Shown here: in pieces, positions 1 to 64,000 of the stretch
Layout of the letters: the number at the start of each line of letters is the position of its first letter
How positions within the stretch are numbered: position 1 is the first letter of the stretch
Origin: Candidatus Parcubacteria bacterium
GTDB lineage: Bacteria; Patescibacteriota; Minisyncoccia; Phycocordibacterales; JAKAEA01
Length of the DNA: 64,000 nucleotides
Direction of reading: 5' to 3'
Assembly (NCBI GenBank): GCA_963806325.1
Contig: CAWDXL010000002.1
Coordinates: forward strand, 128,802 to 192,801
Translations under genes and position numbers: made by a program
Notes under the pieces: model-generated
The model's database searches: none
What the model saw: the letters and a program-made list of their open reading frames with translations, nothing else
Told to the model about the DNA's origin: nothing

Positions 1-1067
1 TCTGGTCCGCATCATTTGCCGCTGCGGCAGTGTTTGGTCCGCTTATCGGTGGTCCGCTTATCGACAATTTTGGCTGGCGTTCGGTATTTATTGTCAATCT
101 TCCGATTGGCATTGTCGGTCTTGTCATGGCTTTGGCGTTTGTCGAGGAATCAATGTCAACAATCAAGACAGTAAAATTCGACTGGTGGGGAGCCATCACG
201 CTCGGCGGTGCTCTCTCGTCTCTTGTCCTTGTACTTGATCAGGGAGAAACATGGGGCTGGCTTTCGCAAAATAGCAATCTGTGCTATCTCGCTCTTGTTA
301 TTTTCAGCATCATTTTTTACTTCGTCGAATACAATCATGATGAACCGATCATCGATTTTAAATTTTTCAAGAATGCGGTTTTCAATTATACGCTTCTCAA
401 CAACTTCATAAGCTTCATGGGGCTCATGGGTAGCATTTTTCTCGTACCGATTTTTGCCGAAACATTTTTAGGCTACGACGCCACGCAGACAGGATACCTT
501 TTCATACCAATGGCTTTTGCGCTTATGCTTGGTGCGCCGATTGGCGGCAGGCTTATTGGCAAGGTACGATCGAGCTACGTTATTGCTGCAAGTACGCTCG
601 TCGCCGGCCTCGGCCTCTATTTCTTCTCATGGCTTGATCCGCGTTCGGATGTGTGGGCGATTATTATGCCTCTTTCAATCATGGCATTCGGCCTCGGTTT
701 CGGCATGGCTCAGCGCACAGCCGCTATTGCGTCTGCCGTGCCGACCGAGGAAATCGGCATAGCTTCGTCGATCTTAGCTCTTGTCCGCAACATTGCCGGC
801 GCCTTTGGTATTTCTGTCTTTAGTACTATTTTAAATAATATTACCAACAGCAATGTGCTTGAAATTGCGCGCAGTGCCGTCATTAATGTTCAAAGTCAGC
901 TCAATTATGAAACTGCTGTTCAGCTCATTATTCTCAAGGCACAGGTCTCGGCGTATGCGACTGTCTACCTTATTTCCGCAGGAGTGATGTTTCTAGGTGC
1001 AGCCACTGCGCTTCTCATTAGAACAGACGATACCAAATTACAGGGTGTTGAAATTATGGTGGAGTAG
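1..1067 (+). CDS. MFS transporter (drug:H+ antiporter-like), 5'-truncated at window edge
   Basis: The frame is open from base 3. The product is hydrophobic and multi-TM, with the MFS-like motif 'GPLIGGPLIDNFGWR'. The ORF track lists it as 30..1067. Confidence 0.7.
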   Translation, partial: WSASFAAAAVFGPLIGGPLIDNFGWRSVFIVNLPIGIVGLVMALAFVEESMSTIKTVKFDWWGAITLGGALSSLVLVLDQGETWGWLSQNSNLCYLALVIFSIIFYFVEYNHDEPIIDFKFFKNAVFNYTLLNNFISFMGLMGSIFLVPIFAETFLGYDATQTGYLFIPMAFALMLGAPIGGRLIGKVRSSYVIAASTLVAGLGLYFFSWLDPRSDVWAIIMPLSIMAFGLGFGMAQRTAAIASAVPTEEIGIASSILALVRNIAGAFGISVFSTILNNITNSNVLEIARSAVINVQSQLNYETAVQLIILKAQVSAYATVYLISAGVMFLGAATALLIRTDDTKLQGVEIMVE

Positions 1068-1809
1068 GGAATCTACGCGTGCATATACGTCTCCGCTGCG
1101 CCGGATTCGATTGCTTCGGCAATTTTGTTGGCGACATATTCAGCAGTGTCGGGTACGGGCATGTTGGCGCGGTTTTTGTGAAAAAGATAGATTCGGCGTT
1201 TTTTGATTTTATAGAGTTTTTGCCGAATTCTGTTGCAGTCGAGTCCCGGTGCACCACGCTTACGATGATATTATCTTTTTCCAATTCTTGTCGAGCGGTA
1301 AGCGAGAGAGCATTGAGTGCGTATTTTGTAGAGGCGTAGGCGCCAAGATTTGGATAATAATTTTTTGAAACGATCGAGCTGATATTCACAATCACTCCGC
1401 CGCCCTGAACTCGCATGAGAGGAATTACTTCCTGCATGGCAATCATCGGCCCCATGATATTAAGATCGATAATTTTCTGATACTCTTTTGGATCAACCAG
1501 TTCAACCGGGCTATAAAGGCCCTGCCCGGCGTTGTTGATAAGCACGTCAATTCTGCCAAATTTTTTATGTGTTTTAGCAATAAGGCTTTTAATAGATTTT
1601 GGACTTATCATGTCCGTCGGCACCACAAGGGAAGATACTCCAAGCTTTGACGGTGAAGCCTCGAGTTCTTTTTGGAGATCATCAAGCTTATCTTTTGAAC
1701 GGGCAGCGAGCACTACGGTCGCCCCTTTTTCATAGAGAGCTCTTGCTGCGGCAGCGCCGATTCCCATTGATGCGCCGGTGATGATAATGACGCTATTTTT
1801 TATATTCAT
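1054..1809 (-). CDS. short-chain dehydrogenase/reductase (SDR) family oxidoreductase
   Basis: Rossmann motif 'IIITGASMGIGAAAARAL', 'NNAG', and a YxxxK-type catalytic region ('YASTKYAL'). The likely start is the internal ATG at 1809 (MNIKNS...). Confidence 0.8.
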   Translation of the reverse strand: MNIKNSVIIITGASMGIGAAAARALYEKGATVVLAARSKDKLDDLQKELEASPSKLGVSSLVVPTDMISPKSIKSLIAKTHKKFGRIDVLINNAGQGLYSPVELVDPKEYQKIIDLNIMGPMIAMQEVIPLMRVQGGGVIVNISSIVSKNYYPNLGAYASTKYALNALSLTARQELEKDNIIVSVVHRDSTATEFGKNSIKSKNAESIFFTKTAPTCPYPTLLNMSPTKLPKQSNPAQRRRICTRRFPTPP

Positions 1810-1901
1810 ACAATGTAAGACGAAATGGCTAATAATTCTTGCACGTAGTATTATTATACTACAAAAATAGCTCTGCGGTTTATTGGACAGTATCAATCAA
1901 C

Positions 1902-3011
1902 ATGAAAAAGCACTTTGAAAAAATTGCATCATTCTATCAGCGGTATGAGCGGCACATTTCCTCACTTGCGCTTGTCGGCGGATTCGTTTTTGATGCGATC
2001 ACGCTGAAGCGTGTTGATCTTTTTCTTGAAAATTTTTGGGTAGTTATGCATCTTGTGGTAGCGGCAGTTGGCATCATTGCATTAAATTTTATTGAACAGG
2101 AAAAGTCTGCCACCGGCACGAAAGAAAAAAACGAGGTGATGACTCTTCATTTCTGGCTTATTTTTATCGTGCAATTTGCATTTGGAGGGCTTCTGAGTAC
2201 ATTTTTAGTTTTTTATTTCAGAAGCGCGACATCGAGCACCGCGTGGCCGTTTCTTCTGCTGCTCGCTATTATTTTTATTGCCAACGAGGTTTTTAAAAAG
2301 CACTACTCCCGTTTATATTTTCAGATAGGCATGCTCTTTGTCTCCATTTTTTCATTTATGATTTATATCGTACCTGTCATCACGCACACCATTAGTACGA
2401 ATATGTTTATTCTAAGTGGTGCACTGAGCGTGCTTATTCTATGGCTCTACCTTATTTGTCTGCGGTTTATAACGCGGGAAAAGCTTAGACAAGAGCGCTG
2501 GATTCTTATTTCAGGCATTATTGCGATCTATGCTGCTATCAACATTCTTTACTTTACGCATACTATTCCACCATTGCCGCTTTCTCTCAAAGATGCGGGC
2601 GTATACCACTCCATTACTAAGGATGCTGATGGAAATTATGAAGCGGTTTCCGAATCAAAAAATTGGTCAGATTATTTCAGCTTCAATGATCCTGTATACA
2701 ATGAAGTAGTGGGGCAGCCGGTGTATGCGTATAGTGCAGTATTTTTGCCGACTGAATTTAATCTGAATATTGTTCACGTTTGGCAATATTATGACGGTAC
2801 GAAAAAGCGGTGGATCACAGAAAATAAAATCGTACTGCCGGTATCCGGCGGCCGCGATGGGGGATATCGAACCTATACTGAAAAAACTAATCTTGTCTCA
2901 GGTCTATGGAGGGTCAGCGTTGAAACAATGTCGGGACAGTATATCGGCAGGATTCAATTCAATGTACAAATATCAACAGATACGCCAGCACTTTCCACAG
3001 TACAGCTTTAA
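1902..3011 (+). CDS. polytopic membrane protein with soluble C-terminal domain (function unknown)
   Basis: About 6 predicted TM helices followed by a ~150-aa hydrophilic C-terminus. Start chosen at MKKHFEK (ATG 1902). Confidence 0.5.
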   Translation: MKKHFEKIASFYQRYERHISSLALVGGFVFDAITLKRVDLFLENFWVVMHLVVAAVGIIALNFIEQEKSATGTKEKNEVMTLHFWLIFIVQFAFGGLLSTFLVFYFRSATSSTAWPFLLLLAIIFIANEVFKKHYSRLYFQIGMLFVSIFSFMIYIVPVITHTISTNMFILSGALSVLILWLYLICLRFITREKLRQERWILISGIIAIYAAINILYFTHTIPPLPLSLKDAGVYHSITKDADGNYEAVSESKNWSDYFSFNDPVYNEVVGQPVYAYSAVFLPTEFNLNIVHVWQYYDGTKKRWITENKIVLPVSGGRDGGYRTYTEKTNLVSGLWRVSVETMSGQYIGRIQFNVQISTDTPALSTVQL

Positions 3012-3018
3012 TGTAAAA

Positions 3019-3043
3019 GCACCCCGACACAAAATCGGGGTGC
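3019..3043. terminator. GC-rich hairpin between convergent genes (bidirectional terminator candidate)
   Basis: gcaccccga-cacaaaa-tcggggtgc is a 9-bp GC stem, with an A/T run on both sides. Confidence 0.5.
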
Positions 3044-3072
3044 AAAAGGTCTAGCGAGAAAACTGGGTAGTG

Positions 3073-3459
3073 CTAGGCATTGAGAAGCCGCTCCTTGGAT
3101 GGTCCATACATCAAGCCTCCATAGAACGCGATTCCGCCTTCTGCCACCGTTTCAACAATATATAGGGGCAAATTTTCTCGCTCGCCATGAGTAATGTTGT
3201 TGTCTGGGTCTTTAACGTACACTGTGTCCGAAAAAGCTCCGCCCGAAGCGTACCACCACTGCTCTTGATCCGGAGCATGTTGTTTCAAATACCGACGGCC
3301 AGCGGCGGTGAGATAGTGACGGTGGATGCTTTGCGCAATCTTGTGTGACGTAAACAAGCGGCATTCAATTGCCCATGCTTTGGCATCGAGTGAGCCGGGT
3401 ATGTCGTCGTTACGCAGAGGTTTCTTTTGTAATTCTGCATATCTCATTTTTCTCAACAT
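3073..3459 (-). CDS. hypothetical protein
   Basis: 128-aa ORF with locally higher GC than its neighbours. No recognisable motif. Confidence 0.35.
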   Translation of the reverse strand: MLRKMRYAELQKKPLRNDDIPGSLDAKAWAIECRLFTSHKIAQSIHRHYLTAAGRRYLKQHAPDQEQWWYASGGAFSDTVYVKDPDNNITHGERENLPLYIVETVAEGGIAFYGGLMYGPSKERLLNA

Positions 3460-3695
3460 TGCAAAACGACATCCCTTGTCAGCTCAAGATCTTTTTGGTA
3501 AGAACTCATACCAATCTCCTGTAGGTGCATTTCAAGCTTGTTTGTGGATGGGGTAGTACACCACCTCTCTACAAACAAACAACTTTTAAAACTCTACCAC
3601 TTCCCAAAACATCAGTCAATGAGTCTACGAGCTTTAGCTTTTCTTCATCTCCATATGCGAGAATGATGGGTACAGTGTGTTAAAATGAGCAAATT

Positions 3696-5258
3696 ATGAC
3701 CCAGCACGAAGCTCTCGATATATTAAAACTTGGCAAAAATGTGTATCTTACCGGCTCAGCTGGAAGCGGAAAAACATATCTCCTTAATCAATATATTAAG
3801 TATCTAAAAGACAATGATGTGGATGTGGCGGTGACGGCTTCGACTGGCGTGGCAGCGACTCATATGAATGGCATGACGATTCATTCGTGGTCGGGTCTTG
3901 GTATTCGCGATGAGCTTTCTGATCAGGACATGGATGAAATGGAAGAAAAACATTATCTCTGGAATCGCTTCCAAAACGTGAAGGTACTCATTATTGATGA
4001 AGTCTCGATGCTCCATCATTTCAGGCTCGATCTCGTTGAAAGAATTGTCCGATCCTTTAAAAGAAATAATCAAGTTTTTGGCGGGTTGCAGGTAGTGCTC
4101 TGCGGAGACTTTTTTCAATTGCCGCCGGTATCGCGCATGGGCGAGCGGGAAGCGCACTTTATCTATGAATCGCAAACTTGGAAAGCGCTTGGTCTTACGG
4201 TCTGCTATCTCCACGAACAGCATAGACAGACGGACGACGCTTGTCTCGATGTGTTAAACGCAATCCGCACCAATGATATTTCGGAAGATACCTATGAGCA
4301 TTTAAAATCTCGTTTTAATAAAGTGCCTGATACAAGCATTGAACCGACTCGGCTCTACACGCATAATATCGATGTCGACAGCATCAACGAGCGGGAGCTA
4401 AAAACTATCGACGGCGGATCGACTGTGTACACAATGACGACTGAAGGCCGGCCAGCGCTCGTGGAAACACTCAAGAAAAGCTGTCTTGCTCCGGAAAAAC
4501 TTAATTTGAAAAAAGGAGCGCGGGTGATGTTTGTAAAAAATAATTTTGAGATGGGTTATGTCAATGGCACGCTCGGAAAAATCGTCGGGCTTGCTCCAGC
4601 CGGACCGATTGTCGAGACGATAAAAGGCGTGCGCATCACGGCTATTCCCGCCGATTGGACTATCGAAGAAGACGGCAAGGTAAAGGCTCAGATCAGCCAA
4701 GTTCCGCTCCGTTTGGCGTGGGCTATTACCGTGCACAAAAGCCAGGGCATGAGTCTTGATGCTGTCGAAGTTGATCTTTCAAAATCATTTGAGCCGGGCA
4801 TGGGGTATGTGGCATTATCACGCGTACGCACGCTTGCAGGCCTCAATCTTCTCGGTATCAATGATATGGCGCTTCGGGTGCATGGAGAGGTGCTTGAATT
4901 CGATAAACATTTGCAGGAGCTTTCCGAGACGGCTGCAGATAAACTTAAAGATATGAGTCCGGCGAGAAAGGCGGCACAGCAAAAAGAATTTTTAGATTCG
5001 ATCAAGTCTGAATTTGAAGAGAAAAAAATTCCTACGCACGAAAAAACACTTCTGCTCATACAGGAAAAAATGTCGCTGAAGGATATGGCAAAAAACAGGG
5101 AAGTGGGCGTCGGTACTATTATTGATCATCTCGAAAGACTTGCAGCTGAAGGGAAAATAAATCCGGATCAGGATCTTGCCTACATCAAAAAAACCATTAA
5201 GCGTCTTGCTGCAATGCAAAAGGCTTTTGGTGCAGTGTATAAAGAGACGGGGAATTGA
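3696..5258 (+). CDS. ATP-dependent DNA helicase, PIF1/RecD-like (AAA_30)
   Basis: Walker A 'TGSAGSGKT', 'IIDEVSML', 'VVLCGDFFQLPPV', and a C-terminal 'AITVHKSQG' helicase motif. Confidence 0.85.
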   Translation: MTQHEALDILKLGKNVYLTGSAGSGKTYLLNQYIKYLKDNDVDVAVTASTGVAATHMNGMTIHSWSGLGIRDELSDQDMDEMEEKHYLWNRFQNVKVLIIDEVSMLHHFRLDLVERIVRSFKRNNQVFGGLQVVLCGDFFQLPPVSRMGEREAHFIYESQTWKALGLTVCYLHEQHRQTDDACLDVLNAIRTNDISEDTYEHLKSRFNKVPDTSIEPTRLYTHNIDVDSINERELKTIDGGSTVYTMTTEGRPALVETLKKSCLAPEKLNLKKGARVMFVKNNFEMGYVNGTLGKIVGLAPAGPIVETIKGVRITAIPADWTIEEDGKVKAQISQVPLRLAWAITVHKSQGMSLDAVEVDLSKSFEPGMGYVALSRVRTLAGLNLLGINDMALRVHGEVLEFDKHLQELSETAADKLKDMSPARKAAQQKEFLDSIKSEFEEKKIPTHEKTLLLIQEKMSLKDMAKNREVGVGTIIDHLERLAAEGKINPDQDLAYIKKTIKRLAAMQKAFGAVYKETGN

Positions 5259-5348
5259 AACTTGCGCCAGCGCGTGATATGCTCGGCGCCACCTTCAATT
5301 TTGAAGAGCTTCGTATGGCGAGATTGTTTGTAAATAAATAGCATAAAA

Positions 5349-5374
5349 CCTCTCAGATGTTATGAGAGATTTTA
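5349..5374 (+). terminator. weak hairpin + T-tract after helicase gene
   Basis: cctctca-gatgtta-tgagag followed by atttt. The stem is AT-rich. Confidence 0.3.
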
Positions 5375-5411
5375 TGGCTTTGTGTCCAATAATTCTTGAG
5401 CGGTGACTAAA

Positions 5412-7853
5412 CTAGTTTAAAATATGTGATCGAGAAATCGGTCCAAAATATCCTGAAGCCGGTTTTATACCTGCTGCAACCTGGAATTTTATGACAGCGG
5501 CCCTGGTCGCCTGTCCGAAGTATTCAGTTTCGTTGCCCGGCGATCCTCGTCCGGCAGACGCTACGTTAAAACCGTGCAGGTTTAGATATTGTTGAAGAAG
5601 TTTGACGTCCCGGCCAAACATTCCAGTCATAAGATTGCGACTAAAAATCCACACAGGAATTGATGAAGATTCTACTTCGGGTGTAGAGGTGGATATGTGA
5701 GGGCATGGTGCATCTGTAGCGATGTTGTATATGTCTCCTGGTTGGCATACGGGGCCGGTCGCTATACCTAATACTTTTCCTAGTGGAATTGGTGGCGCAT
5801 AATAACCTCCTCCACTGCTTGGAATACCGATCCCTGTGTTTCCACTGTTCACCACAGGCACAGTTGATCCTGAGGCTGCTATGTTTATTGTATAAGGTTG
5901 GGTCGTTGAAGATGTTCCGTTTGTGGTAAGTACATTAAATGTAGAGGTGCCATCTGCGGTGGGCGTGCCTGAGATTAATGCAGAAGAAGAGTTGAGTATC
6001 AGGCCTGCTGGCAGAGTTCCTGACGAGACAGACCATGTGAATGATCCCGTAGCTGTTGTAGAAGCTGTCAATGTTTGGTTGTATGCGGTCCCAACTGTTC
6101 CGCTTGGTAGTGTTGTTGGGACAATAGTTACAGCAGGAACGGGAATTGGCGATACAGGGGGCGTGATTGGCGAAATATTGTGGAGTATATTAGTACCCTG
6201 ATCCATCGTTACAATGCTGACAGAATTGTTCTGTTCTTTTGTTTGAAGATATGAAACAATTTCTTGAAGCATTTGCGGCGTAACACCGTACACTTCTCCA
6301 TTTTGAGCAATAATGTTTGCCGGATCAACATCATGGAATGTAATGACGAGCCACCACTTGTTGGCAATTGCCGTATCGATCCATGATTGTATTGTGCTAA
6401 ATGTTGTTGAAGCGACAGCGCTCTCGCTCTTGAGCAACAGTGGATCGGTGGTAGCGGTATTAAAGCCGACATCAACGGTGCGAGCATTGGTATATCCCGC
6501 AGCACTCACCATCTGCTTAATATTGGAATTATAATCTCCAAACGGATAGGCGATGCCATCCACGGGTGACATGCCAAACGATTCAAGAACAGATCGGGAA
6601 CCGCTTATTTCCTGGGAAGCTGTCGAATCAGAAATTGTTGTAAGATCAAGATCGGGATGCGTTTCAGTGTGTGAATCGATTTCGTTGCCTTCTGCCTGAA
6701 GTGTTTGAAGCTGGGACTCCGTCATGTAATCTTGATATTCTATGAGTGATGGATTGGATACGGTAATCACTCCATTCTGATCTGGGCTTTGAGAAATACT
6801 AATCGGCGTAACGGTATTTCCGGAAATGGTTGGGAGTGTGAAAGAAAAGTTTGCATCCATATTATTTCCGGCGGGAAGCGAGCCGAGCGTCATAGATACC
6901 ACGTCTCCAGCCGGACAATTTCCGGTTTGTGAAATTGAGCAATAATCAAGGCGTAGCGTGCTCGTGGTTGTAGATGTGTAGGTATCGGTAAATGTGTATT
7001 CCTGATATGTTGGATCGGTAAAAATTGCACCGTATGTTTCTACATTTGTAATATTCCCCCAGTGTATAGTAGATGACGCTGTAATAGTACCGGTGGCAAT
7101 TCCAGTGTTTTCAAGAAGGTTGCCGGAAGATGCATCTGTTGCGCTGAGTATGGGATCGGTGATGATATAGTATGTTGCTGGCATATGGGCAGCATTCAAG
7201 ATTGGCCGGGCATTATTGTACTGGGATGTCCACCCATCATCAAACGTAAGTGATACCATTGCCTTTGAAAAAGCCCCTTGGTTTGATGGTGTGTAATTAG
7301 TCAGAGCATAATCTGCTGTGGTCAGGCTGCCATTGGTATTTTGAATGAGATGGAGAACGGTGACAGATACAGCATTGGATGGAGCTGGGAATACTTCCTG
7401 CGGAGTATGGGCCCACGTCCCATTGGTTGAAGGCAGCGTGGCGATTGCATCATACGAAAGCGAACCGTCATTCATTGTCCACTGAGCAATGAGGTAACTT
7501 TCTATGGTTGAATTATATGAATCCGAAAATGAATAAAGATTGTTGCCTGTCACCGCGACGTTCTTAAAATACCATTCTGCCGCTCCGCTTACATAATTGG
7601 ACAAGGTGACTTCTGCACCAACATCTCCGGAGGTCGGTCCTGGTACGGGATAATTATAGGTGGCGGTAGTTGTTCCGTAGCCACCCTGAAACCAGTTGTC
7701 CGGTGTTGTGCTTGCAACAGTTGTGCTTTGCATGTCGGCATTCAATATGAGGTTTCCAGATGCACTGAGTGTGGTTCCATGCGCAAAAAACGGCGCGATA
7801 AAAAATAATATTCCAATAACAGCGGTCGCTCCATTTTTTTGTAATTTTGACAT
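5412..7853 (-). CDS. secreted multi-domain polysaccharide deacetylase (CBM-like N-domain, NodB deacetylase domain, putative-Ig domain, C-terminal peptidoglycan-binding domain)
   Basis: Signal/TM N-terminus. NodB motif 'LTFDDGW'. An Ig-like segment 'FTWSVSSGTLPAGL...ISGTP'. A C-terminal PG_binding_1-like 'LLQQYLNLHGF...GYFGPISR'. Confidence 0.75.
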   Translation of the reverse strand: MSKLQKNGATAVIGILFFIAPFFAHGTTLSASGNLILNADMQSTTVASTTPDNWFQGGYGTTTATYNYPVPGPTSGDVGAEVTLSNYVSGAAEWYFKNVAVTGNNLYSFSDSYNSTIESYLIAQWTMNDGSLSYDAIATLPSTNGTWAHTPQEVFPAPSNAVSVTVLHLIQNTNGSLTTADYALTNYTPSNQGAFSKAMVSLTFDDGWTSQYNNARPILNAAHMPATYYIITDPILSATDASSGNLLENTGIATGTITASSTIHWGNITNVETYGAIFTDPTYQEYTFTDTYTSTTTSTLRLDYCSISQTGNCPAGDVVSMTLGSLPAGNNMDANFSFTLPTISGNTVTPISISQSPDQNGVITVSNPSLIEYQDYMTESQLQTLQAEGNEIDSHTETHPDLDLTTISDSTASQEISGSRSVLESFGMSPVDGIAYPFGDYNSNIKQMVSAAGYTNARTVDVGFNTATTDPLLLKSESAVASTTFSTIQSWIDTAIANKWWLVITFHDVDPANIIAQNGEVYGVTPQMLQEIVSYLQTKEQNNSVSIVTMDQGTNILHNISPITPPVSPIPVPAVTIVPTTLPSGTVGTAYNQTLTASTTATGSFTWSVSSGTLPAGLILNSSSALISGTPTADGTSTFNVLTTNGTSSTTQPYTINIAASGSTVPVVNSGNTGIGIPSSGGGYYAPPIPLGKVLGIATGPVCQPGDIYNIATDAPCPHISTSTPEVESSSIPVWIFSRNLMTGMFGRDVKLLQQYLNLHGFNVASAGRGSPGNETEYFGQATRAAVIKFQVAAGIKPASGYFGPISRSHILN

Positions 7854-7923
7854 GGTATTTGATGGTAATTAATATGTATATAAAATTTCAATGCATGGTA
7901 AATTTTCATTACATTCAATCTCC

Positions 7924-8502
7924 TCATGTTTCGCATAAGGTTGGATGTAAAGGATCCAGTCTATGTGAGCTTGCAAAAAAATCATTGAGTAACGCCATAT
8001 TTTGCCCGTATGCACCAGTATAATTTTTGATGCCAAAATTGTTTGCGAACTGTTGGCGGGAAGAGAATGAATAATCGGTATTGATTGATATTAAATAATT
8101 TATTATCGAATAATTGTATACAGTCGCCCACTTATCAAATGTGATTAATCCGCAATTTGTATTATTGATGATACTGGGGCTGTTTTGAGCTCTGGCGAGG
8201 GGTATTATTTGATTCGGCTGAAAAATGTTGCCAGCAATATTTTTCTCGATTACGGCTCCATATGTATTGATAAATCGAAATGATGAATGGCTATCGAGGA
8301 CGCTTCTATCTACCAGAATAAATGCATTTGTCATGACCATAAGAAACACAATTCCAATTATTGGGTAGCTAAAAATGCTTGCACGCGGAATGCTACTTTG
8401 TGTTTGTGGTTTTCTGAACGGCAGCCAGCTTGAAACTTTGTGTCCTGCAATAACGCAAAGGTGAACAATAACGGAGAGTCCTATAAATGGGGTGAGTGGC
8501 AT
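7924..8502 (-). CDS. hypothetical membrane protein
   Basis: 192-aa ORF with 2 TM segments, lying between the deacetylase and GT2 genes. Confidence 0.4.
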   Translation of the reverse strand: MPLTPFIGLSVIVHLCVIAGHKVSSWLPFRKPQTQSSIPRASIFSYPIIGIVFLMVMTNAFILVDRSVLDSHSSFRFINTYGAVIEKNIAGNIFQPNQIIPLARAQNSPSIINNTNCGLITFDKWATVYNYSIINYLISINTDYSFSSRQQFANNFGIKNYTGAYGQNMALLNDFFASSHRLDPLHPTLCET

Positions 8503-8508
8503 ATATTT

Positions 8509-9537
8509 TTATGATGGTTCAATTATGACTCTGTCCGGACTAAACCAGATAAGATTTTTCCGCCGCAGCACAACCTCCTTGATAAACTGTTCCAGGTATA
8601 CGTATGCATTTATAAACATGAGTATCGTGTAAGGGAATGGCGCGAGAATAAGAAATGGCCGTTTTTCTTTCCATGCAGCCCACATGGCAAATATCATTGC
8701 TACTACAAAGTAGCCGATAAACAACCACATGCCAAACCATAGATTTATAAGAGGCAGGATAAAAATAAGCACTGAAAAAACGAGTCCTTCTGCGTAGATA
8801 AGCGATAATTCAAAGGCCCTGATCGGACGTGTGGCGACAATGCTCCAGTGTTTGACGAGATTTTGCCACCCTCCTCCAAACCAGCGCCTCATCTGGTTTA
8901 TGTAATTCTTAATCGTTGTCGGATCTTGTGTGTATGAAATTGCTTTCTGGTTGTACACTATCCTAAATTGTTTGCGGTGAATCTTGTAGGTAAAGTCGAG
9001 ATCCTCGGTAATTGTGTCATGGTCAAAGGTGATATGCTGATTGAAAAGATCCCGTCGAAAAGCGCTTGCGGCGCCGGGCATGACAAAAATATAATGCATA
9101 TAATTCTGGGCAACTTTATGAATATTTTGTCCTATGACATAATCAAACGCCCTGCAGAGCGTTAACCAATTATAGGGAATACTTTTTACATAGCCTGCGA
9201 CTGCCACAACATCCTTATCGGCAGCAAAGCTTTTCTCAATTTCTTCAGCAAATCTAGTATCAAGAAGCGTATCGGCATCGGTAGTGATGACAATATCTCC
9301 GGAAACAAACTGCATGCCAAACTCTTGGGCACTACTCTTGTTCCCGGTATTCTTTGGCGTTCGTTTTGAAATTATTTTATCGCTGAAGGATGCCAGTATT
9401 TCAGGTGTCCGGTCTCTTGAAGAGTCATCGATAAAAATAATCTCATCAAAAGGGCGCGTTTGATTAAGACATGATTGAATTGAAGCACGAAGAGATTTTT
9501 CTTCGTTGTAGCACGGCACGAGTAAAGATAATTTCAT
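8509..9537 (-). CDS. processive family-2 glycosyltransferase (PgaC/cellulose/chitin-synthase-like)
   Basis: 'LLVPCYNEE', DxD 'TDAD', 'TEDLDFT', and Q(M)RRW, with C-terminal TM helices. Confidence 0.8.
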   Translation of the reverse strand: MKLSLLVPCYNEEKSLRASIQSCLNQTRPFDEIIFIDDSSRDRTPEILASFSDKIISKRTPKNTGNKSSAQEFGMQFVSGDIVITTDADTLLDTRFAEEIEKSFAADKDVVAVAGYVKSIPYNWLTLCRAFDYVIGQNIHKVAQNYMHYIFVMPGAASAFRRDLFNQHITFDHDTITEDLDFTYKIHRKQFRIVYNQKAISYTQDPTTIKNYINQMRRWFGGGWQNLVKHWSIVATRPIRAFELSLIYAEGLVFSVLIFILPLINLWFGMWLFIGYFVVAMIFAMWAAWKEKRPFLILAPFPYTILMFINAYVYLEQFIKEVVLRRKNLIWFSPDRVIIEPS

Positions 9538-9591
9538 ATTGAAAATATATTTTCAGCGAGAAAGAATGGAATTCATAAAAAATTTAAATTT

Positions 9592-9645
9592 AGCTCTACG
9601 ACAAAGACTCCCAACTGACCCATAACTTACAGTCCTGCTACAACT
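9592..9645. repeat. 54-bp direct repeat copy 1 (overlaps stop codon and 3' end of GH26 gene)
   Basis: agctctacgacaaagactcccaactgac...ctgctacaact recurs at 10791..10844 with 3 mismatches. Confidence 0.8.
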
Positions 9646-10697
9646 GATTTGAACGCAGCGAGCGTAGCGGGGCTCGAATTGACAACCCAATCTCCGTCAG
9701 CACCATTTTGATTGAACCAGATCCAGCCCCTCATGTTTGTGTAATTCTTAATATGGGTACCAAGCCCTTCAGTAATCCAATTTGCCTCGGCTGTTCCGGG
9801 GTATGAAGCAGTTGAAAAAATATACATCGGCTTATTAAATGATTGGACCTGATGCACCGCAGTATCAAAAACTTGTCCGAATGTCTGCCATGGGTTGGCA
9901 AAGTTGAAACCGTCAATGCCGACGTAGTCAACATAATCTGAACCGGGGTAGTAATCTGAAAACTGATTACCTGGAATGTTGGGTATCGAAACATTATTAA
10001 AATCAATGGCAAATTTAACGTTGTTGATGCCGTTAAATAAGTTGTGAATATGTATCCATGCTGCTCTAAAGCCATCAGCTGTATTGTTGTTTGTACCATA
10101 TCCCCACGCTTCTTCGTTGAGGTTCATTTCATCAAGTGGAATAAGGATAATCGGAGCATTATATGATTGTGCTGCAGCAGCAAATTGTTTCATATAATTA
10201 TCCTCACTTCCGTTGCTGATGTCATCGTAGCCAAAATTCTGGCTCCCAAAAAATGACAAGCGTTTTACCCTGTTGCCCCACGGTTGCAGATAGATTTGAA
10301 GGGAAGGAGTCATCAAAACCATCAAATGTTGCAACCAAATCCATTTTTTTACCGACCAGTGTCTCAAAGTCTGAGATGCCGTTGGGCTATCACCGACATA
10401 CGCGCCCCACTGCATGTTTGAAGTAGAGGTAGGTATGACGGCTGTGGTGGAAGGAATGTTTTTTAAAATAGTTGAAGAAGATACAATTGATGCACCGCGA
10501 GCGGTTGAAATACTGTGTGTGGAAATTATCGCAGCCGATGATGTGGCAGGGGCTGTACTTATTGTTGCTGGTGACGACGAGAGGGTAGGGGGACGTGATG
10601 TTGATGTCGGATGTTTTTTAAAATTTGAAATCACTATAAACATGACAAGAACAGCAACTACGGCCAAAAATAGCGCCAATAAAAATTTTGCACCCAT
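9627..10697 (-). CDS. membrane-anchored glycoside hydrolase, GH26-like (beta-mannanase family) with Ser/Thr-rich linker
   Basis: N-terminal TM, then an S/T/P-rich linker. The catalytic-domain motifs 'IPLDEMNLNEEAWGYG' and 'VGIDGFN' resemble the GH26 HEMN / nucleophile regions. Confidence 0.55.
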   Translation of the reverse strand: MGAKFLLALFLAVVAVLVMFIVISNFKKHPTSTSRPPTLSSSPATISTAPATSSAAIISTHSISTARGASIVSSSTILKNIPSTTAVIPTSTSNMQWGAYVGDSPTASQTLRHWSVKKWIWLQHLMVLMTPSLQIYLQPWGNRVKRLSFFGSQNFGYDDISNGSEDNYMKQFAAAAQSYNAPIILIPLDEMNLNEEAWGYGTNNNTADGFRAAWIHIHNLFNGINNVKFAIDFNNVSIPNIPGNQFSDYYPGSDYVDYVGIDGFNFANPWQTFGQVFDTAVHQVQSFNKPMYIFSTASYPGTAEANWITEGLGTHIKNYTNMRGWIWFNQNGADGDWVVNSSPATLAAFKSVVAGL

Positions 10698-10790
10698 CCA
10701 ATTTTATTTTTTCATGTGTATTTTGAACCACTCTATCTTGATAGGTTACAACCAAAAAGAGCAGGTGATGGGATATTCATTTGCTCCTCT

Positions 10791-10844
10791 AGCTCTACGA
10801 CAAAGACTCCCAACTGACTTATAACTTACAGCCCTGCTACAACT
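10791..10844. repeat. 54-bp direct repeat copy 2 (upstream of GH26 gene start)
   Basis: Matches 9592..9645 at ~94% identity. It would encode the same ...VVAGL* C-terminus, but no ORF is attached. Confidence 0.8.
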
Positions 10845-10886
10845 TTATTGGACATTTGTACAGTAAAAGTGATATAAATTATCGTC

Positions 10887-12308
10887 TTGAAAGCAAAAAT
10901 TATCTATTCAATGTGTAGTGGTGCAGCCATTGGTATGTGTATCGGTGTTTTTGCTGCAATTTTTATGCCAAGCATATTGTATGCCGCTGCCACAAGTACG
11001 ATTGTAAACTTAAACAATCCAGGATTTGAAAATAGTGCTTTGCATGATCCAACAAAAGCATTGGGCTGGCAAAATTTTGGAGATGGTTATACCCGTTCCT
11101 CTGAAGCTGCTCATACGGGAAATTGGAGTATAAAGCTTATGAATTCTGGCGAAGCCGCAACGAGCGGTGCATATGAGCGTATCAATCTTCATCAGACTAC
11201 GCCCGAGCCCGTTTTTATTGGCGGTTTTATAAAGGGTTTGAATATTTCCTTGACACCAGGCAGCACATTTGGTGCTAGTTTGTATGTTGAAATTCATTAT
11301 ACGGATGGCACAATTGTCAGCAGAAATTCTCTTGCAAACCAGGGAACTTTTGACTGGCGATGGATTGGGCTCAATACAAGCTCGGCGATTGTCACAAAAA
11401 CGGCGTCAACAAGCTACAACAAGCCCATTGATTATATATTTATCGTGCCAGCGCTCATACATGCTTCCGGTACCGCATATTTCGATGATATATCAGTTCA
11501 AGAGTTTGTCCCGACTCAAAGTGCTCTAACGCTTATGTTTGATGATGGAAATACAAGCGACTATACAATTGCGAAGCCAATACTTGATCAGTATGGACTT
11601 CCAGGCACCTCCGCCATCATTACAAGCTATATAAATAAATTCCCATTTCTTAGCCTTGATCAGATAAAAGCATTAGCAAATGATGGATGGGAAATCGTTT
11701 CCCATACCGTGACACATCCAAACCTTGGCATGGTTACTTCCGACCAAGCGGAGACAGAATTTAGGGATTCGAAAGCAGCTTTGGAATCAGATGGTTTCGA
11801 TATAGATTCAATCGCATTTCCATTTGGAGCCTACTCAAGTGATGTCTTGGCGCAAAGTGAAAATTACTATATATCTGCCCGAAGCTTTGAAGACGGATAC
11901 AATCCCCAGGGTTCATTCCCATATGAAATTAGAATTCAAAAAATAGTAGCATCCACGACAGTTGCCGATGTCCAAAACTGGGTTGAACAAGCTCAGACAA
12001 ATAAGCAATGGCTTATCATTGTAACTCACCTCATCAGCGGGTCGGGAAGTAATGTGTACCATGTGTCGCCACAGATGTTTGAATCAATGATGGAGGCAGT
12101 CCACAACAGCGGCATCAAGGTGGTTACATATAACGAGGGTATCAAAGAATTTGCCGTCCCAAATCAAAACAATATTGAAAATGTTCCACTAGGCGATACT
12201 CAGGGGGCAGGAAGTTCGATTGATGTGCGGAATATAATTCTTGTTGCAAGCGGATGCGGCGCAGTGATCATCGGTGCCGTAATTATCTTTTACAAAAAAT
12301 ATTTTTAA
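10887..12308 (+). CDS. secreted CBM-like + NodB polysaccharide deacetylase, C-terminal TM anchor
   Basis: Signal peptide and 'LTLMFDDGNTSDY'. The N-domain is paralogous to 17576.. ('GAYERI.L.QT..EPVFIGG'). Confidence 0.75.
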   Translation: MKAKIIYSMCSGAAIGMCIGVFAAIFMPSILYAAATSTIVNLNNPGFENSALHDPTKALGWQNFGDGYTRSSEAAHTGNWSIKLMNSGEAATSGAYERINLHQTTPEPVFIGGFIKGLNISLTPGSTFGASLYVEIHYTDGTIVSRNSLANQGTFDWRWIGLNTSSAIVTKTASTSYNKPIDYIFIVPALIHASGTAYFDDISVQEFVPTQSALTLMFDDGNTSDYTIAKPILDQYGLPGTSAIITSYINKFPFLSLDQIKALANDGWEIVSHTVTHPNLGMVTSDQAETEFRDSKAALESDGFDIDSIAFPFGAYSSDVLAQSENYYISARSFEDGYNPQGSFPYEIRIQKIVASTTVADVQNWVEQAQTNKQWLIIVTHLISGSGSNVYHVSPQMFESMMEAVHNSGIKVVTYNEGIKEFAVPNQNNIENVPLGDTQGAGSSIDVRNIILVASGCGAVIIGAVIIFYKKYF

Positions 12309-12376
12309 TAGTTCTTAAAAGAAGGGGAGGGTTTGTATTCAACAACGAAGAATGAGGTGCCTACTTCTCTCTCCTA

Positions 12377-12414
12377 GGGATACGTCGCACAATATATCTT
12401 TTGCGACGTATCCC
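12377..12414. terminator. 13-bp perfect-stem hairpin between convergent genes
   Basis: gggatacgtcgca-N12-tgcgacgtatccc. Confidence 0.5.
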
Positions 12415-12439
12415 TATATTGGTGCGTATACCATATCAT

Positions 12440-13003
12440 TTATTTTATGCTCATATATTTTTCTTTCAACTCTTTTCGAAGAATCTTATAATTTGGCAGT
12501 GTGGTACCAACTAACCCCCAAAATTTTTTTGAGTGATTGAAGTGTTTGATATGACAGAGTTCATGCACCACCACATAATCGGCAAGTTCCTGAGGAATCT
12601 TAATCAGTCCGTAATTAAAACTGAGGTTGCCGGTCTTGGTGCAGCTTCCCCACCGTGATTTTTGATTTCTGACATGTACTGTGCCTATGCTGAAATTATA
12701 AAATTCGTTAAAATATTTTACTCGTTCTTCTAAAAACTTAAGGGCTGTGCGTTTATTCTGTAAAAAATCTTGATGGGACTGGTCAAGTATCGTTGTATCC
12801 TCAAGCCTTGTTTTCATTGCAGCTTGGTGGTGAAGGATCCACAATTCTTTGCTTTTAACAAACATATGAGCTATTAAGGATGGGGTGCGAGGCGGCAGCT
12901 TAACTACGACCCCGCCAAAACGATTAATAGTGATGCTCATTCTGCGTGTTCGCGCATTTCTTTTAAGGGAGTATTCCATGTTTGGTTCCCTTTTTAGTGC
13001 CAA
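12440..13003 (-). CDS. DUF45/YgjP-family (SprT-like) metal-dependent hydrolase
   Basis: 'WGSC...LSFNYGL' and 'DYVVVHELCHIKHFNHSKKFW' (HExxH). Confidence 0.75.
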   Translation of the reverse strand: MALKREPNMEYSLKRNARTRRMSITINRFGGVVVKLPPRTPSLIAHMFVKSKELWILHHQAAMKTRLEDTTILDQSHQDFLQNKRTALKFLEERVKYFNEFYNFSIGTVHVRNQKSRWGSCTKTGNLSFNYGLIKIPQELADYVVVHELCHIKHFNHSKKFWGLVGTTLPNYKILRKELKEKYMSIK

Positions 13004-13881
13004 TTAATTTGAGAAGTTGTTACAATTTCTTTCCATGGGCCTGGGGGTACTTCTGAGGCAGCTACAAATTGCCAATCAACTTTGTTCTCGTCGTTATTAA
13101 GGCCGTTGAATCCCAAACAATCACGAAGCGCGGGAGAAACATCCATGCCCGCATTATTAGCTTCCTGGCTTGCTGGAGCTGCTGTGCCAAATACGTATTG
13201 ATAATCATTGTAAACGTACGGCCCTGAGTCTTCAATTTGTCCATAGCACACAGCTCCGTCTTTTATGATTTTAACCCATCTATTTTTCATCATTGATTCT
13301 GTTGGTGCCCATGTCTGGCTATTGGCCCAGGGCACGACTTGATATGCATTTGGTCTTCTGTTGCCATTGTCATCAAAATCATCATACGGCAAGTCTAAAT
13401 AAAATGGGTTCTGCTTCGGAGTAAACTGCGCAGGAAAATACCCATTACGGTTTATATAATCATCATAGCCTCCGTAATCTTTTTCCCAATCATCGTCCCA
13501 AGCACTGATAGAATTGTCTTCTGAGGAGCCGTTGCCCACGGGTTCTCCTACCCAAAAAACTGTCGCAGTTATATTTTTGTGGAGCGAATAGGCTGAAGAT
13601 TGTGTTTGATCTAGTGGTGGGGTCGTTGCAGGCGCTGTGCTATTACTGCTCTCTATATTCTCGGGTGTCGGGGATTGAGATGCTGTGGCGGACAATGAAG
13701 CGCTGTTAGTTTTTTGGTTTAAATTCGTCTGAGTGGCTGGCACCGCAGAATGCATGACTTCAGTAGTATCATGAGCAGTTGGGGATGGTGAAAAAAAGTG
13801 ATTGTGAATTGCCAGAATACTTCCCCCAATAAGAACAATAGCAAGCGTGCAGGAAAGAATAATGGAAATATTTTTTTTCAT
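12994..13881 (-). CDS. secreted hypothetical protein with S/T/P-rich linker
   Basis: Signal/TM 'MKKNISIILSCTLAIVLIGG', a low-complexity linker, and a conserved-looking C-domain ('TVFWVGEP', 'NPFYLDLPYDDF'). Confidence 0.45.
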   Translation of the reverse strand: MKKNISIILSCTLAIVLIGGSILAIHNHFFSPSPTAHDTTEVMHSAVPATQTNLNQKTNSASLSATASQSPTPENIESSNSTAPATTPPLDQTQSSAYSLHKNITATVFWVGEPVGNGSSEDNSISAWDDDWEKDYGGYDDYINRNGYFPAQFTPKQNPFYLDLPYDDFDDNGNRRPNAYQVVPWANSQTWAPTESMMKNRWVKIIKDGAVCYGQIEDSGPYVYNDYQYVFGTAAPASQEANNAGMDVSPALRDCLGFNGLNNDENKVDWQFVAASEVPPGPWKEIVTTSQINWH

Positions 13882-13951
13882 GATAGAGCACGGAGGGGTT
13901 GACCTGTGAGTCAACACACTGTAGATTAGTTAAATAATAAACCGAAATATT

Positions 13952-15235
13952 ATGCATGTCAAACAACACAAAATGGCTGTCATTGGTCTCGGATACGTGG
14001 GTTTGCCGCTCGCCGTACTCGGCCTTAAGAAAAAATTTGATGTTATTGGCATTGATACCAACGACGCTAAGCTCAAGAAAATACAACAAGGCAAAAGCCC
14101 CTTTGCTGACGGCGAAATAGATATTGATTTGAAGAGGTATCCCCTTCCCGTGACGTCCGATGCTGCTGCGATAAAAAATGTAGACACTGTCATAATATGT
14201 GTGCCGACGCCTGTGTATGAAGACTATCTGCCGGACCTTCGTCCTGTGGAAAGCGTGGCTCACTCTATCGGTAAACACTTGAAAAAAGGTCACCTCGTAG
14301 TACTGGAATCGACGGTTAACCCCGGCATTTCTGAAGATATCCTTTTGCCAATTCTTGAAAAGGAAAGCGGACTTATAGGCGGTAAAGATTTTTATCTTGC
14401 GCATTGTCCAGAACGGATCAATCCTGGCGATAAGCGCTGGAATGTGAGCAATATACCTCGTGTGGTCGGTAGTCTTGAAAAAAAAGGTTTGGAACGGGCG
14501 GTTGCATTCTATAAGTCTCTCATTGATGCCGAAATAAAACCTATGGGTTCTATCAAAGAAGCTGAAGCAGTAAAAATTACTGAGAACTCGTTTCGCGATA
14601 TTAATATTGCGTTTGTAAACGAGCTCGCTATGTCATTTTCAAAGCTTGGCATTGATGTTGTGAATGTTATCGAAGGAGCCGCTACCAAGCCATTTTCGTT
14701 CATGCCCCACTACCCCGGCTGCGGCGTGGGTGGCCACTGCATTCCTGTTGATCCGTACTACCTTATTGAGTATGCAAAAAAGAATGGCTTCAACCACAAA
14801 TTTTTAAAAGCTGCCCGCACAATCAACAACAACATGCCAGAGTTTACTATTGCTCAGCTCAATATTCTCCTGAAAGAGAAGGATATAAGTTTGAAGAATT
14901 CTACAGTTGCTGTACTCGGCATCTCCTATAAAGCAGGAGTGGGCGATGATCGTGAAAGTCCAAGCCATGAAATTGTTCGAAAGCTTAAGAAGCTTGGAGT
15001 GCGTGTAGTAACGTATGACCCATATATTCTTCATGCGTCCACCGCAAAAACAATGCGTGAAGCGCTCACTGGAGCTGATGCAGTCATTATTGCTACCGCC
15101 CATGGAATTTTTAAAAAGTTAACGCCGCAAAAGCTTGAATCATTTGGCGTGAAGGTTGTTATTGATGGAATGAATTGTCTCGAAAAAGATAAGTTTATCA
15201 AGCACAGATTTGCCTATAGAGGCATCGGGAGGTAG
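13952..15235 (+). CDS. nucleotide-sugar 6-dehydrogenase (UDP-N-acetylhexosamine dehydrogenase clade, WecC/WbpA-like)
   Basis: 'MAVIGLGYVGLPLAV' and 'GCGVGGHCIPVDPYYL'. The GGHCIP motif is typical of the UDP-GlcNAc/ManNAc dehydrogenase clade rather than Ugd. Confidence 0.8.
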   Translation: MHVKQHKMAVIGLGYVGLPLAVLGLKKKFDVIGIDTNDAKLKKIQQGKSPFADGEIDIDLKRYPLPVTSDAAAIKNVDTVIICVPTPVYEDYLPDLRPVESVAHSIGKHLKKGHLVVLESTVNPGISEDILLPILEKESGLIGGKDFYLAHCPERINPGDKRWNVSNIPRVVGSLEKKGLERAVAFYKSLIDAEIKPMGSIKEAEAVKITENSFRDINIAFVNELAMSFSKLGIDVVNVIEGAATKPFSFMPHYPGCGVGGHCIPVDPYYLIEYAKKNGFNHKFLKAARTINNNMPEFTIAQLNILLKEKDISLKNSTVAVLGISYKAGVGDDRESPSHEIVRKLKKLGVRVVTYDPYILHASTAKTMREALTGADAVIIATAHGIFKKLTPQKLESFGVKVVIDGMNCLEKDKFIKHRFAYRGIGR

Positions 15236-15255
15236 TTAAGCAAAAACATCATCAC

Positions 15256-16212
15256 ATGAAAATTCTTATCACGGGTGCCGCCGGTTTTCTCGGCTCAAAT
15301 GTATGCGAAAAGCTTCTTGCTGAAGGAAATGAGGTGGTTGCCGTGGATAATTTATCTACAGGTGATGTCGGCAATATCAGTGAATTTAAGAAAAATAGAA
15401 GTTTTAAATTTTATGAAATGGGTGTTGAAACTCCTGAGTTCATGAAGCTCTTTTTTAATGGTTCTGCGTATTCTTTTGAACGGGTATACAATCTTGCTTG
15501 TCCGACCGGCGTGCCAAATATAGAAAAAATGGGCGAAGAAATGATGGATACATGTTCAATAGGTACAAAAAATGTACTGAGGGTTGCATTAAAAAATAAA
15601 GCAAAGTTTCTTCTTACCAGCAGCTCTGAGGTATATGGCGATCCTGAAAAATTTCCTCAAGATGAATTATATACAGGAAATGTTGATCCGCGCGGACCGC
15701 GGGCAAATTATGAAGAGGGCAAACGTTTTGCAGAGACACTCACTGTGCTTTTTTCATCCAAATATAATCTTGAAGCAAAAATAGTCAGGCTTTTTAACGT
15801 ATATGGTCCATACATGAGTATGAAAGATCAGCGCGTTATTCCTCGTTTTGTCCAACAGGCCTTGAGAGGAGAATCACTTACGGTTCAAGATAATAATGCA
15901 TTGCGTACTATGTGCTACGTGAGCGATATTGTTAACGGCCTCATGCTTGTTATGGAAAAAGGAGAAAAAGGCGGAGTATATAATCTTGGAAGTGATCTTG
16001 AGCTCACCATGAAAGAGCTGGCCGAGAAAGTTATTATGCTTACAAATTCAAAAAGTTCTATCATGATGACCCCGGGCTACGCACATGATCATAAGCGCCG
16101 CATGCCGGATCTCACAAGGATTAAAAATCTTGGCTGGAACTACACAGTATCTCTTAATGAAGGCATCCGATATACAGTCAAAAGTTTTCAGGAGCGGATG
16201 GAAAATCGCTAA
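15256..16212 (+). CDS. NAD-dependent UDP-sugar-acid decarboxylase (UXS/UXNAcS-like epimerase/dehydratase family)
   Basis: 'ILITGAAGFLGSN', 'SSSEVYGDP', and 'YEEGKRFAETL' (UXS 'YDEGKR'). Confidence 0.7.
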   Translation: MKILITGAAGFLGSNVCEKLLAEGNEVVAVDNLSTGDVGNISEFKKNRSFKFYEMGVETPEFMKLFFNGSAYSFERVYNLACPTGVPNIEKMGEEMMDTCSIGTKNVLRVALKNKAKFLLTSSSEVYGDPEKFPQDELYTGNVDPRGPRANYEEGKRFAETLTVLFSSKYNLEAKIVRLFNVYGPYMSMKDQRVIPRFVQQALRGESLTVQDNNALRTMCYVSDIVNGLMLVMEKGEKGGVYNLGSDLELTMKELAEKVIMLTNSKSSIMMTPGYAHDHKRRMPDLTRIKNLGWNYTVSLNEGIRYTVKSFQERMENR

Positions 16213-16227
16213 ACATAAAAAATAAAT

Positions 16228-17463
16228 ATGCCCCTTGTTTTTGCTGTTATCATTGTATTTATTGGATTGTGGGGAATGAATTTCACCTTCTGGGGGGCGA
16301 TTGGTCTCTGCCGATATATTTCGTTGCGTATCTATTCTCCTCAGGTTTTTGCTGCCAATATTTCTGGTGCGGATGGTTTACTTACTAAAAGTGACGTGGC
16401 AATTATTATTCCCGCTCACCAAGAAGAGTTGGTGATAGAAAATACTCTTAAGGGTGCCTTACGACTTCTTCCCCCTAATCAAATTTTCATTATTACTTCG
16501 GATTTCTCAAAAAAAGACAGGACTGCCGACATTGCACGTTCATTCGGTGTAAACGTTGTTGAGCTTCCTCCTCCGCTGGCAAAAGCGCGCAAACTGCAGT
16601 CGGCTGTAAATCAGATACAGATGTCGGGTGTATTTAAAGCTGTTCTTTTCGTGGATGCCGATACTATTCTTGCAGATGATTATTTAGATAAGGCTCTTCC
16701 CTATTTTAATGATCCGGAAGTTGTGGCGGTTGCCGGCCATGCCACCACATTGTGGGAACCGAACAAAAATAGCTGGTTTAACAGATTTATACTTTCCTAC
16801 CGCGAACGTATTTATTTTTTTGGCCAGCTTTTTATAAAATTTGGCCAATCCTGGAAGTATATAAATGTATGCCAAATCGTGCCGGGTTTTGCCAGCATCT
16901 ACCGGAGTTCAATTTTGTCAAAAATAAATATTGATCCCGGAGGACTTGTTATCGAGGATTTTAACATGACGTTTGAAGTTCACCATGGCCACCTTGGTAA
17001 AATTATTTATTCGCCGGAAATTAAGGCTTATACCCAAGATCCCGACAATTTGAAGGACTATTTTAAACAGATAAAACGGTGGAACCTTGGTTTCTGGCAA
17101 ACGGTATTTCGGCATGGATACTGGACTAGTTTTTTCTGGTCGGCATTATTTTTCTCCATATTTGAGGTGTGTCTCAGTTCTATTATTTTACTGCTACTCC
17201 CCTTCTATATTTTTCTCATTTTCTTAAGCTACGGTGTTGGCGATATCCCCTATCAATACATTCTTCTTTTGAAGGGTCTTTTTATTGCTGATTATGCACT
17301 AAGTGTTGTAATAGGTGTTATCAAGAATCGACCGGCCTATTTTATATACGGTCTTGGTTTTTTATTTATGCGTTTTATTGATGCGATAGCCTACATGTAT
17401 AGTATTCCCAAAGCAATTTTTACCACGTCAACCGGCGCATGGGCGAGCCCGACTCGGCGATAA
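16228..17463 (+). CDS. processive family-2 glycosyltransferase, multi-TM
   Basis: 'VAIIIPAHQEE', DxD 'FVDADTIL', 'IEDFNMTFE', and 'QIKRW', with TM helices at both ends. Confidence 0.7.
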   Translation: MPLVFAVIIVFIGLWGMNFTFWGAIGLCRYISLRIYSPQVFAANISGADGLLTKSDVAIIIPAHQEELVIENTLKGALRLLPPNQIFIITSDFSKKDRTADIARSFGVNVVELPPPLAKARKLQSAVNQIQMSGVFKAVLFVDADTILADDYLDKALPYFNDPEVVAVAGHATTLWEPNKNSWFNRFILSYRERIYFFGQLFIKFGQSWKYINVCQIVPGFASIYRSSILSKINIDPGGLVIEDFNMTFEVHHGHLGKIIYSPEIKAYTQDPDNLKDYFKQIKRWNLGFWQTVFRHGYWTSFFWSALFFSIFEVCLSSIILLLLPFYIFLIFLSYGVGDIPYQYILLLKGLFIADYALSVVIGVIKNRPAYFIYGLGFLFMRFIDAIAYMYSIPKAIFTTSTGAWASPTRR

Positions 17464-17575
17464 TAGAGGCTTGAAAAAGTATTGCTTAAATTAAATTTAT
17501 ATTGTAAAGTTTGCACGTCACGAAATAATAGTTGAGAGATTCCGTTATTACTGCTGTTAATTAATTTAGCACCAC

Positions 17576-19811
17576 ATGAAACAAAATTTTGCAACACGCG
17601 CCACTATTTTCAGTTTATGTATTTTTGCTTTTGCTATGTATGCGATATTGAATGCAGCAACTGCTCAAGCTCTCACTTCAACTGAACTTACAACCAATGG
17701 CACTTTTGAACAGGCTGGCGCTACGGCTACCACCGCTCTTGGGTGGCAGCCTTTTAATAATGGCTATACTCGCACATCAGCAGGCGCCCATTCTGGAAGC
17801 TGGGGTATTTCGCTTACCAATACAAATACCTCGACCCTTTCGGGCGCCTATGAGCGAATTGATCTCAATCAGACAAAAGTTGAACCGGTATTTATCGGCG
17901 GCTACGTAAAAGGTTCAAATATTTCGATGGCTTCGGGAAGCTATTATGGCGCCAGTATATATGCAGAAATTCATTTTACTGATGGGACTGTTGCATATTG
18001 GAACTCTATTCCAAATGAAGGAACATTTAATTGGCGTTGGGTCGGCTTCAATACAGGTTCCGGTTTTACTGTCACCAATGAAACCATTCCGGTAACCAAA
18101 CCAATCGCCTATATATTTGTTGTGCCTATGCTCGGTGATGCCTCAGGTACTGCTTACTTTGATGTATATTACAGTTCAGCAGTTTTCAGCTACTCAGCCT
18201 GCTCTTACTCTCATGTTTGATGATGGCAATACAACAGATGCCACAATTGCTATGCCAACCATGAATCAGTATCACTTTGTAGGCACGAGTGCTATTGTTA
18301 CTAGTGATATTGGTTTGGCTTCTGGTGGAATTGCTGAGGATGGTGATATGACTCTCGCTCAAATCAAGAGTCTTGCTGCTGATGGCTGGGAAATTGCGTC
18401 ACATACTGTTGATCATCCTGATCTCACCACACTCACGGCTGCCCAGGTAAATACAGAGCTTCAATCTTCAAAAGCGACCCTTGTTGCTGATGGATTTACG
18501 GTAAATAATATTGCATATCCATATGGTGCCTATAATGCTGCTATTAATGCAAATGCTGCAGAATATTACACTTCGGCACGCACATTTGAAGAAGGATATA
18601 ATCCAACAGGAGCATATCCATACGAGATTAAGGTTCAAAAAGTCATTGCCACTACTACTGTCGCCGATGTTCAAGGTTGGATAGCAGAAGCTAAAGCTGA
18701 AAATGCATGGCTTGTCATTGTTACCCACCTAATCAACGCTACAGGTACTGACGATTATCATATTGATCCAACGACATTTAAATCTATTATTGGGGCCGTA
18801 GCTCAAAGTGGTATTCGGGTCATTACATACAATCAAGGTGTAACCCAATACGCTGTTTCTCCAGGACAAGGTGTGGTTGTGGCACCTCCTCCAGTTACCA
18901 CCACTCCGCTTGCTGGTTCATGTTCTGCTGCACCAGCCACCACGACGACTGGCACGCCGATTGTATGGACAGCTACAGCTACAGGAGGCACCGGTACGTA
19001 CACATATTCATGGACCGGCAGCAACAGTTTGACCGGAACAACCTCAAGTGTATCTAAGACATATACTTCCGCCGGCGCAGAGACTGCTCAAGTTGCTATT
19101 ACTTCAGGCACCTCAACGATTACATCAACCTGCACTGCCACAGTCACAGCGTCTTCAACACCTAAAACTAAGCCTGTAACAACCCTTACAGCAAATCCAG
19201 CTTCGGTAGCTCCGGGAGGAACTTCAACACTTACCTGGACAGTTAATAATGGTGGAGACACAACAACAACCTGTACGGCAAGCGGTGGATGGAGCGGATC
19301 ACTTTCAGTATCCGGCGGTTCAAAATCAACTGGTGCTCTCGCTACAACAACTTCATATACAATTACGTGTACAAATTCAGCCGGCTCAACAACAAGTACT
19401 GTTGCAGTCACCGTGACTTCTTCTACAGATGCCAACTGCCCGACAGGAACAATGACGCTCGCACAGGCAAAAGCTGCATTATCAAGCAACACAGTCAAGG
19501 TGTCATTTGCAGCCAAGGGTTCTCAGGTGACGGGAACGATTATCAATAACTCAGGCTGCGGATTCCCAGCCAGTCAGATGTCATACTCTGCATATAATCA
19601 GACGCTGGCCGATGACGTACTCTACAACAGTACCTCAGTCTCTACTGTTGGCCCTCACACAACAAAGACCTTCACAACCTCTATTCCTACGTGCATGTCT
19701 CAGACGTACATCTTTTACGGCCAAGGCCCAGCGCAGCTTACTGCTTCAGGTCTTAGTTCATCACTGACGTCTTTTACTAATGCTTCAGGAAATTATTGTA
19801 AAAAATCCTAA
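17576..19811 (+). CDS. secreted CBM-like + NodB polysaccharide deacetylase + Thr/Ser-rich Ig/PKD-like repeats; reading frame broken by a 1-nt indel near 18164
   Basis: ORFs 17576..18220 and 18117..19811 are collinear with paralog 10887..12308. The junction reads '..SGTAYFD|d|ITVQQFSATQPALTLMFDDG' if one base is removed from 'gatgTatatt'. Confidence 0.7.
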
Positions 19812-19830
19812 CTAATTGATTTAGACAACA

Positions 19831-21003
19831 TCAGGTTTTTTGATAATATTTCTTATCCTTCAACTTGTCGGGCAATAGATTTTCTGTTGTATAACGCTCA
19901 TATCCTTTGCTATAGCCCAATATTTTCATCATCTGTGTAGGTGCATTACGGATAATCAGCGGGATTGGGAGATTCCCATGTGTTTTTACATCATCCAGAG
20001 CCTCAAAATAGGCCTCATATGCGTGTTTGCTCTTAATTGCAGTACTTAGGTACACCGTACCGTGCGCGAGGTTTATTTGAGCTTCTGGTATACCAATTGA
20101 ATCTACTGCTTGGAACACGGCATTTGCAAGAACAAGCGCCTGAGGATCGGCCATACCTATATCTTCTGAGGCAAAGATAACCATTCTTCGCGCAATAAAT
20201 TTTGGATCTTCACCAGAATCAATCATTCTACTCAAATAATAAAGTGCTGCATCAGGTTGTGAGGCCCGCATGCTCTTAATGAATGCGCTTATTGTATTAT
20301 AATGCTCCTCCCCTTTCTTATCGAACCGTAAAAATTTGTTTTGAAGAGTATTCTTGAAATTTTCGAGACTAATTTCACCATAGAGACGTGCAGTATTCTC
20401 AATCATGGTGATTGCCTGCCGGGCATCGCCGTTTGACATGTTAATAAGCCATTCTCGCGCGTCAGCAGGAATTTTCTTTTTATCTTTTTTAATTTCACTC
20501 CACGCATGATCAATTATAGTGCCTATCTCTTCATTTTTTAGTTCATTAAGGACAAACACCCTGCAGCGAGATAAAAGCGCGGATATTATTTCAAAACTTG
20601 GATTTTCTGTGGTGGCGCCGATAAGTGTAAGTTCTCCTGATTCTACATAGGGAAGTAAAAAATCCTGCTGGGCTTTGTTGAATCTATGTATTTCATCTAA
20701 AAATAAAACCTTTGGTCTGTACGTGAGCAGATTTTTTGTTTCCGCAATTTGTCGAATCTCGTCTTTGCCGGCAGAAACAGCAGATAACTCGTGGAATTCC
20801 GCATCAATATTTTTTGCATAAATACGAGCAATGGTCGTCTTTCCTACCCCAGGCGGACCCCACAGAATAAATGAGAACAGGTGTTTTTTTTCGATAGCTA
20901 CTCGTAGGGGTTTTCCAAGGCCAACTAGGTGCTCTTGTCCCACGACATCAGCCAATATTTTCGGTCTAATTTTTGATGCAAGCGGTTCCATGTGGTTCGT
21001 CAC
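19831..21003 (-). CDS. rarA: replication-associated recombination protein A (AAA+ ATPase RarA/MgsA)
   Basis: 'LWGPPGVGKTTIARI', 'LFLDEIHRFNKAQQD', and the RarA C-terminal domains. Confidence 0.85.
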   Translation of the reverse strand: MTNHMEPLASKIRPKILADVVGQEHLVGLGKPLRVAIEKKHLFSFILWGPPGVGKTTIARIYAKNIDAEFHELSAVSAGKDEIRQIAETKNLLTYRPKVLFLDEIHRFNKAQQDFLLPYVESGELTLIGATTENPSFEIISALLSRCRVFVLNELKNEEIGTIIDHAWSEIKKDKKKIPADAREWLINMSNGDARQAITMIENTARLYGEISLENFKNTLQNKFLRFDKKGEEHYNTISAFIKSMRASQPDAALYYLSRMIDSGEDPKFIARRMVIFASEDIGMADPQALVLANAVFQAVDSIGIPEAQINLAHGTVYLSTAIKSKHAYEAYFEALDDVKTHGNLPIPLIIRNAPTQMMKILGYSKGYERYTTENLLPDKLKDKKYYQKT

Positions 21004-21004
21004 A

Positions 21005-21205
21005 TTAAAACATAAACGCAGCTACAACCCGCATCGATCGTGCCAGGAAACTTTTGCGCTTAATGAGTGAAAGCTGTGCGCGCAAGAGCTTGTGTTGGCG
21101 TGCTTCGCGGCTGTAGGCCAGACCCCTCACTATTTTTTCGTCGATGGAACGATTGAGCCTCTTTATCTCTGATTTTAAATTGTGAATAACTTCTGATTTA
21201 CTCAT
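21005..21205 (-). CDS. small hypothetical protein
   Basis: 66-aa basic ORF lying between lexA and rarA. Confidence 0.3.
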   Translation of the reverse strand: MSKSEVIHNLKSEIKRLNRSIDEKIVRGLAYSREARQHKLLRAQLSLIKRKSFLARSMRVVAAFMF

Positions 21206-21242
21206 GGCATTTTATATTAGTCTAGTAACATCGTTTATTTAT

Positions 21243-21815
21243 TTAGTATTTTCGTATGACTGCTTTTACGACCGCCATAATTTGTAATTCAGCATTCTCG
21301 TCAGGAATAATATCTCTGAAGCGTTCATTGGCAGCTTCGAGCCATACTCGGCCATTACGTTTGCGCAGGAATTTTACGGTATAACCGCCGTCGATAAAAG
21401 CTACAATAATATTTCCGTCTTCTGCATCACTGCGTCGCTCGACAATAAGCATGTCTCCTGGCTGTATACCGGCATCAAGCATCGATTCACCACTTACCCG
21501 GAGCATGAATGTTGTCTCTCTGTTATTGATAAGATAATTGTCGAGACTCATTGTCTCGGCTAAATCTTCTTCAGCAGGAGTTGGAAAACCTGCCTCTACC
21601 GAACCTAATATTTTTACTCCACCCAATAATTTTTGATCCGGAATAAGTCTGCCTGAACTGTCTTTAGTGATAAGGTTTTCTTGAATGAGTTTATTAACGA
21701 GTTTGAAAATGGCATTTTTTGATTTGAGATTGAATAATTCCATCATCTCACTGTATGTGGGCATAACCCTATGCTCCTCATAAAACTCTCTGATTTTTTG
21801 TTTATACCGTTCCAT
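21243..21815 (-). CDS. lexA: LexA repressor (S24 peptidase)
   Basis: The C-terminal S24 domain shows 'VSGESMLDAGIQPGDMLIV' and 'VVKAVIRKY', and an N-terminal wHTH is present. The start is placed at MERYKQ (ATG 21815) because the SOS box lies just upstream. Confidence 0.85.
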   Translation of the reverse strand: MERYKQKIREFYEEHRVMPTYSEMMELFNLKSKNAIFKLVNKLIQENLITKDSSGRLIPDQKLLGGVKILGSVEAGFPTPAEEDLAETMSLDNYLINNRETTFMLRVSGESMLDAGIQPGDMLIVERRSDAEDGNIIVAFIDGGYTVKFLRKRNGRVWLEAANERFRDIIPDENAELQIMAVVKAVIRKY

Positions 21816-21828
21816 AAATGTAGTATAA

Positions 21829-21844
21829 GTGAACGAGCGTTCAC
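21829..21844. promoter_or_regulatory. SOS box (Cheo-type GAAC-N4-GTTC) upstream of lexA
   Basis: gtGAACgagcGTTCac is a perfect palindrome 16 bp upstream of the lexA start. Confidence 0.6.
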
Positions 21845-21912
21845 CCGTCAATGTGGATAACGTACCACGACACAAAAAATTACAAAAAACTAGTCGCTTT
21901 TAATATTTTAAT

Positions 21913-22152
21913 CTAGATGCTGGTATGAAAATAAGTTTGCAGAAACCAAGCGAGAGCATTGTACAGTGTATTGTATGTGGAGACCACGATTTGCCATGCA
22001 TATGATAGATTGTCCTGAACGATAGGACCATTAATTACGCTCTGGATATTAATTTTAAAGTATCCCAAAAGTATCAGGGCGATTATTATAAGGATGATTG
22101 CGGTAATAAAACCCCTCCCCTTCTTTTGATTATAAGTCTGTAGTGTAGTCAT
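21913..22152 (-). CDS. small membrane protein
   Basis: 79-aa ORF with one TM helix. Confidence 0.35.
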   Translation of the reverse strand: MTTLQTYNQKKGRGFITAIILIIIALILLGYFKINIQSVINGPIVQDNLSYAWQIVVSTYNTLYNALAWFLQTYFHTSI

Positions 22153-23470
22153 TGCCTAAAAATGATAATGGATTAAGGTATGCACTTAGCGCGGCGACAG
22201 GCATTGTATATGTATGGCCTTTACATCCTTTGCTTGCAAAAGAGGTAATTTCAGTGCCGTCTGTTGCATAAACACCGAAATGAAGATGTGGACCGGTGGC
22301 GTAGCCTGTCATTCCACTGAGACCAATAATATCACCAGTTGATACCACTTGTCCTGTGGTCGCCTTGATAAGTGAAAGGTGGGCATACATCGTGGAAAGG
22401 CCGTCAGCATGTTTTATCATGACCCATTTGCCAAATGATGCTCCCGGACAGGTGAGATCGGTGTTGCCGGTGCCCAATACAACACCAGCAGCTGCAGCAT
22501 GCACTGATGTGCCGATTGGCACCCCAATATCAAGACCGTCATGTCCCTGTCCGCTATAGAGCTGGCTATGTGTTCCTGCAAAAGCTGTGTTGCCAAAATA
22601 TTGTGTCACAATATGTGGACTTACAGGCCATGCAAGTACTCCTGCCACTGCCCCCGGAAGACTGCTTGGGTTGACTGTTAAATGGAGCTGTGCCTGATAC
22701 TGATTAAGCTCAGTTTCAAATTCTTGCTCACTTAGCTTTTTCTGAGCAATTATTTTCTGATATGCACTTTCTTTATCTTTGGTAGCGCTTAAGAGGGCGG
22801 CTTTCTGCTGTTTAGTGAGTTCGATTGATGTTTTTTGATCAGATAGCGTACTTGCCAGTGTCACCAGGCTTCCCTTTTGGACTTGCGTTTGATTTTGATT
22901 GACGACAAGATCTTTTTTTAGCCCTTCAAGCGTGTCGAGACCATCTTTCATGCTCGACTGAAATTCTCCAATTGTTTCAAGTTCATCTGAAAATGTCGAT
23001 AAGCTTGAATTTAAGAGAAAAGTTTCTATAAATGGCTGGCCATCATCCTCATTAACTGTTCTCATTGTTGATCCAAGCGCACGTTGATCATCTTTAATTT
23101 TAGTTTCTTTATCGCTGATGCTGAGAGCGAGTTTTTGAATGGTTAGATTTGCTGCATCAATTTGGGCTTGTGTTAATTTGATGCTCGTACCGATTTTTTT
23201 ACTGTTAAGGTCTAGGCTTTTTACCGCATCCTGAAGTGTTTTTGCCTGAACGGTTGTTGTTGCCAGAGCCGATTGATATTGGCTTATTTCCGCCTGAAGC
23301 TGCTGAATGGTGGCTGTGTGATCATTAATCTTGCTCTGAAGATCATCGGCAGTATCAGCGTGTACAAAGATCGGGTTATATAGCCACCAGAAAACAAGCA
23401 TTATTCCACCTATAAACACTCCCAAAAAGCATACTGATTTTTTAATCATACCGTACCATAAATATACCAC
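22130..23470 (-). CDS. M23 family metallopeptidase with N-terminal coiled-coil (EnvC-like murein hydrolase activator/endopeptidase)
   Basis: A long coiled-coil, then 'GHDGLDIGVPIGTSVHAAAAGVV' and 'HLHFGVY'. Confidence 0.8.
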   Translation of the reverse strand: MVYLWYGMIKKSVCFLGVFIGGIMLVFWWLYNPIFVHADTADDLQSKINDHTATIQQLQAEISQYQSALATTTVQAKTLQDAVKSLDLNSKKIGTSIKLTQAQIDAANLTIQKLALSISDKETKIKDDQRALGSTMRTVNEDDGQPFIETFLLNSSLSTFSDELETIGEFQSSMKDGLDTLEGLKKDLVVNQNQTQVQKGSLVTLASTLSDQKTSIELTKQQKAALLSATKDKESAYQKIIAQKKLSEQEFETELNQYQAQLHLTVNPSSLPGAVAGVLAWPVSPHIVTQYFGNTAFAGTHSQLYSGQGHDGLDIGVPIGTSVHAAAAGVVLGTGNTDLTCPGASFGKWVMIKHADGLSTMYAHLSLIKATTGQVVSTGDIIGLSGMTGYATGPHLHFGVYATDGTEITSFASKGCKGHTYTMPVAALSAYLNPLSFLGNDYTTDL

Positions 23471-23489
23471 AACTTATGGGGGTGCTATA

Positions 23490-24617
23490 TTACTTCTCGT
23501 GTTTTACGCCAATTTCAAGAATTTGCTCTGCGATAAGATCAGCGGCATCAGTGCGAGCAAAGCTTTTTGCACCAGCAATCATTTTTTGAATAATCTCAGG
23601 ACTTGTTAAAATCCTATCGATTTCAGAAATAATAATATTGGCAGATAAATTTGCCTCTTCTATAATGACTGCTCCACCAGCATGAGCATAACCATAAGCA
23701 TTTTGCCGCTGGTGATCTCCGTTTGAATCGGTAATCGGAATAAGAATCGCAGGTACCGCCCAAGCGGCAATTTCAAAAATAGTCGATCCGGCACGTGAAA
23801 TGACGAGATTGGCTGCGCCGGCAGACATGCGGAGTGCGAGCGTATTGAGCGTGTCAAACGGCCGATAGCGTGATGCGTACTGGCTCTTGTGGAGCACAAC
23901 TTTGGCCATGCCCACCATGAGCTTTAAATTATTTTTTCCAGTTTGATGGATCACTTGATATTTTTCAACGAGTCGCGGCAGCGCTTCTATAATTGCGTCG
24001 TTGACAATCTGGGCACCCTGCGAACCGCCGAGAACCAAGAGTACCGGCACCTCGTTTTCAAGTTTTAAAAATTCATGTGCTCCTTCACGGACAGGGTGCG
24101 TAAGCTCTTGGCGGATCGGATTGCCGGTGTACGCCACCTTTTCTTTTTTGAAGAATTCTGCAGCCTGAGGATATGATACTGCCACTCGATCGGCAAATTT
24201 TCCGGCCCACAAATTAACGCGGCCGGGTACGCTGTCGGATTCATGAATCACAACAGGGATCCTCAAAAATCGGGCCGCACAAAGAACGGGAAAACTGACA
24301 TACCCTCCTTTGCTGAAAACTACGTCCGGATATATCCAGTAAAGCGCCCACGTAGCAGTAAGTATTCCCCATCCTGTCTGAAAAAAATCAATAATACTCA
24401 ATAGAGAAAAATATCTTCGAAGCTTTCCGGCTGGGTTTTGTATAAATAAGATTTGGTTGTCGAACAGAAGATTTTTATCATAAGGCTGGGGAGCCATGTA
24501 ATAAAGTTTTACATCAATAAGCCGATGTTCTTTGGTAAGTTTCCGGAGAGATTGAGCGACGGCGATAATCGGATAAAAATGTCCGCCTGTGCCTCCGCCA
24601 GTGAGAAGGATTTTCAT
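23490..24617 (-). CDS. murG: UDP-GlcNAc:lipid I N-acetylglucosaminyltransferase
   Basis: 'ILLTGGGTGGHFYPIIAV' and a GT28 C-domain. It sits next to ftsW and mraY. Confidence 0.85.
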   Translation of the reverse strand: MKILLTGGGTGGHFYPIIAVAQSLRKLTKEHRLIDVKLYYMAPQPYDKNLLFDNQILFIQNPAGKLRRYFSLLSIIDFFQTGWGILTATWALYWIYPDVVFSKGGYVSFPVLCAARFLRIPVVIHESDSVPGRVNLWAGKFADRVAVSYPQAAEFFKKEKVAYTGNPIRQELTHPVREGAHEFLKLENEVPVLLVLGGSQGAQIVNDAIIEALPRLVEKYQVIHQTGKNNLKLMVGMAKVVLHKSQYASRYRPFDTLNTLALRMSAGAANLVISRAGSTIFEIAAWAVPAILIPITDSNGDHQRQNAYGYAHAGGAVIIEEANLSANIIISEIDRILTSPEIIQKMIAGAKSFARTDAADLIAEQILEIGVKHEK

Positions 24618-24632
24618 ATTGAGGTGATTATA

Positions 24633-25751
24633 CTACAGCTGTCGACTCTTTGAAATATTAAGAATAATTCCTACTTCAGCAAGTCCAAAGAGCATCGCTG
24701 TGCCTCCTTGGCTGACAAAAATAAGAGGAATGCCTGTAAGCGGCAAGACACCGAGCATTGCCCCTATGTTTATGAATGACTGGGTGATAATAAGGGTTAC
24801 GATGCCAACCGCAAGTGTACAGCCAAAAATATCTTTCACATGCGCCGCTACCCGATATCCGCGCAAGGCAAAAAAGAGAAACAAGAAAATGAGTGTTGTA
24901 GATCCTATAAATCCAAATTCTTCTGACGCTACGGCAAAAATAGAATCACCGATTGGTTCGGGCAGAAAATTAAACTTTTGAATGCTTTGACCAAATCCTC
25001 TTCCTGCCACGCCTCCGGACCCTATTGCAATAAGAGACTGCTGAATTTGATAGCCTGATCCTAATGAATCACGTGATGGATCGGCAAACGTTAACAGTCG
25101 GGCCATGAGGTATGGTCTTGTGTATGCAAGACTCGCAATAGTAATTGCTGAAATAGCAAAAAGAAGCAGGATGTAGCGCCATTGTCCGCCGGCAGCAATA
25201 AACATAGCAATGAGTGCCAAAAAAATAACCATGAATGTACCCGTATCGGGCTGCTTCATAATCAATATTCCCGTGACTCCTAAAATAATATAGAGCGGGA
25301 GCGCACCTTTTTTGAAAGTTTTTACCTTGTCTTTAACTGTTGCGAGCCACGCAGCAAAATACATAACAGCACCAAGTTTCAGAAGTTCTGCTGGTTGAAA
25401 TGTGTAGCGGCCTCCGATATTTATCCAGCGCCGTGCGCCGCCGTGAGCGAAACCAATTTTCGGCAAAAATACCAGAATACATAATATGAGCGACGCAACA
25501 AAAAAATGAAGAGCATACCTTCTCCAAAAGGTATACGGAATGCGAGTGCCGATGATGAGAATAATTCCACCGGCAACAAACCCGACTAAAAATTGTTTGA
25601 GTGTGACGCTCGAATAGCTTACTCCTTCGCGGGCAAGCAGACCCATTGAGGCAGAACTAAAAATAAAAAAGCCGGCAACAAGGAGTGTTATCGTAGAGAT
25701 AAAAAGTGTTTTATCAATACGTTTAATTTTCATGGTCGCAATAAAAAACAA
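24633..25751 (-). CDS. ftsW: SEDS-family peptidoglycan polymerase FtsW/RodA
   Basis: 10-TM protein with 'SQGGTAMLFGLAE' and FtsW-like loops, in a dcw-type context. Confidence 0.8.
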   Translation of the reverse strand: MFFIATMKIKRIDKTLFISTITLLVAGFFIFSSASMGLLAREGVSYSSVTLKQFLVGFVAGGIILIIGTRIPYTFWRRYALHFFVASLILCILVFLPKIGFAHGGARRWINIGGRYTFQPAELLKLGAVMYFAAWLATVKDKVKTFKKGALPLYIILGVTGILIMKQPDTGTFMVIFLALIAMFIAAGGQWRYILLLFAISAITIASLAYTRPYLMARLLTFADPSRDSLGSGYQIQQSLIAIGSGGVAGRGFGQSIQKFNFLPEPIGDSIFAVASEEFGFIGSTTLIFLFLFFALRGYRVAAHVKDIFGCTLAVGIVTLIITQSFINIGAMLGVLPLTGIPLIFVSQGGTAMLFGLAEVGIILNISKSRQL

Positions 25752-25780
25752 AACTCATCTTACTACTATACATCACTTTG

Positions 25781-26854
25781 CTATTTTAACATTGCCAAAA
25801 TCATTCCGAGGGCTGCGAGAACGGTGCCGATGATCCAGTAGCGCATTGTTACTTTTGCGGCCGGCCAGCCGAGCGCTTCAAAGTGATGATGAAGCGGTGC
25901 AACGAGAAAAACTTTTTTGCCGTGCCGGAGTTTTTTTGAACTCAACTGTATCATCACCGAGATGGAGGTAATGATGAGAGGAAATGCGATTACCGGAAGA
26001 ACGAGCACCCCATATCCTCCGCCAAGTGAGTCAGTCATGAATGCCACTATGACAAGTGTAATCGTGAGACTCATACTGCCAGTTTCGGACATGTAAAAAC
26101 GTGCCGGCGGCACGTTGAACCATAAAAATGCGAGAATTGCTCCCACAATAACAGCACAAAATGCAGCGAGATCAAGCTGATGCTGATAGAACGCAATGCC
26201 GCCGTATGCAGTAAAAGAAGTTGCAAATACTCCACCAGCGAGCCCGTCGAGGCCGTCTATCACACCACCAGAGTAGAGAAGCAGCATGATGGCTACAAAT
26301 ACTGGAATGAAGAAAATACCAAGCGGTAATGCGTGATTGAATGGCAAGCCAAGGGCAGAAACACCAAGCTTATCATAAAACCAGAGGGCGCATACGGTGC
26401 CAATGCATCCGACCATAATGAGACGTTTTTTGAGAGAAAGACCGCCTGCAATATGGTCGTGCGAGCCTTGGATATCAAGATAATCATCAACAAGCCCGAC
26501 GGCCGCACCGAAGAGAAGTGTAAATAAAGGAATGAGCGTTTGGCTGCGGCTGAGAAAATCAAATTTTTGAGCGAGGCTAAACGGGAATATTTTTGATACA
26601 ATCCAGAAGCCGGAGATTGTAATAAAAACGCTCGCCCAAATAATAATGCCTCCCATTTTTGGCGTACCAACCTCTTTTGTTTTGTGGAGCTCGTTGAAAA
26701 TAGGAGTGGCACGGCCGTCAGGCGCCACTTTTCCCGCTTTCTTTTTCCAGAGCTCATTTTTATATAAAATGCTCGATACGGCCGGGGTCAATATAATGCC
26801 GATAACAAATGCGATTGCAGCAGGAATAAAAAGTTTGAGAAGATCTAGATTCAT
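25781..26854 (-). CDS. mraY: phospho-N-acetylmuramoyl-pentapeptide transferase
   Basis: Polytopic membrane protein with 'DDYLD', 'APLHHHFE', and 'DGLDGLAGG'. Confidence 0.85.
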   Translation of the reverse strand: MNLDLLKLFIPAAIAFVIGIILTPAVSSILYKNELWKKKAGKVAPDGRATPIFNELHKTKEVGTPKMGGIIIWASVFITISGFWIVSKIFPFSLAQKFDFLSRSQTLIPLFTLLFGAAVGLVDDYLDIQGSHDHIAGGLSLKKRLIMVGCIGTVCALWFYDKLGVSALGLPFNHALPLGIFFIPVFVAIMLLLYSGGVIDGLDGLAGGVFATSFTAYGGIAFYQHQLDLAAFCAVIVGAILAFLWFNVPPARFYMSETGSMSLTITLVIVAFMTDSLGGGYGVLVLPVIAFPLIITSISVMIQLSSKKLRHGKKVFLVAPLHHHFEALGWPAAKVTMRYWIIGTVLAALGMILAMLK

Positions 26855-26859
26855 ATTGA

Positions 26860-27867
26860 TTAATTATTGTTTGCCAGCATAATGACAGAGGTAGTGGCAA
26901 GCTTGCCGACATCGGCAAATCTGTCTTCATAGGTTGAGCCAAGTACTACGATGACGAGCTCATTGTCGGGGTCTGCCTTAAAAAGAACCGCCAAATTTCC
27001 CCCCGCAATATCAGTATACCCTGTTTTGCCAATGATGAGATGTGGAATCTGTGCAGTAAGAATATCGGTGTTGTTGCCTGTATGTCTAAATCCACTTAAT
27101 GATGTGGCTTCTACATGAGCACTGGCTGTTGGTCGGAAGATATCAAAGTCGTGCATATCGGCATAGAGAAGCATAGTAACCACATCACGGGCCGACGCAA
27201 ATGCTCCCGCGTGGGTCGCATCAAGATCAAGGCCCGTGGCATTATAAAACAAGGCATGCTGCAAGCCGATTGCGGAAGCTTCTTTATTCATATCAATCAC
27301 AAATTGCTGTCGGCTCGTATCAGGCGTTGTTCCCATCTCATGTGAACCAAGAGATGTGGCAACAGCGTCAGCACCGTCATTTGATGAAACAACGAGCGAA
27401 AATTTTAGGAGATTCTCGAGTGTCCATTTTTCATTAAGAAATAATCCTGTATCGCCATCCTGTGCAAGATTTTCATTCCGAATGGTGACTATAGTAGATG
27501 TCGGAGCAAGAGTTGTCGCAGTAATTGCCGTCATGATTTTGGTGAGCGACGCGAGCGGCATGGGGGCATCAGCATTTTTTGCGTAAAGGACGGTATTGCT
27601 TGTCATGTCATACACAATGGCTGCGCGGCCAGTAATGCTCAATTTTGAAAAAAGATCAGTCGGAGCCGACTTGGCACTTTCAGCTACGACCGTAGTTTTT
27701 GTGTTGAAATAAAAGGTAGTCAAAATACCTGCAATACATATAACGATGCATGTCACAGCGACATATATATAGTAAAAATTACGCTTCTGCCGCGTCATTC
27801 TATTTCTCTGATTCATTATTGTGTGTATCAATTTCCGCCCGTACCTCGGCATATTCGGGCAGCTCAT
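26860..27867 (-). CDS. D-alanyl-D-alanine carboxypeptidase (PBP5-like, peptidase S11)
   Basis: SxxK 'ASLTKIM', SxN 'SSNDGA', and a KTG region 'GKTGYT'. Confidence 0.8.
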   Translation of the reverse strand: MSCPNMPRYGRKLIHTIMNQRNRMTRQKRNFYYIYVAVTCIVICIAGILTTFYFNTKTTVVAESAKSAPTDLFSKLSITGRAAIVYDMTSNTVLYAKNADAPMPLASLTKIMTAITATTLAPTSTIVTIRNENLAQDGDTGLFLNEKWTLENLLKFSLVVSSNDGADAVATSLGSHEMGTTPDTSRQQFVIDMNKEASAIGLQHALFYNATGLDLDATHAGAFASARDVVTMLLYADMHDFDIFRPTASAHVEATSLSGFRHTGNNTDILTAQIPHLIIGKTGYTDIAGGNLAVLFKADPDNELVIVVLGSTYEDRFADVGKLATTSVIMLANNN

Positions 27868-28333
27868 CTATTGTCTGAATTCCTAAATATGCAAAAAGCT
27901 CAAATGTTGGCTTGTACAAAAAACTCCGCTCATCGTTTGGATTGGGAACTTTTTCAACGAGCCCCCTGACAAGCAAATTTCGCAAGATAAAGTTTGAGTT
28001 GACCCCTCGGATATAATCAATCTCCTTTCTTGTGACAGGACCTTTATAAAGCACAATAGAGAGCGTTTCGAGTCCGGCTTTGCCGAGATCCTTCGTAATT
28101 TCTTCTTTTGCAAGTTTCTCTATAAGTGGAGAAATTTCGCTTCGCGTGCCAAGCACAACCTCGTCTTCTTTGACAATAAGCTGTACTCCTCTTCCATCCA
28201 ATTTTTTTTCGAGATTAGCAACACCTTCTTGTATGTCATTTTCAGACACTTCAAGAATTTTTGCGAGTGCTCCGAATGTCATCGGTGCACTTTTCCAAAA
28301 TAGAATGGCTTCAATCTTTGCGTCGAGAGGCAT
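27800..28333 (-). CDS. scpB: segregation and condensation protein B
   Basis: Tandem wHTH with 'IEAILFWKSAPMTFGALAKIL' and 'GPVTRKEIDYIRGVNSNFILRNLLVRGLV'. Confidence 0.8.
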   Translation of the reverse strand: MPLDAKIEAILFWKSAPMTFGALAKILEVSENDIQEGVANLEKKLDGRGVQLIVKEDEVVLGTRSEISPLIEKLAKEEITKDLGKAGLETLSIVLYKGPVTRKEIDYIRGVNSNFILRNLLVRGLVEKVPNPNDERSFLYKPTFELFAYLGIQTIDELPEYAEVRAEIDTHNNESEK

Positions 28334-28350
28334 GTAAGTATATTAACTCA

Positions 28351-29082
28351 TTATCCATACTTTGGCACTCCTATATCCTGTGTTTCGATATTTATATCTT
28401 CAAATTCTTTTTCCTGCGTCACGGAAATCATGCCTTGCTTCACAAGCTCAAGCATGGCGAGAAAGCTGACGATAATATTTACCTTTTCAACTTTCCCCAC
28501 CCCGGCAAAATCCTTAAAACTCATCTTGAGGCTTGTCTTGATGCGCTCGGTAAGATTGCCGATCATTTCTTCAAGGGAAATGACTTTTTTGATAACTGCT
28601 TTCGGCACCAGCTCCTTTTTTGGAATTGCTTTAATAACGTCCTTAATTGCCTGTACAAGATTTAAAACCGTCATTGACGCATCGGGTGAAAAAATAGGCT
28701 CTATAATCCTGTTTTGGTTTTTTTCAAAAATAATATTTTTGCCGAATCTTTCTTTTATGTGTACGGAAAGTTCTTTTATTCTTTGATATTGTTTGAGTCG
28801 GTATTCAAGATCCTGAATACTCTCCTCTTCTTCTACGGTAAGATCAAGCGCAGGCAGAAGCGATCGTGATTTTATGAGTAGAAGCGTCGATGCAATGAGG
28901 AGAAATTCTGCACTTTTGGCAATAGGAAATCCTTCGTGCTGACTGAGATATGCAACAAAATCATCTGCTACTTTTGAAAGTGAAATATCATTAATAAAAA
29001 ATTTTCGTTTTTCAACAAGGCTTAAAAGCAGCTCAAGCGGCCCTTCGAATACTTCTGTTTTTATGCTGAAATCAGACTCCAT
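28351..29082 (-). CDS. scpA: segregation and condensation protein A
   Basis: 'FEGPLELLLSLVEKRKFFINDISLSKVADDF', located upstream of scpB. Confidence 0.8.
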   Translation of the reverse strand: MESDFSIKTEVFEGPLELLLSLVEKRKFFINDISLSKVADDFVAYLSQHEGFPIAKSAEFLLIASTLLLIKSRSLLPALDLTVEEEESIQDLEYRLKQYQRIKELSVHIKERFGKNIIFEKNQNRIIEPIFSPDASMTVLNLVQAIKDVIKAIPKKELVPKAVIKKVISLEEMIGNLTERIKTSLKMSFKDFAGVGKVEKVNIIVSFLAMLELVKQGMISVTQEKEFEDINIETQDIGVPKYG

Positions 29083-29174
29083 AAGGATGTACGGTTATTG
29101 TATCACGATAAAAGGCTGTTCCGGAGTGTAAATCCAGGACAGCCTTGTTGTTGAATTGCCGTGCTTGTCAAACT

Positions 29175-30386
29175 TTATTGCAGAGGCGGATCAATCATGT
29201 CTGGCCGGAACCACCGTTCAGCCGGCTGATATTGGAGCGTTTGCCCATGAAGGTATGAGACAGCGAGATCATTCTCACCATCTGGACCGGCAGCCCGGAA
29301 AAAATTGGGTACTTTCCATGGCTTGCGAATATAGCGAATTACCCGCTTGGGATATTCGAGATCAAACAGCATAGTGGCACTCAATCGGACGAACATATCG
29401 AGATTTTCCAATGTTCCGTGCCGAGCAAAGAGATCGACAATTTTTGGCATTGCGACTGGAATGTTGAAAAGTCCAGCGCAGCCGCACGGTGAATACTTCG
29501 CTCGTTGTACTGCTGCTATAGCTGGCGCCTCAAAGACTTTGACAATATCAGCGATGGGCGGAAAAGCAGCGTGGAATGCACTATCGTTACCGTTCATGAT
29601 TCGGGGATTTCCGCTCATAGCAATAGCAGCGAGCTCAATCTCATCTTCAGGCTCGCGCAAATGCGGCCGGCAAAAATTCTCTGCTTCGAGGCCAGCGCCG
29701 CCCATCAGCTGTTCAATACTTGAAGTAATGTGCTGGACAGTGAGTGAGCCGTACACATTACTAGAAGCGCCCAATACTGCACGGCCGGTAGACCCGAGGC
29801 TCATGTGTTCAATGACTATGCGCAAGCCCAGAAAGCGCCGGGCAATTCCCTCGAGCACACTATCAACGGCACGTGATTCCCTATCCCTAAGAAAAATCTT
29901 TTTGCCTTTTACAGAGCTGAATTCGCAGTGTACCTGCAGAATCATACCAAGATTTTGCATCTCCTCGAAGAGGTAATCGTAATCCCCGTGGAGAAACTTG
30001 TCGATATTCAAGCCGTCATGAGCATTGGTTGTGATCTCGGGGCCGCCTTCGGTGATGAAATAGATTTTTGCTGATTTGACGCCATACCTCGTGACCGCAT
30101 CGCGAATTATTTCGCGTGTTGTTCGTGCCGTGAGCTTGATTGTCCGGATAACTTGAAAGCCGGAAAAACCTGCGGCGATTGCCGCACTTTCAATGTTGAG
30201 GGCATAAACCTGAGCTTGTGCGCCTGTCTCGATTGGCCTATTTGAATTAGGCATTGCCTGGCCTACTCCATAATAGGCCGCCGTCCATGGAGCAAGTAAT
30301 CTGTGCTGCCACATCTCGCGGAAATGTCCGTGCATGTCAACGCCTGCACATTGAAACACTTCTTCCGGCATGCTTGTATCGTTCAT
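29175..30386 (-). CDS. pyrC: dihydroorotase, type II (E. coli PyrC-like amidohydrolase)
   Basis: 'VDMHGHFRE' (HxH), 'QVHCE', 'SAFHAAFP', and 'SPCGCAGLFNIPVA' are collinear with E. coli PyrC. The start is placed at MNDTSM. The ORF track adds a 35-aa N-terminal extension. Confidence 0.65.
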   Translation of the reverse strand: MNDTSMPEEVFQCAGVDMHGHFREMWQHRLLAPWTAAYYGVGQAMPNSNRPIETGAQAQVYALNIESAAIAAGFSGFQVIRTIKLTARTTREIIRDAVTRYGVKSAKIYFITEGGPEITTNAHDGLNIDKFLHGDYDYLFEEMQNLGMILQVHCEFSSVKGKKIFLRDRESRAVDSVLEGIARRFLGLRIVIEHMSLGSTGRAVLGASSNVYGSLTVQHITSSIEQLMGGAGLEAENFCRPHLREPEDEIELAAIAMSGNPRIMNGNDSAFHAAFPPIADIVKVFEAPAIAAVQRAKYSPCGCAGLFNIPVAMPKIVDLFARHGTLENLDMFVRLSATMLFDLEYPKRVIRYIRKPWKVPNFFRAAGPDGENDLAVSYLHGQTLQYQPAERWFRPDMIDPPLQ

Positions 30387-30510
30387 TGCGCTTCTCTTTT
30401 CTACCCGCTTGAGCGGATGGTTTGAGTCAAAAAACATGTTATCTGCGCTAGTTTTAGCACAAACAACGTGTTTTGTCATCGGTAGTTTCATTTTTTACTC
30501 TGCCGTATCT

Positions 30511-32317
<1,807 letters not shown>

Positions 32318-32338
32318 ATATGCTTTAATATAACACTT

Positions 32339-32361
32339 AAAGCTCCCTTTGCAGGAGCTTT
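32339..32361 (-). terminator. hairpin downstream of aspS
   Basis: aaagctcc-ctttgca-ggagcttt is an 8-bp stem flanked by AT-rich sequence. Confidence 0.35.
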
Positions 32362-32404
32362 AATTATACTAATACTACGTGCGGATGAGCTTTTGGTAAC
32401 AAAA

Positions 32405-33754
32405 CTACTCCTTTTTTGGTTCAGCTTTTGAAAGCAGTGTGTCGATTCGGTTGATGTCTCGAGGAAATGGTGTGGCTTCTTTGACATTTGCCAGATTAAG
32501 CATGCGAGCCGTCAAACGTTCAAGTCCAGTGGATGAGCCACCATGCGGGGGCATGCCATACTTGAATGCTTGGAGATAAAAAGAAAATTTTTCAGGATCA
32601 AGGCCTCTTTCTTTGATTCGTTCAATAAGATCTTCATAATTATGTATTCGCTGACTGCCGCTGTTGATTTCCAGTCCGCGGAATAACAAGTCGAAGCTCT
32701 TTGAAAACACAGGATCAGCTTCATCTGCGTACGTATAGAACGCGCGTTTTTTTGTCGGAAAATGAGTGATAAATACAAAGTCTGAGCCCTTCTCTTTCAA
32801 TGCCCATTCGCATATTTGACGCTCATGCTCAGGTTCCATATCCAATTCACCGATAGCTTTTCCTCCGAATTCTCGTTCAATTATTTCTTGCGCTTCGCGA
32901 AGTTTGAGGATTGGAAATTTGTCACCAAGCTGTGGAACAGGAACTTTCATTCTTTCAAAAATATCTGCATGTTTTGATCCAACTTCTCTAACCACATCAC
33001 GGATGACATTTTCCAAAACCTTCATTACATCGAGATGGTCTTTGATAAATCCCATTTCGAAATCCATCTGTGTAAGCTCACTTAAATGGCGTGTTGTGGC
33101 TGATTTCTCTCCACGGAATATTTTTGCAATCGTAAATGCTCGCTCAAAGACTCCTACCATGATCTGTTTGTAGAATTGTGGGCTGGTAGCAAGAAATGCT
33201 TTGGCACCATAGAGATATTCAACTTTAAAAGCTGCCGACCCTCCTTCAGCATCTCCTCCTACAAGCGCAGGGGCTTGAAATTCTGTAAAGTTTTGTCGGC
33301 GCAGTGATTTTCTATACTCATCTACGAGAGCTGCCTGCATCGTGAAAATATCCTTTGCTCTATCTGTACGAAGCGTTAGAGGTAGATAATCAAAATAGGT
33401 ATCAAGATTTACTTCCGTATCTTTTTCAAACGGCAACTCTTTTGCTTTTGAAAAAATAGATATCTTTTTGATTTCAAGCTCTATACCTCCGTTCATTTTT
33501 CCCGCCTGAACATTTTTTTCCGGACGCTTGTTGACCATGCCTTCTACGGATACTACCCATTCTGGCCGGAGTTCCTTGGCTACTTCAAGCGCTTCTTTAT
33601 GCATCGGCAATACGACACCCTGCACTTTGCCGGTCATGTCGCGAAACTCGAAGAAAACCATTTTCCCTTGGTCGCGACGCACGTCTACCCAGCCCGAAAT
33701 ACTCACTTCTTTTCCGACGTACTCCCTCAAATCTTTTATATATGTTCTTTCCAT
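32405..33754 (-). CDS. aspS: aspartate--tRNA ligase, archaeal/eukaryotic-type class IIb (AspRS; AsnRS not fully excluded)
   Basis: N-terminal OB fold 'VSISGWVDVRRDQGKMVFFEFRD'. Class II motifs 'FRGEKS' and 'GMPPHGGSSTGLERL', ending '...FPRD'. The start is placed at MERTYIK (ATG 33754), because the upstream 53 codons of the ORF-track version translate the T-box leader. Confidence 0.75.
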   Translation of the reverse strand: MERTYIKDLREYVGKEVSISGWVDVRRDQGKMVFFEFRDMTGKVQGVVLPMHKEALEVAKELRPEWVVSVEGMVNKRPEKNVQAGKMNGGIELEIKKISIFSKAKELPFEKDTEVNLDTYFDYLPLTLRTDRAKDIFTMQAALVDEYRKSLRRQNFTEFQAPALVGGDAEGGSAAFKVEYLYGAKAFLATSPQFYKQIMVGVFERAFTIAKIFRGEKSATTRHLSELTQMDFEMGFIKDHLDVMKVLENVIRDVVREVGSKHADIFERMKVPVPQLGDKFPILKLREAQEIIEREFGGKAIGELDMEPEHERQICEWALKEKGSDFVFITHFPTKKRAFYTYADEADPVFSKSFDLLFRGLEINSGSQRIHNYEDLIERIKERGLDPEKFSFYLQAFKYGMPPHGGSSTGLERLTARMLNLANVKEATPFPRDINRIDTLLSKAEPKKE

Positions 33755-33990
33755 GGCACTAATTTCCGAATTGGAGAAACAAAAAGCCCCTCCAAATTCA
33801 TTATTTCTAATAAATTCGCAGGGGCGACTTTGTCGCGGTGCCACCCTGTTTTTTGCTTCATTCACTGCATACGGTGCAGAGCCGGAAGATTCTACTTGTT
33901 GACTGTTTTGCATGTAGCGAAACAGTCAATGTTCTTTCTTCGTCTCGCCGGTGTCAGCCGGGTCATAGATAATGAGAGTATATATTGAAA
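33755..33990 (-). ncRNA. T-box riboswitch leader of aspS
   Basis: On the minus strand the conserved T-box sequence 'AGGGTGGCACCGCG' (plus coords ~33834-33848) sits immediately 5' of a GC-stem terminator (GCCCCT...AGGGGC + TTTTTG, plus coords ~33781-33826), and this precedes the aaRS start. Confidence 0.6.
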
Positions 33991-34011
33991 TGATATACAG
34001 TCAAGAGATTC

Positions 34012-35025
34012 CTATTCGAAATAATCTATTTTGATAGCAGCCCTCACTTCTTTAAGTGTCTGCGCAGCGGCGAGGCGGACTTTTGCCGTGCCTTCTTTCA
34101 AAATATTCATCACATAGTCTGGATCTTTTGCCAAAGCCTCGCGCTTCTCTCGAATAGGCTTGATGAGCGTTTTCAAAATTTCTGCGAGGCGCTTTTTGAT
34201 AAGCACATCGCCGAGGCCTCCTTTTATATAATCAGCCTTGAGCTTCTCCACTTCTTCTTTATTGGAATCAAAAATATCGAGATAGATAAACACGACATTA
34301 CCTTCTACTTTTCCTGGATCTTCTACATGGACATGTCCCGGGTCGGTATACATCTGCATGACTTTTTCCTCGATTTCTTTATCGGAATCTGAAAGGTAAA
34401 TAGCATTGTTGAGCGACTTGCTCATCTTGGCATTGCCGTCGAGACCGATAAGCCGCGAGTGTTTTGACACAACAGGAGTAATCTTCTTAAAGACCTCGCC
34501 GTAGATGCTATTAAACTTTTGAATAATTTCATTGGCTTGTTCAAGCACCGGCAGCTGGTCTTCACCAACAGGTACAATATGTGCCTTGCATACCAAAATA
34601 TCGGCAGTCTGGCTCACGGGATACACCAAAAATCCAGCAGGCACATCTTCACCAAAACCTTTCTGCTGGATCTCGCTTTTTACGGTCGGATTTCTTTTGA
34701 GCCTGGCGAGCGTAACGAGATTTAAAAAGAAAATAGTCAGCTCGGCGATTTCTGGAATTTGTGATTGAATGAAAAAAGTAGTTTTTTCGGGATCAATGCC
34801 GCAGGCCAGATTGTCAAGCGCCACTTCAGCCACATTGCGCCGCACTTTTTCCGGGTTGTCGGCGTTGTCGGTAAGAGCTTGCACATCAGCGACCATATAA
34901 TAGGCATGCTCGTATTTTTCCTGAAGATCAAGCCTATTCAAAATAGAGCCGACATAGTGGCCCAAATGAAGCTTACCTGTCGGCCGGTCTCCTGTTAAAA
35001 CAGTATTTTTAGTATCTTTGCTCAT
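34012..35025 (-). CDS. trpS: tryptophan--tRNA ligase
   Basis: 'GDRPTGKLHLGHYVG' (HIGH) and 'KMSKSLNNAI' (KMSKS). Confidence 0.9.
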   Translation of the reverse strand: MSKDTKNTVLTGDRPTGKLHLGHYVGSILNRLDLQEKYEHAYYMVADVQALTDNADNPEKVRRNVAEVALDNLACGIDPEKTTFFIQSQIPEIAELTIFFLNLVTLARLKRNPTVKSEIQQKGFGEDVPAGFLVYPVSQTADILVCKAHIVPVGEDQLPVLEQANEIIQKFNSIYGEVFKKITPVVSKHSRLIGLDGNAKMSKSLNNAIYLSDSDKEIEEKVMQMYTDPGHVHVEDPGKVEGNVVFIYLDIFDSNKEEVEKLKADYIKGGLGDVLIKKRLAEILKTLIKPIREKREALAKDPDYVMNILKEGTAKVRLAAAQTLKEVRAAIKIDYFE

Positions 35026-35048
35026 GAGGGAAAGTATAGCATACTCTT

Positions 35049-35456
35049 TTATTTTATCATTTTTAGGATGTTTTTATATCCGTCTTTTTCAACAATATTC
35101 CACGCATTACTATAATCATTGGTGCAATGTTTTTTGCACCGCGCTTTATTTATTCCAACATATTCTGGTTTGTCTATAATCTCACGCCATACATATTCAA
35201 GCATAGCGTGAATAGCAATATGGACTCGCGTCTCAACGTTTTCTTCTTTGTATTTTTCCATAAAGTCATCGGTAAAATTGCCTCCTGAAAGATGCATCAA
35301 TTCATGCGTGAATGTGATGATAAATTCATCAACAGAAAGTGATACAGGAATCACCATTCCAAATGCTTCAGTACGGTTGATAACCCATACAATATTTACA
35401 TTTACTATAGAATATGGAAACGGGCGTTTAACAATAGATTCTATTGCTCTAAACAC
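35049..35456 (-). CDS. small HExxH-motif protein (putative zinc metallopeptidase-like)
   Basis: 'ITFTHELMHLSGG'. No other recognisable domain. Confidence 0.4.
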   Translation of the reverse strand: MFRAIESIVKRPFPYSIVNVNIVWVINRTEAFGMVIPVSLSVDEFIITFTHELMHLSGGNFTDDFMEKYKEENVETRVHIAIHAMLEYVWREIIDKPEYVGINKARCKKHCTNDYSNAWNIVEKDGYKNILKMIK

Positions 35457-35643
35457 TTTCTGACTGATGGGTTCCCACGCCTGCCGGTATTCCCTCAGTT
35501 TTTTCGATACAATAAATTGATCTGTCTCTCGCCTTGCCCTTTCTTTGTATTTAGACAGTGTCAGGGATAAACTTTTGTTATTTCATCTAAAATTTTGTTG
35601 TAGCGGATTATGGTTTTTGTCATGATTATAACTTAAAAATAAA

Positions 35644-36024
35644 TTATTCAGCCCTCCTCCAGATTTTCATGTACCACAGCAGCGGAGTGAATAAAAAAAT
35701 GAAAGTCATAAAGGCAATATACGCGGATTTTTGAGCGATGTTAAATGTCACGACAAGATACGCGAGCGTCGTCATCACCTGAACGGTAAATGTAAAAACT
35801 CCAATTTTTGCCGGTAAAAATCTATAAATAAGTCCGTACCATAGCAGGATTGATATGATAAAAATAATTTTAAATAAATTCATTGAGATCGAAATCAAAT
35901 AGAGGGATATAAAAATGCAAAATTCTGAAGCCACAGCAAGTCCGAGCATTGTGTTGGTCCATGTCAGCAGGCGGTTTTTTGTCCAATATTTTTTATTCAT
36001 GCGAAAATAATAAACCGAATGCAA
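35644..36024 (-). CDS. small polytopic membrane protein
   Basis: 126 aa with 3-4 TM helices. It overlaps the upstream small membrane ORF by 32 nt and is probably co-transcribed with it. Confidence 0.45.
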   Translation of the reverse strand: MHSVYYFRMNKKYWTKNRLLTWTNTMLGLAVASEFCIFISLYLISISMNLFKIIFIISILLWYGLIYRFLPAKIGVFTFTVQVMTTLAYLVVTFNIAQKSAYIAFMTFIFLFTPLLWYMKIWRRAE

Positions 36025-36280
36025 AAGCGAGTACGCCTGCTATCATCAAAAATATGCTAAGAGACCCGACAATTATCATTATGGGAATTCCTAGCGCAGT
36101 TTCCCAGCTAAAGCCGATAATATCTTCTTTTTCAACACTCATTTCTTTATTAAATAAATTTTTTATACCTCGTATAACATAAAGAAAAGGCGCGACAAAA
36201 ATAAGGAAGAGGAAGTAACAAATGTCCCAAAATATTTCTTCGATATCTTTCATTTTTTTTGGTGAGACATTCATATCCAC
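35993..36280 (-). CDS. small membrane protein (2 TM)
   Basis: 95 aa. It is the first gene downstream of operator site 1 and has an AGGTGG RBS. Confidence 0.45.
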   Translation of the reverse strand: MDMNVSPKKMKDIEEIFWDICYFLFLIFVAPFLYVIRGIKNLFNKEMSVEKEDIIGFSWETALGIPIMIIVGSLSIFLMIAGVLAFAFGLLFSHE

Positions 36281-36305
36281 CTATATGACATTAGCCATGT
36301 TAAAA

Positions 36306-36328
36306 ATGTTGTCTATATCTGACAACAA
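36306..36328. promoter_or_regulatory. palindromic operator site 1 (aTGTTGTC-tatatct-GACAACAA) with -35/-10-like promoter on minus strand
   Basis: Perfect 8-bp inverted repeat with a 7-bp AT spacer. On the minus strand it is preceded by TTGACT-N17-TTTTAT. It lies ~27 nt upstream of the ORF start at 36280. Confidence 0.6.
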
Positions 36329-36495
36329 TAAAATAATACTGACGCGGGCTAGTCAAATACTGTTAATAAACAGTAACAAAATTAGTCTTTTGATATAGAT
36401 ATTGTATTGAGGATTGTTAATACAGTTAAACGCTCGTTATTTATTAACAATCTTTAATTGAAATTCCTGTTGAATAGATTTAACAAATTTTATTA

Positions 36496-37404
36496 CTACT
36501 CCCCATGAGGTTTTATGTTTGGTAACTTTTCGCCATTCTTAACATATCTATCAAACCAATCAATCGTAGCTATATTACTTTCTTTTCTAAATTCTGTTAG
36601 GTTGTGATCAGCACCTTCATACATGATTAAGTGATATGGGATTTTGTATCTGAGTAATTTTTGTGCAAGTTCCAGCGAATCTAGGGGATTGACTCTCCAA
36701 TCTGCTGCCCCGTGCATTATAAGGATGGGTGTCTTTTTTGTCATCTTGTCTGCCCAATATAATGCTGATCGTTTTTTTAGTTCTTTGAGAGAACCTCCAA
36801 ACATTTTCTTAAAAACGCTCTTCATTTCTGGCCTTTCTTTTGATTGCCTTATTAAGTTTGTTGGACCAGCAATAGCAACAGCTGCTTTTAACCATTTTAC
36901 TTTTGCAAGTATGATAAATATCATCATTGCACCTCTGCTTGCTCCGTACATACCAATTCTTTTTGTATTAGCTCGAGAATATAGTCTTAAAATTTTATAC
37001 AGACTTACAATATCTTCAATATCTGATCCCCCATGTTCATCCTTCCCTTCTCCTCCCGCATTGCCCGAATATTGTGTAGTAATAGCGATGTATCCATTTT
37101 CAGCGAGACGTCCGATCATTCGAGTGAAAAGGTGTTCATCTTCTATTTTCCCAAAATTATTTGAACCTCCTCGGTTGTATATAATGCAGGGTAGTTCTTT
37201 TCCTTCGCGGGGTTCTACTATATACCCCACTACTTTGTGCCCTTGGGATTTATATATGATTTTATATGCAAATATTTTCTCACTCCTTTTTTGAGCAACA
37301 TCCTGTACTTTTTCGTCATACCTTCTTACCATCTCACGATTAAAATGAATCCCCTCGATATTTAAAATAAAAGAAATTTTTGATAGTTGATCAATGTTGG
37401 ACAT
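36496..37404 (-). CDS. alpha/beta-hydrolase (S9 peptidase / dienelactone-hydrolase-like)
   Basis: GxSxG 'MYGASRGAM', 'IMHGAADWRVNP', and 'GADHNL'. Confidence 0.7.
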   Translation of the reverse strand: MSNIDQLSKISFILNIEGIHFNREMVRRYDEKVQDVAQKRSEKIFAYKIIYKSQGHKVVGYIVEPREGKELPCIIYNRGGSNNFGKIEDEHLFTRMIGRLAENGYIAITTQYSGNAGGEGKDEHGGSDIEDIVSLYKILRLYSRANTKRIGMYGASRGAMMIFIILAKVKWLKAAVAIAGPTNLIRQSKERPEMKSVFKKMFGGSLKELKKRSALYWADKMTKKTPILIMHGAADWRVNPLDSLELAQKLLRYKIPYHLIMYEGADHNLTEFRKESNIATIDWFDRYVKNGEKLPNIKPHGE

Positions 37405-37446
37405 AAGGTAATTATAATTATTTTTTTATAAAAATCATACCCTGAG

Positions 37447-37992
37447 CTACAAAGAGTTCAGGGTATGAGCAGATATTATCTGCTGAGGAGAGTTACGAGC
37501 AGGCATCTCCACCATTGCAATCCGGCTTGGGGCGCATGATTGATCACAGTCGCCCTTACCGAGTTGGTGATAATTCCAATTCTCGCCAAGGTTGTCGCCG
37601 AGATGTTCCGCGATCAGTGCATGTGTACGATTGCGCAGTTCGCCACCGTCTGGCTTGTCTTCTGGTCGCCGAGGTCGGTGATGAAGAAAGTAGCCGAAGT
37701 ACTTATGGCAGAACTTTTGATAGTCCATCGTAAAAAGGATGAACGTGTGCCACCCTTCATCAATGCGAGTTGACGGTACAACTCTCCCAAACTTGCCGGC
37801 GAGCCACAAAAACTTGAGCGTGTCCTTAAATAAAGACACGGCCTGAGTTTCTGAAATGCTCAATTCCTGTGCAATGCGGGTGACAACGGCATTGTTATTG
37901 TATGCCATTACTCGCCCAAGGGATGGAAACTTACGGACCTTTGTGGTTGCTGACGTGTGGGCAACCTTACCACTGCGGTGACGGATGGTCAT
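37447..37992 (-). CDS. hypothetical protein (conserved 'IDEGWHTFIL ... HHRP' region)
   Basis: 181-aa ORF immediately downstream of operator site 2. Confidence 0.4.
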   Translation of the reverse strand: MTIRHRSGKVAHTSATTKVRKFPSLGRVMAYNNNAVVTRIAQELSISETQAVSLFKDTLKFLWLAGKFGRVVPSTRIDEGWHTFILFTMDYQKFCHKYFGYFLHHRPRRPEDKPDGGELRNRTHALIAEHLGDNLGENWNYHQLGKGDCDQSCAPSRIAMVEMPARNSPQQIISAHTLNSL

Positions 37993-38067
37993 GTGCCATC
38001 TCCTAAAAACAAAGTCAGAGAGAAAACCTCTCTGTAACTTCTATACATGAGAGTATCTGTATTAAAA

Positions 38068-38090
38068 TTGTTGTCTATATCTGACAACAA
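38068..38090. promoter_or_regulatory. palindromic operator site 2 (TTGTTGTC-tatatct-GACAACAA)
   Basis: Perfect palindrome. The minus-strand TTGACT-N17-CTTTAT sits upstream, ~75 nt before the ATG at 37992. Confidence 0.6.
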
Positions 38091-38250
38091 TAAAGTAATA
38101 TTGACTAACACCAGTCAAATGCTGTTGTGAAGGCACAACAGAAACCAGTGTTTGAATAAGGACCGTTTTGAAAACTGTTTGATTATACAAACACTAAAAA
38201 AGCAAGATAAAATATTTATAAAAAATCTTGTTGGAAGTCTCGAACAAATC

Positions 38251-39858
38251 CTAAGAAGTCTTGACCGGTATCTCGATATAAAATTGTGAGCCGGTGTTTG
38301 CACCTTCCGATTCTGCCCAGACGCGGCCGCTCATCGATTCAATCATGTTGCGGGCAATGTAGAGGCCGAGGCCGGTGCCAAGAATATTGGTCTCGTTGGC
38401 ATTTTCAGCCCGGCTAAATTTTTGGAAGAGCTTCGGCATGGTAGTAGCAGGAATGCCGACGCCGGTGTCAGAAATCTTGATGATGCTCTTGCCCGACTGC
38501 TCGGATATCGACACATTCACTTTAATATTGCCGTGAGGAGTATATTTGATAGAGTTGTCGAGAATGTTGCCGATGACCTGCTTCACCTTTCCTTTGTCGG
38601 CGTGGACCATATAATTTTTGTTCTGCTCAAATGTAAATTCGAGTGCAAGCCCGCGCTTCTCCACATTGGGCCGATATTCGCTTATCACTTCTTCCGCCAG
38701 CTTTTCAATATCAAAATCTGAATAGTCATATTTCATCTTGCCGCCTTCAATGCGCGACACATCAAGAAAATCACCAACGATGGTCACGAGATTGTTGGTC
38801 GAACTCATAATAATAGTAAGGGCCTGTGCAATCTCGGGTGAAACGGGACCATAATCCCCTTCTTGTACGAGAGAGATGTAGCCTTTTATGGCTGTAAGCG
38901 GCGCACGGATCTGGTGCGTAGCGAGCGAGACGAATTCATTTTTTAGAGCATCGAGCTCTTTTAGGCGCTCATTGGCAAACTCAATCTTAAACATGTCCCC
39001 GACCATGCGGATGCTAAAGATGAGGACAAGGATAAAGACACTGATGCGGAAGATGACAAGAGAGAGCGTGTTGGCAAAAATAATTTCGATAAAGCTGGTT
39101 ACGGTGAGAGCAAAAGCAAAGGTGAACGTCGTAATATTTTTTATGTTGAAAAGCTTGTGCCTATAGATTGCATAAGCTGTAAAAGCGATAAAAGGAAAAA
39201 TAAAAACGGCACCGAGGGGGATAAAATTATATAGGTTAAAGAATGCTGGGAGTAAGAAGTTTAATATAATTACTAAAGAGAAAGTTAAAATAATACCTAT
39301 TAAAACAATTTTAAACTGTCCTTTTTCTGTACCATGAGCCTGTATTGTTTTTTTAACAAACAAATATATTCCATAGCCCACAAGATACAAGACGAGAATA
39401 GCAAAAGGAATAATTCCCCAGCCTTCATTTACTCGCGCAACTGTACCAATAGTTACGCCTCCATCAATACTTTTAAAAATTGCAGGGGTAAGAGCAGAAA
39501 GTGATATTAAGATGCTTAAGGGTGTAAGTATGGTTTTATAGAACTTGGGGAAAAGTACTTCGGATCGTGGAAATACATATAAAAGTTGAAATAGTGTAAA
39601 AGCAAACCATACCGAAGAGAACATAAGTAGTCTTAGAAATGCTAAAACAATCTGAGGAGAATCTGATTGATAGTTTAGGTAATTAAAAGTACTCCAAAAA
39701 GATACCGCTACGGCTAAATACAGAAAAGATTTATTTGTTATATTTTTTCTGTTACTAAAATAAACTGCGACCCCCAAAATAAGAATAGCGGCAATCGAAA
39801 TGCCGACAGAAAGAAGAATCAAGATTCTGAAAAGGTAAGCTACCAAAAAAATTTTCAA
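38251..39858 (-). CDS. sensor histidine kinase (multi-TM sensor, HisKA + HATPase_c); no cognate response regulator nearby
   Basis: About 7 TM helices, an H-box 'LATHQIRAPLTAIKGY', an N-box 'NILDNSIKYT', and a G-box 'GTGLGLYIARNM'. Confidence 0.85.
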   Translation of the reverse strand: MKIFLVAYLFRILILLSVGISIAAILILGVAVYFSNRKNITNKSFLYLAVAVSFWSTFNYLNYQSDSPQIVLAFLRLLMFSSVWFAFTLFQLLYVFPRSEVLFPKFYKTILTPLSILISLSALTPAIFKSIDGGVTIGTVARVNEGWGIIPFAILVLYLVGYGIYLFVKKTIQAHGTEKGQFKIVLIGIILTFSLVIILNFLLPAFFNLYNFIPLGAVFIFPFIAFTAYAIYRHKLFNIKNITTFTFAFALTVTSFIEIIFANTLSLVIFRISVFILVLIFSIRMVGDMFKIEFANERLKELDALKNEFVSLATHQIRAPLTAIKGYISLVQEGDYGPVSPEIAQALTIIMSSTNNLVTIVGDFLDVSRIEGGKMKYDYSDFDIEKLAEEVISEYRPNVEKRGLALEFTFEQNKNYMVHADKGKVKQVIGNILDNSIKYTPHGNIKVNVSISEQSGKSIIKISDTGVGIPATTMPKLFQKFSRAENANETNILGTGLGLYIARNMIESMSGRVWAESEGANTGSQFYIEIPVKTS

Positions 39859-39867
39859 GTTGTCCTC

Positions 39868-40824
39868 CTAGCATGCCTTCTTAATTAAAAGGTATTGACC
39901 TGTTTGAGTATAGAATTTTACTTTTCCTTTGCATTTTTCTGCATACTGCAAAATATCCTTTTTTCTTAAAAATCTAAAATTTGAAAAAAGTTCAGCATTT
40001 AAGAAATGTGGATGGTTCCAACCCACAATGGTTTGTGGAATAATAACCATCCAGCTCCTAAAACCATCGTACTCAAAAATATTCTCCGTGATATTATTTA
40101 TCACAGCATCAAATTTTGGTTGCAATGTTAATGGTAGATGGTGTTTGAAAAGCGAGTGATAGATTATGTTAAAATATTTTTTGGGAAAAAATTTATCAAG
40201 ATTAAAAATATCATTTTTACATAAAATAAGTACCACCTTTTTTTGAGATGTTCTTTTTATAGATTCAACCTTAGTCTCATCTAAATTTTCTACCTCGTAA
40301 AAGTCTATCTTGTCAAAAATACCCTTAAGATTGTCTTTTGCAATTACTTGAGTTGTGGGTGATTTATCAACCGCAATCATAACAATCTTATGTTTAAAGT
40401 TAGAGGAAAGTATTTTTTTAATTATCTGATGATCAAGTTCCATGCCACCTGCACCAAGGTCAGCCATTACCACATCACTATTCTGTGAAAAAATAAAATT
40501 TGTTATTGTCTCAACAATAGGTTTAACAAGACCAGGTCTATCCTTTTCTTGCATCTCAATAAGTCTTTTATGCATCAACACATCCCACTCCTCCACTGGA
40601 AAATCAGTGAGTTCCAAGAGCTTTAAGCTATCGAGCTTAGGAGCCCGGAAAAAAAGCCACTTGAGATACGTCGGAAAATTTTTGATAGCCTTAAGAAAGG
40701 CAATATTCTCTTCTATTGCATACATTTCATCTTTATACTCAGGATTTTTCTTAAACGACTCCAATTTTTCAAGAGCACTTTTAATCTCGATATCTCGTGT
40801 GTTTTGCATATTATTTGTATTCAA
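39868..40824 (-). CDS. class I SAM-dependent methyltransferase
   Basis: Motif I 'VVMADLGAGGMEL'. It overlaps the upstream nitroreductase gene by 14 nt, which suggests an operon. Confidence 0.65.
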   Translation of the reverse strand: MNTNNMQNTRDIEIKSALEKLESFKKNPEYKDEMYAIEENIAFLKAIKNFPTYLKWLFFRAPKLDSLKLLELTDFPVEEWDVLMHKRLIEMQEKDRPGLVKPIVETITNFIFSQNSDVVMADLGAGGMELDHQIIKKILSSNFKHKIVMIAVDKSPTTQVIAKDNLKGIFDKIDFYEVENLDETKVESIKRTSQKKVVLILCKNDIFNLDKFFPKKYFNIIYHSLFKHHLPLTLQPKFDAVINNITENIFEYDGFRSWMVIIPQTIVGWNHPHFLNAELFSNFRFLRKKDILQYAEKCKGKVKFYTQTGQYLLIKKAC

Positions 40825-41863
40825 TCTGTGGCTCCATTCTCATTGCTCGTGCCGATGGGGCATCAGCATAGCCGAGGCGCATAAGCATGGGGATTTTCTT
40901 TCCTTGCACACCGAACGTATCCTCGATGGCATGATAGGCCTCATCTATTGCCTTCAGATGCTCTTTAGAAAAAGAAGCCGTGTCTCCTCCATCTATTCTC
41001 AGTTTAAAATAAAGCACGCCCGTGCATGGGTGTATGCTAAGGCCAAGTTTTGTAGCGGTGAGCCATACCCGCTCGACGGCCCTGCCTGCATTTATATAAT
41101 CTTTGTCGGTGCTTGCTTGTATTACGATCACGCCGAGTGCGGCAGATTTTGCATACTTCTCAGCATTTTCTTTTTCAATAGCTTTTGAGACTCCAGCAAT
41201 ATTAAAAATTTTCAAAATAGCCCAGCTTTTAAAAATTTTTACAGCTTTAAGCTGATGAGGTAAAAATTCGAGCGTCTTGATATAGAATCCCCCGGCTTTA
41301 TACTGCTCATTTTCATTCCATAAAATATGATTATAGAAAAAGGTGTGGAGAGCTTTATTCTCAAAAATGATCCGCTCATTGAGAGCAATTGCCTTCCCTG
41401 CTTTATCAAGAGACGGCTGATCATCAATAATTTTAAATTCACCAAATCCAGTACCTCTTGCATTTTCTATGAGTGCCTTTTTTTGATCATTATTAAGTTT
41501 GACGGGAGTATTTTCTTTTCTGTTGGTGCCGCGCAACGGTATCACCTGATACAAATCATCCTCTTTGATCGCTGATTTTTCCAAAGTCACTACCGAAACA
41601 AGATTTTTAATATTCTTATCGGGCAATACAGCTACGCTTGCTCTATATCCAAAGTGCGAAGCGCTGATAACAATATTTTCTATCAGGGCTCCGTGTGCTA
41701 CAAGGGAGCCTTTTTGCTCAAAATTGTACAGAGACTGATCTGCTTCCGGAATAATAAAAATAGAAATTTTGTTGCCCTCTACAATAAACTTCCATGGCTG
41801 GCAATTTTCTCCCGACGGAGCTTTGACACCATCGGTTATTATTTTTTGGATGTCATTGTTCAT
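40811..41863 (-). CDS. nitroreductase-fold FMN oxidoreductase, two-lobed/tandem architecture
   Basis: 'APSGENCQPWKF' at the N-terminus, with a second nitroreductase-like half ('AALGVIVIQAS...AGRAVERVWLTATKLGL'). Total length 350 aa. Confidence 0.65.
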   Translation of the reverse strand: MNNDIQKIITDGVKAPSGENCQPWKFIVEGNKISIFIIPEADQSLYNFEQKGSLVAHGALIENIVISASHFGYRASVAVLPDKNIKNLVSVVTLEKSAIKEDDLYQVIPLRGTNRKENTPVKLNNDQKKALIENARGTGFGEFKIIDDQPSLDKAGKAIALNERIIFENKALHTFFYNHILWNENEQYKAGGFYIKTLEFLPHQLKAVKIFKSWAILKIFNIAGVSKAIEKENAEKYAKSAALGVIVIQASTDKDYINAGRAVERVWLTATKLGLSIHPCTGVLYFKLRIDGGDTASFSKEHLKAIDEAYHAIEDTFGVQGKKIPMLMRLGYADAPSARAMRMEPQIEYK

Positions 41864-41942
41864 ATTAATGAATTATAGCAGAGTGCATTTTAATTGCGAA
41901 GACCTTCGGGTGCACAGAGTGGTGACTTGCTTTTTATTAACT

Positions 41943-41965
41943 ATGTTGTTAGTGTTAAACAACAA
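41943..41965. promoter_or_regulatory. variant palindromic operator (aTGTTGTT-agtgtta-AACAACAA) in divergent promoter region
   Basis: The TGTTGT-N9-ACAACA core is shared with the other five sites. It lies between the trmB-like gene (+) and the nitroreductase operon (-). Confidence 0.45.
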
Positions 41966-41990
41966 TATATTTAGAAGCTAATTTTATCTT

Positions 41991-42767
41991 ATGCTTGTAA
42001 AAGACCTTATAGAATTTGGACTTAATGAAAAAGAAGCAAAGGCTTATCTTGCTCTGCTCGAGCTTGAAGTGGCGGGCGTGCAGGAGATTTCTAAAGCAGC
42101 CGGTATCAATAGAAGCTCGGCGTATATTACCCTTGAGGCACTCAAGGAGCGTGGACTCGTCAGTATTTCTGATGACAAAAAAGTGCGAAGATATGTAGCT
42201 ACGTCTCCCGATGCAATTCTTAGAACTGCAGAAGATATGGTCGCCAAGCAAGAACGTATTCAGAAAAAAATATCAGCGATGATTCCGGAGATGAAAGCTT
42301 TATATAAGGGAGTGAAAAAGAAACCAATAATACAAGTGTATGAGGGTAAACAAGGACTTATAAATTGTTTTGAAGAAACTCTTAAAAACAAAGAAAAATT
42401 GATGAGAGTGTGGTCTGCTCCAGCAAATTTAGGAAGGATTATTTATGAATATTTGCCTGGGTATATTAGCAAAAGACTTGGTCTGGGAATAAAAATGATC
42501 GGTATCCACCCAGATAATGGAATACATAAGAAAATGGCACATGATATTAGTCAGGCTCCTGATGAAAACTTACTCATACCATCGGATAAATACAATTTTA
42601 CTGCCGACCTGGCAATCTATGATGATAAAATTAGCTACATGTCTAGTGAGAACGATGGGCTAGCTGTTATTATTGAAAGCAAAGAAATATCTGAGGTTAT
42701 GAAAAGCATTTTTGATCTTGCGTGGGAGGAGGCGAAAAGGTTGAGCAAGGGTGAGAAGAAATCATGA
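41991..42767 (+). CDS. TrmB-family transcriptional regulator
   Basis: N-terminal wHTH 'FGLNEKEAKAYLALLELEVAGVQEISKAAGINRSSAYITLEALKERGLV', plus a C-terminal effector-domain-like region. Confidence 0.75.
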   Translation: MLVKDLIEFGLNEKEAKAYLALLELEVAGVQEISKAAGINRSSAYITLEALKERGLVSISDDKKVRRYVATSPDAILRTAEDMVAKQERIQKKISAMIPEMKALYKGVKKKPIIQVYEGKQGLINCFEETLKNKEKLMRVWSAPANLGRIIYEYLPGYISKRLGLGIKMIGIHPDNGIHKKMAHDISQAPDENLLIPSDKYNFTADLAIYDDKISYMSSENDGLAVIIESKEISEVMKSIFDLAWEEAKRLSKGEKKS

Positions 42768-42903
42768 GGCTTAATATATCAATAATTGATTCTCGGTTTT
42801 TTATTTCTCGAGTAAGCTTTTGTGCATAATCTTTCTTAAAAATTCCTCGAATTCCTAGGCGTGCTTTTTATGAAGAGATGTATGAGAATTCATGTGCATA
42901 GCT

Positions 42904-43752
42904 TTATAATGCAGATATAAATCTTAGAAAATTTCGACTCTCAGTTTCGGGTAGTAGACTGCCTAGCTTTGTATTTGGAGTATATGTAGCACCATGCCAA
43001 TCACTTCCACCAGTTATGACTAAATTATATTTTTTTGCAAGCTTTTCTAGAGTATTTATCTGCTCTGGAGTATGTGAAGGATAATATACTTCAATACCCT
43101 GTAGTCCGCACAACACAAGTTCACTAATGAAGTTTTCATAATTTTCTTCGATCCAAGCCTCTCATAAATTCTGCCCGAATGTGCAATGACCACAATCCCG
43201 CCGTTTTTCTTTATGAGATCTATAACAGTCTTTGGATTAAACATCCACGAATCGTCTTCCTCAACAAATACATATTGTTTAAGGGCATCTTTGATTGTGA
43301 TTTTTTGTTTTAAAAAAAGACATACTAAGCGTGCAAGTGTGTTTCTTGTAATATATTGTTCGTGATGTTTATTATATATATTCTTCAAAATTTAGGTTTA
43401 TTCCCGGTAGCTCTCTGTTTATTTTTTCGATAATTTTTTTAGCTCGGATATTATATCCATCAATGACCGGTTTCAAGGCACTATTTATCTCGAGATTAAA
43501 TTTCTTAGAATATCCGAGCATGTGTATTGATATATTCCTTTTTTTATCGATACATGAAATTTCTATACCATCTACAAAGTATACATTGATCGCTTTTGCA
43601 TCGCGCTTGATATCCTGTACTTTAGGACTAATATAATTATGATCTACGACTGAAAAAAGTGATATACCACTTTCTTTGATTTTAGAAAGTACATATTTAG
43701 GGGAATGCTCTCCGTCTGAATAGTATGAGTGAATGTGAAGATCTGTTTTCAT
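42904..43752 (-). pseudogene. PHP-domain phosphoesterase split across three reading frames
   Basis: 43372..43752 carries 'DLHIHSYYSDG'. 43056..43388 carries 'GGIVVIAHSGR'. 42904..43116 carries 'GIEVYYPSH...ITGGSDWHG'. All three are collinear with one PHP protein. Confidence 0.6.
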
Positions 43753-43779
43753 ATTTTAATTATTATAACAAATAAAATA

Positions 43780-43803
43780 TCCGCTGATAGGTTTCTCAGC
43801 GGA
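43780..43803 (-). terminator. rho-independent terminator after nucleotidyltransferase gene
   Basis: tccgctga-taggtttc-tcagcgga. On the minus strand the stem is followed by ATTTTATTTGTT. Confidence 0.5.
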
Positions 43804-43811
43804 CAATATTT

Positions 43812-44582
43812 TTAGTAGGTCAGAGACTTGCATATTTCCTCATAGGAACCTTTGAATTCATCTCCTTTAAGAACTAAATTTACAACATTTTCATACCACG
43901 TCATTAAGCTTAGTGCCTTCTGAAAATTTAAACCTTTCTTACAAGATAAAAGAAATGGTTCGGCCGGGAGTGAATTAACGCCATATACATTATCAAACAA
44001 TTTCTGCGCCAGTCTAATGTTAGATGGTGAACAGTAATAATTCTTGCGAAGTAAACACGAATTATAAGTTAGGGCATTTCCGATGCCATGTAAGAGTTTG
44101 CTCACATAGATTCTCCCAGATTCTCCTTCAAGTGATCTGATAAGCTGTCTTCTGCATATTGTCCTATTGTCGTACAAAACATACCCAGCCAGATCTTTGA
44201 AATCAAATTTTGTCTGATCATCAGTGGTTGATCTTAGATAAAAATTTCCTTTTAGAGAATTGCCGAACACCAGCGATGGGTTGTAACGTGGATACCATAG
44301 AGGTGACCCAATATCTTCAACCTCATCCTGAGTATGAGGCACAAGATCAATGTCACATTTCCATTTTGAAACCAGCATTTCCCGATGTTTTTTTAATGAA
44401 ATGTACACTGACCTATCAACAATCCCAGAACTACTTGGAACAATAATTGCGATATCAACATCAACTGATGTCTCATCATAGTACCAAGAGCCATACGCCA
44501 ATGCTGAAATTACCTCATCGACATTCCTTAGATAGTCAGCAATCCCAACCCAATAAGTACGTCCTCTTTTTTCACAAGTCAA
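43812..44582 (-). CDS. nucleotidyltransferase-fold protein (Pol-beta-like NTase superfamily)
   Basis: 'ALAYGSWYYDETSVDVDIAIIV' gives the G[GS]...DxD signature. The start codon appears to be TTG. Confidence 0.5.
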   Translation of the reverse strand: MTCEKRGRTYWVGIADYLRNVDEVISALAYGSWYYDETSVDVDIAIIVPSSSGIVDRSVYISLKKHREMLVSKWKCDIDLVPHTQDEVEDIGSPLWYPRYNPSLVFGNSLKGNFYLRSTTDDQTKFDFKDLAGYVLYDNRTICRRQLIRSLEGESGRIYVSKLLHGIGNALTYNSCLLRKNYYCSPSNIRLAQKLFDNVYGVNSLPAEPFLLSCKKGLNFQKALSLMTWYENVVNLVLKGDEFKGSYEEICKSLTY

Positions 44583-44667
44583 ACCTTTCTGTAAAAATTT
44601 TACCTACAAGGTAAAATTTAAATGTATAGAACTTAAAAACTCTAAAATTAGAATAATCTTTGTATAA

Positions 44668-44690
44668 TTGTTGTCTATATATAACAACAA
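44668..44690. promoter_or_regulatory. palindromic operator site 3 (TTGTTGTC-tatatat-AACAACAA)
   Basis: Minus-strand TTGACA-N17-TTATTT lies upstream. The site is ~86 nt before the start at 44582. Confidence 0.55.
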
Positions 44691-44857
44691 AAATAAAATA
44701 TTATCATTATATATGTCAAAAGTTGTTTAAATGTTTAAACAGTAAATTTCGCTGCGACATAAGGTAGTTCCACTAAGTTGTTGATCAGTATCAACATTCA
44801 TTTTTAGAATGTACTCTAATTCAAAATAAGTCGTTCTTAGGATCAAACAAAACACAG

Positions 44858-45325
44858 TTACCTCTTATACATCTCCTCTAAAATAAAGAATACGAGCTGG
44901 CATGTGCTGCAGTGGTTGAGATTTTTGTCCGATAAAATAAAATTCCGCATCTTGGTGTCGTTTGAAAGTGCGAGGTACATTTTTCTTAGAAGCTCTTTAT
45001 CACACTGCTCGAGCTTATTGTACAAGCTTTCTGCTTCACTGAAAGCAAACTTGTGTTTGTATTTGCTGCACACTATTTTTTTAACTTTTTCCAGAAGATG
45101 TTCCCTTTCGATTGTTGCCAAAAGATAATTTCCCATCTCGCACGGAGTTATCCTTTCTCGCCAGTCAGCTTCCGGAAAACTTATTTCAAACTGGTCAAAA
45201 AGCTCAAGCAAATCTTTTTTACAGATGACTGATCTTGCTAAAACTATCTCAAGCCATCTAAATTCGAGTTCGGTGTAACCATTCCAGATATCTGTCAACT
45301 CCTGTATTTCAGTAGGCATATACAA
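44858..45325 (-). CDS. hypothetical protein
   Basis: 155-aa ORF immediately downstream of operator-like site 5. Confidence 0.4.
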   Translation of the reverse strand: MYMPTEIQELTDIWNGYTELEFRWLEIVLARSVICKKDLLELFDQFEISFPEADWRERITPCEMGNYLLATIEREHLLEKVKKIVCSKYKHKFAFSEAESLYNKLEQCDKELLRKMYLALSNDTKMRNFILSDKNLNHCSTCQLVFFILEEMYKR

Positions 45326-45346
45326 GGAAGCTTAGTATTCTGTTTT

Positions 45347-45369
45347 TTGTTGTCAAAGCACAACAGTAT
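45347..45369. promoter_or_regulatory. degenerate operator-like site 5 (TTGTTGTC-aaagcac-AACAGtat) plus conserved upstream module
   Basis: The left half is perfect. Roughly 120 bp of flanking sequence are shared with the module upstream of the rSAM gene (tgtcaaaagctgtt..., a(g/t)c(g/t)gtttatttttag). Confidence 0.4.
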
Positions 45370-45555
45370 TTATTATATTCCCGTGAAAATATGTCAAAAG
45401 CTGTTTAAGTGCCAAAACATCCAGTCTTGTGCAATATAGCTAAAAATCAGCGGTTTATTTTTAGTTTATAACAGCTAAATAAAGGAGTTTATTGATTTAA
45501 ATTTTATTTTGTTATGTTATACAAACACTCTCCATGAATATTCATTTTGCCAAGT

Positions 45556-45885
45556 CTATTCGATATCTCTCTTTTTGGTAAAAAATCCCTGCCGAAGGCG
45601 AAAAGCTATTCGTCTGTCGTGATGAACAATAGGCATACCAATCACTTGTTTGCATGTGGCGCATGTGAGCGGCGCAATATTTTTAGGATCTGTAGACCCT
45701 CTATCATATTGCAATTTCTCAAAATTTTCTGGTCCAAATATCCGATTAAGATAGCAACGCTTCAGTTTTCCATCACTATCTTTTTGATAATGAAGCAGTT
45801 CAGCACCACACAGACAAAAAAGCCTGATCATGAATGCTTTTCCGCCACGTATCTTGCGGTACTTGTCGTTTTTCATTTTCACCAT
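45556..45885 (-). CDS. small zinc-ribbon protein (CxxC...CxxC), function unknown
   Basis: 'FCLCGAELL ... LTCATCKQV'. It is the last gene of the rSAM-peptide-peptidase unit. Confidence 0.4.
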   Translation of the reverse strand: MVKMKNDKYRKIRGGKAFMIRLFCLCGAELLHYQKDSDGKLKRCYLNRIFGPENFEKLQYDRGSTDPKNIAPLTCATCKQVIGMPIVHHDRRIAFRLRQGFFTKKRDIE

Positions 45886-45945
45886 AAAACCAATATCTTA
45901 TAGAGGTAGGGTGTTGAAATTTAATCTTTCAATTTCTTAAATTAC

Positions 45946-46578
45946 TCAAATTAGCCTCTGTTTATTTATTTCTTCATAAGTGAGATTGAATCCGTATTCT
46001 TTTGTGAAAGATTCTTCAAACTTCTCTTTTGTTTTAATATTCTTTAAATTTTTAATAAAATTGAGCAACTTTTGCTTGCCAAATTTTTCAACGAGACCAT
46101 CAACAAAAAAACCTGCTTCGCTATATACCTCTTTTCCTCCAACTTCATAAAACTCAAGGAATTTACTAAATACTATCGGTTTTTTCTTGAATTTAATTTG
46201 ACCCGATGTATATATTGCAACACCCTCATTGAGCCATACAGGTGTATGGTTTCCGCCTGCAAGAATATTATAAAAAGAGTGGCTTAGTTCGTGCTTTATT
46301 AATGCAGAGTACTCATCTGGGTGGTACACATGATCACTCTCTTTTCCAAAATTATCCTTATTTAATATATATACTGTTTTCCCTTCTGACCAACCGACTA
46401 TCCATTTCTCAGTTTCCTCACCTTTCAAAAGATTGATAGTTTCACGATTATCAACAATAACGATTTTGGGAAGATGGTGTATCCAGTTAATTTCATAGAA
46501 AATATTTAAATCACTCATTGAATTCTTATATACACTTTCCAGAAAATCATCTTTTGTTAAATTTATTTTAAATATCAT
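45946..46578 (-). CDS. gluzincin-type (peptidase MA-like) zinc metallopeptidase
   Basis: 'IKHELSHSF' (HExxH) followed by 'WLNEGVAIY', which is M1-like HExxH...NEG geometry. Confidence 0.55.
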   Translation of the reverse strand: MIFKINLTKDDFLESVYKNSMSDLNIFYEINWIHHLPKIVIVDNRETINLLKGEETEKWIVGWSEGKTVYILNKDNFGKESDHVYHPDEYSALIKHELSHSFYNILAGGNHTPVWLNEGVAIYTSGQIKFKKKPIVFSKFLEFYEVGGKEVYSEAGFFVDGLVEKFGKQKLLNFIKNLKNIKTKEKFEESFTKEYGFNLTYEEINKQRLI

Positions 46579-46608
46579 GTTTGTAGTTAAATTGTAGCAT
46601 AAAATAAA

Positions 46609-46639
46609 AGGAGAGGTCGGGGTTTAATCCGCCTCTCCT
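46609..46639 (-). terminator. hairpin (attenuator/partial terminator) immediately after the Cys-rich peptide ORF
   Basis: aggagagg-N16-cctctcct, followed on the minus strand by TTTATTTTATG. Confidence 0.35.
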
Positions 46640-46645
46640 GTCGTT

Positions 46646-46777
46646 CTACTTATCACAGTCACTGGCGCAGTCACATGAGACACAGTCGTAGCAGGCACCG
46701 TTGTCACACGACAGACTTTGTGTGCCAGTCCGTACTTCCGTCTCCACAAGAGACACGAAACCATCTTCTTGCTGCAT
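46646..46777 (-). CDS. 43-aa Cys/Asp-rich putative RiPP precursor peptide (MQQEDGFVSLVETEVRTGTQSLSCDNGACYDCVSCDCASDCDK)
   Basis: Absent from the ORF track because it is under 60 aa. It has a strong RBS (GGAGGTG-N9-ATG). The core carries 6 Cys and 5 Asp in its C-terminal 20 aa. It lies 42 nt downstream of the rSAM/SPASM gene. Confidence 0.6.
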   Translation of the reverse strand: MQQEDGFVSLVETEVRTGTQSLSCDNGACYDCVSCDCASDCDK

Positions 46778-46819
46778 GATAATTATCACCTCCTTTCTAT
46801 TTGAATGTACTATTAATTT

Positions 46820-48133
46820 TTATATCAATGATACAGCATTGCGACGTGCAAGTCCCCACACAAACTCCTGTGGATCAAGTCCCCACCAGTCAATTGTTTT
46901 GGTAACAATGTTGTATGTGGTCTCAGATTTCAACTGACTTAATACAGCAAAACCGTTGTGATCCAAAAACACGTTATTATTACTAGAAACAAAGACCCCG
47001 CCAAAAGCTTCCCTTCTTAATCTAAAAATTGGCGTTTTAAAACAGCCGATTGAAACTTTCTGTGGATGTTTCTTTGAAAGTTTAATGGCCTCTATCATTT
47101 CTTCGACATGATCAAGTGCAGTTAGGGAGTCCAACCCATTAATTTTACCGGTACTAGTTTTTGCCTCCATCCGACAACCGGAACCGCACATGTTAAGCAT
47201 GTTGCAAGTCGAGCACTCGGTAGGGACATTGACTCTTTGGCTCCACGGATCCATTTTTGCCCAAATCGTACCAAGGTCTTCTTTTAGTAAATTCCCACAT
47301 GATGTGTCGAGATGAGGACAAGGCCTCACTGAACCATCGTATGAGATAGTGGCTGTAGTAACTCCCGCATTACATCTTCTCGACGTAAATAGTTCTGGGT
47401 GTTTGACGCCATACAAACCACAATACGGGATTGGCTCAAGACTATCCACATGAAGGCCGAGATTTTCGTGGATCCAACAAAGGTCGTTGAGAAACTGAAT
47501 TAATTGCGGTCGATTTACTTGTAGATGAGAGAAGTCTGAACAGTTTCCAGGACATCCGGCTTTAGTTGCCATGAAGTTATTGATTCCGAGCTTGGCAACA
47601 AATTTTGCTGTTTCTATCACTTGACCGTGATTAATTTGAGAAACAACCATATTCGCCGATACTCGAATTCCAGCATCCTGAGCATTTTTGATTCCTTCAA
47701 CCAATTTTCTAAAAGACCCCTGTCTTTGGGTAATGGAGTCGTGTATCTCAGGGGTGGGACCTAGAATCGAGGTTAGTGTATGATCAAGTCCTGCGCGCTT
47801 AAGACTTCTTGCTTTTTCTACAGTAAGTGGCACAAGATTTGAATTTAAACCAACCCCCATATTCATTGATCGAGCATACTCGATGCTCGAGAGAGTTGTT
47901 GTAAAATTAAGAAGAGGTTCCCCACCAGTTATGCTCACATTAAATACTTCAGCCTCACCAAGTTTTGCAAGTATGCTTAAGGCATCTTTTTCACTGAGTG
48001 AAACATTCTGTAAACAAGATGCTGTCTTCTCGTCTTTTTCCCTCCAAAAATTATAGCAATGAACGCATCTACTCGTACATTCTCCAGTGACTTCAATCTG
48101 GACATTAAGTGGCGATCTCAATCTCTTGTTCAT
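46820..48133 (-). CDS. radical SAM / SPASM-domain peptide-modifying enzyme
   Basis: CxxxCxxC 'TGECTSRCVHCYNF' and a C-terminal SPASM Cys cluster ('CNAGVTTATISYDGSVRPCPHL ... CSTCNMLNMCGSGC'). The start is ATG 48133 with an AGGAG RBS. Confidence 0.8.
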   Translation of the reverse strand: MNKRLRSPLNVQIEVTGECTSRCVHCYNFWREKDEKTASCLQNVSLSEKDALSILAKLGEAEVFNVSITGGEPLLNFTTTLSSIEYARSMNMGVGLNSNLVPLTVEKARSLKRAGLDHTLTSILGPTPEIHDSITQRQGSFRKLVEGIKNAQDAGIRVSANMVVSQINHGQVIETAKFVAKLGINNFMATKAGCPGNCSDFSHLQVNRPQLIQFLNDLCWIHENLGLHVDSLEPIPYCGLYGVKHPELFTSRRCNAGVTTATISYDGSVRPCPHLDTSCGNLLKEDLGTIWAKMDPWSQRVNVPTECSTCNMLNMCGSGCRMEAKTSTGKINGLDSLTALDHVEEMIEAIKLSKKHPQKVSIGCFKTPIFRLRREAFGGVFVSSNNNVFLDHNGFAVLSQLKSETTYNIVTKTIDWWGLDPQEFVWGLARRNAVSLI

Positions 48134-48206
48134 GAATGACTCCTGTGCTTTTGGCACATAAAACAATTGTCAAAAAACTCTATTTTTGATAGTAATACCA
48201 TTAAAA

Positions 48207-48229
48207 TTGTTGTCTATATCCAACAACAA
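48207..48229. promoter_or_regulatory. palindromic operator site 4 (TTGTTGTC-tatatcc-AACAACAA)
   Basis: Minus-strand TTGACA-N17-TTTTAT lies upstream. The site is ~75 nt before the rSAM ATG (48133). Confidence 0.55.
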
Positions 48230-48627
48230 TAAAATAACATCTTAACGTATGTGTCAAAACCTGTTGAAAGACTGAAACATATAACAGTATTTAATCTAGG
48301 GAAAATTTAGCTGTTTATTTTTACTTCATAACAACTATTTTTATGGCTGTACTGATTTCTGGGATAAGTTGTTATGAAAATCAAACAGATGTGATTTGAC
48401 AAAAAAATTAGCTGAGAATATTATATGGCACATATTATGCGAATATATTTCGACTGTCAGCAGCAGATACTAACGCCCCAGCAGATGCAACATCTGTCGC
48501 TTTTGTATAGCCGAAACATATTTAGCTAACCCTCAAACCTAAATATATCCCGGCTGCACAAAAGCCGGGACTTTTGTGCAGTATGCGTTCTTTCCAGTTC
48601 TTTGGTCTTATTGTGAAGGAGTTCCCT

Positions 48628-48861
48628 ATGTGGGGAATGGCACAAGTTGTAGCCGTTGATACTTTCTCTACTTTGGAGAAGCTCAAGTCTCATGATCTGC
48701 GTCAACTCGCCAGGAGTCTGGATCCTGAGCACAGATCTCTCGTTGCTCAACAAATGGATACACCTGATGATGTGTTAAGAGATCTATCTGTTGATGGGTC
48801 ATCGGAAAAAGTTCGTATGGCCGCAAAATCCACGCTGCAGAAGAAGTATCCTCACGGTTGA
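48628..48861 (+). CDS. small hypothetical protein (77 aa)
   Basis: GAAGGAG RBS 6 nt before the ATG at 48628. It overlaps the competing minus-strand ORF 48526..48753, which lacks an RBS. Confidence 0.4.
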   Translation: MWGMAQVVAVDTFSTLEKLKSHDLRQLARSLDPEHRSLVAQQMDTPDDVLRDLSVDGSSEKVRMAAKSTLQKKYPHG

Positions 48862-48947
48862 GGTGTTGTCCGTGCGGCAAACGGGCTCCTAAAAAGGGCG
48901 ACTATCGTCTAGTTGCCCTTTTTCTTTTATTATCTATCGATAATATT

Positions 48948-50129
48948 CTATAATCCGAAAATTTTCTTAAAATTATCAGCGACTTCTTTGCGGTGAGCCA
49001 CTTGCTCCGGAGTATTGTAATGCGGATTCAATATGCTATCCATAACGATAAGAGAGCGGTTTGATTCAAGCGGCTGTTTGTTTAAGATTCTGCGTACACA
49101 GTATGCAACAGCGGCACCATTGACGAGTGCTGCACCGCCAAGCTGCGGCCACGAAACAATCGTTTTCCCCATTTCCATGAGCGATTGCTGCATGCGCTCA
49201 GTGACATTTTCTGGTCCGACATGCTGAGTAATTGTTTTGCCGATGCCAAATTTATCAAGCTTGCTCAATGATTCATAGGTCACCCCAGGAAGCCTGCCTT
49301 GGAAAAATGGGGTGTTTCGATCGAGATCGTATCGTTCAACATCAACGACCGCATTGTCACCGTTGTCTGCAGCCATGACAATTGGCACACGGTGTTTCTT
49401 GGCATTTTCGCGAATGAGAAATTTTACGGCAAGATTGTCGAGTTCATCAATCATGACATCAAGCCCTTTGACAAAGGTATCAACATTGTCAGGCTGAATA
49501 CCGTCAGGAAATGTTTCCACAACGGCGTAAGGATTGATTTCATAAATAAATCGGGCAGCCATATTCACTTTAAGCACTCCGAGATTGTCGACGCCGGAAA
49601 GAATCCTATTTGTATTTGAAAGCGCGAGGCGATCCATGTCGGCGAGCTTCATGTGCTTTGCTCCGCCTTGAAGCGCAAGAGCAAACGCTACACTCGATCC
49701 GACACTCAGTCCACCAATGCCAACGGTGGCGTTATAAAATTTGTCCTGCTCTTCCTGATTGATAAGGTTTCTGTTGCGGGCTGTGCGCACCATCTGAAAA
49801 TCAGCTTCCGGCAAAACATGAGTCAATTTTGAAATCCACGGGAAAAATACCCACAAGCCATGCTGCCAGAGAGGCTGGATTTTCTGCAAATTTTCATAAA
49901 ATGCTTTAAATTCCTGCCTGTACGTCGGGGTATATACTTTTGTCGGATTTTTGACGCCAAAAAGCTCAAGCTGCTCTTCTTCATAATCGTCAACAATGTG
50001 CTGAATGCTGCCATTATCAAAAAGCTTACTTACCGCAGCCCTGTCTTTCTCGTCTGAGAGATTAAAAAGAACAGGCTTTGATGAAATGTCTCTATTTGCT
50101 TCCTGCGTCAATTTTTTGGCAAGGTCCAT
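48948..50129 (-). CDS. ThiF/MoeB-family E1-like adenylyltransferase with ~120-aa N-terminal extension
   Basis: Rossmann motif 'NATVGIGGLSVGSSVAFALALQGG' and 'DVMIDELDNLAVKFLIRENAKKHRVPIVMAADNG'. Confidence 0.65.
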   Translation of the reverse strand: MDLAKKLTQEANRDISSKPVLFNLSDEKDRAAVSKLFDNGSIQHIVDDYEEEQLELFGVKNPTKVYTPTYRQEFKAFYENLQKIQPLWQHGLWVFFPWISKLTHVLPEADFQMVRTARNRNLINQEEQDKFYNATVGIGGLSVGSSVAFALALQGGAKHMKLADMDRLALSNTNRILSGVDNLGVLKVNMAARFIYEINPYAVVETFPDGIQPDNVDTFVKGLDVMIDELDNLAVKFLIRENAKKHRVPIVMAADNGDNAVVDVERYDLDRNTPFFQGRLPGVTYESLSKLDKFGIGKTITQHVGPENVTERMQQSLMEMGKTIVSWPQLGGAALVNGAAVAYCVRRILNKQPLESNRSLIVMDSILNPHYNTPEQVAHRKEVADNFKKIFGL

Positions 50130-50252
50130 AGCGTTATCAAATTAAATATATAGATCAGTATATCAAACAACCGCCTGTAGTATCTCGTTGACTTATATAG
50201 AAATAAATGTTATACTCCGCGGCAGATTTCTCATGTAGTTTTCATTCCCTTT

Positions 50253-51239
50253 TTGGAGGATATTATGAGTCTGTTCGTTGATATGATGGCATTTCCGCAA
50301 CGGCAAACGATGCCTATGTTCTTCGGTGCCGACTTCCCGCGGCCGGCTATTGTCTTCTGCACGGCCGCACCCCCTCTCATCACTTCTTCGGAAGAAATTC
50401 TCGTTGAGGTCAGAAAAACACTGCAGACGCTTAAGGCGCAGCCTGGCGTTACAGTCGTGCGCAAAGCTGCAGACATCACAGACCTCTCAAACGGTATCAA
50501 GGTTGTGCTCGGCCTTCAACATCCCCCACTGGATGCTACTCCCGCGGTCATGATCAGTCTTCGGAAGCTTGGTATCCGCTTCATGACTATCGCGTACAAA
50601 GGTGAAAATATTTATGGAGGCGGATTTCTTAGCAATAAGAGCCTCACAGCTGCCGGCAGCAAATTTCTTCAGATGCTCCAGGAGGCCGGAATGTGGATGG
50701 ATTTCTCCCATATCGGGCATGCCACGGCGCGCGACATTCTTAAAGAATACAAGTATATCCGCTTCCCGATTCTGGCCACCCACACAGGTGCGTACAAAGT
50801 GTACGACAATCCCCGCAATCTTCCCGTGGACATCCTTGAAGGCATTGTGCGACATCATGGTGTTGTGGGTCTATACACCCTCACCTTCGGACTTGACGCA
50901 AGCGACAATTCCCTCGAACCGTTTCGGAGGCATCTGATGCATCTTTTACAGGTGTGCGGCGAAAACTCTGTGGCTATCGGCACTGATGGAATCTATGAGA
51001 CAATGACAGTCGCGGCGCAGCGCGCTCAATTCGAACTCATGAACAAACATGTTGATACCGATGGTCGGATGCGTTCGCGTCATCCTGTCGAACCTCTCCC
51101 GTTAAACGGTGCCAACAAGGATATCGTCCTTCGTGGATATCTGGCCGACTGGCTGGGAGCTTCCGCTGCACATTCCGAAGATCTTGTGAACTGTGTCATG
51201 TTTGGAAACGCCCTCAATTTTTTGCGGGCAAATCTTTGA
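50253..51239 (+). CDS. membrane-dipeptidase-like (peptidase M19) protein
   Basis: 'VVLGLQHPP', 'LGIRFMTIAY', and 'GMWMDFSHIGHATARD'. GC content is clearly higher than in the flanking genes. Confidence 0.6.
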   Translation: MEDIMSLFVDMMAFPQRQTMPMFFGADFPRPAIVFCTAAPPLITSSEEILVEVRKTLQTLKAQPGVTVVRKAADITDLSNGIKVVLGLQHPPLDATPAVMISLRKLGIRFMTIAYKGENIYGGGFLSNKSLTAAGSKFLQMLQEAGMWMDFSHIGHATARDILKEYKYIRFPILATHTGAYKVYDNPRNLPVDILEGIVRHHGVVGLYTLTFGLDASDNSLEPFRRHLMHLLQVCGENSVAIGTDGIYETMTVAAQRAQFELMNKHVDTDGRMRSRHPVEPLPLNGANKDIVLRGYLADWLGASAAHSEDLVNCVMFGNALNFLRANL

Positions 51240-51313
51240 TCTTTTTTGTACAAAAAAACAAAACCGACTCTTTTCTTTATTGAACTGAGGCGGTTTTTTT
51301 CTAAACTTTGATA

Positions 51314-52864
51314 TTATTTCTTGACCCATTTCTGCTTGGTGCCGAGGCCAAAGTGTGTCGGATCGCCATGCGGCCAAAAGACGATGCGGGGATCAACACG
51401 TCCCGGGAGCATATGCGCATTATTTTTATGTTCAGCGCTTTTTTCAAGCAGAGACTCTGAAATTTTGTTTTGTACTTCCGATTTGAGCCAGTCTGACTCT
51501 ATAATCCCCTGCTTTAATTCCACATTAATGCTGAGAAACTCATTCTGATCGCTGTCATGCTCGGTCGACATTGTGAATTTTCCGGTTATATATTTATCAA
51601 TGCTCGGATGCTGGAGACCTCCTTTGATATATTCAGGGAAAATAATGGCGCCATAGAGCTTTGTAGAAAGATCTGTACGTTCGTACACATACACGAAAGG
51701 CAACTCAGCAATGGTGTCTTCAATACCCGCCTCATGTGCCTTTTTGCGAAGATCAAAACCTTCTTCCTTAAAAATATTTTCGACATCATTAAAATCCATT
51801 ACGCCGCCGTTGTCGCCGATTTCGTAGCGCAGGAGCGGCAGGGCATTGCTTCCGCTGCAGTAGACTTTGCCGTCTATTTCTTCAAAATTGATGAAGTGAG
51901 GATTAAATTGGGCAAACGTTGGCAACCGATTAGCCTCTTTAAAAAGCTTTGTATAGAGATTTTTATGCTTGAGTGCCAGACGACGGATAAAAATGCTGAG
52001 AGGAGTTTCCTGCGCCATGGTGCCAAGATCGGCGCTGCCATAGACATTCATTGTGTCGCGCAGTACATTTTTAATACCGGTCTTCTCCAAAATGTATTCG
52101 CGGAATTTTTCTGAAAATCCTTCAGCGGCAAAAATTATTTTAAGATTATAATTGTGCCAGAACACCCCATGATCTTCTCCTTCATCGATCACGTCTTTCA
52201 TAAATGGTGGATAGCCACAGAGAATGACCTGATCAAATTTGCCGCCGATATTTTTAAGCGCCTCGTAAATTTCTTTTTTGTTGACGCCTGGTGTAAGAAT
52301 AGTAAGCGGATATCCGCGCTCAGAAATTGTTTTAAAAGCTTCGTATGTAATGACACCGCCAATCCAGACACCCATGCCAAAACATACAAGCACGAGCGTC
52401 GATTTTTCCTTATCAATATTGCTTGTCTTTAAAAACATTTCATGACAAATGGACGATTGCCAGTCAAGAATACTGTTGCGAGGAAAATAAAATGGCGCAC
52501 CGGTGGAGCCTGACGTTGACGTAAATACAAGCGATTGCGTAAGCGTTCCCTGCATACAGAGTTCTTCTAATAGATACTGCCGAAGATAATTTGCCTTATT
52601 CATAATAGGAACTTTCTTGAAATCTTCATATGTTTTTATCTTTACTGGATTGATGCCGTGAGTCTTAAGAAATGGTTTGTAAGCCGGAACTTTGTCTACG
52701 CAAATGTTAAAAAGCCGCACAAGCTGTGCCTCGCGTTCAGCTTTCCAAAAATCACCTTTTTTTGAATAGATAAATCGTAGAAAATCAAGCGGTCGGGCAA
52801 GCTGCGATTTTGTCCGCTTTGATCCAGTCTTCAATGCTGTTTTTTTTGAAATTGCTTTTGCCAT
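51314..52864 (-). CDS. adenylate-forming enzyme, phenylacetate-CoA ligase (PaaK)/CapK-like family
   Basis: AMP-binding motif 'TSGSTGAPFYF', 'YGSADLG', and a C-terminal PaaK-like domain. Confidence 0.65.
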   Translation of the reverse strand: MAKAISKKTALKTGSKRTKSQLARPLDFLRFIYSKKGDFWKAEREAQLVRLFNICVDKVPAYKPFLKTHGINPVKIKTYEDFKKVPIMNKANYLRQYLLEELCMQGTLTQSLVFTSTSGSTGAPFYFPRNSILDWQSSICHEMFLKTSNIDKEKSTLVLVCFGMGVWIGGVITYEAFKTISERGYPLTILTPGVNKKEIYEALKNIGGKFDQVILCGYPPFMKDVIDEGEDHGVFWHNYNLKIIFAAEGFSEKFREYILEKTGIKNVLRDTMNVYGSADLGTMAQETPLSIFIRRLALKHKNLYTKLFKEANRLPTFAQFNPHFINFEEIDGKVYCSGSNALPLLRYEIGDNGGVMDFNDVENIFKEEGFDLRKKAHEAGIEDTIAELPFVYVYERTDLSTKLYGAIIFPEYIKGGLQHPSIDKYITGKFTMSTEHDSDQNEFLSINVELKQGIIESDWLKSEVQNKISESLLEKSAEHKNNAHMLPGRVDPRIVFWPHGDPTHFGLGTKQKWVKK

Positions 52865-53042
52865 TTAGTTAAACAAAAAACGCCACACAAAGGGCGTTTC
52901 TAACGTGAAAATTTAAATATTGCGGCCAACTAATGCATTGACCTCTGGAAACTCCAACCGGTATTGTTCTCGAATCTGTATCATTAATAAATAGATTATA
53001 GCTTAATCCTACACGAACACTGTAGGAAGTCAACTTTTCCTC

Positions 53043-54433
53043 TTAATCAGCTTTTATTTTAGAAAAAATAGTCTTAATGAGTGCTTCAAAACCGGCAATA
53101 TTTACCGTGGTCCCATCTAAATTATTAACATCAAACATCTCTTTTTCAGGATCTGTATTTATTATGAGTACACTCGCTTGACGTTTTTCCGCAAACTGAG
53201 CTTGTTTGCCGAGACTTTCATCGTCTTTGTAAAACACTTCCGTTTTGATTCCCTGTTCTCGAAGTTTTTCTGCAAGAGCATTGGCCTGGACTCGCTCATC
53301 ATTTTTCTCATCTTTAGCAATAGGCTTAATACCAATGACAACATCTACCGTTGATTTTTTTGCGGCTGTTCCCAGCTTTTCATGTTTCATAATATCAAGC
53401 AGACGCGTCAGCCCAATAGAAATGCCGACACCGGGCAGCGTTCGGCTGATAAATTTTCCAGCCAAATCAGCATAGCGTCCGCCGGAGCAGATGCTGCCGT
53501 ATTTTTCCAGGTCATCAATTGTTGTCTCAAAAACTGTACCTGTGATATTCTAATCCCCGAGCAATTTTAAGATCAACAACAAATTTTCCAGTCCTCGCTC
53601 TCGTATGACGGAGAAACTCAGCTACTTCTTTTAGTTCAGCAAAACCGAGTGTTAAATTTTCTGAACTATCATTGCGCGCAGCATTCTCAGCGGTCAAGCG
53701 GTGATGAATACGATCCAATGTCTCGATATTTTGGATATCTATTTTTTTATCTAAAATATCTAAAATTTCAAACGCCGTCTCCTTGCTGATGCTGAGTTCT
53801 TTTGTGAGAGAATCCTGAGTAGCCTCTTTGCCAACCTTATCAAATTTATCAATGATGCGCATGGCTGCAGGAACATCGGAAACTCCAAAAGTTTCAATGA
53901 TTCCCTGCAGGAATTTTCTGTTGTTGATGTGAATCGTAAAATTACCGAATTCAAAGCCCTCAAGAATTTTGAATGCTACTGCAGCCACTTTCAGCATCAA
54001 AATGAAGTGGTAATGCACCGTTGGCAACAACATCAATATCCGCCTGATAAAATTCTCGGAACCTGCCTTTTTGCGGGCGCTCCCCCCTCCACACTCTTTG
54101 AATTTGGTAGCGTTTGAACGGGAAAATTAAATCCTCATAATGTTGCGCCGTATACCGTGCAAACGGTACAGTGAGATCAAAGCGAAGCGCTCTATCCGAC
54201 TCGCCAGCTTCGGCGTCGCCCTCACCAAGTGCCCGGGAGATAGTATAAATCTCTTTATTAATTTCACCTTTTGTGGAAAGCGTATCGAGATATTCAACTG
54301 CTGACGTTTCGAGCGGAACATAGCCAAAAAGCTCAGCCTCTTTTCTAATGCTCGCTTTGAGCTTTTCTTCGACAATTTGTTCTTCCGGAAGATTTTCAGG
54401 AAAACCGCTTGGATTATGATACTTATGCGACAT
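53043..54433 (-). CDS. hisS: histidine--tRNA ligase, reading frame interrupted twice (near 53990 and 53490)
   Basis: The N-terminal part shows 'RFDLTVPFARY' and 'KRYQIQRVWRGERPQKGRFREFYQADIDV'. The middle part shows 'FEFGNFTIHINNRKFLQG' and 'ARGLEY'. The C-terminal part shows 'GGRYADLAGKFISRTLPGVGISIGLTRL' plus the anticodon-binding domain. All are collinear across three ORFs. Confidence 0.75.
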
Positions 54434-54445
54434 ATCTCAAGTGTA

Positions 54446-55555
54446 TCATATTCCTTCCTTTTTGAGTTCTTCAATAAGCTTGGCGGCAGTCTTTGAAATT
54501 TTTGCCGGGAGTTTGATATTAATCTTTACAAGAATGTCGCCGCGTTTGCTGCGATCAATCGGTACTCCTTTGCCCTTAACACGCAAGACCTCGCCGTAAT
54601 TGACACCAACAGGGATTTTGATAGTAATCGGTCCATCAAGCGTTTGAAGCATATATTCTCCTCCGAGAAGTGCAGTGGAAAGATTGATATTGAGATCTGT
54701 CAGAAGATTGATGCCATCCTTTCTGAAAAACGGATGCTTTTTAACGTGAATTTTTATATAGAGATCCCCAGAAATACCTCCTGCGACAGCTTCTCCCATA
54801 CCGCTCATACGAATCATTTCGCCATCGTTAATACCAGCAGGAATTCGAATACTTATTTCTTCCTGCTTGCGAACCACTCCAAGCCCGGCGCAATTTCTGC
54901 ATTTTTGAACTGGAATTTTCCCTCTGCCGTTGCATGTCGGACATGTGCGAACTGATGTGAATGATCCAAGAAATGATGTGCGGGCTTCGTGAATCTGGCC
55001 TTTGCCATTACATGTCGAGCAGGTTTTCATCTCAGAATTTTTTTCAGCTCCAGATCCACCGCAGACATCACAGACACTCGTCTTCATGAGCATAACCTTC
55101 CGTTCAATACCAAATACCGCTTCATTGAATGCAATTTCAATATCAATAGAGATATCAGATCCTCGTTTTTGTCGTGCTGTATTTCCACCGCGGCCGCCTC
55201 CGCCGAAAAATGATCCAAAAATATCGCCGATGTCAAAATCTTGAAAACCCTGGCCTTGGCCATTGGTAAATCCGGAAAAATCAAAACCGAAGTCATTTGG
55301 ATTAAATCCGCCTGCTCCCTGACCGCCAGCATTTGATCCGGCACCGCTCGCCGTGCGGCCATACGTATCATACTCATTCCGTTTGGCATCATCGGACAAC
55401 ACTGAATATGCCTCATTCACTTCTTTGAATTTGCTTTCGTTACCGCCTTTTTTGTCGGGATGGTACTCGTGTGCAAGCTTCCGGAACGCTTTTTTAATAT
55501 CATCCTTCGACGCACCTTTTTGTACTCCTAATATATCGTAGTAATTCTTTGGCAT
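54446..55555 (-). CDS. dnaJ: molecular chaperone DnaJ
   Basis: J-domain 'YYDILGV...HPDK', a G/F region, and four CxxCxGxG zinc-finger repeats. Confidence 0.9.
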
Positions 55556-55655
55556 AGTTTTATCATTATATACAAGTTTCGTCTTGATGTTTTAAATAAA
55601 CATGGTACAAAACATCTTGCATGACACACGCCAAAACAAGATGTTCTGAATATAT

Positions 55656-57570
55656 TTACTTAGTCTCTCCTGTTCCTGGCTGGGCTGAATCAGTACCCGG
55701 CTCCTTGGTCTCAGCATCACGCACCGTTCCTTCTGGATTTGGCGGCGTCTGAGCGGCAGAGGCTGCACTATTCATGGCTTGCCCTATTTTTTGAATTTCA
55801 GCCGAGAGTGCTTCTGTAGCTCTTTTGATATCATCAATGTTCGGAGTTGTAGCATCTTTAGCAGTTTTGAGTTCGGCCACTTTTGCCTCAACGGATGTTT
55901 TGACATCAGCCGGCACCTTGTCGCCTGCGTCTTTCAAAGCTTTTTCAGAGGTGTAAACGAGCTGTTCGGCAATGTTTTTCGCTTCAACAATGTCTTTCTT
56001 TTTTTGGTCGTCAGATGCATGCATTTTCAGCGTCTTTTTGCATTTTCTGAATATCTTCTTTTGAAAGACCGGAGCTGCCCTGAATAGTGATCGACTGTTC
56101 TTTGCCTGTTGTTTTTTCTTTTGCTTTTACATTCAAGATACCGTTGGCATCTACGTCGAGCGATACTTCTACTTGAGGCATGCCCCGAGGAGATGGCGGA
56201 ATACCGTCGAGAATAAATTTGCCGAGCGACTTATTGTCGGCAGCCATGACACGCTCGCCCTGGACAATGTGAATTTCTACCGATGTCTGATTATCAGCTG
56301 CTGTTGAGAATACTTGAGAACGAGATGTTGGAATTGTGCTATTTTTCTCGATGAGTTTTGTAGCAACACCACCCATAGTTTCGATACTCAATGAAAGCGG
56401 AATAACATCCAAAAGGAGAATGTCTTTGACGTCTCCGGAAATGACGCCTCCCTGGATAGCAGCACCAACAGCCACTACTTCATCGGGATTGACACCCATG
56501 TGTGGATCTTTGCCGAAATACGCTTTCACGGCCTGTTGCATTGCCGGCATGCGGGTTTGTCCCCCAACGAGCACAACTTCATTAATATCAGCAATTTTAA
56601 ACGGTGAGGCTTCGACAGCGCGCTTGGTGATTTCCATGGCGCGATTGATAAATTCCCGAGTCAACTCTTCAAGCTTTGCTCGTGTCAAACTCGTTACAAG
56701 ATGCTTCGGGCCATCGCTGCCTGAGGAAATAAACGGGATATTGATTTCAGCCTGCACCGCAGATGAAAGCTCGATCTTGGCTTTTTCTGCTGCTTCATCA
56801 AGGCGCTGTACAGCCAGCGAATCTTTCATGAGATCAATGCCATTTTCTTTTTTGAATTCTCCGGCGAGCCATGCAATAATTTTCTGATCGATATCTTTTC
56901 CACCCAGGTGAGCATCGCCGTCGACCGATTTTACCTCCACCACATCACCGCCAACTTCTAGAATCGAGATATCGAACGTACCGCCGCCGAAATCGAAGAC
57001 AGCGATTTTTTCATCTTTCTTTTTGTCGGAACCATACGCAAGCGCTGCAGCCGTCGGCTCGTTGATGATACGCTTCACGTCGAGACCTGCGATTTTGCCG
57101 GCATCCTTTGTCGCCTGACGCTGAGCATCATTAAAATATGCAGGCACCGTAATCACCGCCTCAGTAATTTTTACTCCCAGTTTTGCTTCAGCATCAGCCT
57201 TAAGCTTCTGAAGAATCATTGCCGAGATTTCTTCTGGACGATACCATGCATCACCCATCTTCACCTCGATGCCTCCATTCGTTGATTTGCGCGTTTCAAA
57301 TGGCACAGATTTTATGTCCTTTTGAACAGCGGGTTCATCATAGTTGTGGCCGATGAAGCGCTTGATCTGATAGATCGTATTTTTTGGATTTGTGACTGCC
57401 TGTCTGCGTGCGAGCAAACCGACAATTCTTTCACCTGTTTTTGACTGGGCGACAATCGATGGAGTCGTACGTGCACCCTCAGTATTCTCAATAATTCGTG
57501 CTTCGCCCCCCTCCATGACCGCTACCGCGGAATTTGTGGTACCGAGATCGATACCGATAATTTTTGCCAT
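55656..57570 (-). CDS. dnaK: molecular chaperone DnaK (Hsp70), frame broken by a 4-nt tandem duplication near 56018-56025
   Basis: 56011..57570 shows '[14 protein letters not shown]', 'DLGGGTFD', and the SBD. 55656..56024 encodes the C-terminal lid. The junction 'gcatgcat' would read in frame ('KDAENASDDQKK') with a single gcat. Confidence 0.85.
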
Positions 57571-57603
57571 AGATAAAATAATTAATGCGTTTAATAAAAC
57601 AGA

Positions 57604-57939
57604 TTAATTATGATCAGTTGGTGGCATCGGTGCTAGACCGATAATTACTCGTGAGTTTACAGTGCCAAAAATCGCGCCTATATATGGAGATGCGACAGCG
57701 CGACAAGCCGGCGCCTGGCATGCAGATGTGCCTAGGGCAAGCACAGAGCTTCCAACAGTGCCCGCCAGCATGCGGACTGTTTTTGGGATAATCTTTACAA
57801 CTTTCGGTTCCGAAATTGCGACCGTTTCATCACCTCGTGTTTCAAGCAAAATAGCAAGCACTACCCATACGGTCGGCTGCTCGAGTCTGATAAAACGAAT
57901 ATGCTGTTTGTTGTTTACTTTAAGCATTAAATTATACAA
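57604..57939 (-). CDS. hypothetical protein between grpE and dnaK
   Basis: 111-aa ORF with no HrcA similarity. Confidence 0.3.
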   Translation of the reverse strand: MYNLMLKVNNKQHIRFIRLEQPTVWVVLAILLETRGDETVAISEPKVVKIIPKTVRMLAGTVGSSVLALGTSACQAPACRAVASPYIGAIFGTVNSRVIIGLAPMPPTDHN

Positions 57940-57955
57940 ACATTTTCACGCCTTA

Positions 57956-58564
57956 TTATTCCTTTTTGAATTCACCCACAATGACGCGCGGCGCCTTCAC
58001 TTCTTTGCCGGCAATGCTATAGCCTTTCTGAATTACTTTAGTGATAGTCTGATCCAGCTTCTTGTCGGCAACAGGCTCAAATGAGACGGCCTCGTCTCGC
58101 ATTGGATCAAATTTTTCGCCAATAGGATTGATTTCTTTGACGCCATTGTCTTCCAAAACTTTAAGAAGCTGGGTGTAAATATGCTCCACACCGATCCGCC
58201 AATTTTTATCAACCGCTTCCCACGCTTCCTTATTTGCTTTTGCCATCTCGAAGCTTTCAAGCACAGGAAGCATATCTTCTACGAGTCCGGCTTTGGCAAA
58301 CTTGGCAAACTCTTTCTTGTCTTCCTCATCGCGCTTGCGGGCATTGATAAATTCCGCCTTGGCGCGCTGCCAGCCATCGAGATATTCCTGCTTTTCCGCT
58401 ACTGCTTTCTTCAATTTTTCGCGTAACTCTTTAACGGTATCTTTCGTAGTGGCGGTATTCCCCTCGCCGTCTTCCGGTACAAATTCATTATCTTCTTCCG
58501 CTTCCACAATCGGCTCGGTATCGCCTTGAATATCTTGTTTGTTCTGATTATTTTCATCCTGCAT
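57956..58564 (-). CDS. grpE: nucleotide exchange factor GrpE
   Basis: Acidic N-terminus, a coiled-coil, and a C-terminal beta-domain 'AGKEVKAPRVIVGEF'. Confidence 0.8.
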   Translation of the reverse strand: MQDENNQNKQDIQGDTEPIVEAEEDNEFVPEDGEGNTATTKDTVKELREKLKKAVAEKQEYLDGWQRAKAEFINARKRDEEDKKEFAKFAKAGLVEDMLPVLESFEMAKANKEAWEAVDKNWRIGVEHIYTQLLKVLEDNGVKEINPIGEKFDPMRDEAVSFEPVADKKLDQTITKVIQKGYSIAGKEVKAPRVIVGEFKKE

Positions 58565-58623
58565 AGGACTCTATTTTAAAAGATTTTATGCAGAAGTCAA
58601 ATTTTATAACCTTATATATTTAA

Positions 58624-59163
58624 TTACATTCCGAGAGTGTCGATCTTATAATCAGAGCCAGGACATTCATTTCTATAATTAACATCACTTATCATGGAAC
58701 AATAAGAACTATTTTTTGTAGCTTCAGCTACTCCAATGATACATTCTGAAAATTCCATCTTATAATAAAAAGATTGGGTATTATCTATATTCTTACAGAC
58801 ATTTATATCTTTGCTTCTATAGGCTACTGCAACATAACATCGATATGCCAAAGACTCATCGATTCCTCTAACCATAGTACAGATGCTTGCGTCTTGTTTT
58901 ACTACAGCAAATTGCACAATACACACGTTTCTTAATCCCTGAGCACTGATACTCCATTGATGAAAAATCGGTGTGAGTGTTATTTTATTACATATTGATA
59001 CATCATTTTTTGAAACTGCAATAGAGGCTACATTTTCTACACCATTTGAATTTGATAAAAAGTAATATTGAGTATTGAGATACCAATACACCCCTAATAT
59101 AGTAAGCAACAAAACACCAATTATTATTAAAGGGACAATAAAACCTTTTTGTGAGTTTTTCAT
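58624..59163 (-). CDS. membrane-anchored Cys-rich hypothetical protein
   Basis: N-terminal TM plus 9 Cys in its soluble domain. Confidence 0.4.
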   Translation of the reverse strand: MKNSQKGFIVPLIIIGVLLLTILGVYWYLNTQYYFLSNSNGVENVASIAVSKNDVSICNKITLTPIFHQWSISAQGLRNVCIVQFAVVKQDASICTMVRGIDESLAYRCYVAVAYRSKDINVCKNIDNTQSFYYKMEFSECIIGVAEATKNSSYCSMISDVNYRNECPGSDYKIDTLGM

Positions 59164-59227
59164 ATAAACATAACTCTACAGTACAAATACGTTTTACACC
59201 AACAGATTGTTCACAGTTAAAACAAAA

Positions 59228-59253
59228 AATTCCTCGTTTTGGAGGAATTTTTT
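59228..59253 (-). terminator. rho-independent terminator after rpsI
   Basis: aattcctc-gttttg-gaggaatt followed by ttttt, with an A-tract upstream (bidirectional). Confidence 0.55.
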
Positions 59254-59262
59254 GAAATAGAT

Positions 59263-59668
59263 TTATCGCTTACTCCACTGTGGAGCCTTGCGAGCCTTCT
59301 TGAGGCCGAACTTGCGGCGCTCCTTAGCACGAGGATCGCGCTTCAAGAATCCTTCCGATTTCAATGGCGCACGGAGAAGCTTATCGTATTCAATAAGAGC
59401 ACGGGAAATACCATGGCGAACCGCGACCGATTGCGAGCTGATACCGCCTCCCTTAACAAGAGCTGTGACCTTAAATTTTGCGGGGGTCTTCGAAGTTGCA
59501 AATGCTTCTGGTGGCAACGCGCTGAAGCTCGGCTGTAGGAAAATAATCAGCAAGTTCTTTATCATTGACAAGATATGTTGTCTTGGCTGCCTCGGTAATA
59601 CGAACACGCGCAACCGACGTCTTGCGGCGACCAACTGTCTCTATATATTTTTTATCCTCGTTATTCAT
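59263..59668 (-). CDS. rpsI: 30S ribosomal protein S9, frame broken in a C5 homopolymer (~59490-59500)
   Basis: The N-terminal ORF carries '[13 protein letters not shown]'. The C-terminal ORF carries '[20 protein letters not shown]...KAPQWSKR'. Confidence 0.8.
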
Positions 59669-59697
59669 AATAATTTTATTTAAAGATAGTACGGTTA

Positions 59698-60042
59698 TTA
59701 TTCTGAAATTTTCAGATTATTCATCATTCTCGATCGCAGTTTGTTGCTTGGCAGCATACCGTAAGTAGCCAAGCGGAACAACTCTTCGTGACCTTTCTTT
59801 TCTAAAACACCGGCAACAGTCGGAGTAATGATACCACTGGCGTACTTGGTGTAGCGAGATTTGAGTTTCTGTTCTTTCTTTTTGAGAGAAATATCAGCTT
59901 TAGCAGCATTGATAATTTCCACTTGAACATCAGGAATGGCGTTACGGACATATTCGGTCGTATTTTTGCCCATAAGAAGCGTAGCGGCTGCTGAAGCTAC
60001 GCGTCCTACTTTTTTGTTTTCTGCGTCCAGTGTGTATTTCAT
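59698..60042 (-). CDS. rplM: 50S ribosomal protein L13 (short form)
   Basis: 'GRVASAAATLLMGKN' with L13-like spacing. It lies adjacent to rpsI. Confidence 0.75.
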   Translation of the reverse strand: MKYTLDAENKKVGRVASAAATLLMGKNTTEYVRNAIPDVQVEIINAAKADISLKKKEQKLKSRYTKYASGIITPTVAGVLEKKGHEELFRLATYGMLPSNKLRSRMMNNLKISE

Positions 60043-60045
60043 ATT

Positions 60046-60393
60046 TTATACAAATTCAATTTGTGCCATACGGCTTGCATCTGACATGCGGACCGGAAGC
60101 TTGGTAATGCGGGTATAGCCGCCAGCGCGCTCCTTAAACTTAGGGCCGACGGTATCTATAAGCTTGTTTGCACCCTCATGTCCAAGCTGAGTGATGAGAA
60201 AACGCTTCGTGGCAATACTGCCTGTCTTCGAGCGCGTGATGAGCTTCTCGACAAATGGTCGAAGTTCTTTTGCCTTAGCTTCTGTCGTCTGGATTTTCTC
60301 ACGGATAACAAGAGCTTGAGCAAGCGAACGCATAAGCGCTTTACGAGCATCTGCTGGTCGTCCGAATTTTCTGTTTGCGTTGTGGTGTCTCAT
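60046..60393 (-). CDS. rplQ: 50S ribosomal protein L17
   Basis: 'MRHHNANRKFGRPADARKALMRSLA' and 'GGYTRI'. Confidence 0.85.
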   Translation of the reverse strand: MRHHNANRKFGRPADARKALMRSLAQALVIREKIQTTEAKAKELRPFVEKLITRSKTGSIATKRFLITQLGHEGANKLIDTVGPKFKERAGGYTRITKLPVRMSDASRMAQIEFV

Positions 60394-60399
60394 GTAATT

Positions 60400-61368
60400 T
60401 TAACTTTTCAAAACAATACCGTACACGCTCAGGGCCTTCTTGATTTCCTGGAGACCTTTTGCTCCCAAGCCTTCGATTTCAAGAATGTCCTGCTCGTATT
60501 TTCGGCTCAATCCTCCAACAGTCCTGATATTTGCGTTTGAGAGGGCATTCATTGTGCGCTGAGAAAGATTGAGCGATTCAATCCGCGTCTTCAATGATTC
60601 GGTATCAGCTTCGCGGGCAACATGTGCTTCTGTTTTATCGGCTGAAGAGGCAGCTGGAGCAAGTTCTTCTTCCTGCTGTTTGAATCCAACAATGGCGCGA
60701 AGCTGTGCAATCATAATTTCAATAGATCGTTCGAGGGCTTCTTTTGGAGTCATGGTACCATCTGTTTCGATAAAGATCTTGAGACGGTTGAAATCAGTCC
60801 GATCACCAACGCGCATATTTACAACTTCATAGTGAACTCGCTTAATAGGTGTAAAGCTTGCATCGAGGGTAATACTGCCGATATCAACGCGATTTTTCTG
60901 TAGAACTTCTTTTGACACGTAACCAAGCCCCTTCTCAACCGTCATTTCAATGTCGAGCTCAGTATTTTTGTCGGTGATGTGGGCAATAATGAGTTCAGGA
61001 TTCAAAATTTCAATCTGACCGGAAACCTTAATATCTGCCGCCGTTACCTCGTTAATTCCCTTAACTTTAAGGGTAATTACCTGCGGTTCGTCGGTGATCA
61101 TCTGAATTCTGACCTTTTTAAGGCCGAGAAGGATTGTGATAACATCTTCTTTAACGCCATCTAATGTAGAAAATTCATGGCTGACGCCCGCAATCTTGAT
61201 GGAAGTAATCGCAGCGCCGGGAAGCGAAGAAAGGATGATTCGGCGAAGGCTGTTTCCAAGAGTATGGCCATAGCCAGGATAAAGACCGTCTATTTCATAT
61301 GAGCCCTGCGAATTTTCTTCGTGGACAATCTTTGGCTTTGATGGCAAAACGATATTAAAGTCAGACAT
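60400..61368 (-). CDS. rpoA: DNA-directed RNA polymerase subunit alpha
   Basis: N-terminal domain 'GYGHTLGNSLRRILLSS' plus a C-terminal alpha-CTD. Confidence 0.9.
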   Translation of the reverse strand: MSDFNIVLPSKPKIVHEENSQGSYEIDGLYPGYGHTLGNSLRRIILSSLPGAAITSIKIAGVSHEFSTLDGVKEDVITILLGLKKVRIQMITDEPQVITLKVKGINEVTAADIKVSGQIEILNPELIIAHITDKNTELDIEMTVEKGLGYVSKEVLQKNRVDIGSITLDASFTPIKRVHYEVVNMRVGDRTDFNRLKIFIETDGTMTPKEALERSIEIMIAQLRAIVGFKQQEEELAPAASSADKTEAHVAREADTESLKTRIESLNLSQRTMNALSNANIRTVGGLSRKYEQDILEIEGLGAKGLQEIKKALSVYGIVLKS

Positions 61369-61441
61369 AGCGTTGGTTATTAGTGTATAAAAATATAATC
61401 TATTTTTTGTATTTTGTAAATACCCTAGCCTTTATCAATGT

Positions 61442-62044
61442 TTATCGGCTGTAAAACTCAAGTACCTGGCCAATATCAAAGATGAGCTGTGTCTGATTAA
61501 GCTTCGGTGCACCCTGAACAGTAATGACTTTCTTTTCAAGGTCGTTGGCAAGCCATGATGGAGCTTGAGCGCCTTTAATTCTCTCTTCAATGTTTAAAAA
61601 GAGGGTCTTTTTTGTGCTTCCTTCGCGAATAGAAATTTTATCACCAACCTTAACTTGGTAGGAAGGAATAGTTACTCGGCGGCCATTTACCATAAGATGA
61701 CCGTGAGAGACCATCTGCCGAGCCGCTAAGCGTGTTGCTGCAAAACCAGCACGGAGTACGACATTGTCGAGACGAGTCTCGAGCATGTGGTACAAAAGAT
61801 CACGATTGGTACCCTTTTTTTCAAGAGCCTGCTTTACATACTTAGAAAACTGTCGCTCGGTAAGCGCATAGCTAAAACGAGCCTTCTGCTTTTCAAGCAT
61901 TTGAATGCCGAAATCTGTTTTTGGTCCACGGCTGTCACCCTTACCCTTGCGTGCTTGCGAGAGGGCAAACTTTTGGGTCTGAGTTTTTTCAAAAACTCCA
62001 GGGCCCAGACGACGAGCTATTTTATATTTTGGTCCAATAATCAT
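61442..62044 (-). CDS. rpsD: 30S ribosomal protein S4
   Basis: 'GPKYKIARRLG' and an S4 RNA-binding domain. Confidence 0.9.
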   Translation of the reverse strand: MIIGPKYKIARRLGPGVFEKTQTQKFALSQARKGKGDSRGPKTDFGIQMLEKQKARFSYALTERQFSKYVKQALEKKGTNRDLLYHMLETRLDNVVLRAGFAATRLAARQMVSHGHLMVNGRRVTIPSYQVKVGDKISIREGSTKKTLFLNIEERIKGAQAPSWLANDLEKKVITVQGAPKLNQTQLIFDIGQVLEFYSR

Positions 62045-62077
62045 AATCTTTATTAAATTTAAAACACATCCATAAGC

Positions 62078-62509
62078 CTAGACACGACGTGGTTTTGGCG
62101 GCTTTGGGCCATTGAATGGAACCGGTGTCATATCTTTAATCATTGAAATACCGATAGATTTTGAGATAAAACCTCGTACTGCCGATTCTCGTCCTGAACC
62201 AACGCCCTTGATGGTAACCGCAACTTCTTTCATCCCCATTGCCTGAGCTTTCGTACCGACAATTTCACCGACTTTGGCTGCAGCAAAGGGTGTACCTTTC
62301 TTGGCACCCTTAAATCCAAGGCTCCCGCTTGTCGACCAGGCAAGCGTGTTACCTTTTGGATCGGTTAATACGACTTTCGTATTATTGTAGGTTGACTGAA
62401 CATACAAATTACCTGCATCAAAGCGTTTCTTTGAGCTTGTCTGAGCTGGCTGAGCCTTTTCGGCCGTTCCTTCTGTTCCTCCCGTTTTAACAATGCGTTT
62501 TTTTCCCAT
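62078..62509 (-). CDS. rpsK: 30S ribosomal protein S11
   Basis: 'VQSTYNNTKVVLTD' and 'PFNGPKPPKPRRV'. The start is at MGKKRIV (ATG 62509), immediately after the rpsM stop. Confidence 0.85.
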   Translation of the reverse strand: MGKKRIVKTGGTEGTAEKAQPAQTSSKKRFDAGNLYVQSTYNNTKVVLTDPKGNTLAWSTSGSLGFKGAKKGTPFAAAKVGEIVGTKAQAMGMKEVAVTIKGVGSGRESAVRGFISKSIGISMIKDMTPVPFNGPKPPKPRRV

Positions 62510-62510
62510 T

Positions 62511-62893
62511 TTATGTTTTTTCAGCTTTCTTGCGACCGCTACCCATCGTCTTCTTGACACCCTTCAGTGTACGGGCATTAGTCTTTGTGCGTTGGCCTCG
62601 AGTTGGCAAACGCTTCATATGTCGGACTCCTCGATATGATTTGATATCCTTAAGTCTTTTAATGTTTGCTGCCACTTCGCGCTTAAGATCGCCTTCTATC
62701 TTGAATCCGCCGCGTTCAATAATGCTTCTGATTTTATTTTCTTCGTCAGGAGTGAGCTCGCCCGCTTTTTTACCAAATTCAACAGTCGCTTCTTTGAGAA
62801 TTGTATGTGCCCGAATCTGCCGATACCGAAAATTGCAGTAAGTGCAATTTCAATGCGTTTTTCATTAGGAAGTGTAATGCCGATGATTCTCAT
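62511..62893 (-). CDS. rpsM: 30S ribosomal protein S13, frame broken in a G3/G4 homopolymer (~62810-62818)
   Basis: The N-terminal ORF carries '[26 protein letters not shown]'. The other frame carries '...[34 protein letters not shown]...[11 protein letters not shown]'. Confidence 0.8.
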
Positions 62894-62917
62894 GGTTTCA
62901 GTATATATAATTTAAAT

Positions 62918-63034
62918 TTAGCCCTGTCGCTGCTTGTGGCGCGGATTAGCGTCACAGACAATGTATACATAGCCCTTGCGTCGGACTACTTTACATTTGG
63001 TGCACATTGTTTTAACTGATGATTTGACCTTCAT
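62918..63034 (-). CDS. rpmJ: 50S ribosomal protein L36
   Basis: [38 protein letters not shown]. Not in the ORF track because it is 38 aa. Confidence 0.85.
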
Positions 63035-63055
63035 TATATTTTTGTCTTAAAAATT

Positions 63056-63277
63056 TTAGAGTCTTTTGATGATTCTGGCCTTACCTCCATACGGCTCAAG
63101 CTCCATAATAACCTTGTCGCCAATGAGAACCTTTATACGATTCATTCTCATTTTACCAGCAAGATAACAAAGCTGCTCTGTGCCGTCACTATCGAGCTTT
63201 ACACGAAACAAAGTATTCGGCAATGCCTCGGTGACAATGCCGGTAACTGTTTCAGCTGTAGTTTGGTTTTTATCCAT
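63056..63277 (-). CDS. infA: translation initiation factor IF-1
   Basis: '[20 protein letters not shown]...[16 protein letters not shown]'. The start is at MDKNQ. Confidence 0.85.
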
Positions 63278-63341
63278 TCGTTTACCAAAAATCAAAACGT
63301 TCACCTATACTAGCAGATATAGGGGTATTCCGTCAAGTATA

Positions 63342-64000
63342 TTATTGAACAGTTGCCGGAGTCGTGACAATGATTGATATTTTGCCGGTATCTGCGGGGA
63401 ACGTACTGCGCCAAAATGGCTCAACTACAGCCTGAGCTTTTATAATACCCGGGTAATTTGAAAGGATGGCAACAAGACTCTTTCGTGGCATACCAGCAAG
63501 CTGTTGTTTGAGCGTATCTGCATCAACATGAGCTACAAGCGTAGTGGTTCCCTCTAGGGTAAATGTGATGGTACTGCTTGCGTCAGTAGCGACAGGTGCA
63601 GGAGTAAATACAAGGTTGTCTGGATACGGAATGGTTACGTCATTGCCAAGATCAGAGATACCAGCCTGTTGCATAATGCTCTGAACAAGCTGCGATTCAT
63701 TAAACATATATCCAAGCAAAGTTGCCTGCTCAGAAAGTACGATACTGGTTGAAGATGCGACAGAGGTCAAAGGATCATACTTAATAGTGTATGCATTAAG
63801 AGGCATAACAAAGCCACCGGGAACATCTTTTGCTGCTTCAGTAGATAGCGCTTTTGCCAGCTGATCCTGAATTTTCTGCTCGGCCGAAGCCTTAGCTAAT
63901 GAATCGATTGCGGGCTGTATGCCCGAAGATCCGCCATCAATTGATGTTTTGCTACGAGCATAGAATTTTGTATACTTTGCTTCTCCCTTGAAGCCGGGAA
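63342..64000 (-). CDS. hypothetical protein, 5' end beyond window
   Basis: The frame stays open upstream of the M at 63806 to the window edge. No recognisable motif. Confidence 0.35.
   Translation of the reverse strand, partial: PGFKGEAKYTKFYARSKTSIDGGSSGIQPAIDSLAKASAEQKIQDQLAKALSTEAAKDVPGGFVMPLNAYTIKYDPLTSVASSTSIVLSEQATLLGYMFNESQLVQSIMQQAGISDLGNDVTIPYPDNLVFTPAPVATDASSTITFTLEGTTTLVAHVDADTLKQQLAGMPRKSLVAILSNYPGIIKAQAVVEPFWRSTFPADTGKISIIVTTPATVQ

Follow-up and report, generated by a model that had tools for sequence, protein, structure and literature searches.

A synthase operon that also contains a hydrolase and a deacetylase is characteristic of the pga, ica and pel systems. In the Caulobacter holdfast, a GlcNAc-type glycan is made and de-N-acetylated afterwards, and this deacetylation tunes adhesion. 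The pair formed by UGlcNAcDH and UXNAcS in Bacillus cereus makes UDP-XylNAc (PMC5078965). The locus studied here lies in a stretch of 64,000 nucleotides (the window) from a Patescibacteria (CPR) bacterium. The preliminary description likened its secreted deacetylases and PgaC-like synthases to a PNAG-type system (pgaBC / icaAB), triplicated and elaborated in an organism with a minimal genome. A reduced-genome CPR bacterium fits the relatives found, and the CE4, GT2 and GH26 families are all present.

Two modules and an extra paralog

The locus consists of two separately conserved modules and an extra paralog, CE4-B. Module 1 is a minus-strand operon (10697 to 5412) that encodes a GH26-like protein, the synthase GT2a, a protein with two transmembrane helices (2-TM protein) and the wall-anchored CE4-A, the last three in an order that mirrors icaA-icaD-icaB. 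Module 2 is a plus-strand operon (13952 to 19811) that encodes a UDP-HexNAc-type dehydrogenase, a UXS-type decarboxylase, the synthase GT2b and the CBM16-like/CE4 protein CE4-C. The 2-TM protein, both nucleotide-sugar enzymes (an NDP-sugar dehydrogenase and a UXS-like SDR) and a DPBB-fold protein were absent from the preliminary description. Every extracellular (non-GT) protein of the locus has an N-terminal hydrophobic signal or anchor segment, in agreement with the secretion already proposed for the deacetylases. A terminator-like hairpin just past the CE4-A stop (5342..5376, minus strand; 14 pairs and a T-rich tail) likely marks the end of the module 1 operon, although it comes from a consensus-only scan whose total number of sites was no higher than in shuffled sequence. 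Just downstream of the locus lies a cell-wall cluster made up of MurG, FtsW, an MraY-type glycosyltransferase and a D-Ala-D-Ala carboxypeptidase.

The expected synteny was found, in the form of the two modules. The 120 best homologs listed for GT2a share 62-79% identity with it, and module 1 is found again around such orthologs: 10 distinct loci have a homolog of the 2-TM protein immediately downstream, 7 have GH26 as a neighbour and 6 distinct loci a CE4-A-like protein, the first and the last of these also in the context of P0045. For module 2, 17 related loci were drawn from Saccharibacteria, Doudna-, Taylor- and Andersenbacteria and Paceibacterota MAGs. The GT2b ortholog (36-62% identical) adjoins a CBM/CE4 gene in 12 of them, a UXS-like gene is present at 8 (SDR orthologs, 44-66% identical, adjoin GT2b in 8 loci) and no more than 2 have an adjacent dehydrogenase gene. 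A single PNAG system in three copies is not supported: the locus comprises two distinct modules, conserved separately in Patescibacteria, and CE4-B.

Synthases, deacetylases and other proteins of the locus

Both GT2 proteins are QxxRW synthases, as had been noticed, and both carry DAD and TED or IED motifs. GT2a (8509..9537, minus strand; 342 aa), a processive-type synthase and the second gene of module 1 (Pfam GT2, 3e-29), has about three C-terminal transmembrane helices and no N-terminal one; its motifs DDS37, DAD87, TED177 and QMRRW215 line up with the DxD, TED and QxxRW of BcsA. GT2b (16228..17463, plus strand; 411 aa; Pfam GT2), the third gene of module 2, has one N-terminal transmembrane helix in addition to the C-terminal ones and carries DAD143, IED and QIKRW281; it has no PDB sequence match at all. 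PgaC_IcaA is the top NCBIfam model for GT2a (130.7 bits) and the best named model for GT2b (56.1 bits over the full length), in both cases under the cut-off of 422.3. GT2a also has a Pfam match to Glyco_transf_21 (E = 2.4e-6). The third gene of module 1 (7924..8502, minus strand; 192 aa) starts 7 nt past the GT2a stop and encodes the protein with two N-terminal transmembrane helices, which has no Pfam match and no NCBIfam model at E ≤ 0.01. It is a candidate partner of the synthase, IcaD/PgaD-like in position and topology only.

The first gene of module 1 (9627..10697, minus strand) encodes an N-terminal transmembrane helix, a Ser/Thr/Pro linker and a barrel like that of the GH26 lichenase CtLic26A. 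The similarity that had been noticed to GH26 extends across the whole barrel (PDB 2bvd, E = 3.6e-29), and on this alignment the protein is truly related to CtLic26A; Pfam GH26 gives 20.1 bits against a cut-off of 20.2. The acid/base Glu, equivalent to Glu109 of CtLic26A, is retained (PLDEMN), whereas the window protein (IFSTAS) and each of the six CPR homologs aligned with CtLic26A have Ser in place of the nucleophile Glu222. Since this clade is devoid of the canonical nucleophile, the protein may not be a hydrolase. A stretch of about 48 codons of the ORF (~105-152, window ~10239-10382), flanked by two indels, is read in the wrong frame; after frame repair, the sequence aligns end to end with its relatives.

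The preliminary description grouped three proteins as paralogous deacetylases with a common CBM-like N-domain. All three pass the Pfam threshold for the CE4 domain (PF01522), and the NCBIfam model that each matches best, at 62-68 bits (cut-off 400), is that of the holdfast deacetylase HfsH. Nevertheless, sequence comparison indicates close paralogy only for CE4-B and CE4-C, with 52% identity over 428 aa (E = 4e-154), to the exclusion of CE4-A, which is assigned to a distinct CE4 family. The N-domain motifs and the 'TLMFDDGNT' motif quoted as shared are confined to CE4-B and CE4-C; CE4-A carries 'SLTFDDGWTS' at the latter position and its N-domain has no significant sequence similarity to theirs (BLAST E = 0.002, hhalign probability 5%). 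The profile of this N-domain finds its best PDB matches, which are weak (E = 0.02-0.08), among CBM4 and CBM16 modules. CE4-A (5412..7853, minus strand; 813 aa), the fourth gene of module 1, is made up of a signal peptide, an A-type jelly-roll-like N-domain, a CE4 domain interrupted by an insert of ~140 aa (residues 236-376), a He_PIG Ig-like domain and a PG_binding_1 wall anchor, which is also compatible with a peptidoglycan substrate. Its catalytic domain carries the motifs FDDG, HTETH, PFGDY and TFHD.

CE4-B (10887..12308, plus strand; 473 aa, or 465 aa from the ATG at 10911) is divergent from the GH26 gene. It comprises a signal peptide, a beta-sandwich (~40-208), the CE4 domain (210-420) and a C-terminal transmembrane anchor (445-463). 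The structure of the N-domain was addressed with an AF2 model of CE4-B (pLDDT 79.5), and Foldseek identified it as CBM16-like (2zey, E = 8.5e-11, TM 0.68). The metal triad and the catalytic Asp and His (D219, D220, H273, H277, H381) are invariant across 18 homologs. CE4-C (17576..19811, plus strand; 744 aa after repair), the fourth gene of module 2, has a signal peptide, a CBM16-like domain, the CE4 domain and a Thr-rich tail in which only a weak PKD_4 match was found (E = 0.03). The differing C-terminal anchors of the three proteins thus correspond to those first noticed. CE4-C was previously taken as one ORF, which does not hold for the sequence as it stands: it is split into 17576-18220 and 18117-19811 by an extra T at 18165, deletion of which restores 'GTAYFDDITVQQF...LTLMFDDGNT'. 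The public annotation contains only its C-terminal 549-aa piece, P0025.

The first two genes of module 2 encode nucleotide-sugar enzymes. The NDP-sugar 6-dehydrogenase (13952..15235, plus strand; TIGR03026, 402.9 against a cut-off of 189.8) falls in the UDP-N-acetyl-hexosamine clade: its PDB matches are UDP-ManNAc dehydrogenase (4r16, 263 bits) and Cap5O (224 bits), with UDP-Glc dehydrogenases at ≤136 bits. The SDR (15256..16212, plus strand), a relative of UDP-uronate decarboxylases, matches human UXS1 (214 bits, E = 3e-62), with epimerases and dehydratases at ≤129 bits. The family assignments of the two enzymes to which module 2 is linked, UDP-HexNAc-type for the dehydrogenase and UXS-type for the decarboxylase, suggest a donor other than plain UDP-GlcNAc.

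Divergent from the dehydrogenase gene lies the gene of a possible accessory protein of the locus (12994..13917, minus strand), with a transmembrane anchor, a Ser/Thr/Pro linker and a DPBB (barwin/expansin/kiwellin-like) domain of ~200 aa that has no Pfam family. The fold was recognized from an AF2 model (pLDDT 87), for which Foldseek returned kiwellin (E = 3.9e-4), followed by barwin-like proteins, cerato-platanin, expansins and a viral chitosanase. Its 2,293 homologs are frequently fused to PG_binding_1, SH3_3 or SLH domains, and a Doudnabacteria locus (L006) has a 71%-identical homolog between GT2b and the CE4 gene.

Proposed function and alternative explanations

We consider it reasonably likely that the locus encodes two synthase-dependent extracellular polysaccharide modules, a reading grounded in the domain identities, catalytic motifs, membrane and secretion topologies and conserved gene neighbourhoods observed above. 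GT2a would polymerize a UDP-sugar, most likely of the HexNAc type, at the cytoplasmic face and thread the chain through the channel of its C-terminal helices, probably in concert with the 2-TM protein encoded next to it. On the outer side of the membrane, CE4-A, anchored to the wall, would remove some of the acetyl groups and the tethered GH26-like protein could trim or release the chain. In module 2, the dehydrogenase and decarboxylase would supply a special donor (UDP-HexNAcA, UDP-XylNAc and UDP-Xyl are candidates) that GT2b would polymerize and export, and the CBM16-like/CE4 proteins would bind and de-acetylate its product, CE4-C projected on an Ig-like stalk and CE4-B kept at the membrane by its C-terminal helix. 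The surface glycan that results would be de-acetylated in part, more cationic and more adhesive, probably PNAG-like in function and outside the PNAG family. The logic of synthase, CE4 and glycoside hydrolase, the best-scoring model and the icaA-icaD-icaB order agree with the PNAG-type system first proposed; yet all the PNAG equivalog models are far below their cut-offs, including IcaB (38.2 against 248) and PgaB (33.9 against 322) besides PgaC_IcaA, and so are NodC (48 bits against 550) and NodB (37 against 240). The sugar and its linkage, N- versus O-deacetylation, the function of the 2-TM protein and a contribution to host attachment, which is plausible, are what we infer from this scheme.

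One may wonder if the secreted enzymes are instead directed at a host, in which case the CBM-like/CE4, GH26-like and DPBB proteins would bind and remodel glycans on the surface of the cell on which this CPR bacterium lives (peptidoglycan, EPS or S-layer) for attachment or nutrient scavenging and the GT2 genes would be mere neighbours. Across its two domains together, CE4-B is indeed matched best in structure by the HFTV1 turret head protein (8qpg, Foldseek E = 1.1e-18), other two-domain matches being the esterase of Arthrobacter phage Qui and gp673 of Bacillus phage G (E ~1e-24), and this jelly-roll and CE4 architecture is thought to target another cell's glycans when carried on virions. The authors of the HFTV1 study proposed that the turret protein binds and de-acetylates host glycans (bioRxiv 10.1101/2024.12.09.627619), and a study on Nealsonbacteria suggests CE4 action on EPS from other organisms (bioRxiv 10.1101/2022.04.20.488981). 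Yet both CE4 families are repeatedly and tightly linked to their cognate GT2 synthases across distant CPR lineages, one of them also to nucleotide-sugar enzymes, and both CE4-A and CE4-B have anchors in the wall or membrane of the cell that makes them, which renders a host-directed function unlikely. Still less credit is given to the possibility that the CE4 proteins are PgdA/PdaC-type N-deacetylases of the cell's own peptidoglycan, for instance for lysozyme resistance, and that the GT2 products are unrelated glycans or glycolipids of the envelope, such as those of processive glycosyl-diacylglycerol synthases. The PG_binding_1 domain, the Glyco_transf_21 match, the downstream cell-wall cluster and, among the CE4 esterases matched by CE4-B, the peptidoglycan deacetylases BC1960, PdaC and SpPgdA would be in its favor. 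However, the fold of CE4-B is equally similar to that of acetylxylan esterases, the NCBIfam PgdA model gives 21-25 bits against a cut-off of 400, and peptidoglycan deacetylases are not usually found in conserved operons with QxxRW synthases, glycoside hydrolases and UXS-type genes.

It could also be argued that the locus is decaying, CE4-C and GH26 being genuine pseudogenes of a partly non-functional system, given the single-base insertion at 18165, the two indels of the GH26 gene and the annotation of CE4-C as a mere fragment. We regard this as very improbable: the frameshifts are probably assembly errors because other genes of the window, essential ones included, are broken alike (HisRS is spread over three ORFs, DnaK is interrupted at residue 519 of about 600 and a fused ABC exporter is split). 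About 7 indels in 64 kb is a density that errors of assembly or sequencing typically produce, and the flanks of each indel are otherwise well conserved.

Comparison with described systems

With two synthase-dependent modules as the preferred reading, the locus can be set against its closest described counterparts. HfsH, the nearest model for the three CE4 domains, belongs like NodB/NodC to a system devoid of the CBM-like module. As in the holdfast, a glycan of the GlcNAc type would be produced here and would then lose N-acetyl groups. CtLic26A, the GH26 lichenase domain of Clostridium thermocellum CelH, shares its whole barrel and Glu109 with the CPR protein and differs from it at Glu222; it is tied to the cellulosome, whereas the CPR protein is anchored to the membrane through its N-terminal helix and linker and its gene is tied to a GT2 synthase. 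The HFTV1 turret head protein and the phage 'esterases' have the same succession of a galactose-binding-like or CBM-like sandwich and a CE4 domain with a metal site, but they are virion components with ~15-20% sequence identity to the CPR proteins, which are cellular, start with a signal peptide and have genes linked to that of a synthase.

In the UDP-XylNAc pathway of B. cereus, as in module 2, a UDP-HexNAc-type 6-dehydrogenase gene adjoins a UXS-family decarboxylase gene near glycosyltransferase genes (PMC5078965). Nevertheless, identity is only ~37% for the dehydrogenase and ~34% for the SDR, the latter is closer to true, eukaryotic UXS (UXS1) than to UXNAcS, and in the CPR module the enzyme pair is accompanied by a QxxRW synthase and a CBM/CE4 deacetylase. 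Regarding icaADBC of Staphylococcus and pgaABCD of E. coli, the CPR locus has neither an IcaC-type acyltransferase nor a PgaA porin, no similarity to IcaD or PgaD was detected for its 2-TM protein, GT2a is devoid of the N-terminal transmembrane helices, the hydrolase is GH26-like instead of GH153 or GH20, the CE4 proteins bear CBM-like, Ig-like and peptidoglycan-binding modules, and the second module has its own nucleotide-sugar enzymes. What the locus shares with them is a GT2 synthase with QxxRW and a second function in chain export, for which PgaC_IcaA is the nearest named HMM in both modules, the gene of a small 2-TM protein directly after that of the synthase, followed in the operon by the gene of an extracellular CE4 deacetylase, and a glycoside-hydrolase activity, the export and the hydrolase activity being predicted here.

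Gene layout and conservation of two modules

The ORF listing and translations, combined with Pfam and NCBIfam scans, resolve the locus into two co-directional gene blocks with three further genes in between. The minus-strand block (module 1) runs from a gene for a GH26-like protein (10697→9627) through the synthase gene GT2a (9537→8509) and a 192-aa protein with two TM helices (8502→7924) to the secreted deacetylase CE4-A (7853→5412), with intergenic gaps of 89, 6 and 70 nt. The plus-strand block (module 2) is made up of an NDP-sugar dehydrogenase (13952-15235), an SDR (15256-16212), the second synthase gene GT2b (16228-17463) and the deacetylase CE4-C (17576-19811), separated by 20, 15 and 112 nt. 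The genes in between encode the deacetylase CE4-B (10887-12308, plus strand), an unrelated YgjP-like metallopeptidase (13003→12440, minus strand) and an anchored 307-aa protein (13917→12994, minus strand). A terminator-like hairpin (5376-5342) follows the minus-strand block after CE4-A; it is the sole good hairpin of a scan in which terminator-like sites were as numerous as in shuffled sequence (14 vs 14.0), and promoter-like sites were also near expectation (54 vs 40.9 ± 7.3). The flanks consist of housekeeping genes, with a Pif1 helicase and a DUF2914 protein on one side and MgsA, a LexA-like peptidase and a dcw-type wall cluster on the other. No other glycan genes were found in the remainder of the window, and no tRNA or Rfam match in the window. 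The DUF2914 membrane protein (1839-3011, plus strand) has an ortholog (49% identity) directly upstream of the CE4-B ortholog in the related metagenome locus L001 (8889-10004), and its gene may be a further conserved neighbour of the locus.

The conservation of module 2 was surveyed by scanning genomes with the CBM/CE4 alignment, which returned 18 loci: 15 from Patescibacteria MAGs, one from a Parachlamydiales contig and two distant, CE4-only loci from unclassified bacteria. The window proteins were compared by tblastn with the 16 close loci and L001 (n = 17). A GT2b ortholog (36-62% identity) adjoins the CE4 gene in 12 of these 17 loci, and a weaker GT2 match was found in two more; a UXS-like gene (44-66% identity) is present in eight and the dehydrogenase in two. 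GT2a, GH26, the two-TM protein and CE4-A are absent from all 17. L001 holds both CE4-B-like and CE4-C-like copies, and their duplication must therefore be old. The members of module 1 are found together elsewhere: the two-TM protein lies directly downstream of GT2a homologs in 10 distinct loci, GH26 adjoins them in seven, and a CE4-A-like protein does so in six and in the context of the database protein P0045, where GH26 is followed in turn by a 513-aa protein, GT2a, a 194-aa protein and a CE4/He_PIG protein. Since both gene sets are conserved separately, the window unites two independently conserved synthase-deacetylase modules. Compared across related genomes, the surface-glycan locus of the preliminary description is thus conserved, as two separate modules.

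Two types of deacetylases and their N-terminal domains

The three proteins had been described as paralogous NodB deacetylases. CE4 (Pfam PF01522) is indeed recognized above the gathering cut-off in all of them (77.9, 67.7 and 64.5 bits vs 23.1), and the Asp-His-His metal triad and the catalytic Asp and His expected of the CAZy family CE4 are in place. Residues D219, D220, H273, H277 and H381 are invariant across the 18 homologs of the CE4-B family alignment, and an Ala replaces the canonical motif-3 Arg in the CE4-B/C family; the motifs of CE4-A are FDDG, HTETH and TFHD. The paralogy holds for CE4-B and CE4-C (52% identity over 428 aa, E 4e-154) but not for CE4-A, a different protein whose CE4 domain is 32-35% identical to its counterparts and is interrupted by an insert of ~140 aa. 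Similarly, the N-domain and 'TLMFDDGNT' motifs attributed to all three are common to CE4-B and CE4-C, but the MT1 motif of CE4-A is SLTFDDGWTS. CE4-C is not the single ORF that had been proposed: a frameshift at 18165 divides it into 17576-18220 and 18117-19811. Without the T at this position it reads GTAYFDDITVQQF…LTLMFDDGNT, in agreement with CE4-B; the public annotation contains the 549-aa C-terminal piece only (P0025). The C-terminal anchors are as had been claimed, namely He_PIG and PG_binding_1 in CE4-A, a TM helix in CE4-B and a Thr-rich tail in CE4-C, in which the match to PKD_4 is weak.

An N-domain common to the three proteins was rejected at the sequence level, where hhalign gives a probability of 5% to the CE4-A and CE4-B N-domain families and the BLAST match of the CE4-A N-domain to CE4-B/C (E 0.002) is not significant. 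A common CBM4/16 fold class for the CE4-A and CE4-B N-domains is nevertheless plausible, because the top matches, albeit weak, of the CE4-A profile among PDB sequences are CBM4 and CBM16 modules (E 0.02-0.08); these hints are weak and consistent. The carbohydrate-binding-like nature suggested for the N-domain is supported in CE4-B by the modelled fold, which is CBM16-like, but not by sequence profiles: the CE4-B/C domain has no Pfam match and its PDB sequence profile yields E≥0.76. In the AlphaFold model of CE4-B (alignment of 18 homologs, pLDDT 79.5), Foldseek matches the predicted structure of residues ~40-208 to the CBM16 2zey (E 8.5e-11, TM 0.68), as well as to CBM70 and CBM61; for the C-terminal half it finds CE4 esterases and deacetylases. 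This N-domain is rare (271 proteins at E≤1e-3 among 1.84 billion representatives searched exhaustively) and is found as single or tandem copies in proteins 115-2,300 aa long; a search for partner domains in the other proteins with the CBM16-like module found them mostly without Pfam domains. More generally, the CE4 N-domains, the CE4-A insert, the two-TM protein and the 307-aa protein have no Pfam or NCBIfam match. The CE4-A insert (residues 236-376; window 6726-7148, minus strand) starts with 'NLLEN', resembling the start of the A-type N-domain, of which relatives (L025, L028) carry additional copies in tandem or at the insert site; the insert and these copies look like nested or repeated jelly-roll modules.

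Over both domains, Foldseek matches CE4-B best to the Haloferax tailed virus 1 (HFTV1) turret head protein (E 1.1e-18), and several phage 'esterases' have the same jelly-roll and CE4 architecture. Virion- or tail-associated examples are the HFTV1 protein, the Arthrobacter phage Qui esterase and Bacillus phage G gp673. The authors of the HFTV1 study described the turret protein as a galactose-binding-like domain joined to a Zn-binding deacetylase, and proposed that it attaches to host glycans and removes their acetyl groups (bioRxiv 10.1101/2024.12.09.627619).

Synthases, sugar donors and accessory proteins

GT2a and GT2b possess the Pfam GT2 fold, the DxD, (T/I)ED and QxxRW motifs, and TM segments after the catalytic domain; the motifs of GT2a align with DxD, TED and QxxRW of BcsA. 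Both are therefore candidate processive membrane GT2 synthases of the BcsA/PgaC/NodC/HAS type by sequence, in line with the preliminary description. GT2a has more than 120 homologs; the 120 best listed share 62-79% identity, and those with names belong to Paceibacterota, Falkowbacteria and Magasanikbacteria. This conservation looks high for CPR proteins and hints at either a core function in the envelope or a recent spread. In some genomes there is a second tandem GT2a paralog of ~51-52% identity (loci L026, L028, L034 and L037 were examined). The idea of a PNAG-type system stands as regards the ica/pga-like logic and gene order, but all the cut-offs of the corresponding equivalogs are missed: PgaC/IcaA (TIGR03937) requires 422.3 bits and gives 130.7 for GT2a and 56.1 for GT2b, IcaB gives 38.2 vs 248.35 bits and PgaB 33.9 vs 321.9 bits, and all NodB, NodC and HfsH scores are far under their cut-offs. 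Judged by these models, the locus appears to lie outside the PNAG family and to be a variant of synthase-dependent exopolysaccharide systems.

The module 2 dehydrogenase is a nucleotide-sugar dehydrogenase (TIGR03026, 402.9 bits vs a cut-off of 189.8) that falls under the cut-offs of the specific equivalogs UDP-ManNAc DH and TviB. It scores 263 bits against the UDP-ManNAc dehydrogenase 4r16, 224 against Cap5O and at most 136 against UDP-glucose dehydrogenases, and is 37% identical to B. cereus UGlcNAcDH (sequence from PMC5078965); these affinities place it in the UDP-N-acetyl-hexosamine clade. The SDR matches human UXS1 with 214 bits and other SDRs with at most 129, and is ~34% identical to B. 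cereus UXNAcS (sequence from PMC5078965). It is predicted to be a UXS-type decarboxylase with UDP-GlcA and UDP-GlcNAcA as candidate substrates. Given the affinities of both enzymes, the GT2b donor could be UDP-HexNAcA, UDP-XylNAc or UDP-Xyl.

The GH26 homology of the GH26-like protein is supported by the GH26 lichenase CtLic26A (E 3.6e-29, residues 94-355), Pfam GH26 itself being marginal (20.1 bits vs a cut-off of 20.2). The ORF contains a stretch that is senseless as read and becomes SDFETLVGKKMDLVATFDGF…LVIFWEP in an alternative frame; repair of two indels (~10382 and ~10238) yields an end-to-end alignment with six CPR homologs. The acid/base Glu (CtLic26A E109) is kept in all seven proteins, but the nucleophile position (E222) is a Ser in the window protein and in 6/6 homologs, so that the two catalytic glutamates of a retaining GH26 are not both present and the hydrolysis originally assumed is in doubt. 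The CPR proteins constitute a nucleophile-less GH26 clade. They might act on an N-acetylated sugar polymer by substrate-assisted catalysis, or they may not be hydrolases at all. The Ser was noted in the window (9627-10697, minus strand) and in the related loci L021-L025, L028 and L029; the L021 protein combines its GH26 domain with a peptidoglycan-binding segment.

The 307-aa protein (12994-13917, minus strand) is N-terminally anchored and has a C-terminal DPBB domain of ~200 aa that belongs to no Pfam family. A search at E≤1e-5 gave 2,293 homologs; the 120 best listed share about 50-74% identity and come from CPR and Chloroflexota MAGs. The domain is often fused to PG_binding_1, SH3_3 or SLH. 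Its AF2 model (pLDDT 87) has a fold like that of barwin, kiwellin, expansin and viral chitosanase, which makes it probably an uncharacterized wall- or glycan-acting family. In the Doudnabacteria locus L006, a 71%-identical copy is placed between GT2b and the CE4 gene.

Function of the locus and comparison with known systems

The preliminary description thus captured a real and conserved locus, although its details need correction and membership in the PNAG family fails. The best-supported interpretation is that the window encodes two synthase-dependent extracellular polysaccharide pathways. In each, the membrane GT2 would polymerize and export a chain that the tethered CE4 enzymes would partly de-acetylate outside the cell; in module 1, the GH26-like protein would process it. 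Several scenarios compete with this one. Host glycans may be the target of the CE4, GH26 and DPBB proteins, in keeping with what has been put forward for the virion deacetylases, or the CE4 proteins may be peptidoglycan deacetylases. The main argument against both possibilities is that the GT2-CE4 linkage is repeated in two unrelated CE4 families.

The locus may also be genuinely decaying, as the broken frames of CE4-C and the GH26 gene could indicate. Yet essential genes in the same window are also broken. HisRS is found in three ORFs (53043-54433, minus strand), DnaK (55656-57570, minus strand) ends at residue 519 of a ~600-residue profile with its remainder in another frame, and a fused ABC exporter (30511-32317, minus strand) is broken into a TMD and an NBD ORF that overlap. 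Counted together with the indels of CE4-C and GH26, these breaks add up to ~7 indels in 64 kb. As essential genes are among those hit, the frameshifts are most likely due to assembly or sequencing error, and both CE4-C and the GH26 gene are probably intact in the organism. Genes are also split in related metagenome loci (GT2b in L005, 4732-5855; GT2a in L035, 6320-7325; phosphoglucomutase in L001, 1810-3092), so frameshift-like breaks are common in these CPR assemblies.

CPR bacteria (Patescibacteria) account for much of bacterial diversity, and their cultivated members live attached to other cells but, to our knowledge, almost nothing has been established about their surface chemistry. The two polysaccharide pathways could be read jointly as an undescribed, lineage-wide surface-polysaccharide machinery, in which both modules make a cationic coat for epibiont-host adhesion, a proposal that we regard as tentative and rather improbable as a whole. 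Under that proposal, module 1 would provide an ica-like core made up of GT2a (unusually conserved across CPR classes, at 62-79% identity among the 120 best listed), its two-TM partner and a multi-CBM, wall-anchored CE4, and the nucleophile-less GH26 clade may cut a HexNAc polymer by substrate-assisted catalysis. In module 2, a rare pentosamine or uronic donor (e.g. UDP-XylNAc) would be polymerized and the product de-acetylated by a dedicated CBM16-like/CE4 enzyme. Both modules are conserved in several CPR lineages, where they are annotated merely as generic glycosyltransferases, deacetylases and hypothetical proteins, and they are concrete candidates for the polymer coating CPR cells. They also contain families beyond current models: the nucleophile-less GH26 clade, the rare CBM16-like module on CE4, also found in virions, and the large DPBB domain. 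Should the polymers turn out to be adhesive HexNAc or pentosamine glycans with partial de-acetylation, the modules would give direct access to epibiont attachment.

A search of the accessible literature found neither a described CPR PgaC-like system nor this type of locus. A link to the essential Southlakia EPS genes SEML1_0081-0083 was rejected, as those form a Wzx/Wzy-type cluster. No NCBIfam or Pfam family, IcaD/PgaD included, matches the 192-aa protein. It starts 7 nt after GT2a and keeps this place in 10 loci, and may be a counterpart of IcaD/PgaD, the small two-TM partner beside the synthase; the order GT2a, two-TM protein and CE4 parallels icaA-icaD-icaB. The working principle of the proposed pathways is likewise that of the ica, pga and Nod/chitosan systems.

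Follow-up and report, generated by a model that had tools for sequence, protein, structure and literature searches.

A putative reduced T-box leader with an ultrashort stem I and a terminator upstream of aspS in Patescibacteria

INTRODUCTION

T-boxes are textbook tRNA-sensing RNAs, and the rules of their architecture come mostly from Firmicutes and Actinobacteria. In the canonical class I elements (RF00230; for example, tyrS and glyQS of Bacillus subtilis), stem I is an arm of about 85 nt with an internal specifier loop, an AG bulge, and a distal-loop platform. To our knowledge, the stem IIA/B pseudoknot is absent only from glycine T-boxes. The leader described here, termed W, occupies 33970-33777 on the minus strand of the window (the whole 64,000-nt stretch of DNA that was analyzed), upstream of aspS; loci of its relatives are given L numbers. 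W is like class I in the specifier followed by a purine, the stem II S-turn, IIA/B, the T-box sequence, the antiterminator UGGN bulge, the overlapping terminator with a U-tract, and its place upstream of an aminoacyl-tRNA synthetase gene; a sequence pattern that fits a K-turn lies at the foot of stem I. It differs in that stem I is reduced to a 4-bp hairpin whose terminal loop carries the specifier, in lacking the stem III hairpin, in its RF00230 score (29.9 versus 99-111 bits), and in its host, a member of the Patescibacteria.

The ultrashort stem I is said to have been described originally by Sherwood et al. in 2015. W shares with the actinobacterial ileS T-boxes (Mycobacterium tuberculosis, Nocardia farcinica; TBDB "class II"), for which structures 6UFG and 6UFM are cited in PMC7583486, a stem I that is short or ultrashort and lacks the elbow platform. 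In this arrangement the K-turn and stem II are essential, and stem II and IIA/B compensate (PMC7583486). The actinobacterial elements sequester the Shine-Dalgarno sequence, keep stem III, and regulate ileS, whereas W has a terminator with a U-tract, a start codon well outside the hairpin, no stem III hairpin, and aspS as its gene, in another phylum. The same 2020 review links transcriptional T-boxes to a long, elbow-docking stem I and the ultrashort stem I to translational control (PMC7583486).

A further parallel is the Asn T-box of Clostridium acetobutylicum, which governs the genes of the indirect Asn-tRNAAsn route, including AspRS, via tRNAAsn, and may be compared to the two related leaders with an AAC specifier described below (L017 and L193); W differs from it in carrying GAC rather than AAC. 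The clostridial element reportedly has a canonical long stem I and heads an operon with GatCAB. The process under its control is stated to be the formation of asparagine in a tRNA-dependent manner (Saad et al. 2012, PMC3370219, cited in PMC4206432).

RESULTS

Detection of the leader

The T-box sequence of W, AGGGTGGCACCGCG at 33847-33834 (minus strand), is the sole exact match to GGGTGGNACCRCG in the window; random sequence of 128 kb would be expected to contain about 0.002 exact matches to AGGGTGGNACCGCG (13 specified bases; hand arithmetic). Written as AGGGUGGCACCGCG, it agrees at 14 of 14 positions with the 14-nt consensus AGGGUGGNACCGCG, as quoted in PMC11297988. On the minus strand it stands just 5' of a GCCCCT...AGGGGC hairpin followed by TTTTTG, with every feature that had been described for it in an earlier, sequence-only reading of this DNA.

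A permissive search with RF00230 gave a match at 33975-33817 over the full model length. It scored 29.9 bits, with E values of 7.9e-5 for 601 nt and 0.0085 for the entire window. In this alignment, 74 stem I model positions are replaced by 4, and 7 nt are found at stem III, where the model has 19. At the gathering threshold of 93 bits nothing was found in the window, and no second T-box was detected in it down to E = 5. Eight related leaders scored 25-39 bits, compared to 99-111 bits for canonical controls with the same tool, so that annotation by the gathering threshold misses these leaders. The sequence-only reading had named two observations that together would speak against a T-box, namely a subthreshold cmsearch score and the lack of a foldable stem I and specifier; the former was made, and the latter was not. 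The score, far under the curated threshold, is what favors a chance resemblance, in which an ordinary intergenic terminator-like hairpin happens to carry a T-box-like 14-mer. This is opposed by the exactness of the 14-mer, by the full-length Rfam alignment at the E value given, and by the comparative data presented below.

Genes and promoter around the leader

The features flanking W are as follows.

32405 to 33754, minus strand: aspS, predicted archaeal-type non-discriminating aspartyl-tRNA synthetase of 449 aa, the putatively regulated gene
33977 to 33982, minus strand: promoter-like -10 hexamer TATACT (consensus scan)
33999 to 34004, minus strand: promoter-like -35 hexamer TTGACT, 8 nt past the trpS stop (consensus scan)
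34012 to 35025, minus strand: trpS, upstream neighbor (TIGR00233, 273.7 bits), context only

AspS was assigned from its match to NF003483 (459.8 bits versus a cutoff of 353), the AsnRS models remaining under their cutoffs, and its domains are Pfam tRNA-synt_2 and an OB fold. The exact 449-aa protein is present in public collections, and homologues align from residue 1 of MERTYI. The 502-codon open reading frame from 33913, whose ATG falls within the stem II loop, thus carries an artefactual 53-codon extension, which is the translated leader, as had been proposed; annotation may call such a leader as an N-terminal extension of aspS. The host is a Parcubacteria-group bacterium. Its description as an AT-rich reduced genome fits as to reduction, the relatives being Patescibacteria/Parcubacteria metagenome-assembled genomes, and was overstated as to composition, as the window has 36-45% G+C.

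Directly upstream of aspS, trpS was found in 65 of 80 related genome loci; in the window it has no T-box of its own (search down to E = 5). Gaps of 265-424 nt between trpS and aspS in nine genomes were considered as diverged T-boxes and rejected, as they hold small open reading frames with their own terminators and promoters. The -35/-10 pair matches the consensus at 10 of 12 positions with 16-nt spacing and ends 7 nt before the K-turn, which itself begins 41 nt from the trpS stop. Similar pairs precede the K-turn in L017, L035, L096, L174, and L193 (read by eye). Transcription is predicted to begin at about 33970, where the C-stem of the K-turn has its first base.

Stem I, K-turn, and specifier

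Two features make up the 5' part of W.

33942 to 33970, minus strand: ultrashort stem I and K-turn (segmentation and pair table; RNAalifold gave the same helices independently)
33952 to 33957, minus strand: CUGACA, the specifier loop at the tip of stem I (segmentation)

The K-turn region consists of a C-stem (AUC/GAC), a 3-nt bulge (UAU), tandem GA/GA, a C.C, and a 4-bp helix (CCGG/CCGG). Compensatory changes were observed in the C-stem and stem I of the relatives (C-G to U-A, A-U to G-C, C-G to G-C, and G-C to A-U), and the GA...GA dinucleotides do not vary among the six full-length leaders that make up alignment A1. As a sequence pattern, the C-stem, the 3-nt bulge, and the tandem GA/GA, which is the same in every full-length relative, fit a K-turn. 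The folding of stem I gave a K-turn-flanked hairpin that displays GAC followed by A in its loop. The specifier GAC (Asp) is at 33955-33953 and the purine is A33952, and the loop is terminal rather than internal. W has no long stem I and no distal platform for the tRNA elbow (IDTM, formed by the AG bulge and the distal loop): only 14 nt separate the two GA dinucleotides, and the 41 nt between the trpS stop and the K-turn are taken up by the promoter-like site.

The loop sequence CUGACA or CAGACA is present in W, L204, L211, L035, L096, and L174, while L017 and L193 have AAC (Asn) at the aligned triplet; the specifier therefore varies only between G and A at its first position. According to TBDB, two-codon families show a strong preference for specifiers that end in C (PMC7778990). 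The suggestion that the specifier would tell AspRS from AsnRS did not hold, since the related leaders precede AspRS genes and carry either triplet. GAC and AAC are the codons of both tRNAs charged by a non-discriminating AspRS, and the leaders may take either one (for tRNAAsp or tRNAAsn) because the enzyme is non-discriminating.

Stem II, pseudoknot, and linker

The central part of the leader comprises three features.

33885 to 33941, minus strand: stem II with lower helix GAAGA/UCUUC, S-turn, and upper helix (segmentation, fold)
33865 to 33884, minus strand: stem IIA hairpin CGG-CUCUGCA-CCG and IIB pseudoknot of CUGCA with the downstream UGCAG (segmentation)
33848 to 33864, minus strand: purine-rich linker UGAAUGAAGCAAAAAAC in place of stem III (fold, 0.0 kcal/mol)

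The S-turn strands of stem II are AAGAACA and CAAGUAGAA, and the upper helix has 10 bp (UUGACUGUUU/AAACAGUCAA). AAGAA and AGUAGAA are common to W, L035, L096, and L017, the latter strand being AGUAGAC in L211 and ACUAGAA in L204. The lower helix changes from A-U to G-C at two pairs, and the upper helix differs in sequence in every leader. For the IIB pseudoknot, relatives have CUGCG/CGCAG (L211), CAUGU/ACAUG (L096), and GCGC/GCGU (L035). Support for IIB was moderate, as each single sequence is only moderately above chance: shuffles reached the observed run in 535 of 5,000 cases for W, 198 of 5,000 for L096, and 1,972-2,551 of 5,000 for the two 4-bp cases.

No stem III hairpin was found in W, where the 17-nt linker folds to 0.0 kcal/mol and keeps the flanking purines (RAG-like plus AA; AAG...AAAAAAC). 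The hairpin is also missing from L119/L204, L017, L193, and L096 (fold) and from L211 (by eye), and hairpins of -9 to -15 kcal/mol are present in L035, L040, and L174.

Antiterminator and terminator

The 3' part of W contains the predicted switch.

33820 to 33847, minus strand: T-box sequence and antiterminator (14/14 match; constrained fold, -8.6 kcal/mol)
33786 to 33825, minus strand: terminator hairpin of 40 nt, GCCCCU-G-CGAAUUUAUUA-GAAA-UAAUGAAUUUG-G-AGGGGC (-23.6 kcal/mol)
33777 to 33785, minus strand: U-tract UUUUUGUUU (TTTTTGTTT), with 22 nt between it and the start codon of aspS (sequence)

The antiterminator is formed by A1 (AGGG/CCCU), a 7-nt bulge (UGGCACC), and A2 (GCGAC-AAA-GUCGC), the distal part of which covaries among the leaders (GCGAC/GUCGC, GCGAU/AUCGC, and GCGGUUC/GAAUCGC). 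Its 3' half (A2 plus A1) is the 5' arm of the terminator. For the whole leader, the terminator form was calculated at -36.3 kcal/mol and the antiterminator form at -20.7 kcal/mol; this difference, together with that between the isolated hairpins (-23.6 versus -8.6 kcal/mol), suggests that the default state is OFF. These data support the earlier proposal of a T-box leader with a competing antiterminator and terminator in front of aspS, although its architecture is non-canonical. The discriminator base of bacterial tRNAAsp and tRNAAsn is G73, which UGGC would fit, and bacterial tRNAAsp has the anticodon GUC. Neither a tRNAAsp nor a tRNAAsn gene was found when the window and 87 loci were searched with ARAGORN.

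A U-rich tract comes after the hairpin in every related intact leader except L174 (read by eye). Hairpin and U-tract terminators were also seen by eye to close other genes in these genomes (L193, L202).

The same data bear on whether the 3' hairpin might be a sequestrator rather than a terminator, in a functional T-box acting mainly on translation or at both levels. Translational T-boxes are where PMC7583486 describes the ultrashort stem I, and in L174 the hairpin lacks a U-tract and an AUG comes immediately after AGGGGUGAG. That AUG, however, opens an open reading frame of only 16 codons (by eye), and the U-tract is retained by all of the other intact relatives. In W, the hairpin runs directly into its U-tract and the aspS start lies 31 nt beyond it, so that no aspS ribosome-binding site is inside. 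A Shine-Dalgarno-sequestering platform was not found in W, a possible sequestrator being seen only in L174. Control mainly at the level of translation, or at both levels, was judged very unlikely for W.

Related leaders in other Patescibacteria

Nine related leaders were found upstream of aspS (L204/L119, L211, L096, L035, L017, L174, L193, L040, and the relic L039); four of these have CNGACA loops like that of W, two have AAC, two are truncated at their 5' end, and the ninth is the decayed relic. In an alignment that was fitted to the structure of the model, 94.1% of helix cells were paired compared to 83.3% after shuffling (reached in 0 of 500 shuffles), 11 pairs were changed on both sides (3 of 500), and the covariation score was 0.268 compared to 0.113 (0 of 500), while slid registers gave 38-54% paired. 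Compensatory changes were distributed over the C-stem, stem I, both stem II helices, IIA, IIB, and A2. As W, L204, and L211 are close relatives, the features that they share amount to roughly one observation.

A model built from the reduced class was also matched by canonical T-boxes in a metagenome scan, in its stem II, IIA/B, and T-box part. Together with the occurrence of homologous leaders, with covariation, at the same place relative to aspS in unrelated contigs, these comparative data effectively refute the chance resemblance considered above. The G-C closure of A2 (CGCCCC versus the usual CGUCCC) was tried as a mark of the class and rejected as not distinctive, because a metagenome scan with it yielded over 120 T-boxes, most of them canonical and with UGGU. 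L116, L129, L118, L191, L198, and L194, which gave short hits over the full model and have UGGU bulges, were considered as reduced elements specific for other amino acids and rejected; they proved to be canonical T-boxes with a long stem I upstream of the forced model alignment. In L035 and L096, small open reading frames separate the T-box from aspS; they are dissimilar to each other and gave no family match.

The leaders of W and L119 are 81% identical, while their AspRS proteins are 32% identical; the same leader precedes two non-orthologous types of AspRS. The AspRS of L174 is known only as a 48-residue fragment, which is too short for its type to be assigned. For the closest AspRS relatives (80-86% identity), the fetched loci are mostly without the leader; it was not found in the nearest relatives L001, L201, L203, and L202. 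In the closest relatives, trpS and aspS are 8-26 nt apart. From this it was deduced that the leader is dispensable.

Dispensability raises a further explanation, namely that W is an intact-looking but nonfunctional or decaying remnant, aspS being expressed constitutively or by readthrough from trpS without a response to tRNA. A clearly decayed copy does exist in L039, and both the elbow platform and the stem III hairpin, described as required (PMC7583486), are missing from W. Decay in L039, however, has another appearance, as the specifier, the UGGN bulge, A2, and the terminator are all damaged, the terminator going first; that these parts decayed together is expected if they form one functional unit. 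Every conserved element is intact in W, and a strong terminator that was never relieved would block aspS expression. Furthermore, the form without stem III recurs in L204, L211, L017, L193, and L096, and the compensatory changes imply continuing selection on the helices. A remnant was thus considered unlikely.

DISCUSSION

The interpretation preferred here is that W is a genuine, reduced T-box that most likely ties aspS transcription to uncharged tRNAAsp (probability about 0.75, as judged from sequence and comparison). The RNA would start at or near the K-turn, and the 4-bp stem I would present GAC and the following purine to the GUC anticodon of tRNAAsp, a pairing proposed by homology with solved T-box-tRNA complexes. 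By the same homology, and as in the ileS T-boxes of Actinobacteria, which likewise have no elbow-binding platform, the purines of the stem II S-turn, placed by the K-turn and the pseudoknot, may clamp the duplex of codon and anticodon. The 3' GCCA of uncharged tRNA would then pair with UGGC of the bulge and stabilize the antiterminator, allowing RNA polymerase to enter aspS. Charged tRNA could not pair with the bulge, in which case the terminator would form and transcription would stop at 33785-33777.

W and its relatives combine an ultrashort stem I, and often the lack of a stem III hairpin, with a classical terminator. A terminator next to so short a stem I deviates from the published rule that, in general, a transcriptional T-box needs the distal part of stem I for docking of the tRNA elbow (PMC7583486). 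The same review regards stem III as indispensable for the discriminator; the distal stem I and the stem III hairpin are both absent from W. We tentatively propose, at slightly less than even odds, that these leaders constitute a distinct minimal class of transcription-terminating T-boxes, patchy but widespread in Patescibacteria, that functions in the absence of both the elbow platform and the stem III hairpin, moves or is maintained separately from its gene, and switches between Asp and Asn specifiers. Literature searches on T-boxes in Patescibacteria, Parcubacteria, Saccharibacteria, and the Candidate Phyla Radiation returned nothing relevant; as they covered only a minority of subscription journals, this is weak evidence of novelty.

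If such a minimal class is real, the kinetic capture of tRNA during transcription would not strictly need an elbow platform or a stem III hairpin. If W works as proposed, it would be a smaller unit for cotranscriptional tRNA sensing, useful for the study of mechanism and for engineering. Patescibacteria have small genomes and few regulators, and a working W would be among the few regulatory RNAs predicted in them.

Structure of the leader

Judged by its sequence, the leader in front of aspS is a real T-box, as the sequence-only reading had proposed, and its reduced architecture is undescribed in the literature searched. The 14-mer named in that reading as the conserved T-box sequence is present in the trpS-aspS gap, as are the hairpin and T-run that it described; the 14-mer is the sole exact match to the T-box core pattern within the window and is identical to AGGGUGGNACCGCG, quoted as the most highly conserved 14 nt of T-boxes (PMC11297988). 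A stem I bearing a specifier, which the same reading implied, was found as a 4-bp helix with GAC in its loop.

Features of the leader and its surroundings
34012-35025, minus strand: trpS, upstream neighbour of the leader
34004-33977, minus strand: promoter-like site (TTGACT, 16-nt spacer, TATACT), its 3' end 7 nt upstream of the RNA structure
K-turn pattern: C-stem AUC/GAC, bulge UAU, tandem GA/GA, C.C pair
Stem I: helix CCGG/CCGG, closed by hexaloop CUGACA
33957-33952, minus strand: specifier loop CUGACA, with the Asp codon GAC and then A
Stem II: helix GAAGA/UCUUC below and a 10-bp helix above, with S-turn strands AAGAACA and CAAGUAGAA
Stem IIA/B: hairpin CGG-CUCUGCA-CCG; IIB pseudoknot possible between loop bases CUGCA and UGCAG, 2 nt further downstream
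Linker: 17 nt, purine-rich UGAAUGAAGCAAAAAAC; hairpin impossible (0.0 kcal/mol)
33847-33834, minus strand: T-box sequence AGGGTGGCACCGCG
Antiterminator: AGGG / UGGCACC / GCGAC-AAA-GUCGC / CCCU
33825-33786, minus strand: terminator hairpin GCCCCT...AGGGGC, 5' arm GCCCCU
33785-33777, minus strand: T-run TTTTTGTTT

The computed energies of the elements alone were -23.6 kcal/mol for the terminator and -8.6 kcal/mol for the antiterminator, and those of the whole leader were -36.3 (terminator form) versus -20.7 (antiterminator form). Since the terminator form is the more stable, the default state was deduced to be OFF, as in known T-boxes. A terminator-like site on the plus strand (33897-33931) was rejected as an independent feature, as it is the leader's upper stem II helix read from the opposite strand.

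The 53-codon extension of aspS in the ORF track had been read as translated leader, and the 502-codon ORF from 33913 proved artefactual. The protein in the public gene calls (P0001) has 449 aa and starts at ATG 33754, homologues align from residue 1 of this shorter AspRS, and the upstream ATG (33913) sits within the loop of an RNA helix.

Relation to known T-boxes

The cmsearch check with RF00230, the Rfam T-box model, gave a divided result. At the gathering score (93 bits) no match was found in the window, yet permissive filters gave a full-length alignment (33975-33817, 29.9 bits; E = 7.9e-5 for 601 nt and 0.0085 for the whole window), in which 4 nt stand in for 74 model positions of stem I and 7 nt for 19 of stem III. 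The whole leader class scored 25-39 bits, compared with 99-111 for canonical T-boxes in the same scan; canonical T-boxes in turn reached at most ~43 bits on the model of the class, in the stretch from stem II to the T-box only.

The leader has the T-box sequence, an antiterminator/terminator pair, stem II with IIA/B and a purine directly after the specifier, and its sequence fits a K-turn at the base of stem I; it lacks a long stem I with elbow platform and a stem III hairpin, and falls below the Rfam threshold. In its decoding half it resembles those translational ileS T-boxes of Actinobacteria that have an ultrashort stem I. Its expression platform is of the canonical transcriptional type. 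Transcriptional T-boxes are held generally to require a long stem I, an ultrashort stem I to be a translational trait, and stem III to be indispensable (PMC7583486); the predicted leader class departs from this account on all three points. TBDB applied its class II model only to Actinobacteria and to class I hits with truncated stem I (PMC7778990). No publication linking T-boxes to Patescibacteria was found in the literature searched, which covers few subscription journals, and the claim of novelty is limited accordingly.

Related leaders and covariation

Relatives were sought with R1, a covariance model of this leader class, and by regex scans, contig look-ups and a single metagenome pattern scan. 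Nine related leaders were recovered, each upstream of aspS; those listed as intact and complete are at loci L204 (L119 in its full length), L211, L096, L035, L017, L174 and L193. The L040 leader has lost its 5' end to the contig end, and the ninth, at L039, is a decayed relic. By hand segmentation, script-checked against the real sequences, every leader helix was retained with compensatory changes. The C-stem and stem I were also predicted independently by RNAalifold from a plain MAFFT alignment.

Helix variants among the leaders
K-turn C-stem: ACC/GGU, AUC/GAC, GCC/GGC
Stem I: CCGG/CCGG, GCGG/CCGC, GCAG/CUGU
Lower stem II: GAAGA/UCUUC, GAGGG/CCCUC
Upper stem II: sequence differs in each leader
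IIA: CGG/CCG, CGU/ACG
IIB: CUGCA/UGCAG, CUGCG/CGCAG, CAUGU/ACAUG, GCGC/GCGU
A2: GCGAC/GUCGC, GCGAU/AUCGC, GCGGUUC/GAAUCGC

Covariation was counted on an Infernal alignment of nine sequences, itself fitted to the structure and including the close relatives L204, L211 and the window's own leader (W); standard pairs occupied 94.1% of cells, compared with 83.3% with shuffled 3' partners (0/500 reaching the observed value) and 38-54% with the partner slid 1-3 columns. Pairs changed on both sides numbered 11, against 6.8 in shuffles (3/500) and 2-5 when slid, and the covariation score was 0.268, against 0.113 (0/500) and 0.027-0.078, respectively. The IIB pseudoknot alone was only moderately above chance: runs as long as the observed one arose on shuffling in 4-11% of trials in the two 5-bp cases and in ~40-50% in the two 4-bp ones.

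The L174 leader (313-429, minus strand) combines a CUGACA stem I with a stem III hairpin, and lacks stem II and IIA/B. No U-tract follows its 3' hairpin; next comes AGGGGUGAGAAAUG, which opens a 16-codon ORF ~125 nt before aspS. The L174 leader could be degenerate or a variant of sequestrator type. In L035 (2659-2997) and L096 (2199-2510) an ORF of ~103-112 codons lies between T-box and aspS; these ORFs gave no NCBIfam family match and no detectable mutual similarity.

Specifier and proposed mechanism

The specifier loop reads CUGACA or CAGACA in W, L204, L211, L035, L096 and L174, UAAACAA in L017 and CUAACAA in L193, with AAC aligned on GAC by both MAFFT and Infernal. The triplet varies only at its first position, G or A, and therefore reads GAC or AAC, the codons of both tRNAs charged by a non-discriminating AspRS. 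In bacteria generally, tRNA-Asp and tRNA-Asn carry a G73 discriminator, which would suit the UGGC bulge kept in all leaders; neither tRNA gene was detected by ARAGORN in the window or in the 87 loci scanned. A precedent is the Clostridium acetobutylicum T-box tied to tRNA-dependent asparagine formation (Saad et al. 2012, as cited in PMC4206432).

The mechanism is most likely tRNA-Asp-dependent transcription antitermination, a prediction backed by a U-tract and a promoter-like site, by conservation with covariation, and by the alternative structures with their computed energies. Four tRNA-contact steps were deduced from solved complexes summarised in PMC7583486. The GUC anticodon would pair with the specifier GAC, and the K-turn and pseudoknot would place the S-turn purines of stem II next to this codon-anticodon duplex. 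Uncharged tRNA would pair with UGGC through its free GCCA end, a pairing that the aminoacyl group of charged tRNA would sterically bar. Action on translation was deemed less likely, as the aspS start codon lies 31 nt past the hairpin and, with the exception of L174, every related intact leader has a U-rich tract after its hairpin.

Gene context

The aspS product scored 459.8 bits on NF003483 (cutoff 353), with AsnRS models under their own cutoffs, and is assigned by these profiles to the archaeal-type non-discriminating AspRS. Neither gatCAB nor asnS was found among the window ORFs checked. The window has a G+C of 36-45% and genes typical of the host group (murG, ftsW, mraY-like, many glycosyltransferases).

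Several other loci in the window were noted. An ABC transporter (30511-32317, minus strand) is divided between two ORFs that overlap in different frames, ABC_membrane (31247-32317) and ABC_tran (30511-31341), and the relative L202 has one 593-aa gene at the matching position 3' of aspS; the gene may be frameshifted or a pseudogene, or the split may come from misassembly. G+C is lower (0.36-0.37) at ~40-48 kb. The stretch ~40000-50200 encodes a nitroreductase-family protein (40811-41863), a radical SAM/SPASM protein (46820-48166) and, just outside the region of lower G+C, a ThiF-family protein (48948-50129). It may be an acquired island or a cluster of peptide-modification genes. A DnaK (HSP70) ORF (56011-57570, minus strand; 519 aa) matches the Pfam profile, which has 599 positions, from 1 to 516 and may be truncated or split.

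Distribution, loss and the two AspRS types

The best 80 related loci in species-representative genomes were all from Patescibacteria (Paceibacterota, Nomurabacteria, Kaiserbacteria, Taylorbacteria and others), and among these 80 species-level genomes the leader was patchy, present only in L017, L035, L040 and, as a relic, L039. In the relatives nearest to the window (AspRS identity 80-82%), trpS and aspS are 8-26 nt apart or separated by a plain terminator and promoter, and the leader was absent from five L119 relatives at 82-86% identity. The L039 relic (2781-2911, plus strand, upstream of aspS at 3001) scored 76.6 bits on R1; its loop is UUGAAA, its bulge UAGAACC instead of UGGCACC, A2 is broken and the terminator 3' arm is gone. 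As a decayed copy, it looks like a stage in T-box loss. In L207, a relative without the T-box, a long imperfect hairpin (CCCCGUAGUGAUGCUUCGAU...AUCGAAGCACUACUACGGGG; 1370-1500, plus strand) ends just before the aspS AUG and may be a different leader element.

The aspS genes 3' of the L096, L119/L204, L193 and L211 leaders encode a different, bacterial-type short AspRS (594.9 bits on NF001750 for L096) with 32-37% identity to the window enzyme. This short type, ~460 aa in Patescibacteria, apparently lacks the usual insertion domain; in L206-L210 it is often trailed by a 194-206-aa tRNA_edit (PF04073) gene, and in P0204, a 639-aa homologue, the tRNA_edit domain is fused within AspRS. The W and L119 leaders share 81% identity over 133 nt, and one and the same stem I occurs in W, L204 and L211. 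Since similar leaders precede dissimilar AspRS, the element was deduced to go with amino-acid specificity rather than with a single gene lineage.

Follow-up and report, generated by a model that had tools for sequence, protein, structure and literature searches.

A predicted operator of a TrmB-like regulator and the reuse of its control region across a Patescibacteria accessory island

Why does one palindrome of 21–23 bp recur before a series of accessory genes, and which protein reads it? A sequence-only reading of the 64-kb stretch of DNA analysed here (the window) had listed six such sites and interpreted them as a single-regulator regulon or a reusable promoter cassette, naming a TrmB-like protein and LexA as candidate binders. 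Our analysis suggests that the palindrome is probably the operator of the TrmB-like regulator, which would repress its targets and its own gene, and that the control region of this gene has been duplicated.

Six sites around one regulator gene

All six sites are present at the positions originally listed. Five have an exact core, TGTTGT-N9-ACAACA (36307, 38069, 41944, 44669 and 48208), and the copy at 45347 is degenerate (TACTGT-N9-ACAACA, 2 mismatches, read in register with its own -35). All are intergenic and lie 22–86 nt 5ʹ of a minus-strand ORF start, in agreement with the 20–90 nt first reported. No further exact copy occurs in the whole 64 kb, and the five exact cores are confined to 36.3–48.2 kb, within 12 kb around the gene for the TrmB-like protein (trmB). 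With up to 3 mismatches, TTGTTGTC-N7-GACAACAA has 5 matches versus 0.36 expected, and none of 100 shuffles reaches 5. Among relatives, the operator consensus is TTGTTGTCAAT-A-ATTGACAACAA. A PWM search, which the sequence-only reading had suggested, recovered the same six sites across the window: with a PWM trained on other genomes only, the window sites being left out of training, they score 15.4–30.5 bits versus a random maximum of 12.9, and the scan of the 64-kb window gave no other match. The motif scan of the source genome covered this window, and the extent of the regulon is to be read within that span. The features are listed here, with the promoter classes (A and B) that are described below.

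36306..36328, minus strand: class A operator O1, PWM 28.8, -35 TTGACT at 36351–36356; predicted targets, membrane-protein ORFs of 95 aa (35993–36280) and 126 aa (35644–36024)
36358–36378: weak dyad upstream of the 36306 operator, from the offset analysis
38068..38090, minus strand: class A operator O1, PWM 30.5, -35 TTGACT at 38113–38118; predicted targets, a 181-aa ORF (37447–37992) and an S9-type hydrolase (36496–37404)
38120..38140, minus strand: O2, a further dyad that resembles the operator, TGTTGT-N9-ACAGCA (1 mismatch); it adjoins the -35 and lies 51 bp upstream of O1
41872..41900, minus strand: separate promoter-like site, TTCGCA-N17-(TG)TATAAT, of the nitroreductase / 318-aa / histidine-kinase operon (38251–41863)
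41943..41965, plus strand: class B operator ATGTTGTTAGTGTTAAACAACAA in trmB's own promoter, PWM 25.9
41991..42767, plus strand: TrmB-like regulator, 258 aa, PF01978, the proposed cognate DNA-binding protein
44668..44690, minus strand: class A operator O1, PWM 29.1, -35 TTGACA at 44714–44719; predicted target, a Pol-beta-type nucleotidyltransferase-like ORF (43812–44582)
44776..44796: decayed class-B-type relic, AGTTGT-N9-TCAACA, with 2 mismatches and PWM 10.0; it precedes the 44669 operator by 107 bp and is also picked up by the offset analysis
45345..45368, minus strand: degenerate class A operator, TACTGT-N9-ACAACA, PWM 15.4, -35 TTGACA at 45392–45397, upstream of a 155-aa ORF (44858–45325)
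45456..45476: decayed class-B relic (from alignment, and with 4 mismatches in the offset analysis), 108 bp upstream of the 45348 operator, PWM 6.5
48207..48229, minus strand: class A operator O1, PWM 29.4, -35 TTGACA at 48252–48257; predicted targets, a radical SAM/SPASM gene (46820–48166), a 46-aa ORF, a Peptidase_MA_2 gene (45946–46578) and a 109-aa ORF (45556–45885)
48316..48336: decayed class-B relic, AGTTGT-N9-AAAATA (from alignment, and with 3 mismatches in the offset analysis), 108 bp upstream of the 48208 operator

The TrmB-like protein as probable cognate regulator

Residues 8–73 of the TrmB-like protein match Pfam PF01978 (63.5 bits versus a gathering cutoff of 25.6, E 1.7e-17), and the Pfam search of the 258-aa sequence found nothing beyond this HTH domain. 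In an AF2 model (pLDDT 88.8), a long coiled-coil helix (74–104) and a C-terminal alpha/beta domain (113–257) follow; as modelled, the protein has the TrmB-family architecture of a wHTH, a long dimerisation helix and a C-terminal domain. The recognition helix of the winged HTH is INRSSAYITLE. N40, R41, S42 and Y45 do not vary among 33 orthologues; Y45 falls in predicted helix 41–53 of the model. The offset of a profile alignment to 3QPH (query 5–157 onto chain 10–153) suggests that Y45 is the equivalent of Y50 of P. furiosus TrmB, a conserved recognition-helix tyrosine that is important in DNA recognition (PMC4158304).

What ties this protein to the palindrome is its conservation across genomes. 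A site with at most one mismatch lies inside the 260 bp upstream of trmB in 26 of 37 orthologous loci and is missing from the other 11; sites are exact in L016, L019/L020, L021 and L102, and have one mismatch in L017. The enrichment upstream of trmB orthologues is 82-fold (33 sites in 10.2 kb versus 13 in 343 kb), and sites thin out with distance from trmB, from 1.8/kb in the nearest 300 bp to none past 6 kb. For other TrmB-like subfamilies, only 2 of 36 loci have an upstream site with at most one mismatch. Furthermore, operator and recognition helix vary together: proteins with the helix NRSS[AT]YV[VI]LE pair with TGTTGT/ACAACA, a TRTNxYHLLN subfamily pairs with TGTCAA-N6-TTGACA in 7/7 loci, and further paralogous subfamilies, with different recognition helices, have different dyads. 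The sole gene that is consistently beside the motif is trmB; the divergent target genes vary between genomes. Together, motif conservation and helix/operator co-variation indicate that the TrmB-like protein is the cognate protein of the palindrome, and the 82-fold enrichment and co-variation suggest that it would bind in a sequence-specific manner at its own and its target promoters. The comparison with related genomes thus supports both the single-regulator regulon and the TrmB-like binder that had been proposed.

Promoter architecture and predicted repression

Where does the operator lie relative to the promoters? In class A (five sites), it begins 23 nt past a TTGACA -35 and would span about -7 to +15, a plausible repressor geometry. 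The sequence-only reading had described TTGAC(A/T)-N17-T-rich hexamer before each site. The -35 holds for five of the six window sites, where TTGAC(A/T) stands at a fixed 29–30 nt before the TGTTGT start, and fails at 41943; the hexamer is less convincing as a -10. At 17-nt spacing it reads TTTTAT/CTTTAT and lacks the conserved A at -11, a consensus promoter scan calls only 44719–44690 among class A promoters, and the -10 position is not conserved elsewhere (CCCGGT and CGCCCC in L051 and L059). Hence, the class A promoter is incompletely understood, which leaves room for an activating or anti-activating role.

The class B site at 41943 has a -35 TTGCTT, then 17 nt, then TAGTGT inside the operator spacer. 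Operator and -10 overlap in the promoter of trmB itself, which implies autoregulation. The same architecture is found in 33 orthologous loci (-35 TTGACT/TTGCAT, 17 nt, TAnnnT within the operator), for example as TTGACT-N17-TAGGCT in L102. This site had been assigned to the nitroreductase operon. It is an operator site, but it belongs to the trmB promoter; the operon has its own promoter at 41900–41872, relative to which the site lies near -90, and it does not clearly serve as an operator of that operon.

A second, O2-type dyad is found upstream in class A modules. Among 14 modules, offsets of -51, -52 and -54 are among the best-matching (5.3–5.5 mismatches versus a background of 8.7). The dyad is weak, with 1–5 mismatches where present and none found in 3/14 modules, and the significance is modest.

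We propose that the regulator binds the operator as a dimer, or possibly a higher oligomer. Bound over the -10 and start region of the trmB promoter, it would repress its own gene, and at the five neighbouring class A promoters it would exclude RNA polymerase, with the weaker dyad about 51 bp upstream perhaps adding cooperativity. Some signal, for which the C-terminal domain is the presumed sensor, would release the regulator and switch on the accessory genes and trmB together. Repression at the operator-bearing promoters, and their transcription start sites, are predicted here from sequence.

Could the TrmB-like protein bind the palindrome and yet be an activator or dual regulator at class A promoters? 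Archaeal TrmBL1/Tgr activate or repress according to site position (PMC4158304), and both the poorly conserved class A -10, at canonical spacing without A(-11), and the position of the upstream dyad against the -35 would suit such a role. We consider this unlikely, as the upstream dyad is the degenerate one, and the site that is strong and conserved covers the expected start region, downstream of the -35. To our knowledge, every characterised TrmB-family regulator represses from this position, and a site placed there generally means repression at bacterial promoters too.

Alternative readings of the palindrome

It is very unlikely that the palindrome is the operator of LexA or some other regulator, with trmB merely a target. 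Co-location of motif and trmB is by itself no proof of binding, and lexA is in the window (21243–21875, Peptidase_S24). However, lexA has a canonical GAACGCTCGTTC box (GAAC-N4-GTTC) at 21831–21842, 16 nt before its ATG, and there is no TGTTGT-N9-ACAACA site near lexA or anywhere outside 36–48 kb of the window, which excludes LexA as the binder. The change of the motif along with the TrmB-like recognition helix argues against any other protein, as does the fact that trmB alone is consistently adjacent to the motif, while the divergent target genes differ between genomes. Scanning and reading of parts of the window revealed no other HTH protein.

We give even less weight to a function in RNA, in which the palindrome would be a 5ʹ leader hairpin with a U-run, acting as an attenuator or stability element. 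Every site can fold into a hairpin of 6–9 bp (-5.6 to -9.4 kcal/mol), a T run follows four class A copies, and a terminator scan flags 36327–36307. Nonetheless, the hairpins are weak, with A/U-rich stems, the 41943 hairpin is no better than shuffles (z -0.84), and there is no Rfam family match. The TGTTGT/ACAACA half-sites are conserved in >50 sites in many genomes without compensatory changes, and two-mismatch variants alter one arm only or non-paired positions; hence, it is arm sequence rather than structure that is conserved, and we reject an intrinsic terminator or attenuator. Moreover, the element is found either way round with respect to genes, at trmB it straddles the -10, and the position of the -35 suggests that transcription would start inside the palindrome, leaving the left arm untranscribed.

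Origin of the class A modules

How did one module come to precede unrelated genes? The class A module has nine further copies across eight other loci, two of them in L016. Class A and class B operators are 105–110 bp apart in L016, L040, L043, L051, L059 and L091, and three window modules hold decayed class-B relics 107–108 bp upstream. Relics at this canonical distance mark these three modules as duplicates of the bidirectional trmB control region. The module's presence in other genomes, together with the relics, supports the earlier idea of a reusable promoter cassette. The reported ~120-bp flank shared by the copies at 45.4 and 48.3 kb is real (about 100–120 bp), whereas TGTCAAAAnCTGTT, said to be shared by every copy, has two exact and three approximate occurrences and is missing at 41943. 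We propose that the class A module originally served as promoter of the gene that diverges from trmB, and that the bidirectional control region, about 190 bp long, was duplicated several times in the source lineage and now heads unrelated accessory genes.

As improbable as the RNA element are mobile-element ends or recombination sites (MITE or integron attC-like) with an incidental promoter look: modules of about 80–190 bp do recur before unrelated accessory genes, in a low-GC stretch (35–39% versus 40–46% elsewhere) that is rearranged relative to relatives, with ThiF and nitroreductase separated, but the island ORFs include no integrase or transposase, all copies share one orientation and a constant short spacing to the gene start that follows, the motif is upstream of trmB in dozens of genomes without surrounding repeats, and the repeated unit can be recognised as the bidirectional control region of trmB. 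The preferred explanation already includes the duplication of a promoter region, and there is no sign of autonomous mobility. An integron attC or cassette boundary, expected at the 3ʹ ends of genes, was likewise rejected: no integrase or transposase domain turned up in the island ORFs, and the sites are 5ʹ of genes, with a constant spacing to the -35.

The controlled genes had been viewed as a coordinated, undescribed system. Common regulation is supported, but the genes form a mixed accessory set in which no single system is demonstrable. For the island proteins, PADLOC gave one match at E 0.009 and otherwise no more than a generic radical-SAM resemblance to pVip; with no convincing match to known defence-system models, an anti-phage defence island was rejected. 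The ORF at 39868–40824, previously labelled a methyltransferase, has no family match. The family of the 181-aa ORF is found near trmB again in 6 other loci.

Comparison with known systems

In archaea, proteins of the TrmB family bind to inverted repeats. Several of them are autoregulatory, and a site that overlaps the start site leads to repression (PMC4158304). Operators of archaeal TrmB/TrmBL1 (Tgr) regulators include TACT-N3-AGTA, the TGM TATCAC-N5-GTGATA and, in Halobacterium, TACT-N7-8-GAGTA. The window protein resembles TrmB/TrmBL1 (Tgr) in its PF01978 wHTH, invariant recognition-helix tyrosine, inverted-repeat operators, predicted autoregulation and predicted repression at the start region. 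In contrast to them, it comes from a bacterial host, probably of the candidate phyla radiation, and its operator has other half-sites set further apart (N9, 15 bp between centres); archaeal TrmB/TrmBL1 target sugar metabolism, whereas the window operators front accessory genes. With 258 aa versus about 340 aa, and no sugar-binding effector domain, it was rejected as a member of the sugar-sensing TrmB/TrmBL1 subgroup. The NCBIfam TrmB, TrmBL1 and TrmBL2 equivalogs all score far below their cutoffs (for TrmB/TrmBL1, 30–36 bits versus 600–650).

The best full-length structural match is TrmBL2 of Thermococcales (PDB 5BOX/5BPD/5BQT; Foldseek, ~260 columns, E 7e-14, TM about 0.5), which is also about 260 aa long and has a wHTH, a long helix and a C-terminal domain but no sugar-binding domain. 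TrmBL2 is also the best sequence match among solved structures, at about 19% identity, and a profile of the 33 orthologues matches TrmBL2 and TrmB chains in the PDB. TrmBL2 is chromatin-like and binds coding and intergenic DNA, largely non-specifically (PMC4158304); here, by contrast, a sharply defined operator of 21–23 bp is conserved.

Local repressors of the MarR/TetR type share the divergent placement of regulator and target, palindromic operators over both promoters and a regulon confined to neighbouring genes. They belong to another protein family, and here the control region is copied to at least 3 further promoters. LexA and its SOS box also combine an autoregulated repressor with a palindromic operator before several genes; in the window, lexA keeps its own box and the genes under the TrmB-like operators are not DNA-repair genes.

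What is the significance of this arrangement? The operator of a TrmB-like regulator is an ordinary kind of genetic switch, so far undescribed in the poorly known Patescibacteria. In relatives, trmB has conserved neighbours: a PaaK-like adenylating enzyme, a 7TM histidine kinase that lacks a response regulator close by, and a ThiF-like cyclase and a nitroreductase-type oxidase, the two halves of an Rv1355c/TrzS-type oxazolone synthetase. It is conceivable, though doubtful, that the regulator is the output of a small-molecule signalling circuit specific to Patescibacteria, in which a molecule made by the neighbouring enzymes, as ligand, or the kinase, as input, would release it. If so, the duplicated control cassette would plug newly acquired accessory genes, such as the radical-SAM peptide-modification unit, small secreted or membrane peptides and hydrolases, into that signal, which could bear on the episymbiotic lifestyle.

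Palindromic sites in the window

The pattern TTGTTGTC-N7-GACAACAA, with up to three mismatches, matches the 64-kb window five times (36306, 38068, 41943, 44668 and 48207) against 0.36 matches expected by chance, and five matches were reached in 0 of 100 shuffles. The exact core TGTTGT-N9-ACAACA occurs within the 64 kb only at the same five places. A sixth site, at 45347, is a degenerate copy that reads TACTGT-N9-ACAACA in register with its -35 hexamer. All six sites are intergenic and lie 22–86 nt 5ʹ of a minus-strand ORF start, which bears out the proposal, made in a sequence-only reading, of six palindromes just upstream of minus-strand genes. A PWM trained on 51 sites from other genomes only (consensus TATTGTTGTCAATAATTGACAACAATA) recovers the six and finds no further sites in the window.

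PWM scores of sites in the window
38069: 30.5
48208: 29.4
44669: 29.1
36307: 28.8
41944: 25.9
45348: 15.4
Random maximum: 12.9

Scanning species-representative genomes, a set without the source genome, with TTGTTGTNNNATATAGACAACA, a pattern overly specific to the source genome's own spacer, gave 14 scattered single matches, about the chance number, of which only one (L014) is from Patescibacteria. A literature search with motif strings returned only primer matches, which are noise.

A candidate autoregulator

Two proteins had been put forward as binders of the palindrome, TrmB-like and LexA.

41991-42767, plus strand: trmB, encoding a 258-aa protein with a TrmB wHTH
21243-21875, minus strand: lexA ORF, Peptidase_S24
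21831-21842: GAACGCTCGTTC, a canonical Gram-positive-type LexA box, 16 nt before the lexA ATG

LexA can be excluded: its gene has its own GAACGCTCGTTC box, and the motif scan of the window found no TGTTGT site nearby. The lexA start is most likely the ATG at 21815 rather than the TTG at 21875 (window 21813-21842, minus strand).

Comparison with related genomes points to the TrmB-like protein. The exact core lies immediately 5ʹ of trmB in contigs L016, L019/L020, L021 and L102 of other genomes, and a one-mismatch site does so in L017. Another 80 loci came from scanning metagenomes with an alignment built on 33 TrmB-like orthologues. Among the 37 loci whose recognition helix is NRSS[AT]YV[VI]LE, 26 carry, no more than 260 bp upstream of trmB, a site with one mismatch or none. 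This corresponds to an 82-fold enrichment, with 33 sites in 10.2 kb upstream of orthologues versus 13 in the other 343 kb, and site density declines from 1.8 per kb in the 300 bp nearest trmB to zero at distances above 6 kb. Loci of other TrmB-like subfamilies have an upstream site in 2 of 36 cases. The paralogous subfamily with a TRTNxYHLLN helix has TGTCAA-N6-TTGACA 46–72 nt upstream of its own gene in all seven loci (L056, L060, L067, L068, L072, L074 and L076), and further subfamilies have their own upstream dyads, such as TGTAAA-N5-TTTACA. Since helix and dyad change together, and trmB is the sole constant neighbour of the motif, we predict that the TrmB-like protein is almost certainly the cognate autoregulator of the palindrome. 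In L041, tandem NRSS-helix TrmB-like genes (about 9018-9960 and 10001-10756) have an operator-like site before the upstream gene only.

The AF2 model of the protein (pLDDT 88.8) has a recognition helix at residues 41–53, a long helix at 74–104 and a C-terminal alpha/beta domain. Its full-length match is to TrmBL2 (Foldseek E 7e-14, with which the sequence profile agrees); unlike TrmB and TrmBL1, it has no sugar-binding domain. The family comprises 893 clusters (50% identity, E <= 1e-30), and of its top 150 representatives about one in three has an NRSS-type helix. Homologues at 50–68% identity are overwhelmingly metagenomic; the few named ones are from Candidatus Staskawiczbacteria, Wildermuthbacteria and Azambacteria. 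Judged from these three names and from the L014 match, the source is probably a candidate-phyla-radiation bacterium of the Parcubacteria type.

Two proposed operator architectures

The site at 41943, at the promoter of trmB itself, belongs to a class (B) found at 33 loci. In this class a -35 (TTGACT, TTGCAT or TTGCTT) is followed after 17 nt by TAnnnT inside the operator spacer, as in TGTTGT-TATACT-nnn-ACAACA; the window promoter is TTGCTT-N17-TAGTGT. Bound regulator would cover the -10 and the start site, leading to autorepression. Archaeal TrmB-family members bind inverted repeats and may autoregulate, with sites over the start site repressing and upstream sites activating transcription (PMC4158304).

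The other five window sites (class A) share the minus-strand module AACAG-N2-TTTGAC(A/T), 23–24 nt, palindrome and, often, ATTTTAA. The common promoter module originally proposed for all six sites stands for these five; 41943 has a different context. The flanking string TGTCAAAAnCTGTT, claimed for all copies, is exact in only two. The module also occurs as nine copies in eight other loci (L016 twice, L022, L023, L040, L043, L051, L059 and L091), where it usually heads the gene divergent from trmB. These divergent genes vary by genome and include small peptides, some Gly-rich, GreA-like proteins, a radical SAM enzyme and a 181-aa family that is also present in the window. Small Gly-rich ORFs lie directly 3ʹ of class A modules and divergent from trmB in L016 (9562-9723) and L021 (9622-9726); these could encode genuine peptides or precursors of modified peptides (for example, MANQPTGPHGGSSGGTSTGNNGSGGGSHGGPRGG).

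In class A, a constant 29–30 nt separate a consensus -35, TTGACA, from the start of TGTTGT, and the operator would therefore cover about -7 to +15 of a promoter using that -35. The downstream half-site, AT[AC]GACAACAA, is more conserved than the upstream half-site, which must coexist with promoter sequence. The T-rich hexamer that the sequence-only reading placed at 17-nt spacing (TTTTAT or CTTTAT) is a poor -10, and a consensus scan passes one promoter only. A search of 16–21-nt spacers, in-operator hexamers, ECF-type motifs and the opposite strand gave no canonical -10 that is consistent across genomes. Given the poor -10 of class A, the regulator may activate these promoters rather than repress them.

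A weak second dyad lies 51–52 bp upstream, abutting the -35. It has one mismatch at 38120 and three to five in most other modules, versus a background of 8.7; three of 14 have no match. Together with a pair of exact operators 53 bp apart in L016, this dyad hints, modestly, at cooperative binding. The L016 pair (5720-5793), which is 4 kb from trmB, occupies the intergenic stretch that separates a PALP-domain gene from a divergent alpha/beta hydrolase gene, and is another lineage-specific regulon expansion.

Two other explanations for the repeats are unlikely. The palindrome could act as a hairpin in RNA; however, its stems are weak, its arm sequence is kept without compensation, it is found in both orientations, and its left arm is probably untranscribed. 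The window has no rRNA, tRNA or Rfam match. A mobile element is similarly improbable, since no integrase was found among the ORFs of the island, and all copies have the same orientation and a fixed position relative to a promoter.

Duplicated control regions

In L016, L040, L043, L051, L059 and L091, class A and class B operators are 105–110 bp apart. Three window modules have decayed class-B-like dyads 107–108 bp away:

48316-48336: dyad of module 48208
45456-45476: dyad of module 45348
44776-44796: dyad of module 44669

These dyads can be aligned column by column with trmB operators that are intact in other genomes. The aligned relics at this spacing indicate that each of the three modules duplicates the entire bidirectional control region of trmB, with its trmB-side operator apparently decaying. 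Modules 36307 and 38069 share 80% identity over 83 nt. Elsewhere the regulon usually comprises one or two promoters, as compared with six sites in 12 kb in the window and five in L016; both are lineage-specific expansions.

Putative class A-controlled units in the window
Two small membrane-protein ORFs
181-aa protein and S9-type hydrolase
Pol-beta-like nucleotidyltransferase
155-aa protein (weak site)
Radical SAM/SPASM gene, small ORF, Peptidase_MA_2 gene and 109-aa ORF

Most of these genes have no homologue in other trmB loci and are therefore regarded as accessory. PADLOC detected no defence system. The motif-bearing stretch is bounded by trpS (34012-35025) and a ThiF-like gene (48948-50129). 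GC content is 35–39% over 36000–48000 versus 40–46% elsewhere in the window, as would be expected of a variable accessory region.

On the plus strand, pointing away from the radical-SAM module, TTGACA-N17-TATTAT (48396-48424) forms a near-consensus promoter that is followed by a hairpin and T-run (48548-48570), a 77-aa ORF with a GAAGGAG ribosome-binding site (48629-48861, plus strand) and a terminator (48891-48923). The region 48396-48923 could encode a leader or small RNA and a small protein. Several window genes are broken up into ORFs that adjoin or overlap, either as frameshift pseudogenes or through assembly errors: dnaK (519 and 122 aa; 55656-57570), hisS (three pieces; 53043-54433), an ABC transporter (30511-32317) and a PHP-domain gene (42904-43752). 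In the related contig L102, dnaK is also fragmented.

Conserved neighbours of trmB

Genes near trmB in related loci
PaaK-like 516-aa adenylating enzyme: 12 loci
ThiF-like protein: 11 loci
Nitroreductase: 9 loci
HisKA_7TM kinase: 19 loci

The ThiF-like protein matches the N-terminal half (E 1.7e-96) and the nitroreductase the C-terminal half (7e-60) of the family model for Rv1355c (TrzS), an oxazolone synthetase (PMC12856293). In relatives the two genes sit side by side next to trmB, along with those for the PaaK-like enzyme and the 7TM histidine kinase; in the window, about 7 kb containing trmB and accessory genes separates the two.

Rv1355c-like gene sets
Window: 40811-41863, 48948-50129, 51314-52864
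L016: 10792-16265
L017: 2612-9694
L103: 857-6314

No response regulator lies near the ThiF/nitroreductase/7TM kinase set. Any input to the regulator from the kinase or from the product of these enzymes is speculative. We dropped direct control of the PaaK-like/ThiF/nitroreductase/kinase operon, as it has no upstream operator except the trmB-proximal site (window, L016 and L017). In the window, a separate promoter-like site, downstream of the 41943 operator, precedes the nitroreductase/318-aa/kinase operon, whose control by the regulator is doubtful.

Functional significance

With corrections to the -10, the flanking string and the context of 41943, the original observation holds as a whole. 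The predicted regulator–operator pair is real and conserved; its kind, a local autoregulator of the TrmB family, is a known one. To our knowledge, hardly anything has been established about how transcription is controlled in the candidate phyla radiation (CPR), whose members are mostly uncultivated and have genomes of about 1 Mb with few regulators; our literature search found no paper linking TrmB with Patescibacteria or CPR. The candidate pair, a 258-aa protein and a 23-bp site, could be tested in vitro or in E. coli, with no need to grow the host. Helix and operator vary in step between subfamilies, a small recognition code. The locus is also a clear case of regulon growth by duplication of an entire bidirectional control region, and it draws attention to the regulator's conserved neighbours in this group, oxazolone-synthetase-like genes and a 7TM kinase, with a possible link to their chemistry.
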